This document shows positions 1 to 64,000 of a stretch of 64,000 nt of DNA, piece after piece. Position 1 is the stretch's first letter. Every line of letters starts with the position of its first letter. Below the pieces are notes generated by a model. It was not told where the DNA came from. It did no database searches and worked only from the letters and a program-made list of their open reading frames with translations. This DNA is from Pedobacter sp. GTDB taxonomy: Bacteria > Desulfobacterota > Desulfuromonadia > Desulfuromonadales > Syntrophotaleaceae. The translations under genes and the position numbers were made by a program. The DNA lies in assembly GCA_050253415.1 (NCBI GenBank), contig JBFWJC010000001.1, forward strand, positions 968,679 to 1,032,678. The letters are read 5' to 3'.

Positions 1-2
1 TT

Positions 3-419
3 TCCCAAAGTATCAACCGTGCCGCAGAAGTAGCCGCTCCCCAGGCCAAGGAGCTCTTCTGGCAGGCCATCCGGGAGATGAGTATCGAGGATGCACGCCA
101 GATCCTTGGCGGTGGCGATACGGCGGCAACCACCTACTTCAAGGAAAAAACCAGCGGTAATCTGCGGGAAATTTTCAAACCCATAATCCACGATTCCATG
201 GCAAAAGTCGGTGCGACGCGCTATTTTCAGGATCTTGATGCAAAGGTTAAGGCCATTCCTTTCGCCGGTAGCCTGAACCTGGATCTCGACAGTTATGTTA
301 CGGATGGTGCCTTGAACGGCCTGTTTACGGTGGTTGCGGAGGAAGAACGGAAAATCCGGCAGAACCCGGCGGCACGCACCACCGATCTGCTTAAAAAAGT
401 ATTCTCCGCCGGGGGATAA
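3..419 (+). CDS. DUF4197 family protein, 5'-truncated by the window edge
   Basis: Frame is open from position 3 (SQSINRAAEVAAPQAKELF...) and ends with EEERKIRQNPAARTTDLLKKVF, typical of DUF4197. Confidence 0.8.
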   Translation, partial: SQSINRAAEVAAPQAKELFWQAIREMSIEDARQILGGGDTAATTYFKEKTSGNLREIFKPIIHDSMAKVGATRYFQDLDAKVKAIPFAGSLNLDLDSYVTDGALNGLFTVVAEEERKIRQNPAARTTDLLKKVFSAGG

Positions 420-517
420 TCAGGGACCTTGAACGCTTGCGCTTGAGGCTATAGGCCTGGCGCAGTCCGAACGGCGGTGCAAGTCTGTCGGTTGCACTCC
501 TGTCGCGTACGCCGGCA

Positions 518-547
518 TTGACCTTTCCCCTTGTTTTACGCTATGAT
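518..547 (+). promoter_or_regulatory. Putative sigma70 promoter for prfC
   Basis: TTGACC-18 nt-TATGAT. Confidence 0.45.
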
Positions 548-607
548 TCACTGTCCATCGGGCCTTCAAGGCCCGGTTTTTTTTCATTTAAAGCACGAGG
601 TTGTACA

Positions 608-2194
608 GTGAGCAAGAACCACCGCAAAGAAGTTGATCGCCGCCGCACCTTCGGTATCATCAGCCACCCGGACGCCGGTAAAACCACTCTGACCGAAAAA
701 TTACTGTTGTTCGGCGGCGCGATCCAGATGGCCGGTGCGGTCAAGGCCCGCAAGGCGGCGCGCCACGCCACCAGCGACTGGATGGCCATGGAGCAGGAAC
801 GCGGCATCTCGGTAACATCGTCGGTAATGAAGTTCAATTATCGCAACTACGAGATCAACCTTCTCGATACCCCCGGTCACCAGGACTTCTCAGAAGATAC
901 CTACCGGGTGTTGACGGCGGTGGACAGCGCACTGATGGTGATCGACAGCGCCAAGGGCGTCGAAACCCAGACCCAGAAGCTGATGGAAGTCTGCCGCATG
1001 CGCAACACGCCTATCGTGACCTTCATCAACAAACTGGACCGCGAAGGGCGCGAGCCCCTCGATCTGCTGGCGGATATCGAAGAGACCCTGCAGATCGAAT
1101 GCGCGCCGTTGTCCTGGCCCATCGGCATGGGCAAGCGTTTCAAGGGTACCTACAACCTGTATCGCAAGCAGCTTTGCCTGTTTACAGCCGGCCAGGAGAC
1201 CCGTCCGCAGGACATGGTGGTGATCGAAGACCTGAACGATCCGCGGCTCGACGAACTGCTGGGCAGCCAGGCCGATCAGCTGCGTGAGGATATCGATCTT
1301 CTGGAAGGGGCGGCCAACCCCTTCGATCCGGAGGAATATCTCAAAGGCAACCAGACGCCGGTTTTTTTCGGCAGTGCCATCAATAACTTCGGGGTGCAGG
1401 AAATGCTCGACGCATTTGTCGAACAGGCTCCCGCGCCGCGTCCGGCCCCGACCACCACGCGCGAGGTGTCTCCCTACGAAGAGGAGTTTTCCGGGTATGT
1501 GTTCAAGATCCAGGCGAATATGGATCCGGCGCATCGCGACCGCATCGCGTTTTTCCGTATCTGCTCAGGTACTTTTCAGCGCGGTATGAAAGTTCGCCAT
1601 CATCGCATCGGCAAGGATGTCAATATCTCCAATGCCACCATCTTCATGGCCCAGGACCGCACCAACGTCGAGGAAGCCTTCCCCGGGGATATCATCGGTA
1701 TTCATAATCACGGTACCATCAAAATCGGCGATACCTTTACCGACAAAGAGCCTCTCAAGTTTACCGGGATCCCCAGCTTCGCTCCGGAACACTTTCGTCG
1801 CGTGCGGTTGAAAAACCCCCTCAAGAGCAAGCAGCTGGAAAAAGGTCTGGTTCAGCTGGCCGAGGAAGGTGCCGTGCAGCTGTTCCGGCCGCTCTACAAT
1901 ACCGACTATATTCTGGGCGCGGTGGGGGTTCTGCAGTTCGATGTGATCATGTCGCGGCTTAAAACCGAATACAGTGTCGATGCTGTTTATGAAGGGGTGG
2001 AATATGCCACCGCGCGTTGGGTGGAATGCGACGACCGCAAGGTCATGGAAGATTTCGAGAGGAAAAGCCAGATCAATCTGGCCTATGACGCGGAAGGTAA
2101 CCTGGCCTACCTGGCTTCAAGCGAATGGCGTCTCGGGCACACCATGGAGCAATGGCCCCAGGTGATATTCCATAAGACCCGGGAACATAATTGA
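608..2194 (+). CDS. prfC: Peptide chain release factor 3
   Basis: [34 protein letters not shown] and [14 protein letters not shown] start at 608 follows GAGG; the ORF track starts at 518. Confidence 0.97.
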
Positions 2195-2254
2195 CGGATA
2201 TCACCGAAAAAAGCATGTGCTTTCAAAGTTGAGAAAATACATACCGGTAAGACT

Positions 2255-2290
2255 CAGCCCCTCAGGACTCCCTGGGGGGCTGTTTTGTTT
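2255..2290 (+). terminator. Intrinsic terminator after prfC
   Basis: CAGCCCCTCAGG-ACTC-CCTGGGGGGCTG followed by TTTTGTTT. Confidence 0.65.
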
Positions 2291-2579
2291 CCAGCTCATT
2301 CTCTTTGGTGAAAAAGGCGGATATGGGATCCGTCATAGGGCCGCCCAGCACGGTCCATGGCCGCAGGATTCCTCTCCGGCAGGTGCAAACCGCTGGAGAC
2401 GGCGGGCGGGGCTGTCCCCTACCCTGACGGCAGAGCCCTTTTAAAAAAATTACAGGAGGATCCCCCATTTGGGGGATAGTAAGAATTTCAAATATGAGTA
2501 TTCTAACACTTCCTTTTCCCAAGGCATGTATCCGCAATCGGGAATCAATTCGTTATTAGGAACAAGGGAGGATAAGTAT

Positions 2580-4694
2580 TTGAAAATTCGTTCGATTCAG
2601 ATGAAAATTACCCTTTTTGCCGGGCTCTGCCTGTTTCTTACGGCTGGTACCATTATCTTCAGTTCGGCGATAACCCTCCGCAACCAGTCCATGAGAACGG
2701 CTGAAAACAATGCCCTGGCAGTTGCGCAAAAGTATAGTGGGGAAATACTCTCCACGCTTGAAGATGCGCGCTCTTTTACCCATGGCCTGGCCAGTATCCT
2801 GGGGGCGACCAAAAACCGGGCTATGCCGATTCAGTTGGAGCGTGTCGAAGCCCAGGCGATGTTGCGTGAAGCTTTTTTGCAGAATCCGCAATTTTTTGGC
2901 GGGGGGACGGCATGGGAGCCGAATGCTTTCGATGGCAAGGACGCAGAGTATGCCGCGGACGGAAACTATGATGCCTCCGGGCGGATGATTTCTTACTGGT
3001 ATCAGGATGGTGCCGCCGGAGTAAAATACGATGTCCTGGTGGACTACGACAACGAAGATGTTGGGGATTGGTATTTCTTACCGAAGAAACTGCACCATGA
3101 GATCCTTTCAGAGCCTTATCTGTATCCTGTTGGCGGCGTCGATGTGCTGATGGCCACCGTCGCTTCACCCATTATGGTCGATGGGACCTTTTATGGCGTG
3201 ACAACGGCCGACTTCACTCTCGAATTCCTCCAACAACTGGCCAACGACAATAAGGTTTTTGGGGGGGCTGGAAAAACCGCGATCATTACCAATTGCGGCA
3301 CTGTGGCGGGGATGACAGACAATCCAGAAGCCAGTGGCAAGCCTTGGGCCGAAGCTGATGCAACAGGTGCTTCCTATTATGCTCGGTTGCCAAAGGGGGA
3401 AGCGGTACTCGATTGGAGTGAGCGTGGGCTGGAAGTTTTCGTGCCTCTTACCCTGGGTAACACCGATACGCCATGGTGGGTACATGTCATGGTACCCAAG
3501 GCGGTCGCCCTGGGCGAGGTGGCGGCCATTATGTGGCGGCAAATCGGAATCGGTGTGGTGTGCATCGTCATAGCCCTGGTATTGCTCTGGCTGATTGCAC
3601 GGGGACTGGCCCGGCCTATTAGGCAGGGGGCGCAAATGGCCAGGGAGATAGCCCTTGGCGACCTGTCGCAGCGACTGAGCTTGAGACAGGAAGATGAAGT
3701 CGGAAAGCTGGCGGGGGCGTTAAATGACATGGCGGCCTCGCTGCAGCAAAAAGCCGAATTAACGGAGCAGATTTCCAACGGCAACCTGAGCCTTGAGGTG
3801 CCACTGGCATCCGATAAGGATCAGTTGGGTAAAGCATTGCAACGCATGACTGAAAATCTCAATATGTTGTTGGGGCAGGTGCAGGCGACCGGCGAGGAGA
3901 TTCTGACAGGAGCGACTCAAATTTCCGACGCCAGTCAATCGCTATCCCAAGGGGCGACGGAATCTGCCGCATCGATGGAGGAAATTTCAGCTTCGATGAT
4001 GCAGTTAACCACCCAGACCGGTAATAACGCGGATAATGCCGAGCAAGCCAAAAGGCTGTCTTTAAACAGCAAACAAGGGGCCGAGCAGGGCAATCAGCTT
4101 ATGGTCGAGATGGTCAAGGCCATGAGCGAAATCGAGGATTCCGGCGCAAATATATCAAAAATCATCAAGGTGATCGATGATATCGCCTTTCAGACCAATC
4201 TGTTGGCATTGAACGCTGCTGTCGAAGCTGCGCGTGCCGGTCAGCACGGCAAGGGCTTTGCCGTTGTTGCCGAGGAGGTTCGTAACCTTGCGGCGCGGAG
4301 TGCCAAAGCCGCCCATGAAACGTCGGATCTCATCGAAAATTCGGTGGCAAAAACCCTTAATGGTACGGGAATCGCGCGCAAAACGGCGGAGGCTTTGACT
4401 GAAATCGTTGCTGCGACCACCACGGTATCGGATCTGGTGGCCGAAATATCCGAAGCGTCGAAAGAACAGGCGGCCGGTATTCAGGAAATTAATCAGGGGT
4501 TGGGGCAGATCGAGGCCGTGACACAGCAAAATACCGCCAATGCAGAAGAAACGGCGGCCTCTACGGAGGAGCTTTCCAGTCAGGTCGCGCAGCTCAATCA
4601 TATGCTGGAAAATTTCAAATTAAAAGGCAGTGTGTTCCGTGGGGGGTCCAATGTCGCAGCAAGGAATGCGCATCCAGCCTTGCCGGAAGTTTGA
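2580..4694 (+). CDS. Methyl-accepting chemotaxis protein (Cache-type sensor, HAMP, signalling domain)
   Basis: Two TM segments, periplasmic WY...EPYLY Cache motif, HAMP (DEVGKL) and [20 protein letters not shown]. In-frame TTG at 2580 follows GGAGG. Confidence 0.93.
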
Positions 4695-4766
4695 TAGTCT
4701 GTCGGCCGTTGGGTGGACAGTGGTCCATCGGCACCAAATACGCTTAAACCATTTCTAAAATGATGC

Positions 4767-4796
4767 ATGGCCATCTCGCAAGAGGTGGCCATTTTT
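4767..4796 (+). terminator. Intrinsic terminator after the MCP gene
   Basis: ATGGCCATCTC-GCAA-GAGGTGGCCAT followed by TTTT. Confidence 0.6.
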
Positions 4797-4971
4797 ATCC
4801 ATGCGAAGTGGGTGAAGAAAAATCTAGGAAGAACTCCGCCGTTTTTGTTATCTTCTCATCGTACGTCCAGTTCGATTTAAACGTTTCCGAGCGTTGGATA
4901 CAACGGTGAAGCTGCGCGGTCTCGAGGAGATTTGCCAGAACATTATCTGAACGATATGGGAGATATAAACG

Positions 4972-6378
4972 ATGCTCAGAACGACCGGCTTAGGTAGCCG
5001 CAAAACCCGTATCATCGATGCCATACGAGCACAGCAGGCTATGTCGCAGTTATGCGTATGCGGCTGGGCGCGTACCGTGCGGCGCGGTAAGGATGTGACC
5101 TTTATCGCCCTGAACGACGGTTCCTGTCTGGCGAATTTGCAGGTGGTACTTACGCCGGATATGGAGGGGTTCGAAACCGTGTCGCGCTGCGGTACCGGTG
5201 CCGCCCTGGCTATCGAAGGCGATCTGGTCCCTTCACCGGCTGCCGGTCAGACCTGGGAACTGCACGCCCGCCAGGTGAAAATCCTTGGCGATACCGACGG
5301 TACTTACCCCCTGCAGAAAAAACGCCACAGCTTTGAGTTTCTGCGTTCCATCGCGCATCTGCGTCCACGGGCCAATGCCTTTGGCGCGGTGTTTCGGGTG
5401 CGCAGTGCGCTGGCCTTTGCCATTCACCGGTTTTTCCGGGAGCGTGGATTCCTGTATGTGCATACGCCGATTATCACCGCCAACGACTGCGAAGGGGCCG
5501 GGGAGATGTTTCGGGTCAGCACCCTGTCGGCGGACTGTCCGCCCATGCAGGACGGAGCGATCGACTGGCGGGAGGACTTTTTCGGGGAAAAAACCGGTCT
5601 GACAGTCAGCGGCCAGTTGCAGGGTGAGCTGTTTGCGACGGCGTTTTCCGATATCTATACCTTTGGCCCGACCTTTCGCGCTGAAAATTCCCATACCAGT
5701 CGGCATGCCGCCGAATTTTGGATGATCGAACCGGAGATGGCGTTTGCCGATCTGGCCGACGATTGCGCCCTGGCGGAAGACTTCCTGCGTTATCTGGTAC
5801 GTTTTGCCCTGAACGAATGTGCCGAGGACCTGGCTTTTTTCAACGAACGCATCGAACCGGGCCTGATCGACAAACTTGAAAAGCTCTCCAACGCCGAATT
5901 TTCCAGCATGACCTACAGCGAAGCGATTGCGCGTTTGCAGCAGGCGAAGACCGATTTTGAATTTCCTGTCAGTTGGGGTGCGGACCTGCAGTCGGAGCAC
6001 GAACGTTACCTCACCGAGCAGGTGGTTGGCGGGCCCCTGTTCGTGACCGATTATCCGGCCGACATCAAGGCCTTTTACATGCGCCTGAACGATGATGGCC
6101 GCACGGTCGCGGCCATGGATCTGTTGGTTCCGAGGGTGGGTGAAATCATCGGTGGCAGTCAGCGCGAAGAGCGGCTTGATGTGTTGCAGAACAAGATGCG
6201 TCAGGTCGGAATCGATCCCCAGCACCTGGACTGGTATCTGGATACCCGCCGCTGGGGCAGTTGTCCGCACGCCGGGTTCGGGCTTGGTTTCGAGCGATTG
6301 CTGATGTATGTGACCGGCATGGAAAACATTCGCGATGTGATACCGTTCCCGCGCACGCCGGGTAACGCACGATTCTAA
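4972..6378 (+). CDS. asnS: Asparagine--tRNA ligase
   Basis: OB-fold N-terminus, DCEGAGEMF, LTVSGQL, FGPTFRAENS, GEIIGGSQREER and PHAGFGLGFER. Confidence 0.96.
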   Translation: MLRTTGLGSRKTRIIDAIRAQQAMSQLCVCGWARTVRRGKDVTFIALNDGSCLANLQVVLTPDMEGFETVSRCGTGAALAIEGDLVPSPAAGQTWELHARQVKILGDTDGTYPLQKKRHSFEFLRSIAHLRPRANAFGAVFRVRSALAFAIHRFFRERGFLYVHTPIITANDCEGAGEMFRVSTLSADCPPMQDGAIDWREDFFGEKTGLTVSGQLQGELFATAFSDIYTFGPTFRAENSHTSRHAAEFWMIEPEMAFADLADDCALAEDFLRYLVRFALNECAEDLAFFNERIEPGLIDKLEKLSNAEFSSMTYSEAIARLQQAKTDFEFPVSWGADLQSEHERYLTEQVVGGPLFVTDYPADIKAFYMRLNDDGRTVAAMDLLVPRVGEIIGGSQREERLDVLQNKMRQVGIDPQHLDWYLDTRRWGSCPHAGFGLGFERLLMYVTGMENIRDVIPFPRTPGNARF

Positions 6379-6434
6379 ACGGCAATCTGTAAGCTGAGAC
6401 AAGTGACAGGGTTCAGACAGGAGTAGATAGCGAA

Positions 6435-6617
6435 ATGGTGGAATACAAGGTGGTGGAAACCAGTCTGGTGACGGACGATTCCCTGCAGGAGATCCTGAAC
6501 GAATGGACCTCTCGCGGGTGGCAATATGACGGCATGCAGTTTGCCATGCGTGAAGCCAGCAAGCGCCCGGCCATGGCTTTTGTGCTTTTTACCCGCGCGG
6601 CAGAAAAACAAGCTTGA
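6435..6617 (+). CDS. Small DUF4177-like protein
   Basis: EYKVV...LQEILNEWTSRGW...FTR pattern; GGAG RBS upstream. Confidence 0.7.
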   Translation: MVEYKVVETSLVTDDSLQEILNEWTSRGWQYDGMQFAMREASKRPAMAFVLFTRAAEKQA

Positions 6618-6621
6618 GACC

Positions 6622-6798
6622 TCAGTCGTCCCAATTCTCCTCGTCGCGATAGATGATGGTTTTCTTGGGGTCTGAGGACGGAGAGGCACCGCAGAATTCA
6701 CATGCCGGCACCACCGGTTCGTCATCCAGGATTTCCTCGTAGGTCAGTTCAATCGGTTCGCCGGTGCAGGTGCAATACCATTTGCGATAGACGGTCAT
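6622..6798 (-). CDS. 58-aa Cys-rich (CxC...CxxC) hypothetical protein, absent from the ORF track
   Basis: Manual translation MTVYRKWYCTCTGEPIELTYEEILDDEPVVPACEFCGASPSSDPKKTIIYRDEENWDD; AAGGAG RBS precedes the ATG. Confidence 0.65.
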   Translation of the reverse strand: MTVYRKWYCTCTGEPIELTYEEILDDEPVVPACEFCGASPSSDPKKTIIYRDEENWDD

Positions 6799-6885
6799 GG
6801 TGGCTCCTTGGCAACATGGGCTGTATGTTTCCGACCTGATTTATTCTCTTACTTACATCATACCTGTAAAGTGGACGCTGGCAAA

Positions 6886-6940
6886 GGGTGCTGAGTGCTG
6901 AGTCGACCCGGTGGGGTTCGATCCTCTCAGCACCCAGCCC
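6886..6940. repeat. Inverted repeat with tandem TGCTGAG heptamers downstream of trpS
   Basis: GGGTGCTGAG-TGCTGAG ... CTCAGCACCC. Confidence 0.5.
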
Positions 6941-6946
6941 TCGTCT

Positions 6947-7912
6947 TTAGTAGGCTAATCCCGTTTTTTTTCGCACCTTGCGCAGGATTTTGGAGGCTGC
7001 ATAACGAGCTTTTTGAGCGCCCTCTGCGAGGATGCCGCGCAGATGGTCTTTGTCCGCCAGTAGTTCTTCACGGCGCAGGGTAAAGGGGGCGAAAAAGTCG
7101 CGTACCGTTTCGAACAGTTCCTGCTTGACCTCGCCGTAACCGAGTCCTCCGGCCAGGTAGCGCTGACGCAGAGCTTCTTCCTGCTGTTTGTCCAGGAAAA
7201 GCCGGTAAATCTGGAAGACGTTGCAGGTGTCCGGATTTTTCGGGTCCTCGACGGGGGTGGGGTCGGTAACGATGCGCATCACCTGCTTGCGCAGGGCTTT
7301 TTCGTCGAGGAACAGGTCGATGGTGTTTTTGTAGCTTTTGCTCATCTTCTGTCCGTCGAGACCGGGGATGGTGGCGACGTTGTCATCGATATCCGGCTCA
7401 GGGACTACCAGTACCTCACCGTATTCGTTGTTGAATTTGATGGCGATGTCGCGGGCCACTTCCAGATGTTGTTTTTGATCCTTGCCGACCGGCACCAGCT
7501 CACCCCCGTACAGCAGAATATCGGCAGCCATCAGTACCGGATAGGCGAACAGGCCGTGGTTGGGTGCAATGCCTTTGGCGACTTTGTCCTTGTAGCTGTG
7601 GCAGCGTTCCAGTAGCCCCATGGGGGTGAAATTGGACAGGGCCCAGGTCAGTTCCTGTACTTCCGGCACGTCGGATTGTACCCAGAATACGCTTTTTCCC
7701 GGATCGAGCCCCAACGCCAGGAAGTTGGCCGCAGCTTCAAGAGTGCCTTTGGCGAGCGCCTTGCCGTCCGGCACGCTGGTCATGGCGTGGTAGTTGGCGA
7801 TGAAGCAGAACAGCTCATGGTGTTCCTGATAGTCGATCATTTTCTTCATCATGCCGAAATAATTGCCCAGGTGCAAAGAACCGGAAGGCTGGATGCCTGA
7901 AAGAACGCGCAT
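6947..7912 (-). CDS. trpS: Tryptophan--tRNA ligase
   Basis: SGIQPSGSLHLGNY (HIGH-like), AYPVLMAADIL, VPVGKDQKQHLE and KMSKS. Confidence 0.97.
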   Translation of the reverse strand: MRVLSGIQPSGSLHLGNYFGMMKKMIDYQEHHELFCFIANYHAMTSVPDGKALAKGTLEAAANFLALGLDPGKSVFWVQSDVPEVQELTWALSNFTPMGLLERCHSYKDKVAKGIAPNHGLFAYPVLMAADILLYGGELVPVGKDQKQHLEVARDIAIKFNNEYGEVLVVPEPDIDDNVATIPGLDGQKMSKSYKNTIDLFLDEKALRKQVMRIVTDPTPVEDPKNPDTCNVFQIYRLFLDKQQEEALRQRYLAGGLGYGEVKQELFETVRDFFAPFTLRREELLADKDHLRGILAEGAQKARYAASKILRKVRKKTGLAY

Positions 7913-7942
7913 GGGGGGTACCTCGTTGGTTGGGGTAAGCAT

Positions 7943-7975
7943 AAAAAAAGCCGCGGTCTTATGGCCGCGGCTTTT
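7943..7975 (-). terminator. Attenuator terminator in the trpS leader
   Basis: Minus strand AAAAGCCGCGGCC-ATAA-GACCGCGGC followed by T7, about 30 nt before the trpS ATG. Confidence 0.75.
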
Positions 7976-8020
7976 GTTTGTTTATCCATCCGCGGACCGG
8001 CAGGTCCGCGACGCTCATTA

Positions 8021-8101
8021 TCAAAGGCAGGCGCGCGAACCGGAAAAAGATGCGGTCCAGCGCCACCAAAGGCGATTGGTCGGAGTATGTTGAAGGCTCA
8101 T
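8021..8101 (-). CDS. Trp-rich leader peptide of trpS (26 aa)
   Basis: MSLQHTPTNRLWWRWTASFSGSRACL followed by TGA TAA TGA; alternative in-frame ATG at 8110. Confidence 0.75.
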   Translation of the reverse strand: MSLQHTPTNRLWWRWTASFSGSRACL

Positions 8102-8157
8102 AGTCAGCATAGTGGCGTAAAACTAGCAGTTTGCCGCCATGGCGTCAATGCACAAAA

Positions 8158-8385
8158 TTACCTTCCGGGCTGCGAGGCACCCATAGCTGTGGCCAATTGC
8201 AGCAACTGGGACAATTCGATGCCGCTGTCCTTGAGGATCCCCATGAATACCGGAAACATTTGCAGCAAGAAGCTGCTGTCCTGCATGGTTTCTTTGGCCA
8301 GTCCCGGCAGCGTATCCAGAATAAAGGTTTTTTTGTCCTCCGGGCTCAGGTTGAATACGGCCTGCTTCAATTCTTCAACGGTCAT
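8158..8385 (-). CDS. Hypothetical protein (75 aa)
   Basis: AAGGAG RBS; same strand as and directly downstream of lon. Confidence 0.7.
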   Translation of the reverse strand: MTVEELKQAVFNLSPEDKKTFILDTLPGLAKETMQDSSFLLQMFPVFMGILKDSGIELSQLLQLATAMGASQPGR

Positions 8386-8438
8386 GTGCGGTAAAACTCC
8401 TTACGGGTAAATAGTGGCGGTCCGGATTCGAGAGCTCG

Positions 8439-10874
8439 CTATCCGAAGGCCACTTTGTATACATCATGGTAATCGCGGGCAAAATGGACGCTCAGGTCGG
8501 CCCGCAAGTGGTCGGGCAGTTCGTCGAAGTCCTTGCGGTTGGCTTCCGGCAGAATCACGGTGGTAATGCCGATGCGCTTGACGGCGAGGATCTTTTCCTT
8601 GACCCCACCGATGGGCAACACTTTGCCGGTCAGGGTCAGTTCCCCGGTCATGCCGAGCTTTTTGATAACCGGCTTGCCGGTAATCATGGACAGCAGCGCG
8701 GTCGCCATGGTGACGCCGGCCGACGGGCCATCCTTTGGGGTGGCGCCGGCCGGTACGTGCAAGTGAACAAAGTGCTTGTCAAAAAACTCCGGATCGATGC
8801 CGTACCCCTCAAGGTGCGCCATGACATAGGAATAGGCGATTTCCGAGCTTTCGACCATGACCTTGCCGAGTTGTCCGGTCTGCTTGAAGCCCTTGCCTTT
8901 GCTGGGCATGGCGGTCGCTTCGATCTGCAGGGTGGCACCGCCCATGCTGGTCCAGGCCAGCCCGGTGACGACGCCCGGCACATCCTCGAAAACCTCATCT
9001 TCGGTAAAGATGGGTTTGCCGAGGATAGTTTCCACATCTTTTTTACTGATAGTGATTTTCTCGGCATGCCCCTGCGTAATTTCCATAGCCGCGTGGCGCA
9101 TGATTTTTTTGATGCGGTTTTCCAGGCTTCGTACCCCGGCCTCGCGGGCATAACCGTCGATGATGGCGTGCAGGGCTTCTTTGCGGATCACCACCTGGCT
9201 CTTTTGCAGCCCGTGGTTTTCCAACGCCTTGGGGATCAGGTAGCGGCGGGCGATCTCCATTTTTTCTTCGAGGATGTAACCGGCCAGGCGGATGATCTCC
9301 ATGCGGTCGAGCAGCGGCGCCGGAATGGTGTCGAGCTGGTTGGCGGTGGCGACGAACAGCACGTTGGAGAGATCGAACGGCACATCCAGGTAGTGGTCGC
9401 GGAACGAGCTGTTCTGCTCGGGATCGAGTACCTCGAGCAGTGCCGAGGCCGGATCTCCCTGGAAGGAGGCACCGATCTTGTCGATTTCGTCGAGCATCAG
9501 CACCGGGTTGGCGGTGCCGGCGCTCTTCATGGCCTGGATGAAGCGGCCCGGCATGGCACCGATATAGGTACGGCGATGCCCTTTGATCTCGGCTTCATCG
9601 CGCATGCCACCGAGGGAGAAACGGTAAAAGGTCCGGTTCAGCGCCGAGGCGATACTCTTGCCGATGGAGGTCTTGCCGACCCCCGGCGGACCGACCAGAC
9701 ACAGAATCGAACCGGAAATGTCCCCCTTAAGCTTGCCGACGGCGATGAACTCGAGGATCCGGTCCTTGACGTCCTGCAGGCCGTAATGGTCCCGATCGAG
9801 AACGCGTCTGGCTCGCTCGATGTTGTAGTTGTCCTTGCTGTTTTTGCCCCAGGGCAGGATGGTCAGCCAGTCGAGGTAATTGCGCGAAACGTTGTACTCC
9901 GGCGAAGACGGTTCGATAAGCCGCAGCTTTTCGATTTCCTCATCGATGGCTTTTTGCGCATCCTGATTCGGGGTCAGTTTGGCCAGACGTTTCTGGAACT
10001 TTTCGATCTCGCTGACCTTACCTTCCTTTTCCAGCCCGAGTTCTTTTTTAATGGCCTTAAGCTGTTCACGCAGGAAGAATTCACGCTGTTGGGCACTGAT
10101 CTTCTGCTCGATCTGCTTGGAAATCTTGGTCTGCAGGCGCGATACTTCCAGCTCCTTTTTCAGCAGTACCAGTACCTTGTCGATGCGCTTGCGCACGTCG
10201 ATAGTCTCGAGGATCTCCTGCAGCAGTTGCCCGTCGCTGGCGGTCAGGTTGGCGGCAAAGTCGGTCAGTCTGCCCGGGTCATCCATGCTCTGGCGGTTGA
10301 GGAACATTTTGATCTCTTCGCTGTAAAGCGGATTGATCTGCACCAGTTCCTTCAGGGCACTGATGATTGCCATGGAATAGGCTTTCAGCTCCGGGTTGAC
10401 CGACAACTCGGTGGCATAATGGTATTCCACCCGGGCGAACAGGCCATCCTCCGATTCGGTCAGCTCACGGATGGAAAAACGCTCCAGGCAATTGACCAGC
10501 AGATGGATGCTGTCGTCATCGGAGTGCAGGACTTTCATTATCCGCCCGACCACGCCGAAGTTATGCAGGTTTTCCCGGCTGTCGGGCTCTTCGACCTCTT
10601 TTGCCAGTACCAGGCCCATCATTTTGTTCGGCGTATCCACGGCGCGTTTGGCCAGAGCGACATGCCGGTCGCCGGTAAACACCATCGGTGTCAGAATGCC
10701 GGGGAAGGCCGGACGCGGTCGTAGCGGAATAATCGGCAGGGTCGCAGGCAGCAGGTCGGTGGCTACCACCAGGCCTTCCCGTGGTTCATCCGAATCGTTG
10801 GTATCTTCAGGGCTGAAGTCAGCCTCTATGGGGTTGTCGTGTTCTTCTTCCATGTTGTCCCGGTCATCAGTCAT
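8439..10874 (-). CDS. lon: ATP-dependent Lon protease
   Basis: Walker A GPPGVGKTS, GHRRTYIGAMPG, DEIDK and PKDGPSAG (catalytic Ser). Confidence 0.97.
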   Translation of the reverse strand: MTDDRDNMEEEHDNPIEADFSPEDTNDSDEPREGLVVATDLLPATLPIIPLRPRPAFPGILTPMVFTGDRHVALAKRAVDTPNKMMGLVLAKEVEEPDSRENLHNFGVVGRIMKVLHSDDDSIHLLVNCLERFSIRELTESEDGLFARVEYHYATELSVNPELKAYSMAIISALKELVQINPLYSEEIKMFLNRQSMDDPGRLTDFAANLTASDGQLLQEILETIDVRKRIDKVLVLLKKELEVSRLQTKISKQIEQKISAQQREFFLREQLKAIKKELGLEKEGKVSEIEKFQKRLAKLTPNQDAQKAIDEEIEKLRLIEPSSPEYNVSRNYLDWLTILPWGKNSKDNYNIERARRVLDRDHYGLQDVKDRILEFIAVGKLKGDISGSILCLVGPPGVGKTSIGKSIASALNRTFYRFSLGGMRDEAEIKGHRRTYIGAMPGRFIQAMKSAGTANPVLMLDEIDKIGASFQGDPASALLEVLDPEQNSSFRDHYLDVPFDLSNVLFVATANQLDTIPAPLLDRMEIIRLAGYILEEKMEIARRYLIPKALENHGLQKSQVVIRKEALHAIIDGYAREAGVRSLENRIKKIMRHAAMEITQGHAEKITISKKDVETILGKPIFTEDEVFEDVPGVVTGLAWTSMGGATLQIEATAMPSKGKGFKQTGQLGKVMVESSEIAYSYVMAHLEGYGIDPEFFDKHFVHLHVPAGATPKDGPSAGVTMATALLSMITGKPVIKKLGMTGELTLTGKVLPIGGVKEKILAVKRIGITTVILPEANRKDFDELPDHLRADLSVHFARDYHDVYKVAFG

Positions 10875-10912
10875 GGTGAGGTCTCCTTGTGGGGTATCGG
10901 GATATAAAGGGC

Positions 10913-10941
10913 AACCTAATCATTAAGCGGACGGTTGTCAA
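10913..10941 (-). promoter_or_regulatory. Putative sigma70 promoter for lon
   Basis: TTGACA-17 nt-TAGGTT on the minus strand. Confidence 0.4.
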
Positions 10942-11150
10942 CCGTCATGCACTACACTGTTTGTGGAACCAGTCGGTGGTCTTTCGTTACGGCTATGAAC
11001 AAAAAAACCGGCGTTGCGGGCAGAACGCGTTGCCATGCTGGAAAGCTGTTTTTCCATGGTCGATCTGATTGATGGCAGGCTCTTTTTCAGGCAGGGACGC
11101 GTGGGTAGCGAACCGTACGGAGAAAAGCAGGTCAGCCATCTGGAAGAGAA

Positions 11151-11351
11151 TTAAAGGATATTTTGATTGAGGTCAAAAAGCAAGCGGCAAAGCTCCTCTT
11201 GTTTTGCATAGTTAGCCATGAAAACGGCTTTTTCAGATGGCGCAACATCCGCCCGGGCTTTTACCGCAGTTGTCACGGCCCGTGCTTGCTGCGATTGCTT
11301 TTTAAGGACGTGTGGGATAATGTTGAGACTCGTATCGTACCGGATATTCAT
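11151..11351 (-). CDS. Possible small hypothetical protein (66 aa)
   Basis: ORF fills part of the lon-polA gap; no clear RBS or recognisable motif. Confidence 0.3.
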   Translation of the reverse strand: MNIRYDTSLNIIPHVLKKQSQQARAVTTAVKARADVAPSEKAVFMANYAKQEELCRLLFDLNQNIL

Positions 11352-11379
11352 GCAGTTTTGTTTCGAGGGAATTTAATTC

Positions 11380-14055
11380 ATGACTGACCAGCTCAAACGC
11401 ATCTACCTTATCGACGGTTCTTCATATATCTATCGGGCTTATTACGCCATTCGCCAGTTGTCCAACTCCAAGGGGTTGGCGACCAATGCCGTATTCGGCT
11501 TTACCAATATGCTGCTCAAGGTGGTTCGTGACGAACAGCCCGACCACCTGGCGGTGATTTTTGATGCCAAGGGGCCGACATTTCGCAAGGAACTTTATCC
11601 TGAATACAAGGCCAACCGCTCCGCCATGCCTGAAGATCTGCGTCCGCAGATCCCCATCATCAAGCAGTTGGTGCAGGCTTTCAACATGCCGGGCCTGGAG
11701 CTGGAGGGCTACGAGGCGGACGATATCATCGCCACCCTGGCGCGTCGCTTCGCCGAACGGGGCATGGCGGTTACCGTGGTGACTGGCGACAAGGACCTGA
11801 TGCAGATCGTCGGTCCGCAGGTACGTCTGCTCGACACCATGAAGGACCAGGTGGTCGGCCTGCCTGAAGTGGCCGAGCGATTCGGCGGTACCCCCGACAA
11901 GGTGGTGGAGGTGCAGGCGTTGGCCGGCGACAGTTCCGATAATGTGCCGGGAGTGCCGGGAATCGGGGAAAAAACCGCGCGTGCGCTGATTGAGCAATTC
12001 GGCACGGTGGAAAACCTGCTAGCCAACATCGACCAGGTAGCGGGCAAAAAACGCCAGGAGAACCTGCGCCAGTTCGGTGAACAGGCCCGTTTGTCGAAAA
12101 CGCTGGTCACGCTGTTGGATGATTTGCCTCTGGATGTGGATTACGACAATTTTGTGCTCAGCGAACCGAACCGCGAGGCGCTCACGGCCCTGTTCAAAGA
12201 GTTGGAGTTTCATAAACTGCTGCAGGAGTTTTCCAGCGATGAGCGGGCCAGCGGCGAGGGCTACCGGACCGTTGCCAACGAGGCGCAGCTGGATGATCTG
12301 GTGCGCGCCCTGAAGCAGGCCGGACGTTTCGCCTTTGACACGGAAACCACCAGCCTTGTCGCCACTCTTGCCGACCTGGTCGGCCTTTCGTTTTCGGTCA
12401 AGCCCGGGGAAGGCTGGTATCTGCCGGTGGGACATCGCTACCTGGGAGTGCCGGAACAGCTTGATCGCACTCTGGTGATCGATACGTTGCGACCGTTGAT
12501 GGCCGATCCGCAGCTGGCCAAGATTGCCCAGAACGCCAAGTACGATCTGCTGGTGCTGCGTCGCGCCGGGCTGGAGGTGGCGGGGCTGAGCTGCGATACC
12601 ATGCTGGCTTCCTATCTGGCTAATCCGGCGGCTAAGTCCCACGGGCTCGACAATCTGGCGGCGGAGTTGCTCGGATATCGCACGATCAGCTACACCGAGA
12701 TGACCGGCAAGGGGAAGAATCAGATCGGGTTCGAAGAAGTTGAGGTGGAAAAGGCCACGGTTTACGCGGCCGAAGATGCCGATATCACCTTGCGTCTGGC
12801 CGACAAGTTGGAGCCGCAGTTGGTTGATACACAGCAGGACCAATTGTTTCGCGAGTTGGAAATGCCTCTCGTGACGGTGCTGACCGACATGGAGTGGCAG
12901 GGGGTGCGTATCGATGCCGATTTTCTGCAGGGACTGTCGACGGATATGGAGGCGCGGCTGGCGGTATTGGAAAAGCACATCCACGAACTTGCCGGCCGGC
13001 CGTTTAACGTCGGATCGCCCAAGCAACTCGGCGAGGTGCTGTTCGAGCATCTGAAACTGCCGCGCGGCAAAAAGACCAAGACCGGCTGGTCCACCGATGT
13101 TGAAGTTCTCACCGAACTGGCGGAGGAACATGCTATTGCCGCGCAGGTACTTGATTACCGCTCCGTAGCCAAGCTCAAGAGCACCTATTGCGATGCGCTG
13201 CCCAAGTTGATCAATCCCGACACCGGCCGCATTCATACGTCGTTCAACCAGGCGGTGACCGCTACTGGACGGCTTTCCTCGAGCGACCCGAACCTGCAGA
13301 ATATTCCCATTCGCAGTGAAGAGGGGCGCCGCATCCGCGAAGCGTTTGTGCCGGCCGAGGGGAATGTGTTGCTGGCCGCCGACTATTCCCAGGTGGAATT
13401 GCGCATTCTGGCCCACATGGCCGATGAACCGGCCCTTAAGGAAAGTTTTGCCCGCGGCGAGGATATCCACACCCGCACTGCCAGCGAGATTTTTGACGTG
13501 TTTCTGGAGATGGTCACGCCGGATATGCGCCGTCAGGCCAAGACCATCAATTTCGGAGTGCTGTACGGCATGAGCGCCTTCGGACTGGCCAAGTCCCTCG
13601 GCATCGGCCGCAAGGAAGCGCAGACCTATATCGATCATTATTTTTCCCGTTATCCCCGGGTTCTGGCGTTCATGGAGACAAAAAAAGCCGAAGCCCGCGA
13701 TAAACTGTATGTCACAACCCTGCTCGGCCGGCGTTGCGCGGTACCGGAGATCGCCAGTAAAAATGGCGCGATACGTGGTTATGCCGAGCGCAATGCCATC
13801 AATTACCCGATCCAGGGCTCGGCGGCCGATATCATCAAGGTTGCCATGGTGCGGATTCATGAACGCCTGAAGGCCGAGAACCTGCAAGCCAAGATGGTAC
13901 TGCAGGTGCATGACGAACTGGTGTTCGATGTTCCCGTTGCCGAACAGACCGCTGTGGAAAAACTGGTGCGGCAGGAGATGGAGCATGCCGTCGAGTTGGA
14001 CGTGCCGCTGCTGGTCGATATGGGGTGGGGGCGCAACTGGCGCGAAGCGCATTGA
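11380..14055 (+). CDS. polA: DNA polymerase I
   Basis: 5'-3' exonuclease (LIDGSS, EADD, GDSSDN), 3'-5' exonuclease (FDTET), and polymerase motifs DYSQVELR, KTINFGVLYG and QVHDEL. Confidence 0.98.
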   Translation: MTDQLKRIYLIDGSSYIYRAYYAIRQLSNSKGLATNAVFGFTNMLLKVVRDEQPDHLAVIFDAKGPTFRKELYPEYKANRSAMPEDLRPQIPIIKQLVQAFNMPGLELEGYEADDIIATLARRFAERGMAVTVVTGDKDLMQIVGPQVRLLDTMKDQVVGLPEVAERFGGTPDKVVEVQALAGDSSDNVPGVPGIGEKTARALIEQFGTVENLLANIDQVAGKKRQENLRQFGEQARLSKTLVTLLDDLPLDVDYDNFVLSEPNREALTALFKELEFHKLLQEFSSDERASGEGYRTVANEAQLDDLVRALKQAGRFAFDTETTSLVATLADLVGLSFSVKPGEGWYLPVGHRYLGVPEQLDRTLVIDTLRPLMADPQLAKIAQNAKYDLLVLRRAGLEVAGLSCDTMLASYLANPAAKSHGLDNLAAELLGYRTISYTEMTGKGKNQIGFEEVEVEKATVYAAEDADITLRLADKLEPQLVDTQQDQLFRELEMPLVTVLTDMEWQGVRIDADFLQGLSTDMEARLAVLEKHIHELAGRPFNVGSPKQLGEVLFEHLKLPRGKKTKTGWSTDVEVLTELAEEHAIAAQVLDYRSVAKLKSTYCDALPKLINPDTGRIHTSFNQAVTATGRLSSSDPNLQNIPIRSEEGRRIREAFVPAEGNVLLAADYSQVELRILAHMADEPALKESFARGEDIHTRTASEIFDVFLEMVTPDMRRQAKTINFGVLYGMSAFGLAKSLGIGRKEAQTYIDHYFSRYPRVLAFMETKKAEARDKLYVTTLLGRRCAVPEIASKNGAIRGYAERNAINYPIQGSAADIIKVAMVRIHERLKAENLQAKMVLQVHDELVFDVPVAEQTAVEKLVRQEMEHAVELDVPLLVDMGWGRNWREAH

Positions 14056-14146
14056 TAGTCCGTGGGCGGCTCTGGCTGCCCATTGATTTCCATTTAGGAA
14101 AAAGGCCGGTTCCGGATAAAACTTTTGTCGCCATCGGGGGCGCCGC

Positions 14147-17100
14147 ATGAAGTTGGCTCGCCGCAAAGGCCTGCTGTCGCTGATTGTTCTCCTGCTCATC
14201 CTGTCGGGGCTGATGCTGGGGATAACAGTGCTGTTTTCCGACCGGTTTCTCGATGGCGTGGTGCGTCCTCGCCTTGAACGTCTGGCTGCCGAGAAGTTGC
14301 ACGCCGAGGTAGCGGCCCGCCGGTTGGTCTGGGAGGATGGCGGACTGACACTCACCGGGCTGTCGGTGCGGCGTCCCGACCGGTACCGTGCCACCTTGGC
14401 GCGACTGCGGGTAATTCCGGCGCTGCGTGATCTGTTGCGGCGGCGCCTGACCGCCGTTGAGTTTTTCTCGCCCGCTATCGAAATGACCCCCGGACCGCCA
14501 TCCGATACCCCTTTCGCCATCCCCGCCGAACTGCCTTTTACAGTCGGGACTTTGACCATGCGCGATGGTCGCTTCGCGTATGTCCATCCGATTCACCCTT
14601 TTTCTCTGCAAGACCTCAACTTTTCACTGCGCGGTGGCGCCGAGTTCGATTTTGCCCTTACCGGACGACTGATGGCAGAGTCCCCTATCGCTATTGAAGC
14701 CGGCGGAGCGGGGCGCTGGCACAATGGTGTGCGGTTGACCGTATCTGCGCTGAAATGGCAGCAGCGCGCATTGCTTAAGGAGCCGGTCACTCTGGAGTTT
14801 CCGGCCGGGCAGGGTAGTGGCCGTTTGCAGGTGGCGCTTGGTTTTGACGCGGTGTCGCGCAGTGACCTGGAACTCTGGCTGTCGGCCTTTTCCTTCCCTT
14901 CGCCTTTACCCCCGTTCTGGGACTTTTCCCTGAACACGGTACGCGTTGCGGTCGACTGGCAATCTGGCGTTCTGGACGCCGCTTTATCGACTGCAGCGGG
15001 ACAATTAAGCCGTCCCGGTTTCCAGGTGCCGCTTGCGTCGTTGGGACTCGCCGCGCACTTGCAGGACGGCCAGTGGCAGGGTACAGGGGAGTTTGCCCTG
15101 CTGGGAGACGCGGCTGGTACGTTTCGGTTTAAGTCTGGAACCTCGGCGCTGCAAGGGATGCTGAGTCTGTCTGTGGATGATCCCGTACGCTTGCAGCAGC
15201 TGGTGTGGGGGCGTGTTCCCTTGTCCGTGGCGGGCGCTGCCGATCTTGAAGCCGAAGGGGGGATGCAAGACGGGGCTATCTCGCTGTCTTTTGCGTTGCA
15301 GGGTAAACCCGGCCGCAGAAAGCCGGCCGGAGCGGTGGTCGATATTTCCGCACTGACGCTGAAGGGAACCCTGAAAAACCCCAAGAATACCTGGCATGCG
15401 AATGCACAGGCGCTGCTGGCCGGAAAGCCGTTGGCAAACCTGAGCGGCGACATGCAGCAACTGCGCCTTGAGCTGCTGCCCAACTCCTGGTCGCAGTTGC
15501 GCAGATTGATGGTGGGGCAACGTCAGCCGCCTTGGTTTCTGGATGCGCAAAACATAGCTGCCCGGGCGCTGATGACAAACAGTAAACAAGGTTGGCGGGC
15601 GGATGCAACCCTGCACGCCGGTCGGATTGCAACAACCCAGGGAAGCCTGCATGACCTGGATCTGACTGGAGGTGTTGCCCTCCGGGGGGCGCGAATCAAC
15701 GTCACCGCCGCCAGTTTGCGCACGCGTCTTGCCCACGATCGGCTCGGTGAAGGCGCTTTGCAGACCCGCTTTGATGCACGTTTGGAGCAAGGGGCCTGGC
15801 AGGTGCATTTTGCGGACCTCGATCTCGGTCCGATGGACCTGATGAGCCCCGATGGGCTGGCCGGTGTGGCGGGTGGGCGAATTCACCTTCAGGGCCTGGT
15901 TTGCCAAGCCGGTTCCAGCCAACCCCTGGAGATGCGCGTGGATGGCCGGGTCTCCGCCACCGAGGCCTTGTGGGGTGCCTGGTATGGGGAACTGGGGGCG
16001 ATGCCGATCGATGTGGCGGTGTTTGGTAGTTGGCATCCGGAAACATCGCGGCTGGAGTTGATCGACCTTAAGCTGGGGGTTGCGGAGCTGGGTACTACGG
16101 TGCACGCCCAGGGGGAACGCTCTGCCGATAGCTTGACTCTTGACGGGACCCTGAAAATTGCCGACCTGACCAAGGCCTGGGATGGTCGGGGGCGTGACCT
16201 TCTGCGCGAACTGCGTCCTGCGCTGGCCGATCTCGGTCTGTCCGGTGCCCTGGAGGCGGATATTGCGCTGAGAGGCAAACCCGGTAACTGGCATCTGCAG
16301 GGGGAGACGCGGCTGCAAAACCTTGAGGTTGACTGGCCACGTGCCAGGTTGACGGTTAAAGGCGGATACGGACGTATCCCGCTGGATTTGGCGCTGCCGG
16401 GCATCGATCGGCCCAAACAACCGGTGCGAGGGGGACAGTTGTCGTTTGCCCAGCTGAGTTGCGGTCCGATGCGTCTGGCGGACGCGCCCCTGCGTTTGTC
16501 CGTCGGTACCAATCGGTTTGGTTTGGATAATGCTCTGCGCCTGTCGGTGGGCGGTGGGCAGCTGACCGTAGAACAACTGCAGGCCGGCTACGCAAGCAGC
16601 GGTCTGCAGTTGGAGACCCGTATCCGCCTGGCAGGAATCGACCTGCAACTCCTTACGTCCGAGCTCGGTGTCGTCCCCATGCAAGGGGCCATTAACGCCG
16701 ATCTGGGGCACATCCGCTATGCGGATAAAGTCTTGCGGTCGGATGGTGAATTGCGCATCGAAGCCTTCGGTGGTGACCTGCGGTTAAACAACCTGCAATT
16801 GGATCCTTTTTCTCTGGGGCTCCCGCAACTTAAAGGTGATGTGACGTTTGACGGCATCGATCTGTTCCTGCTGACCCAGACTTTCTCCTTCGGCGCCATC
16901 CATGGGGTGGTCGATGGACAGGTGCATGGCCTGCGGTTGTACGGAACCACGCCGTCCCATTTTTCCGGGAGATTGCAAACCCGCCTTGAAGGCAAACGTA
17001 ATATCAGCGTCAAGGCCTTGAACAACTTAGCCATCCTTAGTCAGGGCGGTTTGTCTGCGGCTCTTTCGCGGGGTATTTACCGGTTTATCGATTTTTACCG

Positions 17101-17308
17101 GTATCGGCGCATAGGTATTCAATGTGAATTGGCGGAAGATGTCTTTACGCTGCGCGGTACCGCCCGTCCGGACAGTCGAAGGTATCTGGTGGATGGCGGG
17201 GTGCTTCCGCCCAAGATCGATATCCTCGCATCGGAGCAGCCTATTTCCTTTCGTGAGATGCTGCGACGCCTGAAACGCCTCGACCGCGCAGGCCGGCGCA
17301 CCAATTGA
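14147..17308 (+). CDS. YdbH/AsmA-like intermembrane bridge protein
   Basis: N-terminal TM anchor, about 1000 aa of beta-strand-like sequence, and position directly upstream of a YdbL-like gene. Confidence 0.6.
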   Translation: MKLARRKGLLSLIVLLLILSGLMLGITVLFSDRFLDGVVRPRLERLAAEKLHAEVAARRLVWEDGGLTLTGLSVRRPDRYRATLARLRVIPALRDLLRRRLTAVEFFSPAIEMTPGPPSDTPFAIPAELPFTVGTLTMRDGRFAYVHPIHPFSLQDLNFSLRGGAEFDFALTGRLMAESPIAIEAGGAGRWHNGVRLTVSALKWQQRALLKEPVTLEFPAGQGSGRLQVALGFDAVSRSDLELWLSAFSFPSPLPPFWDFSLNTVRVAVDWQSGVLDAALSTAAGQLSRPGFQVPLASLGLAAHLQDGQWQGTGEFALLGDAAGTFRFKSGTSALQGMLSLSVDDPVRLQQLVWGRVPLSVAGAADLEAEGGMQDGAISLSFALQGKPGRRKPAGAVVDISALTLKGTLKNPKNTWHANAQALLAGKPLANLSGDMQQLRLELLPNSWSQLRRLMVGQRQPPWFLDAQNIAARALMTNSKQGWRADATLHAGRIATTQGSLHDLDLTGGVALRGARINVTAASLRTRLAHDRLGEGALQTRFDARLEQGAWQVHFADLDLGPMDLMSPDGLAGVAGGRIHLQGLVCQAGSSQPLEMRVDGRVSATEALWGAWYGELGAMPIDVAVFGSWHPETSRLELIDLKLGVAELGTTVHAQGERSADSLTLDGTLKIADLTKAWDGRGRDLLRELRPALADLGLSGALEADIALRGKPGNWHLQGETRLQNLEVDWPRARLTVKGGYGRIPLDLALPGIDRPKQPVRGGQLSFAQLSCGPMRLADAPLRLSVGTNRFGLDNALRLSVGGGQLTVEQLQAGYASSGLQLETRIRLAGIDLQLLTSELGVVPMQGAINADLGHIRYADKVLRSDGELRIEAFGGDLRLNNLQLDPFSLGLPQLKGDVTFDGIDLFLLTQTFSFGAIHGVVDGQVHGLRLYGTTPSHFSGRLQTRLEGKRNISVKALNNLAILSQGGLSAALSRGIYRFIDFYRYRRIGIQCELAEDVFTLRGTARPDSRRYLVDGGVLPPKIDILASEQPISFREMLRRLKRLDRAGRRTN

Positions 17309-17389
17309 TTTTGTCCTGATGCGGCGATATAGTGAAACATGCGAAAGAACTTAAAACCTTAAACTGGATTGCGATTACGGAGAGGATCT

Positions 17390-18004
17390 ATGAAAAAGCG
17401 TTCTCTGGTCTGTTCGATGCTGGCTCTTTGTATGGTGGCGGCTTGCGTGACCATCAATATCTATTTCCCTGCCGAAGAGGTGCGCAACGCGGCCGACCGG
17501 ATCGTTAACGAGGTCTGGGGTGAGCGTGATAACCAGCCGGCGCCGACAACGCCGGAACCGGCTGCCGAAGCCGGGCCGACCAGTCTACTGAAAATGCTTG
17601 TCGGTCCCTCTACGGCCTGGGCGGCTGGTGGCGTTAACGGCGAGGATATCAATATTACCACGCCCCAGATTCGCGCGATCAAGGATTCCATGAAGCAGCG
17701 TACCGGCGATTTGCGCCCCTATCTCGATGCCGGACAGATAGGAATCGGGCAGGATGGGTTGCTCAAGGTAAGAACCCTGGAGGGTCTCGATCTGCGTGGG
17801 CGAGGGCAGGCACAGCGCCTGGTGAATGCTGAAAATCAGGATCGCCTGCGCCTGTATAACGAGATCTCCAATGAGATCGCCAAAAATCCCAATCGTACCG
17901 CTACGCCAGCGCAGGTACAGGATGTTTTTGCCGAATCCTGGCAGAACCAGGCGGCTTCCGGTTGGTATATCGAGACAGCCAGCGGTAGTTGGAAACGCAG
18001 ATAG
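17390..18004 (+). CDS. Lipoprotein of the YdbL/DUF1318 family with a YnbE-like N-terminus
   Basis: Lipobox VAAC followed by VTINIYF; LVNAENQDRLRLYNEI and FAESW...GWY...W. Confidence 0.75.
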   Translation: MKKRSLVCSMLALCMVAACVTINIYFPAEEVRNAADRIVNEVWGERDNQPAPTTPEPAAEAGPTSLLKMLVGPSTAWAAGGVNGEDINITTPQIRAIKDSMKQRTGDLRPYLDAGQIGIGQDGLLKVRTLEGLDLRGRGQAQRLVNAENQDRLRLYNEISNEIAKNPNRTATPAQVQDVFAESWQNQAASGWYIETASGSWKRR

Positions 18005-18084
18005 TTTCTACCCGTCCAAAACGGCGGATGCCACACAGGAAGTCAGATCCTGTGTGGCATCCTTTTGCCGTCGTGAGGCTTTCT

Positions 18085-18582
18085 ATGACGCGACAAGCAA
18101 AGCGCAACGAACAGGGCAGTGCGCTACTTATGGTGTTGATGGCCATTGTGGTTATGGGCCTGACGCTGGGAGTTGCAGGAAGTTCCTGGAAGACCATCGT
18201 ACAACGGGAGCGCGAGCAAGAGCTGTATTTTCGCGGCGACCAATATCGGCGAGCCATTGCCGATTATCATAACGCCTGGGGTGTTTATCCCAAGCGGCTG
18301 GAGGATTTGCTCGAAGATCGTCGCGCCCTTTATGTGCAGCGTCACATTCGGCGTCTATATTCTGACCCCATGACGGGGAGGCCTTTCGAGCTGGTCCGTG
18401 ATGATGCCGGGACCATAAAAGGGGTTTATAGCGCCGACGAGGGCCAACCTTTCCGTCGAGACGGTTTTCCCCCTGAGTACGAAGCCTTTGTCAAGGCCAC
18501 CAGCTATCGGGACTGGGTGTTTCTGTTCGAGCCGGGACAGGATCAGGAGGGGACGCAAGAACCCGTGGATTCGGCTCGGTAA
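18085..18582 (+). CDS. Type II secretion pseudopilin-like protein
   Basis: RNEQG|SALL followed by a hydrophobic helix; REREQELYFRG, YPKRLEDLL and RRLYSDPMTG. Confidence 0.7.
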   Translation: MTRQAKRNEQGSALLMVLMAIVVMGLTLGVAGSSWKTIVQREREQELYFRGDQYRRAIADYHNAWGVYPKRLEDLLEDRRALYVQRHIRRLYSDPMTGRPFELVRDDAGTIKGVYSADEGQPFRRDGFPPEYEAFVKATSYRDWVFLFEPGQDQEGTQEPVDSAR

Positions 18583-18607
18583 GCGCGTTGAAGGCATTTG
18601 TGAGGCG

Positions 18608-18637
18608 TTGACATTGAACGAGACGTGGTGTTATCTT
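18608..18637 (+). promoter_or_regulatory. Putative sigma70 promoter for mgtE
   Basis: TTGACA-18 nt-TATCTT with an extended -10 TG. Confidence 0.5.
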
Positions 18638-18675
18638 CTTGTGTTTTGAATATGTTTTTATGAGAGGGGGGCGCC

Positions 18676-20031
18676 ATGGATCAGAAACTGCAAATGCTTC
18701 TGGAGACTGTTAAAAAGCTTATCCGGCGTGGAGCTTACGCAAACCTGTCCAAAGTCCTCAGTAAAACACATCCTGCCGATGTGGCCCACCTTTTCCCCTA
18801 TCTGACACCCAAGGAACAGCAGACGCTGTTCAATCTGATCGAGGATACCGAAACCGCTGCCAGCGTGCTGTCGGAACTCGATTACGTAAGCGGTGCTCAA
18901 TTACTTGAAAAAATCGGTCAGGAGGCCATCACCGAAGTCCTTCAGGAGATGCCGTACGACGACGCCGTTGAAATCATCCGTAACATGCCCGAGGAGATCG
19001 CCGAAGAAATCCTCAGTACCATGAAGGATGAGCATTCGGAAGAGATCGAGCAGTTGCTGAAGTACGAAGAGGACACTGCCGGCGGCATTATGTCGACGGA
19101 GTTCTTCTGTCTGACCGAAGACACGACCGTGCAGCAGGCCATCGATGCGTTGCAGCAGGCCAAAGACGTGGAGATGGTCTTTTACCTGTATGTCGTCGAT
19201 CGCCACAATCATCTGGTCGGGGTGTTGTCGCTGCGCCAGTTGCTGATGGTGTCGCCTTCCAAGATACTCAAAGATATCATGGTCACGGACGTGATCAGCG
19301 TGCGTACCAACAAAGATCAGGAAGAAGTCGCGCAACTGGTTGAGAGATACAATATACTGGCTTTGCCGGTCGTGGACGAGTGGAACAAGCTGGTCGGACT
19401 GATCACCGTCGATGACGTCATCGATGTCTTGCGCGAGGAAGCTACCGAAGATATCTACAAGATGGCCGGTGCCAGCGAGGAGGAGTTGCTTTACGGTGAT
19501 AAGTCTTTCCAGGTTGCCCGACTGCGCTTGCCGTGGCTGATTACCAATCTGTTCGGCGGAATCATTACCGGTTACCTCATGTGGCGTTTCAAGGTAACGC
19601 TTGAAGCGGTCATTGCCCTGATTACCTTTATCCCGGTTATCACCGGTATGGGTGGCAATGTCGGCGGGCAGTCGGCCACCATCGTGGTGCGCGGTTTCGC
19701 GACCGGCGCCATCGATTTTTCCTGCTTGCGCAAAGTCTTTCTTAAGGAATTGCGGGTAGGTGTGATTATGGGGACAGTGTGCGGTTTGACCGTCGGACTG
19801 GTAGCTTACCTGTGGCACCATAATCTGTATCTGGGACTGGTGGTCGGATTGGCCATGGTTTCGGCCATGACCGTGGCGGCAACCATGGGGGTGATGGCGC
19901 CAAGCTTTTTTAAGCGGGTCGGTATCGATCCCGCTATTGCATCCAGCCCGTTTGTGCAGACGGCCAACGACATTACCGGTATCCTGATTTATTTCGGTAC
20001 CGCCACAGTGTTTTTGTCCCATCTTCATTGA
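18676..20031 (+). CDS. mgtE: Magnesium transporter MgtE
   Basis: HPAD N-domain, CBS pair, RLPWL, GMGGNVGGQS, DPAIASSPFVQTAND. Confidence 0.96.
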   Translation: MDQKLQMLLETVKKLIRRGAYANLSKVLSKTHPADVAHLFPYLTPKEQQTLFNLIEDTETAASVLSELDYVSGAQLLEKIGQEAITEVLQEMPYDDAVEIIRNMPEEIAEEILSTMKDEHSEEIEQLLKYEEDTAGGIMSTEFFCLTEDTTVQQAIDALQQAKDVEMVFYLYVVDRHNHLVGVLSLRQLLMVSPSKILKDIMVTDVISVRTNKDQEEVAQLVERYNILALPVVDEWNKLVGLITVDDVIDVLREEATEDIYKMAGASEEELLYGDKSFQVARLRLPWLITNLFGGIITGYLMWRFKVTLEAVIALITFIPVITGMGGNVGGQSATIVVRGFATGAIDFSCLRKVFLKELRVGVIMGTVCGLTVGLVAYLWHHNLYLGLVVGLAMVSAMTVAATMGVMAPSFFKRVGIDPAIASSPFVQTANDITGILIYFGTATVFLSHLH

Positions 20032-20232
20032 CAAATGTCAGAGGGGACCGTCTGGGGTGTTTGTCCTTGATTTCGATCCTGTTTGTGCCGCACAACCATG
20101 AGGTCGCTGTGTTCCACGGGCGATAAAAAGGCTGTATGTGAAACCCGGTTTGGTGATAACCGGCTTAAGTGTGTGAATTTTAGCGGATGTCTGGTTTTTT
20201 GCCGGTGAGCATTTAGGAGGTACGCTGGCGTC

Positions 20233-21009
20233 ATGGAATCCTATTCTTCGGATGCAGTGATTCTGCATCATCTGGATTACGGCGAGGCTGATCGCATCGT
20301 CACTTTTTTTAGTCTTGAGCGCGGCCTGGTCAAGGGCTTTGCGCGTCAGGCGCGCAAAAGTCGAAAACGTTTCGGTGCCGCTCTGGAGCCGTTTTCCACC
20401 GTCCATGTTCGTTGGCAGACTCAGCGGGGCGGGGATCTTGTGACGATTCAGGATGCCGATCTTATCGACCTGCGTGCCGGCTTGAGGCACAATCTGCTGG
20501 CCTTGGCGTTGGCTGCTTACGGTTGTGAATTGATTGAAAATCTGCTGGGCGAAATCGGGCCCCAGCCGGAGGCTTACCAGCTTTTGAACGCTTTTCTCAA
20601 TCATGTTCATCGTCAAGGTGGTTCGCCGGATGCCCGTCTTATATTTGAGTTGCGCATGCTGTACCTTGCAGGGTATGAACCGCACCTCCTTCATTGCTCG
20701 CGATGCGGGGGGCCGGTAAGTACTGAGCAGGTGGCTTTTTCCGCTTCTCTTGGTGGCGGTCTTTGTCTGGATTGTGTCGGCGGGGCCGATGTGCAGCGTC
20801 TTTCACCTCTGTCTCTGGGGACCCTTTCGCGTATTTTGCAGGCACCGCCTACGCTTTTCGAGGGTTTTCGTTTCGGTCCGCAGACCCTGCAGGAAGGCGG
20901 CAATGCGGTGACTTCAATGCTGAAGCAGCATCTGTGTCGTCCGATGAAATCGTTATCCTTTCTCAATCAGTTGTCCGAAGGAAGCAGGCGCGTTTCTGCC
21001 ATACGCTAG
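20233..21009 (+). CDS. recO: DNA repair protein RecO
   Basis: DYGEADRIV, LEPF, Zn motif CSRC...CLDC; located upstream of glyQS. Confidence 0.93.
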   Translation: MESYSSDAVILHHLDYGEADRIVTFFSLERGLVKGFARQARKSRKRFGAALEPFSTVHVRWQTQRGGDLVTIQDADLIDLRAGLRHNLLALALAAYGCELIENLLGEIGPQPEAYQLLNAFLNHVHRQGGSPDARLIFELRMLYLAGYEPHLLHCSRCGGPVSTEQVAFSASLGGGLCLDCVGGADVQRLSPLSLGTLSRILQAPPTLFEGFRFGPQTLQEGGNAVTSMLKQHLCRPMKSLSFLNQLSEGSRRVSAIR

Positions 21010-21232
21010 TGGCCCGGATAGAACGGGATAGGGCCGCTCTCGTTTTATGGGAGCCATGGAAAACCGGTCTCCGGACCCGGAGAAAACAGTGACTTCGGGT
21101 GCTCAGTTGCAGTCAAGTTGTTGTTTTGATAGTTGTTTTTGTGATGCAGTTCAGAGTGCCATACCTAAACATGCAGCGCATCTTACGTCGGTTGCGGCCC
21201 CAAATAGTTGGCGGGGCGCGGCGTCAAACGGG

Positions 21233-21262
21233 TTGACAGATTTGGCGCAATCAGGCTAAGCT
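21233..21262 (+). promoter_or_regulatory. Putative sigma70 promoter for glyQS
   Basis: TTGACA-18 nt-TAAGCT. Confidence 0.45.
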
Positions 21263-21345
21263 TGCCTGCTCAAATGATCGTGTATCCCGAATCCGGCGGA
21301 TGCGGCCCATGAGCAGGGTTGCCGCGGGTCGGGCCTGGAGGTTTT

Positions 21346-22218
21346 GTGACTTTTCAAGAACTGATCCTTGCTTTGCAGAATTACTGGGCCAAGCAAGGTT
21401 GTATCATCCAGCAGCCCTACGATATGGAAAAAGGTGCGGGGACGTTCAATCCCGCTACATTCTTGCGTGTGCTCGGTCCCGAGCCGTGGAATGTGGCCTA
21501 TGTCGAGCCTTCCCGGCGTCCGACGGATGGACGCTATGGTGAAAATCCCAATCGCCTTCAACATTATTACCAGTTCCAGGTCATCATGAAGCCTTCGCCC
21601 ATGAATATCCAGGAACTGTACCTCGATTCTCTCAAGAGTTTCGGCATCAGTCCTTCGCGACATGATATCCGTTTCGTCGAGGATGACTGGGAATCGCCAA
21701 CCCTCGGCGCCTGGGGTCTTGGCTGGGAAGTGTGGCTGGACGGCATGGAAATTACTCAGTTTACGTATTTTCAGCAGGTCGGCGGTATCGATTTGAAGCC
21801 GGTTTCGGCTGAAATCACCTATGGCTGTGAGCGTATTGCCATGTATCTGCAAGGTGTCGACAATGTCTATGACCTTGAGTGGATCGATGGTATCAAATAC
21901 GGCGATGTCCACCATCAGTCCGAGGTGGAATTTTCGACCTATAATTTTGAAGAGGCCGATGCCGGGATGCTGTTCCAGCTCTTCGATATGTATGAAAAGG
22001 AATGTACCCGCATCGCAAAGCGACAGCTTGTATTGCCCGCCTACGATTTTGTGTTGAAGGCTTCGCATGCGTTCAACCTGCTGGATGCGCGAGGCGCTAT
22101 TTCCGTGACTGAGCGGGCGCACTATATCGGCCGGGTCCGGAACCTGGCGCGAATGTGTGCCGAAGGCTATGTGGCCCAACGGGAGAAACTTGGTTTCCCC
22201 TTGATCAAGGGCCGGTAA
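21346..22218 (+). CDS. glyQ: Glycine--tRNA ligase alpha subunit
   Basis: [19 protein letters not shown] and [19 protein letters not shown] start after GGAGG. Confidence 0.98.
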
Positions 22219-22295
22219 CTTCCTTGTACAAAGGTAACCGCGCCACGGAAAATCCGTTTTCCGTGGCTTGCTTTTTTTGAGATGATGGAGCGCTC

Positions 22296-24362
22296 ATGTC
22301 TGCTGAACTGTTCCTGGAAATTGGCACAGAAGAAATTCCCGCCGGGTTTTTGCCGCCGGCCATGGCTGATCTTGAACGGCTGATGCGCAAAGAACTCGAA
22401 GCCGGTCGTATCGGTTTTGAGACGGTCCGAACCTTTGCCACGCCGCGCCGCCTGGTTCTGGCGGTGAGTGGTATGGCGCTTGAGCAGGCCCGTCAGGAAG
22501 TAACGGCTGCCGGTCCTTCCGTGGCTGTGGCGTTTGATGCCGACGGTAATCCGACCAAGGCTGCCCTGGGCTTTGCCCGAGGCAATGGCGTGGAGGTGTC
22601 GGAACTCGAACGCCGGCAGACCGATAAAGGCGAATATCTATACGTTTCCAAAGTTGTCGAGGGTCGCCCGACCAGCGAATTGCTGCCTGAACTTCTGCCG
22701 CGCCTGATCGATGCCATTCCGTTCAAGAAGTCGATGCGCTGGAAGGACCTTGATATTCGTTTTGCCCGTCCCGTGCACTGGATCGTGGCATTGTTCGGCG
22801 GTCAGGTGGTCCCCTTCTGCTACGGCAATTTGAACAGTGGCAATGTTTCTTTCGGTCACCGCTTCATGGCGCCCGGAGCGTTTGAAGTCACCAGCCTGGA
22901 CCAATATCTTGTAGACGCTGAAAAACAGTTTGTGATCGTTGATCCGGTCCGCCGCCGCCAGCTCATCGCGGAGCAGCTTGACGAAGTTGTCGGCCGCACC
23001 GGGGGTAAGCTCAATCCGGATGACGATCTGCTCGACGAAGTTGCTTTTCTGGTGGAATATCCTACCGCGGTCATGGGTGGCTTTGAAAAAAACTACCTGC
23101 AACTGCCGCCGGAACTGCTGATTACCGTTATGCGTGAACATCAGCGTTATTTCACTGTGGTCGATGAGCAGGGCAAGTTGTTACCGCGCTTCATTACGAT
23201 TTCCAATACCCGTGTCGAAGACCTGTCCGTGGTGCAGCAGGGCAACGAAAGAGTGTTGCGCGCCCGGTTATCCGATGCCATGTTCTTTTGGAATGAGGAT
23301 CGCAAGCAAAAGCTGGAAAGCCGACTGGAGGCTTTGAAAAACGTCGTTTATCAAGCCAAACTCGGCACCAGCTATGAGAAAGTCATGCGGTTTAAAACGC
23401 TGGCTGTGGAGCTTGCCCGTCAGCAGGTGCCTGAAGTGGCTGAGTTGACCGAACGGGCGGCGCTGTTGGCCAAGTGTGATCTCGAAACCGGCATGGTTTT
23501 TGAATTTACAGAGCTGCAGGGTGTCATGGGAAGGGAGTACGCGTTGCTCGATGGTGAAGATCCGCGTGTGGCTCGCGCGATCTTTGAGCACTACCTGCCT
23601 GTGCAGGCAGGGGGCGAACTTCCGAGTGACGATATCGGGGCGTTTGTCTCCATCGCCGATAAGATCGATTCGATCTGCGGCTGTTTTGGTGTGGGACTGA
23701 TTCCTACCGGTACCGCCGATCCGTTCGCCTTGCGCCGCAGTGCCATCGGTATTCTCAATATCATCCTGGAGCGTGGTTACCGCTTGTCTCTGGTTGCATT
23801 GGTTGAGCGCAGCCTGGTCTTGCTGGGCGACAAGCTCACCCGGCCCGCTGCCGAGGTGGCTGCCGAGGTTCTGGAGTTCATCCGCATGCGGTTCTTCAAC
23901 ATGCTGACTTCCCAGGGGCAACCCAATGATATGGTCGATGCCGTGCTGAGCGCTGCATTTGACGATCCGCTCGACGCTTTACAACGCGTTACAGGCTTAT
24001 CCAGCTTCCGTGAGGAGGGTGAATTTGAGGCCTTGGCCGTGACCTTTAAACGGGTGGTCAATATCGTCAAATCCGGCATCGAAACGCCTGTCGATGTCGC
24101 CCTGTTCGAGGCTGACTGCGAAGGCCAGTTGCTGGAAGCATTGCAACGCGTGTCCGGGAAATTTGAACAATATGTTGCAAATGGCGCCTATCTGGACGCT
24201 TTGCGCACGGCGGGTGAACTGCGTTCGCCTGTAGATGCCTTGTTTGAAGGAGTCATGGTCATGTCTCCCGACGAGGCGGTTAAAAACAACCGACTTGCTT
24301 TGTTGACTGTCGTAGCCCGACTTTTTCAGGGAATTGCGGATTTTTCAAAAATCGCGGCCTGA
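22296..24362 (+). CDS. glyS: Glycine--tRNA ligase beta subunit
   Basis: EIGTEEIP, TPRRL, RARLSDA, EFTELQG and DPFALRR. Confidence 0.97.
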   Translation: MSAELFLEIGTEEIPAGFLPPAMADLERLMRKELEAGRIGFETVRTFATPRRLVLAVSGMALEQARQEVTAAGPSVAVAFDADGNPTKAALGFARGNGVEVSELERRQTDKGEYLYVSKVVEGRPTSELLPELLPRLIDAIPFKKSMRWKDLDIRFARPVHWIVALFGGQVVPFCYGNLNSGNVSFGHRFMAPGAFEVTSLDQYLVDAEKQFVIVDPVRRRQLIAEQLDEVVGRTGGKLNPDDDLLDEVAFLVEYPTAVMGGFEKNYLQLPPELLITVMREHQRYFTVVDEQGKLLPRFITISNTRVEDLSVVQQGNERVLRARLSDAMFFWNEDRKQKLESRLEALKNVVYQAKLGTSYEKVMRFKTLAVELARQQVPEVAELTERAALLAKCDLETGMVFEFTELQGVMGREYALLDGEDPRVARAIFEHYLPVQAGGELPSDDIGAFVSIADKIDSICGCFGVGLIPTGTADPFALRRSAIGILNIILERGYRLSLVALVERSLVLLGDKLTRPAAEVAAEVLEFIRMRFFNMLTSQGQPNDMVDAVLSAAFDDPLDALQRVTGLSSFREEGEFEALAVTFKRVVNIVKSGIETPVDVALFEADCEGQLLEALQRVSGKFEQYVANGAYLDALRTAGELRSPVDALFEGVMVMSPDEAVKNNRLALLTVVARLFQGIADFSKIAA

Positions 24363-24446
24363 GCGATTTTGAAAACAATCGCTGATCCGGTGTTCAACTT
24401 TCCGGTTGAATAACCGAATACCAAATCCTTCAGGAGGAACTCTCTC

Positions 24447-27113
24447 ATGGCTGTAAAGTACGTATACTTCTTCGGCGCAAATCAGACCGAAGGCGGTGGC
24501 CAAATGCGCAATCTGCTCGGCGGCAAGGGCGCCAATCTCGCGGAGATGACGGCCATCGGCTTGCCTGTGCCCGCTGGTTTCACCCTCACTACCGAGCTTT
24601 GCACCGAATTCTATCGCAACGACCGTCGCTATCCCGATGGTGTCAGCGAAGAAGTGTCAGAGAACCTGGCCAAGCTTGAATTGGCTATGGATAAGCGGTT
24701 TGGCGACTCCGTCAATCCGTTGTTACTGTCGGTTCGTTCCGGTAGTCGCGCCTCCATGCCGGGTATGATGGACACGGTTCTTAACCTGGGACTTAACGAC
24801 ACCACCGTGCAGGGTCTGATCGACCAGAGTGGCGATGCCCGTTTTGCTTATGATTCCTACCGGCGCTTTATCCAGATGTACTCCAATGTCGTTTTGGGTA
24901 TGGATGGAGACGTGCTTGAGCATATTTTTGAAAATATGAAAGAAGCACGCGGTGTCGCTCTCGATACCGAACTCAGTGCCGATGACCTTAAGCAGCTGGT
25001 AGCGCTGTTCAAGGCCAAGGTTAAAGAGACCCTCAACCGCGAGTTCCCCGAAGATCCCAAGGAGCAGTTGTGGGGGGCCATTAACGCGGTATTCGGCTCA
25101 TGGATGAATCCGCGCGCCATGACTTATCGCAAACTCAACAACATCCCTGCCGACTGGGGCACTGCGGTTAACGTGCAGGCCATGGTCTTTGGTAACATGG
25201 GTAATGATTGCGCCACCGGCGTAGCCTTCACGCGGAATCCGTCTACCGGCGAGAATTACTTTTTCGGTGAATTTCTGCTCAATGCCCAGGGCGAAGACGT
25301 GGTCGCCGGCATTCGTACTCCGCAGCCTATCGACAAGGACAGCAGCGATGGCCACCTCCCCTCCCTTGAGGAAGTGATGCCCGAGTGCTATCAGCAATTG
25401 CTGGATATCCGCCAACTTCTTGAAAAACATTACCGCGACATGCAGGATATAGAGTTCACCATCGAAAAAGACAAACTCTATATGCTGCAGACCCGTAATG
25501 GCAAACGCACCGCTACCGCGGCTGTCAAGATTGCCGTGGATATGGTGGCAGAAGGTCTGATCGATAAAAAGGAGGCAGTACTGCGCGTAGCTCCTGAACA
25601 ACTCGATCAACTGTTGCATCCCTCCCTTGACCCCAAGGCTTGTAAGGACATCATCGCAACCGGACTGCCGGCTTCTCCCGGTGCCGCCAGCGGTGAGATC
25701 GTGTTCTCGGCCGAGGATGCAGAGAATGCTGCCAAGCTTGGCCTCAAGGTTATCCTGGTACGTATCGAAACCAGTCCCGAAGATATCCATGGCATGAACG
25801 CTGCGCAGGGGATCCTGACTGCCCGTGGCGGCATGACTTCCCACGCTGCCGTCGTAGCGCGCGGCATGGGCAAATGCTGTGTGGCCGGGTGCGGTTCCAT
25901 CAAAGTCGACTACAAGGCACAGTTGTTCACCTCTGAAAAAGGCGAAGTTTTCAAAAAAGGCGATGTCATAACCCTCGACGGTTCCACCGGTGAAGTTATG
26001 AAGGGCTTCGTCGATACGGTACAGCCGACGCTGACCGGTGATTTCGGCAAGCTGATGGAGTGGGTTGACCAATATCGCCGACTGCGGGTCCGCACCAATG
26101 CTGATACGCCGAATGACGCTGCCGTGGCACGTGGGTTCGGGGCTGAAGGTATCGGTTTGTGCCGTACCGAGCATATGTTCTTCGAGGGCGATCGCATCAT
26201 GGCGGTGCGCGAGATGATTCTCGCCGAGGATGTCGAGGGACGCAAACATGCGCTGGGCAAAATACTGCCTATGCAGAAGGGGGATTTCCTCGGCCTGTTC
26301 CGGGAAATGAAGGGACTTCCGGTTACCATCCGTCTGCTTGATCCGCCGCTGCACGAGTTCCTGCCTCATACCGATAAGGACCAGGAAGAGCTGGCCGTCA
26401 TCATGGATGTGCCCGCCAAGGTTCTTAAGCAGAAGGTCGATTATCTGCATGAATTCAATCCGATGCTCGGTCATCGCGGCTGCCGTTTGGGGGTTACTTT
26501 CCCGGAAATTTACGACATGCAGGTTCAGGCCATCATGGAAGCAGCTTGCGAACTGATTGCCGAGGAAGGTTTTGAAATTGTACCGGAGATCATGATCCCG
26601 CTGGTCGGTCACGTTGCCGAGCTTAAAATGCTGCGCGCTCGGGCCATCCGAGTGGCCGATGACGTGATTGCGCGTTACGGCGTGCAAGTGACGTATCTTA
26701 TCGGCACCATGATCGAGCTGCCGCGTGCCGCTCTTACCGCCGATGAAATTGCCACCGAAGCAGAATTTTTCTCATTCGGTACCAATGATTTGACCCAGAC
26801 CACCTTCGGACTGTCTCGTGATGACGCCGGGAAATTCCTGCCCTTCTACGTGCAGCGTGATATTCTTCCCAACGATCCGTTCGTGGTTCTTGATCAGGAC
26901 GGAGTCGGGCAGTTGGTGCGTATCGGTTGCGAAAAGGGTCGCAAGACCCGGCCCGGAATCAAACTGGGGATCTGCGGCGAGCACGGTGGCGATCCTGCCA
27001 GTGTTATTTTCTGTCACAACGCGGGGCTTGACTACGTTTCCTGCTCTCCCTATCGGGTGCCTATTGCCCGGCTTGCAGCGGCCCATGCGGCTTTGCTTGA
27101 GGAGCGCGGGTAA
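24447..27113 (+). CDS. ppdK: Pyruvate, phosphate dikinase
   Basis: GGKGANL, GGMTSHAAVVAR (phospho-His), GLCRTEHM and FSFGTNDLTQ. Confidence 0.98.
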   Translation: MAVKYVYFFGANQTEGGGQMRNLLGGKGANLAEMTAIGLPVPAGFTLTTELCTEFYRNDRRYPDGVSEEVSENLAKLELAMDKRFGDSVNPLLLSVRSGSRASMPGMMDTVLNLGLNDTTVQGLIDQSGDARFAYDSYRRFIQMYSNVVLGMDGDVLEHIFENMKEARGVALDTELSADDLKQLVALFKAKVKETLNREFPEDPKEQLWGAINAVFGSWMNPRAMTYRKLNNIPADWGTAVNVQAMVFGNMGNDCATGVAFTRNPSTGENYFFGEFLLNAQGEDVVAGIRTPQPIDKDSSDGHLPSLEEVMPECYQQLLDIRQLLEKHYRDMQDIEFTIEKDKLYMLQTRNGKRTATAAVKIAVDMVAEGLIDKKEAVLRVAPEQLDQLLHPSLDPKACKDIIATGLPASPGAASGEIVFSAEDAENAAKLGLKVILVRIETSPEDIHGMNAAQGILTARGGMTSHAAVVARGMGKCCVAGCGSIKVDYKAQLFTSEKGEVFKKGDVITLDGSTGEVMKGFVDTVQPTLTGDFGKLMEWVDQYRRLRVRTNADTPNDAAVARGFGAEGIGLCRTEHMFFEGDRIMAVREMILAEDVEGRKHALGKILPMQKGDFLGLFREMKGLPVTIRLLDPPLHEFLPHTDKDQEELAVIMDVPAKVLKQKVDYLHEFNPMLGHRGCRLGVTFPEIYDMQVQAIMEAACELIAEEGFEIVPEIMIPLVGHVAELKMLRARAIRVADDVIARYGVQVTYLIGTMIELPRAALTADEIATEAEFFSFGTNDLTQTTFGLSRDDAGKFLPFYVQRDILPNDPFVVLDQDGVGQLVRIGCEKGRKTRPGIKLGICGEHGGDPASVIFCHNAGLDYVSCSPYRVPIARLAAAHAALLEERG

Positions 27114-27148
27114 GTCATCTACCCCCCCCCTTAAAAAGGTGAACGTTG

Positions 27149-27181
27149 GCGGCCCCTGAAAATCGATCGGGGGCCGCTTTT
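27149..27181 (+). terminator. Putative terminator after ppdK
   Basis: GCGGCCCC...GGGGCCGC followed by TTTT. Confidence 0.5.
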
Positions 27182-27322
27182 GATTCCGGCTGTTGCGCCG
27201 GGTACGATCTGTGTGACCCTTGACAGTCTCTGAGATGGGGTGATAAGTTCAAAGAACCATGTACTACGCTGTGCCACAGGGTCGCGTTTCCTGTGGTTTT
27301 TTCGTTGTTTTTGAGGAGATGT

Positions 27323-27757
27323 ATGAGTAAGCAGTTGACGGCAGGAGATTTTATCGAGGCTCGTTGCACCCGTTGCAAGGCCGTGACAAACCACACCATT
27401 ATCGCCCTGGTCGGCACTGTACCGGTAAGGGTGCGCTGCAATACCTGTGACGGGGACCACAACTACCGGGCTCCCAAAGTCAAGAGCGCCCCCAAGGCGA
27501 CGACGGCTAAAACCCGCCAGCCTGGTACCGCGCGCAAGCCCAAGGCGATACAGCAAGACGCCGAACAATGGCAACAAATTGCTACCCAACTTCAGTTAGG
27601 GCAGGCTGTAGCCTATAATATGAACCGTTCTTTCAAGATCAAAGAGGCTGTAAGCCATCCTACTTTTGGCGTTGGAATTGTGGTGGAGGTCTTTCCTCCC
27701 AATAAGGTCGAGATTCTTTTTGAAGCAGGACGCAAACTTCTGCGCTGCAAGCAGTAA
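27323..27757 (+). CDS. Hypothetical protein with an N-terminal Zn ribbon and a C-terminal HPTFGVG Tudor/SH3-like module
   Basis: CTRC...CNTC and HPTFGVGIV; GAGGAG RBS. Confidence 0.75.
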   Translation: MSKQLTAGDFIEARCTRCKAVTNHTIIALVGTVPVRVRCNTCDGDHNYRAPKVKSAPKATTAKTRQPGTARKPKAIQQDAEQWQQIATQLQLGQAVAYNMNRSFKIKEAVSHPTFGVGIVVEVFPPNKVEILFEAGRKLLRCKQ

Positions 27758-27892
27758 CCTTGTAATAAATTGCCGTATTCATAGCTTCGATTCTTTGGCC
27801 CTCGAACAAGGATGCAATCCATGCGTCTTTCTGTTTTGTGGGCCAAAGTTTTTAGGTGGTGACGTTGATGACGTGGAGGCGAGATAGAAGTT

Positions 27893-28570
27893 GTGAACTT
27901 ACCGGAGTTGCATAGTTGGGATATGGCGGCCAAAGAGGCCATCGCCCTGCAGAAACTGCTGGCACAAAGCATCTGCCTTGATACCCGGTTGCCGGAACCC
28001 GTTCGGTATGTGGCCGGTGTGGATGTTTCCTACCGTCTTGGTGGGGGTGAATTTTTCGCAGCCGTGGTGGTTTTGCATCTTCCGGACATGAAAATCGTCG
28101 AACAGGTCACAGCAAGCGCCAGGGGCACCTTTCCTTATATCCCCGGGTTATTGTCCTTCAGGGAACTGCCGGTGGTATTGCAAGCGTTCAAAAAACTGCA
28201 AACGATACCTGATGCGGTACTGGTGGACGGGCAAGGCGTCGCACACCCTCGTCATCTTGGGCTCGCAAGCCATCTTGGTTTATGGCTCGACCTGCCGACA
28301 GTCGGTTGCGCAAAAAGCAGGTTATGTGGTGAACACGATCCCCCTGACCGCCAGCGTGGCGGCCAGGTACCTTTAATGTTTGAAAATGCTATCGTGGGTA
28401 CCGTGTTGACTACACGCAGCGGTATCAAACCGCTGTATATATCACCTGGGCATCTGATCGATGTCCCGGCTTCCGCGAAGTTGGTTATGAATTGTCTTGG
28501 CCGTTATCGGCTGCCGGAGCCGACCCGCCTGGCTCATCACCTTGCCAACCAGGCGCGCCGCAGCGGATGA
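27893..28570 (+). CDS. nfi: Endonuclease V
   Basis: AGVDVSY, FPYIPGLLSFRE, DGQGVAHPR, GCAKSRL and YRLPEPTR. Confidence 0.96.
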   Translation: MNLPELHSWDMAAKEAIALQKLLAQSICLDTRLPEPVRYVAGVDVSYRLGGGEFFAAVVVLHLPDMKIVEQVTASARGTFPYIPGLLSFRELPVVLQAFKKLQTIPDAVLVDGQGVAHPRHLGLASHLGLWLDLPTVGCAKSRLCGEHDPPDRQRGGQVPLMFENAIVGTVLTTRSGIKPLYISPGHLIDVPASAKLVMNCLGRYRLPEPTRLAHHLANQARRSG

Positions 28571-28622
28571 GCGGGGGCAGATTGTGGCAGTTTTTATCCT
28601 CCCCCCCCTTGTTTCAAAGTGG

Positions 28623-29276
28623 CTATTGTATGCCGATATTCAGCCAGTTTACCCCTTCAATTTCCGCAGTGATCTGATCCCCATGGACGACGGGGCCTAC
28701 CCCTGAGGGTGTGCCAGTGAGTAATATGTCGCCTTTTTCCAAGGTGAAAATAGCCGAGGCGGCGCTGAGCAGGGCAGGTATGCGATGGATCATGTCCGCC
28801 GTGTTGCCGTCCTGGCGGACCTCACCGTTGACGGATAAAATCATGCGCAATGCGTGGGGGTCCGGAACCCGGCTTGCAGGGACGAAGTCGGACAATGGGC
28901 AGGAGGTATCGAATCCCTTGGCTTGATCCCATGGCAGACCCTGTTCCTTGAGTCTTTGCTGGACATCACGCAGAGTCAGATCGATGCCGACGCCGTAACC
29001 GGCTACATGGTTCATGGCCTCCTGTTCCGGAATGTTTTTACCCCATTTGCCTATAAGTACGGCCAATTCGATTTCATGGTGGCAGAGTTGGCTGTAAGGG
29101 GGAATGATGGCGTTTTCCCGCGGACCGATAATGCTGCTGGACGGTTTGAGAAAGAAAACCGGTTCGCTGGGAGGTTCATTGCCGAGTTCGGTGGCGTGCG
29201 AACGGTAGTTGCGGGCTACGCAGAGGATTTTCCCGACCTGAAAAATTGAGTCATCGAGTAACCGGACAGTAAACAT
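28623..29276 (-). CDS. Fumarylacetoacetate hydrolase family protein
   Basis: FFLKP, HHEIEL, DLTLRD, AKGFD and GDILLTGTPSGVG. Confidence 0.92.
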   Translation of the reverse strand: MFTVRLLDDSIFQVGKILCVARNYRSHATELGNEPPSEPVFFLKPSSSIIGPRENAIIPPYSQLCHHEIELAVLIGKWGKNIPEQEAMNHVAGYGVGIDLTLRDVQQRLKEQGLPWDQAKGFDTSCPLSDFVPASRVPDPHALRMILSVNGEVRQDGNTADMIHRIPALLSAASAIFTLEKGDILLTGTPSGVGPVVHGDQITAEIEGVNWLNIGIQ

Positions 29277-29298
29277 AACATTCCTCCTGAAAAAGTCC

Positions 29299-29904
29299 TC
29301 AATCCTGGGCGCGTGGCAAGGCCCAGTTGTAATGAATCGCTAACAGGCGTACGGTTATAACCGTTACGGCAGCGATCAGCAGTGCTACCGAGCGGGTTAT
29401 ACCCAGATGTATGAGTGCAACCAGCAGTGCGCCGCCGGCCAGGCATGCGGAAGCGTAGATCTCCTTACGCAGGATAAGGGGGATCTGGTTGGCCAGTACA
29501 TCGCGTGTGATTCCGCCGGCCGTGGCAGTAATAACACCCATCATGACCGCACCGAGAAATCCAAGGTTAAAATGCAGCGCCTTTTCGGTGCCGATGACGA
29601 CGAAGGTACCCAGGCCGATGGCGTCGAAATAGAGCAGCGGTTGGCGCAGGTTGTCCATATGGCGATACAGCACAAAGGTGAAGAGCGATACCCCGATTGC
29701 CAGATAAAGATAGCTTTCATCCTTGAAACAGAACGGCGGATTGTCGCCCAGCAACAAATCGCGCAGGGTTCCGCCGCCGATGGCGGTCACAAGCCCTAAA
29801 ACCATAACGCCGAACAGGTCCATCCTGCGTCGGATACCAGCCCAGGCCCCGGAGGCAGCAAAGGCGGCAGTGCCGACAAGGTCGAGTGTGTAAAGCAGCG
29901 ACAA
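29299..29904 (-). CDS. Trimeric intracellular cation channel (UPF0126/YadS) family membrane protein
   Basis: Duplicated GGG..RD motifs (AIGGGTLRD, AGGITRD) and DAIGLG; TTG start after GGAGG. Confidence 0.9.
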   Translation of the reverse strand: MSLLYTLDLVGTAAFAASGAWAGIRRRMDLFGVMVLGLVTAIGGGTLRDLLLGDNPPFCFKDESYLYLAIGVSLFTFVLYRHMDNLRQPLLYFDAIGLGTFVVIGTEKALHFNLGFLGAVMMGVITATAGGITRDVLANQIPLILRKEIYASACLAGGALLVALIHLGITRSVALLIAAVTVITVRLLAIHYNWALPRAQD

Positions 29905-30130
29905 GATTACAACCTCCAACGATATGTTTAATGATACCTTTTGACCGGACAATAACAACAGGGCACGTAGCCGAATTGATTGTGATAAGATTAACGCGAT
30001 ATGATAACCGATGACAGGCCGTTCGTTAAATAACTAGTTTCTTATTGGCACGTTTTTTCTCTCTTTTGACTGTTTTTAGCAGAGTCATCCCGGTAGGGCG
30101 CGCCTGCTAAACCTTGAAAAAGGAGTTGGC

Positions 30131-30886
30131 ATGTTCCTGCCTTACGGAGATACCCCCAATCCGATAGCGCCATCGTATGTCAACTGGCTGATTATCGGCC
30201 TTAACATCGCCGTTTTCCTGGCTGTCACGGTGCCTCTCATGCTTGCACGGGTCGATCCGAATGATCCTCTGTTGCTTGAGTATTTACGCAGCTATGGAGC
30301 TCGTGGGTTTGTTTCGACGCAGGATATTATGCAGCATCTGTCTGCCTACGACCTGTTCGTTTTCCGATACGGTTTCAGGCCTGCGGCGCCCTCCCTGGCC
30401 AGTCTTTTTTCCTGCATGTTTCTGCATGGTGGCTGGATGCACCTTGCCGGGAACATGTTGTTTCTGTATATCTTCGGTAACAATGTCGAAGCCCGCCTTG
30501 GCAGCTTGCTTTACCTGCTGGTTTACCTGGTCACTGGCGTGCTGGCAACGCTGTTTTTTGCCCTGTTCGCACCTGGCTCCCAGGTTCCCCTGGTTGGGGC
30601 TTCAGGAGCTATTTCGGGAGTGTTGGGCTGTTATTTTTTATGGTTTCCGCGCAACCGGGTAAAAACTTTCATCTTTCTGTTCCCGTTTTTGATGACAACT
30701 GTGATGCTGCCGGCACGCCTGGTGCTCGGCGTGTACCTGATTCTCGACAACCTGCTGCCTTTTATCGTCAATGGCGGGGCCGGGGCCGGGGTGGCGCATG
30801 GCGCTCATATCGGTGGTTTTCTGGGGGGGCTGGGGTTGGCGTACGGGTTTGATCGATGGCGAGGGGTAACGCGTTTGCGAGTCTGA
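30131..30886 (+). CDS. Rhomboid family intramembrane serine protease
   Basis: MFLHGGWMHLAGNM, GASGAISG and AHIGG. Confidence 0.93.
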   Translation: MFLPYGDTPNPIAPSYVNWLIIGLNIAVFLAVTVPLMLARVDPNDPLLLEYLRSYGARGFVSTQDIMQHLSAYDLFVFRYGFRPAAPSLASLFSCMFLHGGWMHLAGNMLFLYIFGNNVEARLGSLLYLLVYLVTGVLATLFFALFAPGSQVPLVGASGAISGVLGCYFLWFPRNRVKTFIFLFPFLMTTVMLPARLVLGVYLILDNLLPFIVNGGAGAGVAHGAHIGGFLGGLGLAYGFDRWRGVTRLRV

Positions 30887-30922
30887 GCGCAAATAGGGCC
30901 GTCGACTGTGCCGACTGTTTAT

Positions 30923-32689
30923 TTAAAAAGGGAACAACCAGGGAATCAGTAACGAACCGAAGATCCACACCAGTATGTTGAGCGGGGCTCCGGTACGTAT
31001 GAAGTCCGAGAAGCGATATCCCCCAGGGCCCATGACCAGGGCATTGGACTGATGGCTGATGGGGGTCATGAAGCAGGAAGAGGCGGCAATCGCTACAGCC
31101 ATGAAAAACGGCCGAGGAGAGACCTGCAGGGTCAGCGCTGCGTGCAGTGCCACGGGGGCGATCAGAACTGCGGCGGCGGCATGGCTCATGATTTCCGTCA
31201 GCAGGGATGTCAGCAGGAAGAAGGCCGCAAGGACGACCCCCGGGCCCCAGTCACCGACCCCTTGCAGCAGTCGCTCTGCCAACAGGCTGGCGGCACCGCT
31301 GTTTTCCAGAGCCAACCCCAGGGGCAAGGTGCCGGCAATCAGGATGATGATGCGCCAGTCTATCGATTCGTAGGCCTCCTGCACGGTTAAACAGCGGCTC
31401 AGGACCATAGCCACCGCTCCGAAAGGAGCCGCCAGGGTGATCGGCAGAATTTCTGTGGTGGTCAGCAGAATCACCGCGGCCAGCACCATCAACGCCATCG
31501 GCGCCTGGCGCGGACGGTAAGGCACCGGGGCTACGCCGCCCAGCAACAGAAACCCGTGCTCCCGCCCCAAATGCATGACCCCCTCTTCGGCACCCTGCAG
31601 CAGCAACACATCACCGAACCGCAATTCCACATGATCGACTTTTTTCACCACCGGCGCGCCCTGGCGCCACAGGGCCAGCACGTTGAGCCCATAGGTTTCC
31701 CGGAACCGTACCTGGCGCAGGGTTTTGCCGACCATCTCGCTGTTAGGCGTCAGGGATGCTTCCACCACCAAAAGTTCTTTTCCGCGGTGTGGCGGAGGGT
31801 TGTCACGTTCGGGGAGCAGTCGCAACCCCTTGGCGGCCATTACTTTGAGAATCCCCTGGGGATTTCCTTCCAGAAAAAGGATGTCGCCTACACGCAGTTT
31901 GCGGTTACGGCGAGGTTGGGGAACTTTTTCCCTGCCGCGAAGGATGGCGCGTACCTGCAGCTGAAAATCCCTCTCCAGGCCGCTGCCGGCGATGGTCTGG
32001 GAAGCGATTGGCGAATCCGGCAGAATTTCAACCTGGGTGATGTACTCCTTGACCTGGTAGGCTTCGGTCAACTTACCTGATTTGCGTGTGGGCAGTAGTT
32101 TCCTGCCGAACAGGGCCATATAGCTGATGCCAGCCACGACCAGCACCAACCCGAGGGGGCTGAAGGTAAACATGCTAAAACGCTCACCGGTGTATTCCTG
32201 AAGCAGAACATTCATCAGGATATTCGGTGGTGTGCCGACCAAGGTGCAGACGCCTCCAAGCAGTGAGCCATAGGCAAGAGGTATGAGCATTTTTGAAGGG
32301 CTCAGATGCAGTCGCCGGCATACCTCGAGCACTACCGGCATGAGTACCGCGGTGGCGCCGATGTTGTTAATGAAGGCTGAAAACAGCGCAACGCTGGCCA
32401 TGATGATGGCGGTAAGACGCATTTCGCTGCCGCCCGCCAGACGGATCAGGTACTCGCCAGCTTTACCCAGGGCCCCGGTGTGAGTGATGCCGCAGCTGAT
32501 CACAAACATGGCCGCAACGGTAATCACGGCAGGGTTTGCGAAGCCACTCAGAGCCTCGGGCACCGAAACCATGCCGGTAATGGCCAGAGCCAGGAGGACC
32601 AACATGGATACCACATCCATGGGAAGCCATTCGGTGGCGAACAGTAAAATGGCTACGAGCAGGATGCAAAGGGTCAAGGCGATGGCCAT
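30923..32689 (-). CDS. SLC13 family permease with TrkA-C (RCK) domains
   Basis: SAFINN, GGVCTLVGTPPN, two RCK-C repeats and FMTPISHQSN. Confidence 0.9.
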   Translation of the reverse strand: MAIALTLCILLVAILLFATEWLPMDVVSMLVLLALAITGMVSVPEALSGFANPAVITVAAMFVISCGITHTGALGKAGEYLIRLAGGSEMRLTAIIMASVALFSAFINNIGATAVLMPVVLEVCRRLHLSPSKMLIPLAYGSLLGGVCTLVGTPPNILMNVLLQEYTGERFSMFTFSPLGLVLVVAGISYMALFGRKLLPTRKSGKLTEAYQVKEYITQVEILPDSPIASQTIAGSGLERDFQLQVRAILRGREKVPQPRRNRKLRVGDILFLEGNPQGILKVMAAKGLRLLPERDNPPPHRGKELLVVEASLTPNSEMVGKTLRQVRFRETYGLNVLALWRQGAPVVKKVDHVELRFGDVLLLQGAEEGVMHLGREHGFLLLGGVAPVPYRPRQAPMALMVLAAVILLTTTEILPITLAAPFGAVAMVLSRCLTVQEAYESIDWRIIILIAGTLPLGLALENSGAASLLAERLLQGVGDWGPGVVLAAFFLLTSLLTEIMSHAAAAVLIAPVALHAALTLQVSPRPFFMAVAIAASSCFMTPISHQSNALVMGPGGYRFSDFIRTGAPLNILVWIFGSLLIPWLFPF

Positions 32690-32776
32690 AATGCCTCTGT
32701 GTCGGGTCTGAAGGATTTGAAAGAGATAGGAAAAGTTTAAAGCGAAGGAGCGGGGTTACAAGGGGGAAAGGGAAAT

Positions 32777-33409
32777 TCAGTCCATTTCCGCGCGCAGAGA
32801 TCGTGCAGTGGAGGCAGGGTCGGATGATTTGAGAAGGGCAGAAATCAGAGCGATACCGGCAGCACCGGCAGAGCGCACTTCGCGAATGCGGTCCTGGCAA
32901 ATGCCTCCCAGTGCCAATACCGGCAATGGACTGGCGTCGCAGGCACGTCGCAGGGCGTCTACTCCCTGGGGCTCGCCGTAAGGGGCTTTGGAAGGCGTAA
33001 AATAGATGGGGCTGAAAGTGACGAAGTCAGCGCCTTCCGCTGCGGCCTGAACGATGTCTTCCACCCGGTGGGTGGAGCGCCCGATAATGGCTTGGTTACC
33101 GAGAATCCGGCGCGCCACGGCCGTGGGCAGGGAATGTTCACCAAGATGAACGCCATCAGCCCCGACCGCTACAGCAATGTCGATACGATCGTTAATGAGC
33201 AGGCTGGCGGAATAACGCGCCGTCAAAGATTTCAGATCCAGGGCCAAGCGGTAAAGTTCGTCGGACGGCAGATCTTTTTCACGCAGTTGCAGGGCGCGCA
33301 GGCCGCCAGCCAGGGCCCGCTCGATGATTCCCAGCAAGCTGTTTCCCTCGGGGATCAGTTTGCGGTCGGTAATCAGGTAGAGGCGGAACGCGTCTATGTC
33401 AAAGGTCAT
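32777..33409 (-). CDS. thiE: Thiamine phosphate synthase
   Basis: LYLITD, LQLREK, INDRID, GVHLG, RSTH, TPSK and ALGGI; start at 33409 or 33418. Confidence 0.92.
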   Translation of the reverse strand: MTFDIDAFRLYLITDRKLIPEGNSLLGIIERALAGGLRALQLREKDLPSDELYRLALDLKSLTARYSASLLINDRIDIAVAVGADGVHLGEHSLPTAVARRILGNQAIIGRSTHRVEDIVQAAAEGADFVTFSPIYFTPSKAPYGEPQGVDALRRACDASPLPVLALGGICQDRIREVRSAGAAGIALISALLKSSDPASTARSLRAEMD

Positions 33410-34535
33410 GGGGGGCATCCGATGTTTGCTCCAGAAACGCCCCGTCCCAGTCCTTCCACACCGGCTCATAGCCTTTGGCACGCAGCATGGCGCAGACCTG
33501 CTCGGCATCGCGGTCATCATCGATGGCGAACTGCTCGCCGCCGTCCCCCTCCTGCCCGTACCCCCCAGGTGCGGTGCTGGAGCCGGCGCTGAGCTGGGTA
33601 ATCCCAAGCGGCAGCAGATGATCGCGCAGCTCGGCACTTTCGCGGGTCGATAACACCAGCCCCGCATCGGGGATCAACAGTCGCAAAGCGCAGATCAACT
33701 GCACCAGAGCGCTGTCGGCCACCGGCGCCAGCGGTTCGAAGCCGCCGCCGGCCGGACGCATGCGCGGAAACGATACGTTCACGCGGCTGCGCCACCAGGT
33801 GCGCGCCAGGTGGCGGGCATGCATGCCGACAATAAAACCCTCGATGCGCCAGTCGCTCAGACCCAGCAAAGCGCCGACGCCGATGGAGCGCAGACCCGCC
33901 GCGCCGCCGCGATCCGGGGTGGTCAGCCGCCAGTCGAAATCCTTTTTGCGCCCGAAGGGATGCAGTTTGTCGTACAGTTCACGGTCGTAGGTTTCCTGGT
34001 AGACCGTCAGGTTGTCCACCCCGGCCGCCACCATCTGCCGGTAGCCGGCCTCGTCCATCGGATAGACTTCCAGGCTGATGGAGGCAAACAGCGGACGGAT
34101 GCGCCGTACCACCGCCACCAGCAGATCGTTGTCCACCCCCCGCGCTTCGCCGGTGAGCAGCTGGATATGGCGAAAGCCGCGCTGGCGCAGGATGCGGGCC
34201 TCGGTTTCGACTTCTTCCAGGCTCAGGGTGCGGCGCGGCACGTCGTTGGCGGCATTGAAGCCGCAGTACAGGCAGCCGTTGCTGCATTCGTTGGAGACAT
34301 ACAGCGGCGCATAGAGCTGGATGGTCTTGCCGAAACGCTGCTGGGTCAAACGATGGGCTTTTTGTGCCAGCGGTTCCAGGTAATCCCTGGCTGCCGGCGA
34401 CAGCAGCGCCATGAAATCAGCGCTGCGCAGGTGTTCCGTCGCCAGCGCCCGCTCCACGTCGCTGGCCCGACAGGCCGCAATCTGCCGGGCCAGCTCGGTG
34501 CGATCGTAGCTGTTGAATTCTTTTAAGAAGTTCAC
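33399..34535 (-). CDS. thiH: 2-iminoacetate synthase (radical SAM)
   Basis: YAPLYVSNECSNGCLYCGF (CxxxCxxC), YQETY and STRES; GTG start just after the thiG stop. Confidence 0.94.
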   Translation of the reverse strand: MNFLKEFNSYDRTELARQIAACRASDVERALATEHLRSADFMALLSPAARDYLEPLAQKAHRLTQQRFGKTIQLYAPLYVSNECSNGCLYCGFNAANDVPRRTLSLEEVETEARILRQRGFRHIQLLTGEARGVDNDLLVAVVRRIRPLFASISLEVYPMDEAGYRQMVAAGVDNLTVYQETYDRELYDKLHPFGRKKDFDWRLTTPDRGGAAGLRSIGVGALLGLSDWRIEGFIVGMHARHLARTWWRSRVNVSFPRMRPAGGGFEPLAPVADSALVQLICALRLLIPDAGLVLSTRESAELRDHLLPLGITQLSAGSSTAPGGYGQEGDGGEQFAIDDDRDAEQVCAMLRAKGYEPVWKDWDGAFLEQTSDAPHDL

Positions 34536-34537
34536 GA

Positions 34538-35308
34538 TCAATCCCTCAAAAATCCTGTCAGGGGGCTGGACGCTTCGGCCCGCTGTTGTTGCGCCGGCAG
34601 TCCGGCCAGGTAGGCGCGACGGCCCGCCTCCACCCCGAGGCGAAAGGCGTGGGCCATGCCGGCCGGATCGGGGGTGACGGCCAGGGCGGTATTCACCAGC
34701 ACCGCGTCGGCCCCCATCTCCATGGCTTCGGCGGCGTGGGACGGCGCGCCCAGACCGGCGTCGACCACCACCGGCACGATGGCCTGCTCGATGATGATGG
34801 CGATACTGTCGCGGGTACGCACCCCCTTGTTGGTACCGATCGGCGCGCCCAGCGGCATCACCGTGGCGGTACCGGCTTCCTGCAGGTGCTTGGCCAGCAC
34901 CGGGTCGGCGTTGATGTAGGGCAGCACCACGAACCCTTCCTTGACCAGAATCTCGGCGGCCTTGAGGGTTTCGATGGGATCGGGCAGCAGGTAATAGGGA
35001 TCGGGGGTGACCTCCAGCTTGACCCACGGCTCGCAGCCGGCGGCCCGCGCCAGGCGTGCCAGGCGTACCGCTTCTTCGGCGTTGCGGGCGCCGCTGGTGT
35101 TGGGCAGCAGCAGGTATTTGTCGCGGTCGATATGGGCCAGCAGGTCGTCGTCGGGCCGTTCGATGTCGACGCGACGCAAGGCGACGGTGACGATCTGCGA
35201 GCCGGAGGCGGACAGGGCATCGGCCATCAGGGCGTTGGAAGCGAACTTTCCGGTCCCGACCATCAGGCGGGAGGAAAAACTGCGGCCGGCAATGACGAGA
35301 TTATCCAT
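34538..35308 (-). CDS. thiG: Thiazole synthase
   Basis: [29 protein letters not shown] and ASSP. Confidence 0.97.
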
Positions 35309-35333
35309 GGGTATATCCTCTTTAAGGCGGGGT

Positions 35334-35534
35334 TTAACCCCCGCCGACAAATTGTACGATCTCCAGGCGATCGCCGTCGTTCAGCGCGGTAGCGGCGAAG
35401 CTGTCCTGCGGCACGATGGTGCCGTTATGCTCGATGGCCACCCGCGTCGGGTCGAGTTGCAGATGCTGAAGCAATTCGGGCAGAGTGGCCAGGGGTGGAT
35501 AGTTGCGGGTGTTGCCGTTGAGAGTAAGGTTCAC
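35334..35534 (-). CDS. thiS: Sulfur carrier protein ThiS
   Basis: LNG...VAIEHN...[13 protein letters not shown] with C-terminal GG. Confidence 0.93.
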
Positions 35535-35553
35535 TTTGTCATCCGTCCTGTGG

Positions 35554-36360
35554 TCAAGCGGGAGCTTCGCCAAGCAGCAACTGCAACACGGCGTTGGCCT
35601 GATGATGCGCGGCCACCCCCACGCGGGGCGCCATCAAACCGGTGCCGGGTGCTGCGGCCGTTTCACCATCGCCCACCAGGTACAAATTGCCGATGGCCCG
35701 ACGAGTGACGATAGTATTGGCCGGCCCGGCACCCGCCACGCCTGAGGCCGCAACCAGCGGTTTCTCAGGAAAGCGGGATAAAAAGGTTTCGGTAAGCATT
35801 GCCTTGGCCTGCGGATCGTCGAAAGCTTCCACCATGACGTCGACCCCGCCGAAGGTGGTGGCTACATTGTCGCGAGTCAACCTCATCACATGGGTGACGA
35901 GTTCCACTCCCGGGTTGATGCGTGCCAGGGTCGCGGCAAGTGCTTCAACCTTGAACATGCCTATCTGGTCGATGAAATACATCTGGCGGTTCAGGTTGGA
36001 TGGTTCCACTACGTCGTAATCGGCCAGCACCAGTCGCCCTACACCGCTACGTGCCAGAGCGACGGCAATAGGTGAACCGAGTCCGCCGACTCCGGCAATA
36101 CCGACAGTTGCCTGCTTGATACGGGCATGGACGCCGGGGGTATGACGTGCAACCAGCAGGGTTTCCAGTTCTTCAGCTGAAGGGATTTCTCCTCGCCGAA
36201 TCAGCACCATGCGGTCCCCGTCATTCAATGACTGATCCGAAGATGCCGGAAAACCGTTGAGAATGACGACGTCCGCTTGCGGTTTGATACGATCACGGGT
36301 TTCAAACAGTTTGGCACCTTGCGGTATGTCGTGAAGTTGTTCGTTTACCCAGATATGCAT
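35554..36360 (-). CDS. thiF: ThiS adenylyltransferase ThiF with an N-terminal ubiquitin-like segment
   Basis: GIAGVGGLGS, DYDVVEPSNLNRQ and EAFD; N-terminal MHIWVNE...LNG...LNDGD. Confidence 0.9.
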   Translation of the reverse strand: MHIWVNEQLHDIPQGAKLFETRDRIKPQADVVILNGFPASSDQSLNDGDRMVLIRRGEIPSAEELETLLVARHTPGVHARIKQATVGIAGVGGLGSPIAVALARSGVGRLVLADYDVVEPSNLNRQMYFIDQIGMFKVEALAATLARINPGVELVTHVMRLTRDNVATTFGGVDVMVEAFDDPQAKAMLTETFLSRFPEKPLVAASGVAGAGPANTIVTRRAIGNLYLVGDGETAAAPGTGLMAPRVGVAAHHQANAVLQLLLGEAPA

Positions 36361-36375
36361 AAAGATGGTGTCCCC

Positions 36376-36404
36376 AAAAACAAAAGGCCGCAATACGCGA
36401 CCTT
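36376..36404 (-). terminator. Terminator of the TPP riboswitch expression platform
   Basis: Minus strand AAGGTCGCG-TAT-TGCGGCCTT followed by TTGTTTTT, between the aptamer and thiF. Confidence 0.6.
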
Positions 36405-36431
36405 GGCGGAACCGGTAAGTTCTGCTGTTGC

Positions 36432-36522
36432 GCCGCTTCCCTACGCCGGCATGATCCGGATCAGGTACGAAGGGTTGTTCCGCAAGTGCGAAACTCTCAG
36501 TTTTGCAACTCCCCCAGGGCTG
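36432..36522 (-). ncRNA. TPP riboswitch
   Basis: Minus strand GGGGAG...CTGAGA...ACCCTT..ACCTGATCCGGATCATGCCGGCGTAGGGAA upstream of the thi operon. Confidence 0.95.
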
Positions 36523-36546
36523 AGCTAGCATGTGTTTACAATGAAT

Positions 36547-36576
36547 AAAGTAGCAGCAGGTCAGGGTTTTCGTCAA
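36547..36576 (-). promoter_or_regulatory. Putative sigma70 promoter of the thi operon
   Basis: TTGACG-18 nt-TACTTT just upstream of the riboswitch. Confidence 0.5.
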
Positions 36577-36893
36577 TGTTTAACTTGGTGGAGGACGTGG
36601 CAATCAGACTTCCGCTGCGTTGGTATACAGTATTTGACTTTATGGGAATCGCTATCGGGTCGAAATCAAAAAGCATCGCCCCTGGATTCCAAAAATCGGA
36701 TACAAAAGATCTTGATACCCTGGTAAATCCCAAGTCTCACAGCCGGTCAGGGTGCGATCCCGATCCGATTTTGACATCGATTCTTTACTCAATAGAGGAT
36801 TTGTGAAGTTTGTTGTCAGTAGGTGTTGTCCCTGACCCCCGGATGTGGTTAAAATGTGCAGCGTTGCATCGATAATTATTTTAAGGAGTCTCC

Positions 36894-37196
36894 ATGAACA
36901 TCTCAGACCGTTACCGCGCCCTGGTGGACGAAGTGCGTAATTTACAGAACGCTTCCGGTGCATCTCAAGCCGAGCGCCTGTTAGCCCAGGCCGTACAGGA
37001 ACTTGCCCTCCATGAAGAAGGGGTTGGCGAAATTCCCCAGATGCGGTTGGAGAATGAATTGACCCCCGTATTACTCAAGGCCTATAACTCTCTCGACCGT
37101 GCCCGCTTGTTGTTCGATGAAGTCGGTGAAGAGGATCGGGTTGGTGCTATCTGGGAGACCGAACAGAAAATCTACCGTTTGCTCAATTCCCTCTAA
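36894..37196 (+). CDS. Hypothetical helical protein (100 aa)
   Basis: AAGGAG RBS and protein-like composition. Confidence 0.75.
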   Translation: MNISDRYRALVDEVRNLQNASGASQAERLLAQAVQELALHEEGVGEIPQMRLENELTPVLLKAYNSLDRARLLFDEVGEEDRVGAIWETEQKIYRLLNSL

Positions 37197-37343
37197 GGAC
37201 TTCGTCCCCCGGATTATTCGCTTATTGCCATCCGACAGTTGCATGTTGGCGCCGTTCTTTTAGAGTTATAGAAAGGCTGCGGTACTGTGGATTCCCCGTA
37301 ACGATTACGGGGCACTGGCTACCGGTGGAAAGGAGAGCAATAT

Positions 37344-37529
37344 ATGTCCCTGGTGAAAACCTGGTATACGCCGGAAGAAGCGGTAGACATGTTTGGTATC
37401 AGCAATGCTCTTTTGCTCAAATGGGTGGACGACGGGCTGGTTCGTAGCGAGCGGGAACATGGCAAGGTCGCCCGGGTCAATATCGATGACGTTAAATTGC
37501 AGGTCGATGTGATGGTGCATCGTGACTGA
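37344..37529 (+). CDS. Small MerR/excisionase-like HTH protein
   Basis: WYTPEEAVDMFGIS...KWVDDGLV; AAGGAG RBS. Confidence 0.75.
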   Translation: MSLVKTWYTPEEAVDMFGISNALLLKWVDDGLVRSEREHGKVARVNIDDVKLQVDVMVHRD

Positions 37530-37566
37530 TGGAAACATTCGTACAGAAGCATAGGTGATGCTGCTG

Positions 37567-37604
37567 AAAAAACGGCTTTCAGATATCTGAAAGCCGTTTT
37601 TTTT
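37567..37604. terminator. Bidirectional intrinsic terminator
   Basis: AAAAAACGGCTTTCAGATATCTGAAAGCCGTTTTTTTT, a perfect palindrome between convergent genes. Confidence 0.8.
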
Positions 37605-37644
37605 AATCATCATTCAAGTCCGTTAAAAGTGTTCCGCGATGCTA

Positions 37645-38712
37645 TCAGGAGATCGCTCGACCACCGCATTTTTTAAGCTGTTTGTGGGCATAACGCAGCA
37701 TGCGTTCGGTGGTTTCCCAGTCGACGCACTTGTCGGTAATCGAAACACCGTATTTCAGCTGTTTGATATCCGCACACAGATTTTGATTGCCGGCTTCCAG
37801 GTTGCTCTCGACCATCAAGGAACAGATGGAGCGATTGCCTGCTACCACCTGTTCGAGGGCGTTGACCATGACTTCTTCCTGGCGCGCATGATCTTTGTAG
37901 GAATTGGCGTGACTGCAATCGACCATGATGGCTTGCGTCAGGCCGGCCCGATCCAGCATGTTTTCGGCTTCAGCGATATTTTCCGGGTAATAATTGGGTT
38001 TGCCGCCTCCGCCGCGCAACACGATATGGGTGTCGGGGTTGCCGGTGGTTTCGACGATGGAGGTGCGGCCGTCGCGGCAGATACCGAGGAAGCTATGCGG
38101 GTGGCAGGCTGCGCCAATGGCATCGATGGCGATTTGCAGGCTGCCGTCGGTGCCGTTTTTGAACCCGACCGGAAACGACAGGCCGCTGGCCATCTCACGG
38201 TGGGGTTGGGATTCCGAGGTGCGGGCTCCGATGGCTCCCCAGCTGATCAAGTCGGACAGGTACTGAATAATAATGGGGTCGAGCATTTCGGTGGCGATGG
38301 GCAGCCCCATTTGCGTGATGGCACATAGCAGGCCGCGGGCCACACCGAGACCTTTGGAAATCTGGTGCGTGCCGTTAAGGTCGGGATCGTTGATCAGGCC
38401 TTTCCAGCCGATGGTGGTGCGTGGTTTTTCAAAGTAGGCACGCATGACCAGAAACAGTTGATCATCCAATTCCTGTTTCAGGGCAGCCAGGCGTTCCGCA
38501 TACTCGATGGCCGCCTTGGTGTCGTGAATGGAGCATGGCCCGACAACGACCATGATGCGGGGATCTTGCTGCTTGAGGATGGCCCTGATCGTCTGACGGC
38601 TGGTCATGACGAATTCAGCCGCTTGATCTCCAAGTGGGAATACCTGCTTCAGGTCGGCTGGTGCAATAATAGGGGTCAGCGCGCGAACGTTAAGATTGGT
38701 GGTCCGGATCAT
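37645..38712 (-). CDS. DAHP synthase, class I-alpha (AroF/G/H type)
   Basis: GPCSIHD, FEKPRTTIGWKG, IGARTSESQ, GFKNGTDG, DCSHANS and SITD. Confidence 0.96.
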   Translation of the reverse strand: MIRTTNLNVRALTPIIAPADLKQVFPLGDQAAEFVMTSRQTIRAILKQQDPRIMVVVGPCSIHDTKAAIEYAERLAALKQELDDQLFLVMRAYFEKPRTTIGWKGLINDPDLNGTHQISKGLGVARGLLCAITQMGLPIATEMLDPIIIQYLSDLISWGAIGARTSESQPHREMASGLSFPVGFKNGTDGSLQIAIDAIGAACHPHSFLGICRDGRTSIVETTGNPDTHIVLRGGGGKPNYYPENIAEAENMLDRAGLTQAIMVDCSHANSYKDHARQEEVMVNALEQVVAGNRSICSLMVESNLEAGNQNLCADIKQLKYGVSITDKCVDWETTERMLRYAHKQLKKCGGRAIS

Positions 38713-38786
38713 AGCGGTTCCTTGTCTGTTGGCTGGTCATGGATTACCTCCGCTGGTGGCGGTATCCCCGAGCTGGCGAAGCCAAA

Positions 38787-38815
38787 AATGTAGCGGTTTT
38801 TTCAATGTTTGTCAA
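38787..38815 (-). promoter_or_regulatory. Putative sigma70 promoter for DAHP synthase
   Basis: TTGACA-17 nt-TACATT. Confidence 0.55.
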
Positions 38816-38855
38816 AGGTTGACGCCTCTAACCTGTTTTTGATTTGCTGAAAGCG

Positions 38856-38885
38856 TTGACACCCTGCCTGCGGTTTGGGTATAAA
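38856..38885 (+). promoter_or_regulatory. Putative sigma70 promoter for yggT-divIVA-yggU
   Basis: TTGACA-18 nt-TATAAA. Confidence 0.55.
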
Positions 38886-38938
38886 TTGAGTTAATTATCT
38901 AGAAAAACGATAAAAATTCTTTCCAGCGAGGTTGTGTC

Positions 38939-39220
38939 GTGGGTATTGTTCAAGGGCTGCAGGTTACGCTTATTCAAATGTTTGCCTCCATTTTTGAGAT
39001 CTATGCCTATATCGTGGTGGCACGGGCGATTCTTTCCTGGGTCAGTCCCGATCCCTATAATCCCATCGTGCGGTTTCTTTACAGTGCCACCGAGCCGGTA
39101 TTGCAACGCATGCGCCGGGTCCTCCCCCTGCAATTCAGCGGTATCGACTTTACGCCGATGGTGTTGATATTTGCTTTGTTTTTCGTCAGTAATTTTCTGC
39201 GCACTCTGATTTACCGCTAA
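38939..39220 (+). CDS. YggT family membrane protein
   Basis: RAILSWVSPDPYNP, TEPVL..RR and GIDFTP. Confidence 0.92.
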   Translation: MGIVQGLQVTLIQMFASIFEIYAYIVVARAILSWVSPDPYNPIVRFLYSATEPVLQRMRRVLPLQFSGIDFTPMVLIFALFFVSNFLRTLIYR

Positions 39221-39234
39221 ACAGGAACCTATCC

Positions 39235-39780
39235 ATGTCCATCACCCCGATAGATATTCAACAGCACCGTTTTAAAACCCGCCCTTTTGGTTACGACAAG
39301 GCGGGGGTCGATTATTTTCTTGAGCAGGTTGCCGATGAACTGGAACGCTTTCATCTGGAAGTCCAGAAACTCAAGGAGGAACTGTCACGCACCCGTAGTG
39401 CTCTGGACGAAATGAAACAACGCGAGGTGACTCTCAAGGAAGCCTTGTTGACGACCCAGAGGATGACCGACGAGTTGAAGGCCAATGCTCGCAAGGAAGC
39501 GGAAATCGTGATTGCCGAAGCCGAGCTTCAGGGCGAAAGGATTGTACATGAAGCCCAGCTTCGCCACGGGGCCCTGCTTTCTGAAATCCAGGAATTGCGG
39601 TGCCAGAAGGTCTCCTTTGAATCGGGGTTGCGAGCCGTGGTGGAAAGTCATATGCGTTTGCTGGAATTAAATTCCCTGCCCATCAAAGATCAGGCGCGTT
39701 TTCAACCGGTAATGATGGAAATTCTGGAGGAAGATGTGCTGACGCAGCTTTCCCCCCCGGGGGAGGAGGATGCAGGCTGA
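39235..39780 (+). CDS. DivIVA domain protein
   Basis: ITPIDIQQHRF...GYDKAGVDYFL followed by a coiled coil. Confidence 0.9.
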   Translation: MSITPIDIQQHRFKTRPFGYDKAGVDYFLEQVADELERFHLEVQKLKEELSRTRSALDEMKQREVTLKEALLTTQRMTDELKANARKEAEIVIAEAELQGERIVHEAQLRHGALLSEIQELRCQKVSFESGLRAVVESHMRLLELNSLPIKDQARFQPVMMEILEEDVLTQLSPPGEEDAG

Positions 39781-40067
39781 TGCCCGCATGTCTTACCCAA
39801 ACCGACGAAGGTCTGCTGCTTGATGTGCATGTACAACCGCGTGCCTGTCGCAATGAGTTGGCCGGCCTTCAGGGGGATAGCCTGAAAGTTCGTCTCACCT
39901 CGCCGCCTGTCGAGGGAGCCGCCAATAAATTGTGCCGCGAATTTTTTGCAAAATTGCTGGGGGTTGCCAAAAGCCGGGTGACCCTCGTTTCTGGTGAAAA
40001 ATCCCGTCACAAACGCCTCCTTATCGAGGGTGTTACCCTCGAAGACGCCGAAAAAAAACTTTTTTGA
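39780..40067 (+). CDS. DUF167 (YggU) family protein
   Basis: VQPRA, PPVEGAAN and GEKSRHK. Confidence 0.92.
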   Translation: MPACLTQTDEGLLLDVHVQPRACRNELAGLQGDSLKVRLTSPPVEGAANKLCREFFAKLLGVAKSRVTLVSGEKSRHKRLLIEGVTLEDAEKKLF

Positions 40068-40209
40068 CTTTGTGGTCCTGAAGGCCCCCTCCTTGTAACA
40101 ATCCCATGTCGATTCACGGTAGGCCATTTACCTCAAAGGACTTTAAGGGTAAAATTATAACAAGGCCAGTCATAATAGGTCGCTGCGGAATGGAAAGGAG
40201 CGGTGGACC

Positions 40210-40452
40210 ATGGCATCCAATGTTGTAAATATCGACATGCATAGCAAACACCTTGAGGAAATCCGATCTCTTAAACGGGAAAATGAAGAGCTCAAAGCCA
40301 TCAACAAGGATCTGCTCGAACGCCTTGAGGGGTTACACGGCGAATATCAGGAGTTGCGTTTTTACATCAAAGGGATGGCTTCCCACGGTGAAGTTCTTGC
40401 GCTGAGGAAAAAAATTCTGGAATTGCAGAACGAGTTGCATTTCCGGCGTTGA
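40210..40452 (+). CDS. Hypothetical coiled-coil protein (80 aa)
   Basis: AAGGAG RBS and heptad pattern. Confidence 0.7.
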   Translation: MASNVVNIDMHSKHLEEIRSLKRENEELKAINKDLLERLEGLHGEYQELRFYIKGMASHGEVLALRKKILELQNELHFRR

Positions 40453-40723
40453 AAAACGCAGGGTGGCTACCGCAAGCGTACGTTAAACGTCATGAAACTA
40501 CCTTGGGTTGCAATCGGTTGTCATTTGCTCTGATGCACCAGGCGTATTTGCGCAGGTTGGGTGCGCAAGGGCTGCCGCCTATTCGCCTGGACCGCAATTT
40601 TTTGATAACGATCCGTCCGGTTCGTTGGAAATGTGTCAGCCACAAGGGCCCCTGTCGTCAGAGAATGAGAGGATCGTGCGTCTTACCTGCAACGGCGCCC
40701 GCAGCAGCGGGCGCCGTTGCTGT

Positions 40724-41230
40724 TTATGGGGCGGTGTCGGGTGCTGGCGGTTCGCCGCTGAGTTCGGACAGGTCAAGCGTTCCTTTTTTTGAAAAACTGC
40801 GTGCTCGGCTGCCGATAAGGTAATTACCAAGAGTTACCTCCCCGGAAATTTCATAGGGTAAAGGTTTATTATGCTCAAGCAGGGGCCCCAGGCGCAGCAA
40901 ATTGAAATAGGAGGTCGATAAGCGCAGCGGCAGTTGACCGTATTGATGAGCGTTGAGGCGGATGCTGTCCAGAGATACCCCCTGGGCAATACGAATATTG
41001 TTAATAGACAGCGCATAGCGTAGGTCACGCACATTGATACTGAAATCGTTGGGATTGAACAGGTTTAAGTCGGCAGTAAGGATGGCGTGGCTCAAGGTCA
41101 GGTTTTCCACCTGCAATCCCACCAGGGCGACCTCGGGAGGTTCTGCGCGAAATGCGGCGCAGCCGGATAACAGGGTAACCAGCGCAACGAAGGGCAGCAG
41201 GCGATTCAAAAAGCGGGTGCGGATGGTCAT
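40724..41230 (-). CDS. LEA_2 family lipoprotein
   Basis: Lipobox LSGC; NPNDFSINV motif. Confidence 0.85.
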   Translation of the reverse strand: MTIRTRFLNRLLPFVALVTLLSGCAAFRAEPPEVALVGLQVENLTLSHAILTADLNLFNPNDFSINVRDLRYALSINNIRIAQGVSLDSIRLNAHQYGQLPLRLSTSYFNLLRLGPLLEHNKPLPYEISGEVTLGNYLIGSRARSFSKKGTLDLSELSGEPPAPDTAP

Positions 41231-41308
41231 GGCGATCTCCTCGGTTGTTGCCGGCTCCATGGTTCGTGATGGTCTTATCGGTAACGGCCGTCGATATCCA
41301 TAAATTTA

Positions 41309-42457
41309 TCAGGATTTTTTGCGTTCGCTGATCCAACGCGTCAATCGCAACAACAGTCCCTGACGGGTCATGAGGGCTCCATAGGGGCACAGTTCCTGAC
41401 AGCAAAAACATTCGATACAGCGCTTGTAGTCGATATGCAGGCGGCCATGGGCCAGGCGCATAGCCTGGGGGGGGCAGTGTTTCACGCACAGACCGCATTG
41501 GCGGCAACGATGGTGGTCGACATAGGGACGGGCACTTAAAGAGCGTCGCAGTGGGGAGTGCAGCCATTGCGGAAGGCCCCAGACCATGTCGGCGCTCTGG
41601 GCCGGACGGATGCGCGGCACCGCCAGGTCCTCCAGCGAATCGCCGAGCAGTTTAACATCGGCAAGCTGACTGCCGCATCGCTGCGTTTGTTGCGCCAGGC
41701 GCTGGGTCCATACGTCCGCAGTCGTCATGCCTACCAGGCGGGTTGCGACGCTGTCGACAGCCAAGGCGTCGGAACCGGCCAGCAGGGCTCCGATGGGGAC
41801 GGGATCACCGCTGCCGGGGCCATTACCTTCCATGCCGACGATGGCATCGACGATAGTCAGGGCCGGACGGATATGATCAGCCAGTTCCAGCAGCATCAGG
41901 GCGAACAGGCTTTTGTCGGCGCCGGCCTGCAGGTGCAGGGCTGGTTTACGCATTCCGACCACCGCGCCGAACAGGTTTTTGACTCCGCAGGTCAAGCCCA
42001 TCATGCCGTGGGTCTTGAGTTTGGGAAGGTTGATGATGACCTCGGCATCAAGGATATCCTGAGCCAGTTCCAGTTGCCGGAAGGTACGACCGACCGGACC
42101 GATACGGACCGAGTCGCAAAAAGGAGCGAATGTGGCGCCGGTATCTTCGATGACCGCCATAATGCCGCAGTGGCGAGCCACCTCTTCGGGAGTACCGATC
42201 CCCGGTGAGTCGCCCACCGATACGATGCCGCCAGCTGCCTGGGCCAGGCGAATCACCGCGCGTACTACTTCCGGATGGGTGGTTACCGCCTTGTCAGGGG
42301 TTTTGCCTGCGAGCATGTTGGGTTTGATTAATACCCTTTGTCCGGGCTGGACAAAGGCCGCCATGCCGCCGAGTTCACGCATCAGCCGCTCAAGGGCTTG
42401 TTCCACTGTGGTACGGTGGTAATCGGTTGCTGCCACCAGGGCGACGCGGTGAGTCAT
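41309..42457 (-). CDS. DUF362 protein with a C-terminal 2x[4Fe-4S] domain
   Basis: VLIKPN, TTHP, PKLKTH, KNLFG and EGNGP; CRQCGLCVKHCP and CIECFCCQELCP. Confidence 0.9.
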   Translation of the reverse strand: MTHRVALVAATDYHRTTVEQALERLMRELGGMAAFVQPGQRVLIKPNMLAGKTPDKAVTTHPEVVRAVIRLAQAAGGIVSVGDSPGIGTPEEVARHCGIMAVIEDTGATFAPFCDSVRIGPVGRTFRQLELAQDILDAEVIINLPKLKTHGMMGLTCGVKNLFGAVVGMRKPALHLQAGADKSLFALMLLELADHIRPALTIVDAIVGMEGNGPGSGDPVPIGALLAGSDALAVDSVATRLVGMTTADVWTQRLAQQTQRCGSQLADVKLLGDSLEDLAVPRIRPAQSADMVWGLPQWLHSPLRRSLSARPYVDHHRCRQCGLCVKHCPPQAMRLAHGRLHIDYKRCIECFCCQELCPYGALMTRQGLLLRLTRWISERKKS

Positions 42458-42849
42458 GCTGCCAGAATTCGGATATGCAGCTTGCGGCGGCGCGGGCCGT
42501 CGAATTCGCAAAAATAAATCCCCTGCCAGGTACCCAACACCGGCTTTCCGTCTTCGATCAACAGAGTCTGGTCCACGCCCAGCAAAGAGCTTTTGATGTG
42601 GGCATCGCTGTTGCCTTCGGCGTGGCGGTAGCCGGCATCGCGCGGGGCAAGGCGCTGCAGGCCAAGCAGGAGGTCGTGTACCACATCGGGATCGGCGTTT
42701 TCGTTGATGGTAATGGCGGAGGTGGTGTGCGGCACATGCAGATAAGCCATTCCGCGACCGATCCCCGCATTGCGAATCGCCTGCCGGACCAGGTCGGTAA
42801 TGTCGATCATATCTTCACGCTTATGGGTTGTGACATCCAGGGTGATCAT
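42454..42849 (-). CDS. YjbQ (UPF0047) family protein
   Basis: PHTTSAITINENADPDV, HAEGNSDAHIKS and LGTWQGIYFCEFDGPR. Confidence 0.93.
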   Translation of the reverse strand: MITLDVTTHKREDMIDITDLVRQAIRNAGIGRGMAYLHVPHTTSAITINENADPDVVHDLLLGLQRLAPRDAGYRHAEGNSDAHIKSSLLGVDQTLLIEDGKPVLGTWQGIYFCEFDGPRRRKLHIRILAA

Positions 42850-43676
42850 GGCTGCGGCTCCTCGAGATAGGCGATGATGCGTCGGACAACCGATGGGTAA
42901 AACAACAGGGAGGCGTGGCCCATGCCGGACAGTTCCTCATTGGATGTTCCGGCCAAAAAGGCATTTTCCGCGGGCAGAACCATGTTGTCATGGATGGAGT
43001 AGATATTGAGGATCCCGGTGCAGTCCGGCCACGCAGCGGCAGCCAGGCGTTGCAGAAATGCGGAGCCCGGTACCAGCAGCAGACCCAGGGGCGAAAGCGC
43101 AAACGGCGCCAGTTTGGATCCTCCGTGTGGAGCGCCGAGAAACACGCAACGCTCTATTTTTCCGGCACCACCGCGAATCTGCAGGTAATTGCGGGCGATC
43201 AGGGCGCCCATGGAGTGTCCTAGCAGGTGCACCCGGCTAACACCATGCCGATGGCGCAAGGTATCGACCGTTTTGGCCAGTCTTTCGGTAAGAACTTCCA
43301 CGTCTTTCCAGGGAGGCAGGGAGATGGCATACAGAGCCGTGTGCCCGCGTCGCCGCAGATTCAGCTTGAGCCACCACCAGCAGGCACGACTCTGAAACAG
43401 GCCGTGCAGCAGGATAATCGGGGTCTGTTCGCGGGTGATGGGCGGCAATTTGCGGTTGAACCATCCGGCAGGCTGCAGTAGGATGGTCACCATCAAACAG
43501 GCCGCTTCGCCGAGGATCAGACCTGCTGCCAGAACCAGTTGCGCCAGGCGAAAACGGTAAAGGATCAGTTCCGGATTGCGGTTGGCGGATTCGTACCAAT
43601 ACGCCGCGTAACTCAGCGTCGTCAGGCCGATAATTACCCCGAAAAAAAGAATCGCTATTTCGAAGAAAAGCTGCAC
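42846..43676 (-). CDS. Membrane-anchored alpha/beta hydrolase (lipase/esterase-like)
   Basis: Two N-terminal TM segments, LLHG, GHSMG nucleophile elbow and PHGGS. Confidence 0.85.
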   Translation of the reverse strand: MQLFFEIAILFFGVIIGLTTLSYAAYWYESANRNPELILYRFRLAQLVLAAGLILGEAACLMVTILLQPAGWFNRKLPPITREQTPIILLHGLFQSRACWWWLKLNLRRRGHTALYAISLPPWKDVEVLTERLAKTVDTLRHRHGVSRVHLLGHSMGALIARNYLQIRGGAGKIERCVFLGAPHGGSKLAPFALSPLGLLLVPGSAFLQRLAAAAWPDCTGILNIYSIHDNMVLPAENAFLAGTSNEELSGMGHASLLFYPSVVRRIIAYLEEPQP

Positions 43677-43781
43677 AGTTCCTCCTGTTGGAGCTCATTA
43701 TGGCATGCCCATGCGTAAGCGTCAACGCGCTCATCATGCTTCGTGCCAACCTTTTTTACAGGTCCTGAAAGGCCCCCTGCC

Positions 43782-44702
43782 GTGGACAGCTTGATAGACC
43801 GCTTCTGCCATCATCTCGAAGTCGAGCGCAACCTGTCGCCGCATACCTTGCGTGCCTACCGCCAGGATCTGACCGAATTCGCACGATTTCTCAGCAACGA
43901 TGCAGACACGAAAGGGGGGGCGCCACACACGGTTTCCCTTCGTCAGGTTGATACCCTTGTGTTGCGTCGTTATCTGGCCCGTTTGCACAAGACCAACCGC
44001 AGGACCAGCATCGGTCGTAAACTTTCAGCCGTGCGCAGCTTTTTCCGCTATTTTGTCCGCCAGGGGGAACTGGAGGTCAATCCTGCCGAAACGATCTCTA
44101 CACCGAAACGGGAACATTATCTGCCCAAGGTATTGACCGTGGACGAGGTGTTCGACCTGATCAAGGCCGCCGATGGCGGCGAGCCGTTGACGGTACGCGA
44201 TCGGGCTATCCTGGAGCTGTTCTACTCCAGCGGACTGCGGGTAGGGGAGCTGGCGGGGCTCGATGTCGGTCATCTCGATCTGCGCGAGGGGCTGGTCAGG
44301 GTCAGGGGCAAGGGTGACAAAGAGCGTATCGTGCCCATGGGCCGGCCGGCCCGGCAGGCGCTCGGACGGTATCTGACCGAGCGCGGTGCTCCCGATCGCG
44401 TTCAACCCCTGTTTCTCAATTATCGCGGCGGGCGCCTGTCTGCCCGCAGCATCGAGCGCAATCTCAAAAAATGGTTGCTGCGCGCCGGGATCCTTAAGGA
44501 CGCCTCGCCCCACGCCTTGCGGCATTCCTTCGCTACCCATCTGCTCGATGGCGGCGCTGACCTGCGCGCCATTCAGGAACTGCTCGGTCATGCCTCCTTA
44601 TCCACTACCCAGAAATATACCCAGGTCAGCCTCGATCGGTTGATGGATGTTTATGATCGCGCCCATCCGCGAGGGCGCAAAAAAGATCGTAACGAGGAAT
44701 AA
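43782..44702 (+). CDS. xerC: Tyrosine recombinase XerC
   Basis: SPHTLRAY, RDRAILE, GLRVGE, GKGDKER, HALRHSFATHLL and LGHASLSTTQKYT. Confidence 0.88.
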   Translation: MDSLIDRFCHHLEVERNLSPHTLRAYRQDLTEFARFLSNDADTKGGAPHTVSLRQVDTLVLRRYLARLHKTNRRTSIGRKLSAVRSFFRYFVRQGELEVNPAETISTPKREHYLPKVLTVDEVFDLIKAADGGEPLTVRDRAILELFYSSGLRVGELAGLDVGHLDLREGLVRVRGKGDKERIVPMGRPARQALGRYLTERGAPDRVQPLFLNYRGGRLSARSIERNLKKWLLRAGILKDASPHALRHSFATHLLDGGADLRAIQELLGHASLSTTQKYTQVSLDRLMDVYDRAHPRGRKKDRNEE

Positions 44703-44712
44703 GCTCAGCGTG

Positions 44713-46101
44713 TTATTTCTTACCTCGCCCCCCCTGCTCTTTGTCGGAACCGGTTCTCATGGTGATGCGGTAGATAAAACCGGCGCGGTCGTCGGACAGA
44801 TACAGGGCGCCATCGGGACCGACGGCCGGCCCCACCGGACGACCCCATGCCGTGCGTCCCTGCAACCAGCCCCTGATAATATCCTGAGGCGGCCCGCTGG
44901 GGCGACCGTTTGCAAAGGGGATACCGACCAGTTTGTAGCCGGTGGGCACGGTGCGGTTCCATGAGCCGTGAAACGCCACGAACAGCATGTCGCGATATGC
45001 TCCGGGAAAATCCAGACCTCGACCGAAGGCGATACCCAGCGGAGCGGAATGAGCCTGCATATCAACCTCCGGCGGAAGAGTCTGGCGGCACCGCTCGTTG
45101 TTACCGAAGTTGGGGTCGGGGATGCGCTGGCCATAACAGAACGGCCAGCCGTAATCGCCGCCAGCGACGATGCGGTTGATTTCCTCTGGAGGCAGATCAT
45201 CGCCGAGCCGGTCGCGACCGTTGTCGCTGGCCCACATTTCGCCGGTTTCGGGGTGCAGGGCCAGACCGACACTGTTGCGCAGCCCGCGGCCATAAATTTT
45301 CGCCGGCCCACCGCCATGCGGTATGCGTAAAATCGCCGCGCGTCGAGGATCCTTTTCGATACAGACGTTGCAGCTGGAGCCTGCCGCCACGAAAAAATCG
45401 CCCTCCGATCCGACGATCACGCTGCGGGTCCAGTGTCCGCTGCCGCCGGGCAGATCCGTGGAAATGGTCTCGATGCGATCCGCATGTAAATCACCATTTT
45501 TGTCGGGCAGACGTATCAGGCGTGCCTGTTCGGCCACCACCAGGTCGCGTCCGTCGAAGGCGAGGCCATGGGGCCGATTGAGACCGTCGGCAAATACGAC
45601 CAAACGGTCGGCGACGCCGTCGCCGTTGCGATCTGGCAGCACGCCCACCTGGCCCACATGGGGCAACGATACATACAGATCCCCGTCAGAACTGAAGGCC
45701 AAAATTCGCGGAGCCTGCAGGCCTGCGGCAAATACGGAGATCTTAAGACCGGGAATGGCTTGCAGGTTGTGCGGGGCGGGTTTGACGACATTGGCCAACG
45801 CGTTCGGGATATACAATTGCACCGTGGTCAATCCGGCTTCGTCGGCGTTTGCAGGCTCATTTCCCGCAGGCCAGATAACGAAAATTACCCCTAGGGTGAC
45901 GGTTGCAGCTGCTGCCAATTGAGCGACAGCGCATCGCCAGTTCAGCTGTCGCGTCACGATCAGAAACGACAGGGCGGCCAACGCACAAGGAAGCAGGGCG
46001 TACCATGAAGAAGAGGGTGGTTTGAAATACAGAAAGCTGCCCAGCAGGCAGGTGGCAAAAAAGGCGGCGAAACCAGGGATGGTCAGCATCAATTTGGACA
46101 T
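44713..46101 (-). CDS. PQQ-dependent sugar/sorbosone dehydrogenase family beta-propeller protein with N-terminal TM segments
   Basis: DRNGDGVAD, GSSCNVC, GLRNSVG, DNGRD, YGWP, AHSAPLG and HGSWNR. Confidence 0.85.
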   Translation of the reverse strand: MSKLMLTIPGFAAFFATCLLGSFLYFKPPSSSWYALLPCALAALSFLIVTRQLNWRCAVAQLAAAATVTLGVIFVIWPAGNEPANADEAGLTTVQLYIPNALANVVKPAPHNLQAIPGLKISVFAAGLQAPRILAFSSDGDLYVSLPHVGQVGVLPDRNGDGVADRLVVFADGLNRPHGLAFDGRDLVVAEQARLIRLPDKNGDLHADRIETISTDLPGGSGHWTRSVIVGSEGDFFVAAGSSCNVCIEKDPRRAAILRIPHGGGPAKIYGRGLRNSVGLALHPETGEMWASDNGRDRLGDDLPPEEINRIVAGGDYGWPFCYGQRIPDPNFGNNERCRQTLPPEVDMQAHSAPLGIAFGRGLDFPGAYRDMLFVAFHGSWNRTVPTGYKLVGIPFANGRPSGPPQDIIRGWLQGRTAWGRPVGPAVGPDGALYLSDDRAGFIYRITMRTGSDKEQGGRGKK

Positions 46102-46267
46102 AAAAATCCCTCTGGAGATTTGGAAGCGTACATAAAGCATATCACGTGCAAAGATGATAATGGTTGCAGGAAGTGATAAGCTCACTTCCATAAGACAAAA
46201 TCCGGAAGGGACCCGGGTCTATTTACTCATACAACACACACTTAAGTCGACCGAAGGGGGAGATGCC

Positions 46268-47029
46268 ATGACCTATATGCTGAACCTTATTATGAACCTT
46301 GCGGTGCTCGTTGTCGGCTGCATGATCTATCTGCGCGTGCGAAAGCTGCATCGGCAGTTCAATCAGATGAAAAAGAAATTTTTTGATGAAACCGATGTTC
46401 ACATTCGCAGCCATTTTCCCCAGATGGAGTGTCTGCTGGGGCTTTACTATGAACTGGATTTGCGCAAAAGCCTGCCCTTGACGCGCGGTTGGGCCGGGTC
46501 GCCCGATTTCCTGTGGCACCTTACCCGCCACGCCAGAAAGAATTGTCCTCAAGTCGTCGTGGAGTGCGGCAGCGGCACAAGTACCCTTATTCTGGCCAGA
46601 TGCCTGCAATTGAACGGTGCAGGACATGTTTACAGCATGGATCACGACCCGGTGTTTGCGGAAAAGACCCGTCAGGAATTGGCGTTTCATGGTTTGAGTG
46701 AATGGGCAACGGTGTTCGACGCTCCGTTGCAAAAACACACCCTGAAAGGCGAGGAATGGCTCTGGTACGCACCGGAGGTGCTACCGGAAGGCCTCGGTAT
46801 CGACATGCTGATCATCGACGGACCGCCGGCATCGACCGGTATAAATGCACGTTATCCGGTGGGGCCTCTCCTTTTTCCCCTCATCAATCCTGGTGGTGCG
46901 GTTTTCATGGACGACTATGCCCGTCCCGACGAAACGGCGATTTCCAAGCTCTGGCGGGCAGAATGGCAGGATTTTTCTTTTATCGATATGCAGGCCGAAA
47001 AAGGCCTGCTCTGTATGATAAGGGACTAG
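46268..47029 (+). CDS. Class I SAM-dependent methyltransferase (Methyltransf_24-like) with an N-terminal TM helix
   Basis: VVECGSGTST, IIDGPP and FMDD. Confidence 0.8.
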   Translation: MTYMLNLIMNLAVLVVGCMIYLRVRKLHRQFNQMKKKFFDETDVHIRSHFPQMECLLGLYYELDLRKSLPLTRGWAGSPDFLWHLTRHARKNCPQVVVECGSGTSTLILARCLQLNGAGHVYSMDHDPVFAEKTRQELAFHGLSEWATVFDAPLQKHTLKGEEWLWYAPEVLPEGLGIDMLIIDGPPASTGINARYPVGPLLFPLINPGGAVFMDDYARPDETAISKLWRAEWQDFSFIDMQAEKGLLCMIRD

Positions 47030-47194
47030 TAGGTTGTCGGACTATCCATGAGCCGGCTGCAAATTCGGCTATTTGGCCCATATTTCAGCTCCTTTTCGGC
47101 CCATAGTTACAGCTATGAACCTTCAAACGAGCTGAAATCTGTTCTCAAACACCCAAATTTTCGCTTCGGCACGTATCGTCCGACAGCCTCCTAG
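47026..47194. mobile_element. MITE-like non-autonomous element (169 bp)
   Basis: Left end CTAGTAGGTTGTCGGAC versus reverse complement of right end CTAGGAGGCTGTCGGAC (15/17 match); internal inverted repeat ATTTCAGCTC/GAGCTGAAAT; no transposase-like ORF inside. Confidence 0.65.
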
Positions 47195-47389
47195 GCGGTT
47201 GTCGGGTGCGTTGGGCAGTCCCAGCTGTGCCGCATATTTCGTTCCGGTACGATTCATGACTTATCGCAGCCCTCGTACAATGAGCTTGAACCCTTGGATT
47301 GAACAGTTAGACTATTTAATAATAGTGTGAGCATGCGATCTGTGATGCTTTCCGGCCTATCTACCGGTCGCGAATCCAGGAGGGCTAAC

Positions 47390-50143
47390 ATGCAGGAATT
47401 ATACTGGAAAGTCGATAGTCCCCTGGCCCGGCTGGCGGAACTGACCAGCTTTGCAGGAGATCTCTGGGAAAGACCGTTGCGGCGCGACGTACGCTCATTG
47501 GGTAAATTGCTCGGTACGGTGATCCGGGAGCAGGCAGGTATTCCGATCTACGAGCTGGAAGAAGAGCTGCGTCATGGTTCCATCTCCCATCGTCGTCTTC
47601 TTTACCATGCCAAGCCCCAGGACGAGGTCTGGCGCGACGACCAGCAACTGCAGGCCGCGGTCGGTCTGATCCGTGAGCTTTCCCTGGCCGATGCCGGTCA
47701 AATCGTTAAGGCGTTTTCCACCTTCTTCGAACTGGTCAATCTGGCGGAAACCCAGCATCGCAAAAGACGCTTGCGGGCGGTACGGTTGGCTCCTGAAGCC
47801 ATGGATAAACCAGGCTCCCTGCGCGGCACGCTGGTGCGGTTGCGCGACAAGGGCTTCAAGGCTGAGCAACTTCTCGCCGCATTGCAACACATCGAAGTGA
47901 TTCCGGTATTCACCGCTCATCCGACCGAGGTGGCGCGGCGTGTGACCCGCACCAAGCGGCAACATATTGCCTGGGCCCTGGAACAGCTGAACCGGCCATT
48001 GCTGTTCGAAGCCGAAGCCGCTGCGCATCAGCAGTCGATCCTTTGCGAAATCACCGCCCTGTGGCAGACCGAAGAAATCCGCCGTCATCACCCGACGGTG
48101 GAAAACGAGATCAACATGGGGCTCGATCATTACACGCCTTTTCTGATCCCTGCCCTGGGCGATTTTTATCCCGACCTTGCCGCGGCATTCGACGAAATAT
48201 TCGGGCATCAGCTGGCACCTTGCGATCTGCCAACGGTGGTTCGTTTCGGTTCCTGGATAGGCGGCGACCGCGACGGTAATCCGTCGGTAACCCCTGAATC
48301 GACCCGTATCGCCCTGGACCGCGCTCGTGGAGTCATTCTGGACAGCTACCTGCAGGACGTGGCGTTGCTCAGGGAGGTTCTTACTCCTTCCGGTTGCCGG
48401 GTTCCCACCACTGTGGCATTCCGTCAGGTACTACGCGACTACCGGGAAAACATGCCCGCGGCCGCTGCCCGCATGGCATCCTGCCCGGAATGCGAACTCT
48501 ATCGCCAATTTATGGAGGCGGTCGCGTATCGCCTTGCATGTACCCGCAACACGTTGAAACATGCCGATGCCTATCGGTCCGCGCGGGCGTTCCAGGATGA
48601 TCTGCTGCTGGTGCGTGTCAGCCTTGAGCATCATAGCGCTCATCGCCTGGCGCGACAGTATCTCGATCCGCTGCTGCGCAAGGTGGCAACCTTCGGGTTT
48701 CATCTGCATACCCTTGATATACGCCAGCATGCCCGCATGCACAGCCAGGCCGATGCCGATCAGGCCAACTGTCGCGTCGACAGCGCTGCGGTGTCCACGG
48801 TATTTGATACCTTGCAGAGTGTCGTGGCACTCAAACAGGAATTTGTACCGGAGTCGATCACCCGTTATGTCATCAGCGGTACCAGTTGCGCCGAAGATCT
48901 GCGGTTATGGCTGCGATTGGCCGAAAAATCCGGGGTGCAGGTTGGAGGCGATGCACGTAGTGGCGACCCTGGCCTGATGCCGGTGCCCCTGTTCGAATCG
49001 ATCGAAGATCTGCGTAATGCGCCGGAGATCTGCCGTCAACTTTGGACGGACGTGGGATACCGGCGGCAGCTCGATTCGTGGGGGGGCTGCCAGGAAATCA
49101 TGCTCGGCTACTCCGATTCCAATAAGGACGGCGGCATGTTCACCAGTACCTGGGAGCTGCATAAGGCTCAGCGGGCCTTGCATCAGATGGCAAGGCAGTG
49201 CAACGTCAGTCTGCGGCTGTTCCATGGTCGGGGCGGAACCGTCGGCCGCGGTGGCGGACCAACCCATCGCGCTATCCTGAGCCAACCCGGAGGGGCGTTT
49301 TTCGGTTCTCTCAAGATCACCGAACAGGGCGAGGTCATCAACTGGAAATATGCCGATTCGGAACTTGCGCAGCGCAATCTCGAGTTGATGGTCGCCGCCA
49401 GCCTCGAAAGCCTGCTGTGCCCCGACCTGTGCGATGTTGCAGCTAATCCCACCTGGGAGTCGGCGCTGGAAGAGATGTCCGCCATGGCCTTGGTGTTTTA
49501 TCGCCGGCATATCGCCGACAATCCCGATCTGGTGACCTATTTTGAGCAGGCCACGCCGGTGCTCGAATTCGAATTGGCCAAGATCGGCTCGCGGCCGTCG
49601 CGGCGCAAGTCCGCCGGTGGGCTCGATGACCTGCGTGCCATCCCCTGGGGGTTCGGCTGGATCCAGAGCCGCCACGTGCTGCCCGGCTGGTTTGGCGTCG
49701 GATATGCACTTACCGCCTTCGCGGAAAAGGGACCGGAGGCCAAGCGTCTGTTGTGCGAGATGATGGAACATTACCCGTTTTTTGCTGACCTGATTCGCAA
49801 CGTGGAACTGGCCCTGACCAAGGTTGATCTGCCCATTGCCCGGCGCTATGCCGAACTGGTCACGGATGCGGATCTCCGCGAGCGATTTTTTGACCTCGTG
49901 GTCAGCGAACATCAACGTACCCTGACGGCGGTACTTGATGTTACCGCTCAGACCCGCCTGCTCGAACATGAACCGAGTCTGGCCAGGTCCCTGCGGTTGC
50001 GCACCCCTTATGTCGACCCTTTGAGCCTGATGCAGATCGAACTGCTGCGACGTAAACGCAGCGGCGAGGAAAGCGATGAACTCAACTACCTGCTGGCCGC
50101 CACTATTCACGGTATCGCCGCGGGGTTGCGCAATACGGGGTAG
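47390..50143 (+). CDS. ppc: Phosphoenolpyruvate carboxylase
   Basis: VFTAHPTE, GGDRDGNP, MLGYSDSNKDGG, FHGRGGTVGRGG, LRAIPW and C-terminal LRNTG. Confidence 0.96.
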   Translation: MQELYWKVDSPLARLAELTSFAGDLWERPLRRDVRSLGKLLGTVIREQAGIPIYELEEELRHGSISHRRLLYHAKPQDEVWRDDQQLQAAVGLIRELSLADAGQIVKAFSTFFELVNLAETQHRKRRLRAVRLAPEAMDKPGSLRGTLVRLRDKGFKAEQLLAALQHIEVIPVFTAHPTEVARRVTRTKRQHIAWALEQLNRPLLFEAEAAAHQQSILCEITALWQTEEIRRHHPTVENEINMGLDHYTPFLIPALGDFYPDLAAAFDEIFGHQLAPCDLPTVVRFGSWIGGDRDGNPSVTPESTRIALDRARGVILDSYLQDVALLREVLTPSGCRVPTTVAFRQVLRDYRENMPAAAARMASCPECELYRQFMEAVAYRLACTRNTLKHADAYRSARAFQDDLLLVRVSLEHHSAHRLARQYLDPLLRKVATFGFHLHTLDIRQHARMHSQADADQANCRVDSAAVSTVFDTLQSVVALKQEFVPESITRYVISGTSCAEDLRLWLRLAEKSGVQVGGDARSGDPGLMPVPLFESIEDLRNAPEICRQLWTDVGYRRQLDSWGGCQEIMLGYSDSNKDGGMFTSTWELHKAQRALHQMARQCNVSLRLFHGRGGTVGRGGGPTHRAILSQPGGAFFGSLKITEQGEVINWKYADSELAQRNLELMVAASLESLLCPDLCDVAANPTWESALEEMSAMALVFYRRHIADNPDLVTYFEQATPVLEFELAKIGSRPSRRKSAGGLDDLRAIPWGFGWIQSRHVLPGWFGVGYALTAFAEKGPEAKRLLCEMMEHYPFFADLIRNVELALTKVDLPIARRYAELVTDADLRERFFDLVVSEHQRTLTAVLDVTAQTRLLEHEPSLARSLRLRTPYVDPLSLMQIELLRRKRSGEESDELNYLLAATIHGIAAGLRNTG

Positions 50144-50159
50144 ATGACAGGTCTGGAAT

Positions 50160-50187
50160 TGTAAGCTGTAAGCTGTAAGCTGAGAGC
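50160..50187. repeat. Tandem heptamer (TGTAAGC)x3 plus a degenerate TGAGAGC
   Basis: Seen directly between the convergent ppc and GNAT-like genes. Confidence 0.7.
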
Positions 50188-50193
50188 TGGTAT

Positions 50194-51060
50194 TTAATCG
50201 TGCCCGGTCAGGCGATAGTAGGCGTGGGGATGCAACCGTTTGACGATTTTATCCGCCAGCGGCGCAAACCATATCCGCGTCGGAATCCGTACGATGGAAA
50301 GTCCCAGTTCTTCTTTATATTGGCATAAACCTGGCGCCTCTCGGGCGTGAAGGCCATGCACGATCTCACTAATCGATCCTGAGCGGCGGCAGACCTGTAC
50401 CCAATCGAAAAACAATCCGAGGCTGATGTTGGTTTTCAGGTATTGCGAATGCAGAAACAGATCGTCCACATAAGCGGTTGCGCCGACCGCATAGCTGGTC
50501 AGGTAGCCTCCAAGTTTACCGTCCACCATCCCGCCAATGACAAGGGCTTTTTTCGACTCAAAGTATCGCCTTATCTGATCCCGGTATCCGCTGCGCGTGG
50601 GAACTCTGCCGTAACGGTTTCGGGCATGGGCCGAACAGAGGATGTCATACCCCTGGTCAAGAAGCAGACCCGGTTCTTGCAATGCGACAATACGAACCTG
50701 TGTGCGGAGTTTGCGCAGCTTGTTTCGGCAGCGGCCACTGAGGGTTTGCAAGGTGTAGCCGGACACGTCGGTGAGCAGGTGCAGCGGCATGCTGCCATTG
50801 GCCTTGCCGGCATCCGCAGGGTGCAGGGAGGTTCGAAATCCCCAGCATAGTGCATTGGGGCAGGTCGCTTCATCCAGGCTCATTCTGGCCATGTGATGTG
50901 TTGCGACATAGAAACCTGGATACCTTGCCCACCAGTACCGCCCCTTGTGGCGGATAATCTTTTCCCCCCTGAGAATCAGCCAGTCGGCAAGTTCTCTCTC
51001 GGTCATTGAAGCCAGCGATGCTTCCGTCGCATCTTTGAATCCGTGGCTGGAGACATTCAT
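50194..51060 (-). CDS. FemAB/GNAT-fold (Acetyltransf_6-like) protein
   Basis: LSGRCRNKLRK and GLCQYKEELG resemble Fem/GNAT signatures; central DGKLGGY strand. Confidence 0.55.
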   Translation of the reverse strand: MNVSSHGFKDATEASLASMTERELADWLILRGEKIIRHKGRYWWARYPGFYVATHHMARMSLDEATCPNALCWGFRTSLHPADAGKANGSMPLHLLTDVSGYTLQTLSGRCRNKLRKLRTQVRIVALQEPGLLLDQGYDILCSAHARNRYGRVPTRSGYRDQIRRYFESKKALVIGGMVDGKLGGYLTSYAVGATAYVDDLFLHSQYLKTNISLGLFFDWVQVCRRSGSISEIVHGLHAREAPGLCQYKEELGLSIVRIPTRIWFAPLADKIVKRLHPHAYYRLTGHD

Positions 51061-51175
51061 ATCGTCCTACCTCCCGCTTTCGGCATCGGGCTCGTATGTT
51101 CCCGGGGCATGCAAGGCTCTGCCTCGATTACGGCCGGAAAGGACAGGTTGGCACAATCTCACGCACATCCGTGTC

Positions 51176-51820
51176 TCAGCTATCATGCTGATTAATGGCA
51201 TACAGGGATGTTTCTCCAAAATATCCCAGCCAATTTGCCAGGCCAACGAGTTTAAAACCGTCTTCATACAAGTGGTAATAAGGTATGGTTATCCCCATTA
51301 TGTCGGACATGCCGTCGACAGCGATGGACAGAAAGAAAAAACCTAATGCCAGCGCCAGCGTGATGAAGTTAGTTTTGAGGATGGTTTTCCTGAAGTACAT
51401 CAGGTAAATATAGATCATGGAACCATAGGTCACGAAAATATATCTTTGCCGCCAATGAAAAATTTGGGGGAAGACTCTTTCGTGCAACAGAAACAAATCG
51501 TCCAGCAGGAGCAGACTGGTGATAAGACCGGATATGAGGAAAAACTTCGCCATTTTCCCAGTGTCTTTACTTTTGAAAATAAAAAATGAAAAGAAACATA
51601 TGGCTGCAGTCGCACACCAGAAGAGAATGGCTATGTTTGAGACGACTCCCAAAAAAGGTGAGGAATTGGTAATGTCGGCCGGATCCCTGGTGAACATGGC
51701 AATCGGCGTACCGCTGTGGTTGCTTACCAAAAAAACCGTCAGCAGTAGCAGCCAGCAGGGAATGTACAGGCTTAAGAGTAATTTAACCGATGCTGGCAGT
51801 TTTAACATGGGAAATTTCAT
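51176..51820 (-). CDS. Polytopic membrane protein of unknown function
   Basis: About 6 hydrophobic segments with intramembrane acidic motifs LLDDLFLLHE and EDGFK. Confidence 0.75.
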   Translation of the reverse strand: MKFPMLKLPASVKLLLSLYIPCWLLLLTVFLVSNHSGTPIAMFTRDPADITNSSPFLGVVSNIAILFWCATAAICFFSFFIFKSKDTGKMAKFFLISGLITSLLLLDDLFLLHERVFPQIFHWRQRYIFVTYGSMIYIYLMYFRKTILKTNFITLALALGFFFLSIAVDGMSDIMGITIPYYHLYEDGFKLVGLANWLGYFGETSLYAINQHDS

Positions 51821-51983
51821 GACCGCCCTTATTGAGAAAGATTGTCATCATTGCATGGTTTCGTTGCCCTGGCTCGTCTCCTGGGACCCTGTAATGCATA
51901 GGATTTAGTAAGATTGCGCAGAGATTTTGCGTGTCAGTAAGGCATGATATTCACTGTCTGGCCATAGCTAAACAGTGAACATA

Positions 51984-52883
51984 CTAGCTTGGGGAACCCC
52001 CCGGCATCCGCACCGGGAGATAGCGCTCCTCCGCTATTTTCAATTCGTCGACATTCTGCAAGCGGAAGACCTCCTGAACCGGTGTGATCTCTTTTTCCAC
52101 CCCCATCAGCGATTGTTGTTCATGGATCAGGGCCGCGGTCTTTTGCATGGCAGCAATACTCGATCGCAGCAGGTGGTTGGCCCAGATCACTAGACTGATG
52201 CCGGCCTCTTGAAAAACCGGGGTCGGAGTCTGGTAATACTTGGTCGGCACCACTACGACGGGGCAGGTGTCCCCCCATTCATTCATGAAAGCCAGGACTT
52301 CTTCCGCGGTGGATAATTTGCTGTGGATCAGCAAGGCATCCGCTCCCGCCTTATGGTAGGCCTCGGCGCGTTTCAGGGCTTCGCCGAGCCCCCATCCGGC
52401 AATGAAGGCTTCGATTCGCGCGACCACGCAAAAATCGTCGTCCTGCTGGGTGTCCTTGGCCGCCTTGATTTTGCCGGCAAATATGTCGATGGCTTCCAAG
52501 GGCTGGCGGGCATTGTCCAATAACGAGTTATTCTTGGGGAATAGCTTGTCTTCGATGCAGGCCGCCGCGACCCCTCGTTGCTCCAGTTTTCGCACCAGTC
52601 TGCGCATATTATTGAAATTGCCGTAGCCGGTGTCGGCATCGAGCATGATCGGGATGGAGGTGGCGTCGCTCATGAATTCGATGACTTCCAGCACCTGGGT
52701 CCAGCTTGCTTCGTTGCTGTCCCGCACCCCGAGGGCCGCCGAAATGGCCAGGCCGCTGCCCCATATGCCTTTAAAGCCGGTCTCTTCGACAATTCTGGCG
52801 CTCAGACCGTTGTGGGCTTCCATGAGGAACTGCAGATCCGGCGATTGTAACAGGGCTTTGAACTGGGACGTCTTTTTTTGCAT
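51984..52883 (-). CDS. pepM: Phosphoenolpyruvate mutase
   Basis: [26 protein letters not shown] (EDKX5NS signature), IHSK, VPTKY and IWANH. Confidence 0.95.
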
Positions 52884-52909
52884 GGGAAGCCTCCGGGCGG
52901 TTGGAAGAG

Positions 52910-53875
52910 TCAAAGCGGCTGGTTTATTTTGGGCACATCGTATCCGGCCATTTGTCCCGACCGGGCGAAATTGTCGATGATGTCGATGATTCTGCGGCCG
53001 ATTTTCCGTTGGGAATCGATGGTCATAGCGCCGATGTGCGGGGTGAGAACGACATTGGGCAGGTCGGCCAGAGGGGATATCTTTTTGTCGCCCTCTGCCT
53101 GGTGCACATCGAGGGCTGCACCTCCCAGCCTTTCTTCGCGGAGGGCCTGGCTCAGGGCGACCTCATCCACGATTCCGCCTCGCGCCATGTTGAGGAGATA
53201 GCTGCCGGGTTTCATCAGGGCCAGTTCAGCGGAGCCTATGAGGTTGCTGGTCGTCGACTTCAGTGGGACGCAGGTGCAGAGGTAATCGGCGGTCGACAAA
53301 ACCGTGTGAAAATCGGTGAGGTGCATGCCCTTTTTCTTGAAATCAGCGGCGCGTTCCTCCGAGGGATGTTCGACGCAGCCCAGAACCTGCATGCCCCAGG
53401 CCAGTCCCATTTCGCCCAGCAGAGTGCCGATGTTGCCCAGCCCGACGATGCCGAGTCGCTTGTTTTCCAGCAGGTGTCCGGTCAGCTGGTGTTTGGCCCA
53501 CGTTCCTTCGCGCAGCAACCGGTCCGCGACAAGGATCTGGCGGGACAGGGCCAGCATCATGCCGAACGCCAGTTCGGCTACGGCGCGGGCCCCCGGTCCA
53601 GGAATGCGGACCAATTCAAGTTCGTTGGTGCGCAGATATTCCATGTCGATGTTGTCGAGTCCGGAACCGGCCCGGATCAGCAGCTGCAGGCCGGGAGCCT
53701 TGCTCATGAGGTCGGCGGTAATGTTTACTCCGCTTCGGAAAACCAATGCCTCCCGATCCTCTATCAGTGCCGCCAGGGTTTCCTCCCCGGCGCCGATGCC
53801 CGAAACCACATCATGCCGCCGTTGCAGGGTCTGCAGTGCTTCGGAATCGATCTGGCTTGCCAGCAGGATTTTCAT
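52910..53875 (-). CDS. D-isomer-specific 2-hydroxyacid dehydrogenase; candidate phosphonopyruvate reductase
   Basis: [39 protein letters not shown] and TPHIGA; 26 nt upstream of pepM. Confidence 0.85.
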
Positions 53876-55095
53876 TTTTCCTCCCCGAGTGCCCGGTCCG
53901 GGTCCCTTTTGCGACGTTCGCCCCGGTTGGTGAATAGCAGAGCGGAGCGCACCATGTCTCCCCAGAAGGGGCGCGGATCCGTCCATGAAAATATGGCGAA
54001 GGTCTTTTTGCCACGTACCGATTTCCGCCATTCCCTGAAGGTCAGTTCCCCCTTGCGCCAGTAATAAAAGGCTGAACGGAGGTCCTGCCGGAGATTGATC
54101 CACTTCACCCCTCGGTATTGCTGGACCCGGTTGTCGGGTAACGGCAAGCCGAGGGCGTCGCAGTACATGGTGTAAAGCAGATCGACCCCGCCGGCTTCGG
54201 CAATGGCTGACCGGCCGGTGGGGCGACAGATATTCGGCTCGACAATGAAATAGTCACCCGATCGTTGGTCGCGCTTGATTTCCATGTAAGCCAGTCCGCG
54301 AAAATCGACGCTCTGAAACAGCCGTAGTGTTTCGTTTAGAACAAAATCGTCGCGACATTCCTCGCCGAGGGAACTCTGACCCATTTCCGGGGGCCATTGG
54401 CGGAGTTTCCTGGCCACAAAGGTTGCCAGGGGTTGCGAATCTGTATTGAAATAGGCGTTGCACGAATAAAGATTGGCATCTGGGCCTTCGATCCAGTTCT
54501 GCAGGATGAAGCAGCTCGTGCCGGATTTGTACTGTTCAAACGTGGCGATCAGTTGTTCAGGCGTGGTGATTTTGAAGGCTTTGAATGCGGAGAGTTCATT
54601 CCACGCCGCGGTTCTATAGTGCGGTTTGAGGACGCAGGGAAAGGCGACCTTGTCCGTTGCAGAAATCAGGTCATCACGATTATAGATGAACCAGGTATCG
54701 GGAATGCGGAACCCGAATTTTTGTGCAAAGGCATAGAACTGCAGCTTGTCCATTAGCATTTCCACAACATCCGGTTCCGGTAGGCACAGGTGATACCAGC
54801 GGGATAGTCGTTGCCGGTTTCGCGAAACGAGCAGGACATCGGGGTCGCAGCAAGGATAAAGTACCGCCTTTTGGGACAGCTGTGCGCCGAGCCGCTCCAA
54901 CGCTTCCAACATGTTGTTGGTGGTGATGACCTGGCGGCAGCAGTTGGTGGTGCAGTAAGGGTGATCTTTGTTTTCCGAAAGGGCGATGACGGGCAGCCGG
55001 TGGCGTTTGGAAAGAATCCGGGCCGTTTGAAGGCCCTGCATGAATTCTAGGCCGGTAACGACTGCAAAAGGTCTGGTTTCTGCGGCTGCCTTCAT
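53872..55095 (-). CDS. ATP-grasp carboxylate-amine ligase (D-aspartate-ligase-like)
   Basis: DKLQFY, FPCVLKP, ILQNWIEG, RKLRQWP and MEIKRD...IVEPN; ATGA overlap with the dehydrogenase gene. Confidence 0.85.
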   Translation of the reverse strand: MKAAAETRPFAVVTGLEFMQGLQTARILSKRHRLPVIALSENKDHPYCTTNCCRQVITTNNMLEALERLGAQLSQKAVLYPCCDPDVLLVSRNRQRLSRWYHLCLPEPDVVEMLMDKLQFYAFAQKFGFRIPDTWFIYNRDDLISATDKVAFPCVLKPHYRTAAWNELSAFKAFKITTPEQLIATFEQYKSGTSCFILQNWIEGPDANLYSCNAYFNTDSQPLATFVARKLRQWPPEMGQSSLGEECRDDFVLNETLRLFQSVDFRGLAYMEIKRDQRSGDYFIVEPNICRPTGRSAIAEAGGVDLLYTMYCDALGLPLPDNRVQQYRGVKWINLRQDLRSAFYYWRKGELTFREWRKSVRGKKTFAIFSWTDPRPFWGDMVRSALLFTNRGERRKRDPDRALGEEK

Positions 55096-55360
55096 CGATT
55101 CATTCTTTCGGCAGAGGGGATGATAAACGGTCGGACGGGCGACAAGTTTGTTTCCCATATAGAAAAACCATAACGTCGGATAAATTAAAGTCAAGTTGCA
55201 GGACACGAGTCGGCCCATGGGGGGGCGGAAACACTGTGGACGGGCCCGATGGAGGTAGGCAGCGGAAACGAAGGTCTGTGAAAGATGACCCTCGATTTTA
55301 AACGCACTCTATGGCAGAATCGCCGCCGATTCGTACGCCAACCCAAAAGGATCGCACATC

Positions 55361-56164
55361 ATGGACCATCAATTGCTGGTCATCTTTTTCCTCACCTTCG
55401 TCATCCACATCATTGGCACCCTGGCCTACTCGGTGCGCATCGCCGGCACGCGTACCGGGCGCATCGCCATCTCTTTTTCCCTGTTCAATATTCTGGTGCT
55501 CGTCTCACGCCTGTCCAATTCCTTTCAGGCCCCTTTGCTGGCAAAACGGGTGGAGGAAGATCTCCTGCGTCAAAACCTGTACGGGGTGGAGGGGGATTTT
55601 CGCTGGTTGTTGTTTGCCGCGACCCTGGCGACATTGGCCGGCGCGATGCTGATTCCGACCTTTCAGCGACTTTTCGCCAGAGCCGTGGAGAGTTTTGGCG
55701 CCTCGCGGTCGCTACCGAAAATGCTGCTGCGGGTCATCAGTCCGGCAGGTATGGCTCATCTTTGCAATGCGGTGGTTCTGCCCGCCAGGGAGAATGTCAC
55801 CAGAGCCTGGAAGGGGGAAAGGATGTCGCTGCGCATAGCAATCCTGAATACGGTCGCCATGGGCGTGTGGACCGTAGGTGTGTTTGCTTCCCTTTATGCC
55901 GGGTATCTCCACCCGGACCTTCGCAGCACGGCCAACAGTCTCTCGTCGGTTGTCAACGGGGCGGCGACCATTCTGATGTTCATCATCATCGATCCGTATC
56001 TGTCCATCCTTACCGATGACGTGGCCGGAGGAAGGGCGGGGGAAGCTTACTTTCGGCGATCCATCGTCTGGTTTGTCGGAAGCAGGTTGGCCGGCACCTT
56101 GCTGGCCCAGGCTTTTCTGGTGCCGGCGGCGCATTTCATCGTGTTTGTGGCCGATAAAATTTAA
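55361..56164 (+). CDS. amj: Lipid II flippase, Amj family (DUF2837)
   Basis: TLAYSVRIAG, SLFNILVLVSR..N.FQAP, IPTFQR, LSSVVNG.ATI...IIDP and RLAGTLLAQ. Confidence 0.88.
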   Translation: MDHQLLVIFFLTFVIHIIGTLAYSVRIAGTRTGRIAISFSLFNILVLVSRLSNSFQAPLLAKRVEEDLLRQNLYGVEGDFRWLLFAATLATLAGAMLIPTFQRLFARAVESFGASRSLPKMLLRVISPAGMAHLCNAVVLPARENVTRAWKGERMSLRIAILNTVAMGVWTVGVFASLYAGYLHPDLRSTANSLSSVVNGAATILMFIIIDPYLSILTDDVAGGRAGEAYFRRSIVWFVGSRLAGTLLAQAFLVPAAHFIVFVADKI

Positions 56165-56314
56165 CCATGGCGAAAGGCTGACAAGCATGATTGGTCATGC
56201 CGGATCCGGGACTGTCAATTCCGGCAAAGGGCATGTGTTTTTTTTGGAAGGGCATTAAATCCGAATCGACCTGATATACTCGATAGAAACGTTCCGGATA
56301 AAGGAGGTGTCTCC

Positions 56315-56485
56315 ATGACCGGGAAAGATATCGGGATCAACGTAGCGGATGGTTCAGCGTTAAAAAAGGTCGCGTTTGAAACTGTGATCGGTGCCGACCG
56401 GCCCTACTATTGGAGCTGGTACCGAATCGTTTTTGAGGAACCGGAAACCCCGGCGGGAGAGCCTGTAAAAACCCCACCCAACTAG
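56315..56485 (+). CDS. 56-aa hypothetical protein, absent from the ORF track
   Basis: Perfect AAGGAGGT SD; MTGKDIGINVADGSALKKVAFETVIGADRPYYWSWYRIVFEEPETPAGEPVKTPPN. Confidence 0.55.
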   Translation: MTGKDIGINVADGSALKKVAFETVIGADRPYYWSWYRIVFEEPETPAGEPVKTPPN

Positions 56486-56530
56486 TTTTGGCCTGGCAAA
56501 ACGAGCCCTCCGCGGTCATGGGAAAAGGTT

Positions 56531-58072
56531 TCAGCGCCCGAACCACTTCTTTTTACCGCTGAAAACCACCACTTGGTTGCGCCCTTTCTTTTTGGCCTGA
56601 AACAGCGCCTGGTCGGCGAACCCTATCATTTCGTTTTTAGTGTATGGATCCTCGGCCGGCGACATGGCGAACACCCCGAAACTCGCAGTGATACGGTGCC
56701 TTTCGTGCTCGTACTCAAAGGTGTGACGGGAGACCGCCAGACGGAGTTTTTCGGCCACCTTCTCGGCATCTTCAATGCCGGTCACCGGCAGCAGGATGGC
56801 AAATTCTTCTCCACCATAGCGCGCGAACAGATCGTACTCGCGCAATTCCTCTCGACACACATCGCAAAACTGGCGAAGCATCTCATCGCCGACCTGGTGA
56901 CCGAAGGTATCGTTGAGCTTTTTGAAATTATCGATGTCGGTCAGCACCAAGGCCAGGGAATGCGAGTGGCGCCGGGATCGTTTAATTTCCTTGTCGAGAA
57001 AGTTCTGGAAATAGCGGTGATTATAAGCCTGCGTCAGTCCGTCGAGGTTGGCCAGTAATTCAAGCTGGTGGTTCTTCTTTTCCAGCTCGGCGGTCAACAT
57101 TTCCAGCTTGACGGTTTTTTCCACCAACGCTCGATTCATTTCCTCGTAGCTGAGGTTCAGCACACTTAGCTCCGCATTGGCGATCTGCAGGATTTCGGTG
57201 ATGGATTTTTGCTCGTTTATCCTGAATTCAAAATAGTCGGCAGTCTGGTTCACTTCGGCATGAACGGTATCCAGCAGATCTGCCAGGAACCTGTCTTCAA
57301 GGTTGAGGAACTGCTGTGCCTGTGTATTGAAACGTGTCACGATCTCTTCGGGAGCCTTGCTGCGGAAGACTTTGGACAGCAACCCGGACAGGTAAACGAC
57401 TTGGCACAATCGTTTGATGTCGGGCTTGTCGCCATCATATCCGGTGGGATCGGCGTGGTAGCGCAGGGGCAGCACCAGGGCATCAGGGAAACCCCAGCTG
57501 CGTGTCACTTCACTGCCGATATAGGCATGATCGGCCCCGATCAAAGCGGTTTCGGCCTGGCACCGAGGCTGGCCTTCGTTTCCAATGGCTTGTTCAACCT
57601 GGAGGTATTTGTCGGGGAAGGCGCGGGCCAGAATCAGCACCCCCAGGTTCTGCAAGAGCCCGGCTACAAAGGCTTCTTCGGCAGCGTCCTTGTCGATTGC
57701 CGCCATCAGTTTGCGGGCCGCCACCGCCTCGGTCAGGGATTGCTCCCAGAAACGGGTATAGTCGAAACTGCCGTCATTGCTCCGACTGGGTTGCAGAAAG
57801 GAAAAAGACAGCACCAGGCTGCGTACCGCGTTGGTCCCCAGAATGGAAGCCGCCTGGTGAATGGTGACGATGGATTGGGGGAAGCTGTAAAAGGCCGAAT
57901 TGACCACCTTGAGGATTTTAGCCGAAAGGGAGATGTCCTTGGATACCAGCTCGGCGATATCGCTGATCGTAGTATCCTCCCTTGCTGTGATGCTGATCAG
58001 CCGCGACGCAACAGGAGAGAGAGTCGGCAGTACATCCGCCTGCAACACAGTCTTTAATACGGCCTCTTTCAT
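56531..58072 (-). CDS. HDOD-GGDEF diguanylate cyclase
   Basis: HDOD (LKVVNSAFY, DHAYIG, WGFP), coiled coil, DGLT, DIDNFKKLNDTFGH, I-site REYD and GGEEF. Confidence 0.93.
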   Translation of the reverse strand: MKEAVLKTVLQADVLPTLSPVASRLISITAREDTTISDIAELVSKDISLSAKILKVVNSAFYSFPQSIVTIHQAASILGTNAVRSLVLSFSFLQPSRSNDGSFDYTRFWEQSLTEAVAARKLMAAIDKDAAEEAFVAGLLQNLGVLILARAFPDKYLQVEQAIGNEGQPRCQAETALIGADHAYIGSEVTRSWGFPDALVLPLRYHADPTGYDGDKPDIKRLCQVVYLSGLLSKVFRSKAPEEIVTRFNTQAQQFLNLEDRFLADLLDTVHAEVNQTADYFEFRINEQKSITEILQIANAELSVLNLSYEEMNRALVEKTVKLEMLTAELEKKNHQLELLANLDGLTQAYNHRYFQNFLDKEIKRSRRHSHSLALVLTDIDNFKKLNDTFGHQVGDEMLRQFCDVCREELREYDLFARYGGEEFAILLPVTGIEDAEKVAEKLRLAVSRHTFEYEHERHRITASFGVFAMSPAEDPYTKNEMIGFADQALFQAKKKGRNQVVVFSGKKKWFGR

Positions 58073-58282
58073 AAAACATTCTCCAAGTGGGGCTACAAAC
58101 ACAGTCTTTGGTTTACTCGGCATATCGTTGAGATGAATTTTTAATTAATCCATAAAAGCAAGTTTATTTCAATGACTTTCTGGGATTTTTCGGGCCGAGC
58201 AGGGGGGCAGGGTAACTGATATGCAGGTCTGAAAACCGCGTATCTTTCGTGGTTGTAAAAGAGTTTTTATCCTCAATAAGGT

Positions 58283-59371
58283 CTACCGATTGCCGATGCG
58301 CAACACCGCCTTGATGGTGTCTCCGTGCCGAACATCGGCAATGGCTCGGTTGATCTCCGTAAAGTCGTAGAATTTTATCAGGCGATCAAAGGGGAATTGC
58401 CCGGTCCGGTAGAGGCGGATCATTTCGGGGATGAACTGCCGGGGTGCCGCGTCGCCTTGAATAACACTCACATGGCGGCGGCCTTGCATGGCCTTCGGCA
58501 TGGCGCCTCCGGCCAGAAAGGCGGCACGGCCGCGCGGTTTCAGCACTCTGGCGGCCAGCCGTCCCAGGTTGCGGTCACCGGTGGTGTCCACCAGACAGTC
58601 GAGGCCTTCTGCAAGCTGCGCGGCAAGGTCGTCCTGGCGGCTGTCGAGCACGCCGGTTGCCCCCAGCTCCAGAGCCAGGCACAGACGGGCCGGATGCCGA
58701 TCCACGGCGATGATCCGTTCGGCACCGGCAATGCGGGCCGCCATGACCGCCGCCAGCCCCACGCTGCCGCTGCCGAAGATGGCGACGGACTCACCCGGCG
58801 TCACCGCCAGGGAATGCAGGATTGTTCCGGCGCCGGTCTGCAGGCCGCAGCCCAGAGGCGCCAGCAGGGGCAGCGGCAGATCGGGGGGGACCGGTACCAG
58901 ATTGCGTGCACAGACCAGCGCATGGCTGGCGAAAGACGACTGGCCGAAAAAATGACCACGTGCGCCGCTGCCCTGCAGGGCATTGCTGCCGTCCAGACGC
59001 TGGAAGTTGAAATTGAGTTTGAAAAAATGCGTGCAGGCAAACGGCCGCCCCTCGCCGCACGATGCACACTCTCCGCAGAATGCGTAGGACAATATCACCG
59101 GGTCGCCAGGACTGATCCCCGTGACATCCCGCCCGATTTCTTCCACCACCCCGGCACCTTCGTGTCCGAGCACCACCGGACCCATGGTTTCATCCCAGCA
59201 GTCCAGCATGTCGATATCGGTGTGACAGATGCCCGAGGCCGCCAGCCGTACCAGCACCTCGTCATGCCGCGGCCCCTGCATCGACAGAGGTTCGATAATC
59301 AGAGGGCCTCCCTGGTTTCGGAGTACGGCGGCCCTGATGGTATGCGGTCGGGAACGGCCCTGGTTGTTCAT
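58283..59371 (-). CDS. Zn-dependent NAD(P) alcohol dehydrogenase (aryl-alcohol DH-like)
   Basis: GICHTD, LGHEGAG, CGECASC...C, FFGQSSFA, PLGCGLQTGAG and GSGSVG. Confidence 0.9.
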   Translation of the reverse strand: MNNQGRSRPHTIRAAVLRNQGGPLIIEPLSMQGPRHDEVLVRLAASGICHTDIDMLDCWDETMGPVVLGHEGAGVVEEIGRDVTGISPGDPVILSYAFCGECASCGEGRPFACTHFFKLNFNFQRLDGSNALQGSGARGHFFGQSSFASHALVCARNLVPVPPDLPLPLLAPLGCGLQTGAGTILHSLAVTPGESVAIFGSGSVGLAAVMAARIAGAERIIAVDRHPARLCLALELGATGVLDSRQDDLAAQLAEGLDCLVDTTGDRNLGRLAARVLKPRGRAAFLAGGAMPKAMQGRRHVSVIQGDAAPRQFIPEMIRLYRTGQFPFDRLIKFYDFTEINRAIADVRHGDTIKAVLRIGNR

Positions 59372-59376
59372 GGCGG

Positions 59377-62300
59377 CTATTTGATACCAAAGGTGACGCG
59401 GTGCCCCTCCCCGGGTACTTTGGGCGCTTCGACGCTGATGCGGCTTTCCAGTTCCGGCTGCACGGCGATGAAAGCCTCTCTCAGATGACGGGCCCGTTCC
59501 AGTGCAAGTTGTTCAAGGGCATTGTCGTCCTTGGGATAGTGTTGACGGATGGCCTCCATCATTTCCTGCGGCGGCAATTTCCGGATCATGCCTATGAAGT
59601 TTTTCGGCTTGTCAAAAGGTTGTTCGGCATACACATCAAACAGTAGATCCGCGTATTCATCGGCATCCACCTCGGGGCTGATCTGCAGTTCCTGCGGTTT
59701 GATCCGGTCGCGCTCTTGCCTGGGCAGGTCGGCATGCTTGATCTCTTGCATGCGTCGTAGCGCATAGGCATCCGCCAGCATTGCACGATCTTCCTCATCG
59801 GCCTGGGGGATGAGCACCAGATTGATTTTGGGGCGAGACATCAGCATGTCGGCTACGGTTTCTACCGTCTTGAGATCTTGGTCAGGAAGGCGTCCTTCCC
59901 CCGGATCAAAAGCGATGTATTCGAGCCCTTGTTCTCCGCTCCCCATGATCCCGCCGAGAAACATGAAGGGCGAGGCCACCGCTTTTATAAGCAGATTGGC
60001 GATGACCTTGAACACCAGGCCGCCGACGCTGAAACTCGGGTCGTCCAGATCGCCGCGCACCGGCAGAGTGAGGTTGATGTTGCCGGCGGTATCCTGCAGC
60101 AGGCTTACCCCCAGCTTGACAGGTAAATTGGGGGCATCGGGAGATTTTATCTTGTCCCCCAATTCCAGGCTGTCGAGTCTGATCTTGTGAGTGGAGTCAA
60201 GCTTGCCCCTGTCGATGGAGATCCTGCTGTCGAGAGAGAAGCTTCCCTGCTCCAGCGGATAGGCGATAAAACGCTCGGATATGGGGGAAATCCGCGTCAG
60301 ATCCAGAGTCTTGAGGCTGGCCTGTAATTCGGCGGCGACATCCGCATGCAGGGGGTTCATGGTCCCTTCCCCCTTGATCGGAGCATCATTCAGCTCGCCT
60401 GAGAAAACAATTCTGGATTGTCTTTCCGGGGTGTTACGCAACTCCCCGACGGTAACCTTCAGTTTTTCAAGGCGGTTGGTTACGGCGGGTTTGTAGCGCC
60501 GGTCGCGCATCACCATGGTGCCATTGATGATCTCCACGCCACCGATACGCAGATACGGGGTGGAAGCTGTTTTGTTTTTTTTCACGGTTTGAGAACGAGC
60601 CGCAGGTGGTTTCGTTGTTGTGGTGGGCTGTTTACCGAGCAGCCTTGCCAGGTTGTTGGTTCCGTCGTTGCTCACGATCAGGTTGATATTCGGGCGAGTC
60701 AGTGTCACTTTGCCCGCGCTATAGCGCTGTCGGGCTGTATTGATATCGAGATCCCGAATGCGCAGGGTGCGTATCGCGGCAAACTCTTGTTTGCCGTCGA
60801 GCACCGATAAGGACTCAAGAGAGGCCTGCCCGCGGATCCTCAGCCGGTTTTTAGCGGTGTCTTTCAGGTCGGTCTGCAGCGCCAGGGTCAGGGTACCGGC
60901 GCCAAGCCGCAACGCCGGGTTGACCTGTCCTAACAGGGGGGAAAACGGTTTGAGATTGAGTCTGGTTGTGCGAACGCTCAGGTTCATGGCAAGGGGGGTA
61001 AGGGTCCCCTTGCCGTCGATGCGCAGGGTTCCCCCTTGTTTTTCCTGTCCGCTAAGGTCGATGTTCAGGGGCGGATTGACTGCCGAGTCGTAGCCGGTCA
61101 CACTGCCGCTCAGATTCTGAAAAGTCGCGTTCGAGGTTTCCCTCGGGCCTTCCAGCCTGACGCTTACCTGTCCGTTCGCAAGCTTCAACTCCGCCAGCTG
61201 CGTCTGCCAGGGCTTGCCCGGTTTTGGCGCATCCGTCCCGGTACTTCGGGCCGCTGCGGAAGGACGCAGTTGTAAAAGATCGATGGTCCCCTTGCGGTCG
61301 CGGCGCAGGCGCAGGTTCGGCTGGTCCAGGAGCAGTTGTCGCACCTCCAGGCGATGCGCCGGGACATCGACGGTCAATCCAGCAAGCGCCAGGTTTCCCA
61401 TCTGGAAGAAGACTTTGCCGGTGTCGTTGCGCAGCAATGACAGCTCCTGCAGATGCGCTTCCCCCTGTTTAAAAAAGATCGCCAGCTCCTCTTGATTCTC
61501 AGCTATGTCCAGACGACCGGCGCCGGAGAATACGCCCTTTTGGAGCGTCACCGGAATGCCGCTGTCCGCCATATACGGTTGGAAATCGGCGATGGGCAGG
61601 TCATCGAGGCGCAGTAGGATGTTTCCCTGCAGAGGGCTCGCCAGCAGCTTGCCTTCCAGGGAAAGGTGACCCGCGTCGTTGAGAGTCAGACTTGCCTTCA
61701 GCTCGGCGGGTTCGGTGCCGGGCAGGTCCAGATCGGTAAGGGTCAGAGCGATCTGTTCCGCCCGGGCCTGGAAACCGCTCTTGACTGTCCGGTCACGCCA
61801 CAGAACGCGAGCCTCGCGAAGCGTAAAGAGTTTCAGGTGCAGCGGCAGGTGGGGCTGCTGGTTTGCCGCCTGAGCCGGCTCTTGTTTGGCGGTGGTTTTT
61901 TTTAACCAGGTCTGCCAGTCGATGCGCCCGTCCTCGAGCCGTGCCAGATGGGCTTCCAGACCCTGCATATCCACCTTTTTAAGGGTCAACCCTTCAGGCG
62001 TGTTGAGGGATCCTTCCAGACCCACCGTCAGTCGTGGCAGCCGCAGCGCTTGATCGCCGTTTGGAGCCAGCACCTCGAGTTCGGTCAGGGTCAGTTGACC
62101 GCCAAGCCCCAGACGGATGCCGGTTTCAGGCTGTTGGCGCATGCTGAAGACCAGGTTTGTTTTTAATTGGCCGTTGTTGAGGGTGGCGCTGGTGAAGGGC
62201 TGTACATAGGGTTGAAAGCGTACCAGGTCCAGGTTGTCGAGGCGGATATCGAACTCGGTATGCAGTTGCTCGGCAAAGGGTGCCAATCGACCATCCACCC

Positions 62301-62976
62301 GCAGCAGTCGGTCGTTGATGACCGCTTTCAGGTAAGGGGTGATGGAGCGTTCCCGATGGCGTTTCAGGGTGGAGGTGAAGGGTGCGTAAAATTCCAGCTC
62401 CGCTACCGTATGTTCCGTTTCACGGATATCGTCGCGAAAATGAAGCAAGCCGCCGGAGATCTCCAGGTCGGTGAGCATCACTCCGAACAGGTTCCATTCC
62501 TGCTCCTCAGTAGCGGATTTATCCGGCTGTGGTTGCTGTGTGCCGTCAGGCGAAGCCTCCTGCGGCACCGGTGCCAGGTCGGCCAGGGAGAGGGTGCCAT
62601 CCTTGCGCAGCCGCATCTCGAGGTGCGGACTGGTTAACTTCAGGTCGCTTAAAACCGGCGCCAGGCGGTAGATGCCCGCCGGACTGACGCGCACCTCAAA
62701 GCGCTCCAGGTTGAAGCACTCCTCACCGTCGGGCAGCGGGATGCGCAGATTCTCCGCCGTCAAACGCAGGGTGAAGGGATTGAAACGTACTTTTTCCAGA
62801 GTACAGGTGCTGCCGAGTTTTGCGGAAAGCTGCTGCTCGGTCACATGGCGGATAATCGGCGGCAGGACCAGGCCGGCTGCCACGGCCCACAGGGCGATAA
62901 ATCCTGCTGTCCAGAGAGCGATGCGGCGCATGTTCTGTTTTTGTTTGGGAGTGAATACTGCGAGTCGATTTATCAT
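59377..62976 (-). CDS. DUF748 (AsmA-like) protein with a C-terminal OmpA-like region
   Basis: N-terminal TM, RFNPFTL, repeated beta-rich units, LPVKL..LLQD..G.I.L.LPV.GDL.DP.FS and LALERA. Confidence 0.85.
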   Translation of the reverse strand: MINRLAVFTPKQKQNMRRIALWTAGFIALWAVAAGLVLPPIIRHVTEQQLSAKLGSTCTLEKVRFNPFTLRLTAENLRIPLPDGEECFNLERFEVRVSPAGIYRLAPVLSDLKLTSPHLEMRLRKDGTLSLADLAPVPQEASPDGTQQPQPDKSATEEQEWNLFGVMLTDLEISGGLLHFRDDIRETEHTVAELEFYAPFTSTLKRHRERSITPYLKAVINDRLLRVDGRLAPFAEQLHTEFDIRLDNLDLVRFQPYVQPFTSATLNNGQLKTNLVFSMRQQPETGIRLGLGGQLTLTELEVLAPNGDQALRLPRLTVGLEGSLNTPEGLTLKKVDMQGLEAHLARLEDGRIDWQTWLKKTTAKQEPAQAANQQPHLPLHLKLFTLREARVLWRDRTVKSGFQARAEQIALTLTDLDLPGTEPAELKASLTLNDAGHLSLEGKLLASPLQGNILLRLDDLPIADFQPYMADSGIPVTLQKGVFSGAGRLDIAENQEELAIFFKQGEAHLQELSLLRNDTGKVFFQMGNLALAGLTVDVPAHRLEVRQLLLDQPNLRLRRDRKGTIDLLQLRPSAAARSTGTDAPKPGKPWQTQLAELKLANGQVSVRLEGPRETSNATFQNLSGSVTGYDSAVNPPLNIDLSGQEKQGGTLRIDGKGTLTPLAMNLSVRTTRLNLKPFSPLLGQVNPALRLGAGTLTLALQTDLKDTAKNRLRIRGQASLESLSVLDGKQEFAAIRTLRIRDLDINTARQRYSAGKVTLTRPNINLIVSNDGTNNLARLLGKQPTTTTKPPAARSQTVKKNKTASTPYLRIGGVEIINGTMVMRDRRYKPAVTNRLEKLKVTVGELRNTPERQSRIVFSGELNDAPIKGEGTMNPLHADVAAELQASLKTLDLTRISPISERFIAYPLEQGSFSLDSRISIDRGKLDSTHKIRLDSLELGDKIKSPDAPNLPVKLGVSLLQDTAGNINLTLPVRGDLDDPSFSVGGLVFKVIANLLIKAVASPFMFLGGIMGSGEQGLEYIAFDPGEGRLPDQDLKTVETVADMLMSRPKINLVLIPQADEEDRAMLADAYALRRMQEIKHADLPRQERDRIKPQELQISPEVDADEYADLLFDVYAEQPFDKPKNFIGMIRKLPPQEMMEAIRQHYPKDDNALEQLALERARHLREAFIAVQPELESRISVEAPKVPGEGHRVTFGIK

Positions 62977-63327
62977 ATCTTTATCCTTTTGGTGATATCG
63001 CACAGGATAGGTTGGAAACGCAGTTTAAGTCTATCGAAGAGATGTAACAGGGCAATGTTAAAAGGAGTGGAATCGGTAAGTAGAATGGGACCGGCCGGGA
63101 TACACTTAGTGTGACACGGGGTTGGAGATAACGACGAGACCGACGACCATAGTTGGCTGTCCTTATGCAAATGCAGCATTATTTTGCAGGTTCACCAAAA
63201 AAATAAAAAACTAACGCATGTAATAGCGATGTGTTACCCACGGTTGATACGCTTGCGATATATTTCCCGTAAACATCGGCACCCACGTCCTGCGAAAAGG
63301 TGCGAAAACGACACGGAGGTATAGTTA

Positions 63328-63894
63328 ATGGCAAAACGGATTCTAATAATTTGCGGTGATTTTGTCGAGGATTATGAAGTAATGGTGCCGTTTCAGGCGC
63401 TTCAGGCCATGGGCTATGAAGTGGATGCGGTTTGTCCGGATAAATCGGCGGGCGATAAGGTCGCCACCTGCATTCATGATTTTGAGGGACATCAGACTTA
63501 TACGGAGAAACCCGGACACAATTTCAGTCTGAATGCAGAATTTGCCTCGGCCCAAGCGGCGGACTATGATGGTTTGCTGATTCCCGGCGGGCGGGCTCCT
63601 GAATACCTGCGTTTGAATGAAAACGTACTGAATCTGGTACGCGATTTTTATGCCGCAGGCAAGCCGATCGCTGCGGTTTGCCACGGGCCGCAGATCTTGG
63701 CTGCCGCAGGTGTTCTCAAGGGACACAAGGTTGCCGCTTACCCGGCCTGCGCGCCGGAAGTGGTTCTTGCTCAGGCCGAATATGCGGACATCCCGCTGGA
63801 TGCGGCTTGCAGAGATGGAAATCTGGTTACGGCCCCGGCCTGGCCGGCCCACCCTGCGTGGCTGAAGGAGTTTGCAGCCATGCTGGAAGCTTGA
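63328..63894 (+). CDS. DJ-1/PfpI family protein
   Basis: [29 protein letters not shown] and AVCHG. Confidence 0.93.
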
Positions 63895-64000
63895 TCCGAA
63901 ATAAAATGGATAATCATTAACAGCGGGGTGGCATCTTTAAAAAGTATGGTATACACTGCCTCTTTAGTTGGTGTTAACCAAGGAGAGGGCATCATGTGTG

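Follow-up and report, generated by a model that had tools for sequence, protein, structure and literature searches.

The window analysed here is a stretch of 64,000 nucleotides from a Pedobacter sp. contig (order Desulfuromonadales in GTDB), and all six genes that the initial annotation had listed in it were confirmed at their positions in the list of open reading frames (Table 1). PepM has an alternative TTG start at 52913 (ORF 51984-52913), which overlaps the stop of the reductase gene, and the string of 10 PepM residues given in the initial annotation is found in the translation. It is likewise true that the window holds no aminotransferase or nucleotidyltransferase gene, nor any glycosyltransferase or Wzx gene, among the 46 ORFs scanned (outside the locus, these were greedy picks of at least 110 aa).

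Table 1. Genes of the locus, in window coordinates
Gene product	Position	Strand	Basis of assignment
Fem/MprF/Sba18-type tandem-GNAT protein, 288 aa	50194..51060	-	AlphaFold fold matches
Integral membrane protein, about 6 TM helices, 214 aa, unnamed family	51176..51820	-	AlphaFold
PEP phosphomutase (PepM)	51984..52883 (ATG at 52883)	-	TIGR02320 over cut-off; PEP_mutase
D-2-hydroxyacid dehydrogenase, PGDH-like short form, 321 aa	52910..53875 (from its ATG)	-	PF02826, PF00389
ATP-grasp ligase	53872..55218 (longest ORF, 448 aa)	-	Family profile vs PDB; weak NCBIfam matches
Amj-family gene	55361..56164	+ (divergent)	PF10997

Five of these genes, encoding the ATP-grasp ligase, the reductase, PepM, the 6-TM protein and the Fem-type transferase, form a unit whose order is constant in six genomes of the order. 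The same order is common to the window, L007/L030, L008, L009/L027, L025 and L026, and it also occurs in one metagenome contig (L038). The flanking genes vary between loci (PEPcase, AsmA/DUF748, GGDEF, methyltransferase or Sir2). Each of the six full cassettes keeps the ATP-grasp and Fem-type genes together with pepM, and for the Fem-like gene this is the association that the initial annotation had proposed. None of the six genomes has the cassette within a polysaccharide locus, and genes for a glycosyltransferase, a flippase or a nucleotidyltransferase are missing from the cassette itself. The cassette is a self-contained and portable functional unit of five genes, from which Amj is excluded.

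PepM matches Pfam PEP_mutase (E = 5.7e-63) and the NCBIfam equivalog TIGR02320 (400.8 bits; cut-off 319.55), and it is the sole PepM above cut-off in the genome. The absence of a phosphonopyruvate decarboxylase (Ppd), noted earlier for the window, extends to the whole of this 100%-complete genome, in which the best candidate scores 31.1 bits against a cut-off of 312.5. Reduction to phosphonolactate is therefore the likely pull on PepM. The reductase matches 2-Hacid_dh_C (PF02826, E = 1.7e-51) and 2-Hacid_dh (PF00389, E = 1.3e-18) in Pfam, and its best NCBIfam match is PGDH at 240 bits, below the 454 cut-off. It sits between the ligase and pepM in 6/6 cassettes. Its start overlaps the stop of the ATP-grasp gene in the motif ATGA, preceded by GGAGG, and the reductase is translationally coupled to the ligase. 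From its gene position, the missing decarboxylase and the precedent of VlpB, we infer that it is a phosphonopyruvate reductase giving phosphonolactate, the product that the initial annotation had suggested.

The VlpB branch, known from the valinophos pathway of Streptomyces durhamensis, resembles the cassette in pairing PepM with a 2-Hacid_dh-family reductase instead of a decarboxylase, and phosphonolactate would be the first committed product in both. The likeness to VlpB is one of family and gene pairing. The cassette differs in lacking the rest of the vlpABCDE core, which leads to dihydroxypropylphosphonate, in having the ATP-grasp, 6-TM and Fem-type genes as its other three members, and in its host, an anaerobic Desulfuromonadales bacterium rather than an actinomycete. 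The initial annotation knew of no described system of this kind, but parts of it are on record: in the passages drawn on here, the pairing of PepM with a reductase in this genus was pointed out in a genome paper of 2012 (PMC3543383), and Li and Horsman catalogued the VlpB-type class (PMC8942020), which is cited in the flavophos preprint.

For the ATP-grasp ligase, homologues align from about residue 37-50 of the longest ORF, and the true start is probably the ATG at 55095, which would make the protein 407 aa long. The single sequence has no Pfam match and only weak matches to the NCBIfam ATP-grasp models. Searched against PDB, a profile built from 30 members of the family matches the carbamoyl-phosphate synthetase large chain (E = 1.6e-14, positions 19-313), followed by DdlB (4e-11) and cyanophycin synthetase (9e-10), and also RimK and LysX. 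Among solved structures the profile is thus nearest carbamoyl-phosphate synthetase and not Ddl/VanA. The parallel with VanH/VanA drawn in the initial annotation stands in its general logic: the same two superfamilies are involved, a 2-keto-acid reductase being followed by an ATP-grasp ligase able in principle to use the new hydroxy-acid. Family membership is not supported: NCBIfam vanH models give the reductase at most 78 bits (cut-offs of at least 540), and the D-Ala-D-Lac ligase model gives the ATP-grasp protein 13 bits (cut-off 550).

Relatives of the ligase occur overwhelmingly among polysaccharide genes. Seven Desulfobacterota loci with ligase relatives were fetched; all five that are annotated are polysaccharide loci, and PepM is found in none of the seven. 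At 28-49% identity, the family adjoins FemAB or Acetyltransf_6 genes, DegT, deacetylases and glycosyltransferases. In one Bacteroidota exopolysaccharide locus (L012), a single run comprises Wzc, FemAB, reductase, PepM, two kinase-like genes, ligase, FemAB and GT4, and in two further loci (L010 and L011) Wzx, the ligase and a CDP-alcohol phosphatidyltransferase stand together. Among 45 long relatives scanned, the ligase is fused to Polysacc_deac_1 in seven, to a glycosyltransferase in four and to Acetyltransf_6 in one, the last being 53% identical to the window's ligase. A ligase 48.8% identical to that of the window is also present in a 100%-complete genome without PepM (G229), so the subfamily is not phosphonate-specific, a point against the reading favored below. 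The uncharacterised ATP-grasp and FemAB tailoring pairs of polysaccharide loci share the ligase family and Fem-type neighbors with the cassette. They differ in being mostly without PepM, whereas the cassette is detached from such loci and carries the enzymes for making its own acid.

The 288-aa protein has no sequence match in Pfam, NCBIfam or PDB, and Pfam FemAB matches neither it nor its family members; among 27 members, weak matches were obtained to Acetyltransf_6 (4/27) and Acetyltransf_1 (5/27). Its AlphaFold model (pLDDT 93.9) is a tandem GNAT. By VIA Z, the best fold matches are Sba18/Sbb17 (17.8-18.1), FemX (16.1-16.7) and MprF/aaPGS (13-15), compared with at most 13 for single GNATs, whereas Foldseek places MprF/aaPGS synthase domains at the top (E = 3e-10 to 7e-10). 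FemX/FemABX, the MprF synthase domain and Sba18/Sbb17 share the fold (Z 13-18, with about 230-250 residues aligned), but the 288-aa protein is only 7-14% identical to them, and it is shorter than FemX/FemA chains (335-400 aa) and without the coiled-coil insert that FemA-sized proteins carry. The fold suggests an aminoacyl-tRNA-dependent aminoacyl transferase. Paralogues at 36-51% identity are found in three pepM-free loci (L028, L031 and L035) that contain Wzc, Wza, WbpM-like, Bac_transf, DegT, GT4 and Wzx genes and further FemAB and ATP-grasp genes.

The gene for the 214-aa membrane protein lies directly upstream of the Fem-type transferase gene in every cassette. The protein matches no family in Pfam, NCBIfam or the atlas, and a fold search with its all-helical AlphaFold model (pLDDT 86.2) gave no convincing match. 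Five residues are invariant across the family (D107, D108, H113, S165 and K190), and this Asp-Asp-His-Ser-Lys set would fit a catalytic or binding site better than a transporter. A pepM-free trio of ATP-grasp, 6-TM relative and FemAB adjoins DegT or UDP-GlcNAc 2-epimerase in two loci (L061 and L108). Among 80 metagenome loci with 6-TM relatives, many of them on short contigs, pepM is present in five and a window-like ligase in five, and the neighbors are mostly unrelated, an observation that counts against a glycan or lipid target.

We tentatively favor, at a probability of roughly 0.45, the reading that a surface glycan or lipid is decorated with phosphonolactyl and aminoacyl groups. An envelope target, as the initial annotation had proposed in general terms, is favored because relatives of the ligase and of the Fem-type protein are overwhelmingly found in polysaccharide loci. 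Also against a glycan or lipid are the position of the cassette itself, away from polysaccharide loci and without glycan genes, and the single best fold match of the transferase, Sba18/Sbb17, which by its PDB titles acts on a small molecule.

The main alternative, which we consider less likely, is a small-molecule cluster in which the ligase and the tRNA-dependent transferase extend phosphonolactate to a secreted phosphonopeptide or depsipeptide, which might be a Trojan-horse antimetabolite, with the 6-TM protein as exporter or self-protection factor. The self-contained unit, with its non-polysaccharide surroundings in six genomes, agrees with this, as does the match to Sba18/Sbb17, which are peptide synthases that depend on tRNA and belong to an antibiotic pathway. 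They equal the 288-aa protein in length, and their substrate, going by PDB titles, is a small-molecule antibiotic precursor. ATP-grasp ligases and tRNA-dependent transferases are also usual in phosphonopeptide clusters, for which dehydrophos and fosfazinomycin are precedents. As far as the cited text goes, ATP-grasp genes adjoining ppm are read by Li and Horsman as a sign of peptide formation, and phosphonolactate itself, released by the valinophos producer, was isolated from spent medium (PMC8942020). However, the ligase and transferase relatives reside in polysaccharide loci or form fusions with enzymes that act on polysaccharides, and the 6-TM protein matches no exporter family and has an invariant set that looks less like that of a transporter.

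A special case of glycan or lipid decoration, scored separately and judged unlikely, is a phosphono-lipid head group: the Fem/MprF-like and 6-TM proteins would be a split MprF-type aminoacyl-lipid synthase, and the ATP-grasp ligase would cap the free amine with phosphonolactate, yielding an anionic N-phosphonolactyl-aminoacyl lipid. The Foldseek ranking, the constant position of the small membrane protein gene, the pairing of the ligase with a CDP-alcohol phosphatidyltransferase in L010 and L011, and an LPG_synthase_C gene in L010 are consistent with it. On the other hand, Pfam LPG_synthase_C gives no match to the window protein or to the 27 family members, MprF ranks below Sba18 and FemX by VIA Z, the 6-TM protein has no similarity to the MprF membrane domain, and the paralogue contexts indicate glycans rather than lipids.

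The initial annotation had phosphonolactate ligated, in the manner of D-Asp ligases and Fem proteins, to a lipid-linked peptidoglycan precursor that Amj would flip, giving a phosphonate-decorated wall. Amj is a clear family member (PF10997, E = 1.5e-95, 319.9 bits; cut-off 27), and although it is rare, being above cut-off in 2/201 genomes of the order (G000 and G125), it is directly beside the cassette both times, divergent and 142-265 bp away; FemX, among the top fold matches, does act on a peptidoglycan precursor. But the other four of the six cassette carriers have no Amj anywhere in their genomes (G004, G057 and G070 at 99-100% completeness; G014 at 65%). By locus, no Amj gene separates the ligase from the GGDEF gene in L030, and L025, L026 and L027 have none either. 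The expected co-conservation of amj with pepM is therefore not seen. Since its two carriers share one genus, Amj beside the cassette is probably a single insertion event, and the gene is a lineage-specific neighbor rather than a member of the conserved cassette; MurJ is present in the window's genome (437 bits). No Mur, Ddl, stem-peptide or other peptidoglycan gene is linked in any annotated locus, the VanH and Ddl/VanA models fall far below their cut-offs, and the relatives lie in Wzx/Wza/Wzc-type polysaccharide loci, so that a peptidoglycan or lipid II acceptor is very improbable. Least probable of all is that free phosphonolactate or a simple derivative is an end product disposing of excess PEP, with the other three genes as unrelated neighbors: the Pelobacter carbinolicus genome paper of 2012, in the passage cited, speculated on such disposal of glycolytic intermediates via PepM and a PGDH-like gene (PMC3543383), and PEP carboxylase and PPDK genes are near the cassette in the window, but the five genes keep their order together though the flanks change, the ligase is translationally coupled to the reductase, and in L025 and L027 PEPcase is no longer adjacent.

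Decoration of a surface glycan or lipid has a counterpart in the nucleotide-activated phosphonate tailoring of cell surfaces, described by Rice et al. (2019) in the text cited here for AEP and PntC/LicC-type cytidylyltransferases (PMC6697681), in that the phosphonate originates with PepM and is bound for a glycan or lipid of the cell surface. That tailoring yields a phosphonoester from a CMP-activated donor. The cassette, in contrast, has no nucleotidyltransferase, decarboxylase or aminotransferase, and its ATP-grasp ligase would attach phosphonolactate through the carboxylate or hydroxyl as an amide or ester. In L010, a PepM-nucleotidyltransferase fusion of this kind, Ppd and an aminotransferase stand alongside a homologue of the window's ligase.

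In the proposed scheme, PepM, identified by family membership, converts PEP to phosphonopyruvate, and the PGDH-like reductase would reduce this to 2-hydroxy-3-phosphonopropanoate, pulling the unfavorable PepM equilibrium. The Fem-type protein, going by its fold, may transfer an aminoacyl group from aminoacyl-tRNA to the acceptor or to phosphonolactate, in either case at an amine or hydroxyl, and the ATP-grasp ligase would form the amide or ester joining phosphonolactate to that amino acid or to a sugar. The 6-TM protein might anchor or present a membrane-bound acceptor, or export the product, whereas Amj would be a later insertion in one sub-lineage, dispensable for cassette function. The product would be an amide- or ester-linked conjugate also bearing the tRNA-derived amino acid, assembled at the cytoplasmic membrane on an acceptor whose genes lie elsewhere in the genome. 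Most likely this acceptor is a surface glycan, modified at an amino-sugar or uronic-acid residue in an exopolysaccharide or LPS-type polymer, or else a membrane lipid. Thus, the five genes probably make phosphonolactate, a rare compound with a C-P bond, and attach it, with an amino acid, to a target that is most likely a surface sugar or lipid and not the cell wall.

All six open reading frames described in the initial annotation are present (see the table), and the coupling it reported between the first two genes is also evident: the reductase ATG overlaps the ligase stop codon as ATGA, with GGAGG in front. The reading frame of the reductase continues without a stop for 76 codons 5′ of this ATG (52910-54103), running over the ligase C-terminus in another frame, and this extension aligns in close relatives. 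It is probably a by-product of conservation in the ligase coding sequence, since the distant homologues in two loci outside the order Desulfuromonadales (L010 and L012) start at the ATG. The reductase homologue is split over two frames in two metagenome-assembled contigs (L009/L027 and L010), by either a frameshift or an assembly indel. The remaining genes of the window are housekeeping genes (RF3, tRNA synthetases, Lon, PolA, PPDK, PEP carboxylase and others), and neither glycosyltransferases nor aminotransferases nor nucleotidyltransferases came up in a Pfam scan of 46 window ORFs. Between the cassette and a tyrosine recombinase gene lie genes for a GSDH-like beta-propeller protein, a Methyltransf_24 protein and PEP carboxylase. 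A promoter scan returned 3 sites where 3.7 were expected, a terminator scan returned 14 where 7.6 ± 2.1 were expected, none of them at a trustworthy gene end, and Rfam gave no match at E ≤ 0.1.

Features of the putative phosphonate cassette and its surroundings (window coordinates)
Feature	Coordinates	Strand	Remarks
ATP-grasp ligase	53872-55218	minus	first in transcription order; ATG at 55095 is the probable start, as alignments with homologues begin near residue 37-50
D-2-hydroxyacid dehydrogenase (reductase), 321 aa	52910-53875	minus	second in transcription order
PepM	51984-52883	minus	third in transcription order
Membrane protein (6-TM), 214 aa	51176-51820	minus	fourth in transcription order
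Tandem-GNAT (Fem-type) protein, 288 aa	50194-51060	minus	fifth in transcription order
Amj	55361-56164	plus	divergent from ligase
Tyrosine recombinase, XerC/XerD-type	43743-44702		about 5.5 kb from cassette
AsmA/DUF748 protein, 1208 aa	59377-63003		near cassette

On the equivalog TIGR02320 the PepM reaches 400.8 bits (cut-off 319.55), and it stays below the cut-offs of the models for two rival enzymes, phosphonopyruvate hydrolase and methylisocitrate lyase. Its translation carries the active-site motif [10 protein letters not shown], in keeping with the EDKxxxxxNS motif of PEP phosphomutase. It is the only PepM in the window's genome, which is 100% complete by marker genes, and no phosphonopyruvate decarboxylase (Ppd) was found in that genome, where the best ThDP-enzyme match reaches 31.1 bits against a cut-off of 312.5. 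The PepM equilibrium is unfavourable and must be pulled by a downstream enzyme (flavophos preprint). The reductase, which has the 2-Hacid_dh fold (PF02826, PF00389), adjoins pepM in six cassettes. Its closest model is phosphoglycerate dehydrogenase (PGDH; 240 bits, well under the cut-off of 454), and with 78.3 bits against 540 on vanH_gen it falls outside VanH. This PGDH-like reductase is the sole candidate in the unit to pull PepM, and we infer that phosphonolactate would result. The pair would correspond to the VlpB-type branch catalogued by Li and Horsman (PMC8942020), having a reductase of this fold next to pepM in a genome without Ppd. With the valinophos pathway the cassette has the first branch point in common, but none of what follows. 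Further genes of the vlpABCDE core convert phosphonolactate to dihydroxypropylphosphonate (PMC8942020), and neither the cassette nor the window has a gene for a kinase or an aldehyde-dehydrogenase-like protein. Genome mining by the first branch-point enzyme would label the cassette "VlpB-like" and overlook the missing remainder of the pathway. It also differs from PntC/LicC-type activation, in which an NTP_transferase domain is fused to PepM or encoded beside it: this domain is absent from the cassette and from the 46 window ORFs scanned, whereas L010 carries a PepM-NTP_transf_3 fusion. Among the known ways of tailoring surfaces with phosphonates, nucleotidyl activation predominates (Rice et al. 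2019).

The ligase alone has no Pfam match. A profile built from 30 members of its family matches carbamoyl-phosphate synthetase over the whole ATP-grasp region (positions 19-313, E = 1.6e-14), as well as DdlB (4e-11), cyanophycin synthetase, RimK and LysX, and this comparison with solved members places the ligase in the ATP-grasp superfamily. It does not belong to the D-Ala-D-X ligases (Ddl/VanA), with 13 bits against 550 on D_ala_D_lac and 12.4 against 243 on PRK01372. The family is large, with 7460 representatives at E ≤ 1e-3 and 807 at E ≤ 1e-30, and matches at E ≤ 1e-40 occur in 8 of 401 genomes sampled from the phylum. None of the seven non-self ligase loci examined in this sample contains pepM, and the five annotated ones (L117, L119, L120, L121 and L122, with L118 and L123 left out of the count) are all polysaccharide loci, encoding Wza, Bac_transf, DegT, polysaccharide deacetylases, GT2/GT4 enzymes, and FemAB or Acetyltransf_6 proteins. 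The L117 ligase (48.8% identical) comes from a genome that is 100% complete and has no PepM; the ligase subfamily is therefore not tied strictly to phosphonates. A Pfam scan of 45 long ligase relatives for fused domains identified polysaccharide deacetylase (7), thymidylate-kinase-like P-loop (5), glycosyltransferase (4), Acetyltransf_1 (2), methyltransferase (1) and Acetyltransf_6 (1, in a relative 53% identical), and 21 of the 45 had no Pfam match. Family HMMs for the tandem-GNAT and 6-TM proteins found neither domain in the best 150 ligase relatives, so the C-terminal halves of the fusions of about 800 aa must be other domains. These halves give weak signals of HprK-related/FomB-like kinases (E 1e-5 to 4e-3, well short of the cut-offs). 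Close relatives (44-57% identity), as seen in L012 (5118-6985) and in the proteins P0224, P0225, P0232, P0237, P0221, P0226 and P0231, are often fused to, or encoded beside, such kinase-like domains and dTMP-kinase-like P-loop domains, again with weak signals well short of the cut-offs. These partners give a hint that the phosphonate or the glycan may be phosphorylated, a step lacking in the window's cassette.

Outside the order, the nearest ligases (46-55% identity) mostly have phosphonate genes linked to them. L012, from Bacteroidota, encodes in order Wzc, FemAB, reductase, PepM, an HprK-like protein, a dTMP-kinase-like protein, ligase, FemAB/Acetyltransf_6, a protein of no assigned family and GT4. 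The locus L011 contains Wzx, ligase and CDP-alcohol phosphatidyltransferase genes, with PepM elsewhere in the genome, and in L039 the 6-TM protein, PepM and ligase genes are found together. L010 contains a PhyH gene, the PepM-nucleotidyltransferase fusion, Ppd, aminotransferase, Wzx, ligase and the two-frame reductase, together with a CDP-alcohol phosphatidyltransferase and an LPG_synthase_C gene. This gammaproteobacterial MAG locus (141-9755) thus holds a full aminoethylphosphonate (AEP) route with a PhyH-type dioxygenase alongside a ligase homologue and a 2-Hacid_dh gene, and two phosphonate branches may meet there in one product.

The 288-aa protein encoded last in the cassette belongs to no family at the sequence level (no Pfam match at E ≤ 0.01), and among 27 relatives none matches FemAB (PF02388) and four match Acetyltransf_6 (best E 4.9e-06). 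Its predicted structure is a tandem-GNAT fold (pLDDT 93.9), and the top fold matches are all aminoacyl-tRNA-dependent transferases, namely Sba18/Sbb17 (Z 17.8-18.1, of the same length), FemX (16.1-16.7) and the synthase domains of MprF/aaPGS (13-15). Ordinary single GNATs reach at most 13, and tandem GNATs that use acyl-CoA (VipF, MAB_4324 and mycothiol synthase) also match, at Z 11.6-14.1. These results favor a Fem/MprF/Sba18-type fold over other GNATs, and suggest that the protein may use an aminoacyl-tRNA donor. Paralogues of 36-51% identity without pepM are found in L028, L031 and L035, loci that contain Wzc, Wza, WbpM-like dehydratase, Bac_transf, DegT, GT4, Wzx and sulfotransferase genes, additional FemAB or Acetyltransf_6 genes as well as other ATP-grasps; the exception is L029, where the paralogue lies beside type IV pilus genes. 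In L028 (9384-11240, genome G015), two tandem copies, sharing 51% and 43% identity with the window's 288-aa protein, adjoin the sulfotransferase gene of a Wzc/Wza/WbpM-like locus.

The 214-aa membrane protein is predicted to form a bundle of about six helices (pLDDT 86.2), and D107, D108, H113, S165 and K190 are invariant across its family. Foldseek found no PDB match at E ≤ 1e-3; a wide VIA search reached at most Z 8.9, with GPCR-like helix bundles, a value inside the noise range stated for helical proteins; matches in the atlas were confined to unnamed clusters; and no Pfam family is common to more than one of 29 family members. A predicted complex with the Fem-type protein, run without controls, scored 0.00 against a mark of 0.32, which speaks neither for nor against an interaction. 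The family is widespread with mostly unrelated neighbours, and among 80 of its metagenome loci, many on short contigs, pepM was found in five and a window-like ligase in five. Trios of ATP-grasp, 6-TM relative and FemAB without pepM occur next to DegT in L061, and next to UDP-GlcNAc 2-epimerase and radical-SAM genes in L108 and L109.

The five genes form a conserved unit. Besides the window, five genomes of Desulfuromonadales (L007/L030, L008, L009/L027, L025 and L026) keep the order ligase, reductase, PepM, 6-TM protein and tandem GNAT, as does the metagenome contig L038. Parts of it are visible on the contig fragments L036, L037 and L087. On one flank, four genomes have PEP carboxylase, L025 has a methyltransferase gene and L027 has other genes. 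A functional link with the convergent, adjoining PEP carboxylase gene was considered and rejected, because this flank is lost in L025 and L027. The other flank is Amj and GGDEF in the window and L008 (in the window Amj lies between a GGDEF-HDOD gene and the cassette, 55219-56530), a GGDEF gene abutting the ligase with no Amj in between in L030, AsmA/DUF748 in L026 and L038, and Sir2 plus AsmA in L025. AsmA-like proteins are related to envelope lipids; the AsmA/DUF748 homologue is a neighbour or near neighbour of the ligase gene in the latter three loci, a synteny that may reflect shared ancestry and nothing more. The distribution is patchy: of 201 sampled genomes of the order, 12 contain the tandem-GNAT family. 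Regions of 12.8-20 kb were checked in nine of the other eleven, G164 and G184 offering only short contigs. The cassette was present in G004, G070, G014 and G057, and in G125 via L008; pepM was not nearby for the tandem-GNAT members of G015, G026, G120 and G090 or for the second copies of G057 and G125.

In the pathway that we propose, PepM converts PEP to phosphonopyruvate, and the reductase would reduce this to phosphonolactate. The tandem GNAT, as its fold suggests, would take an aminoacyl group from aminoacyl-tRNA, and the ATP-grasp enzyme would form an amide or ester with phosphonolactate, the partner being either that amino acid or, without it, a uronic or amino-sugar residue. All steps might take place at the membrane, with the 6-TM protein perhaps helping. 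The acceptor could be a surface glycan, less likely a lipid, supplied by genes elsewhere, an assignment to which we give a little under even odds. The relatives of both tailoring enzymes, which are encoded in polysaccharide loci or fused to polysaccharide enzymes, favor this surface assignment. A more far-reaching reading, to which we assign a probability of roughly 0.35, is that the cassette is a plug-in module installing an undescribed phosphonate decoration on an amino-sugar or lipid of the surface, a phosphonolactyl group linked through an amino acid derived from tRNA. The decoration would be an N- or O-phosphonolactyl group, attached on the carbon side as an amide or ester by the ATP-grasp enzyme and not by the CMP-activated phosphonoester route used for AEP.

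The cassette lies outside any polysaccharide locus in all six genomes. This location, its self-contained nature and the resemblance of its transferase to enzymes of an antibiotic pathway speak for the main rival, a secreted phosphonopeptide or depsipeptide, which we consider somewhat unlikely given where the relatives of the tailoring enzymes reside. A lipid as the only acceptor, judged on its own, is improbable.

Amj is a genuine PF10997 member (319.9 bits, cut-off 27). Two of the 201 genomes of the order, both of one genus, exceed this cut-off, the window's genome and G125, and in both it lies beside the cassette. It was not found in the cassette carriers G004, G057 and G070 (99-100% complete) and G014 (65% complete), nor at their loci, and the window's genome has a normal MurJ (437 bits). 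Its rarity, its absence from four carriers and the presence of MurJ therefore point to one lineage-specific insertion beside the cassette. Amj is an accessory gene here and the cassette does not need it; from its rarity and its position beside the cassette both times, there is a small chance that it plays an accessory role. The initial annotation had phosphonolactate placed on a lipid-linked precursor (stem peptide or glycan) and flipped by a dedicated Amj, giving a phosphonate-decorated wall. Of the two genes whose co-conservation with pepM the initial annotation had set as a condition, the Fem-like one accompanies pepM in every conserved cassette and amj does not; with amj falls the dedicated flippase, the phosphonate-bearing wall does not hold up, and the peptidoglycan/Amj version is very improbable.

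To our knowledge, cell-surface phosphonates are so far limited to AEP, HEP or methylphosphonate groups. In open-access papers and preprints (PMC8942020 in its main text), we found no description of a phosphonolactyl glycan, lipid or peptide, nor of this gene combination, and the papers naming phosphonolactyl or phosphonolactic compounds, among the matches listed, all concern ThDP-enzyme adducts or inhibitors. According to the passages of PMC8942020 on this compound, phosphonolactate is so far known only from the spent medium of the valinophos producer, and neither "Pelobacter" nor "Syntrophotalea" appears in the main text of that article. Homologues of the cassette genes are named for Syntrophotalea carbinolica DSM 2380, which is cultured and non-pathogenic, namely Pcar_0628 and Pcar_0629 (PMC3543383) and also Pcar_0627, which makes the system directly testable. 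A phosphonolactate-derived conjugate made by five genes would, if true, open a new branch of C-P biochemistry and give the phosphonolactate branch its first cell-bound product. It would also be the first substrate assignment for the widespread pair of ATP-grasp and Fem-like enzymes, sometimes with a 6-TM protein, that tailors polysaccharides, and would thereby offer a handle on the larger, unstudied set of such pairs in many phyla.
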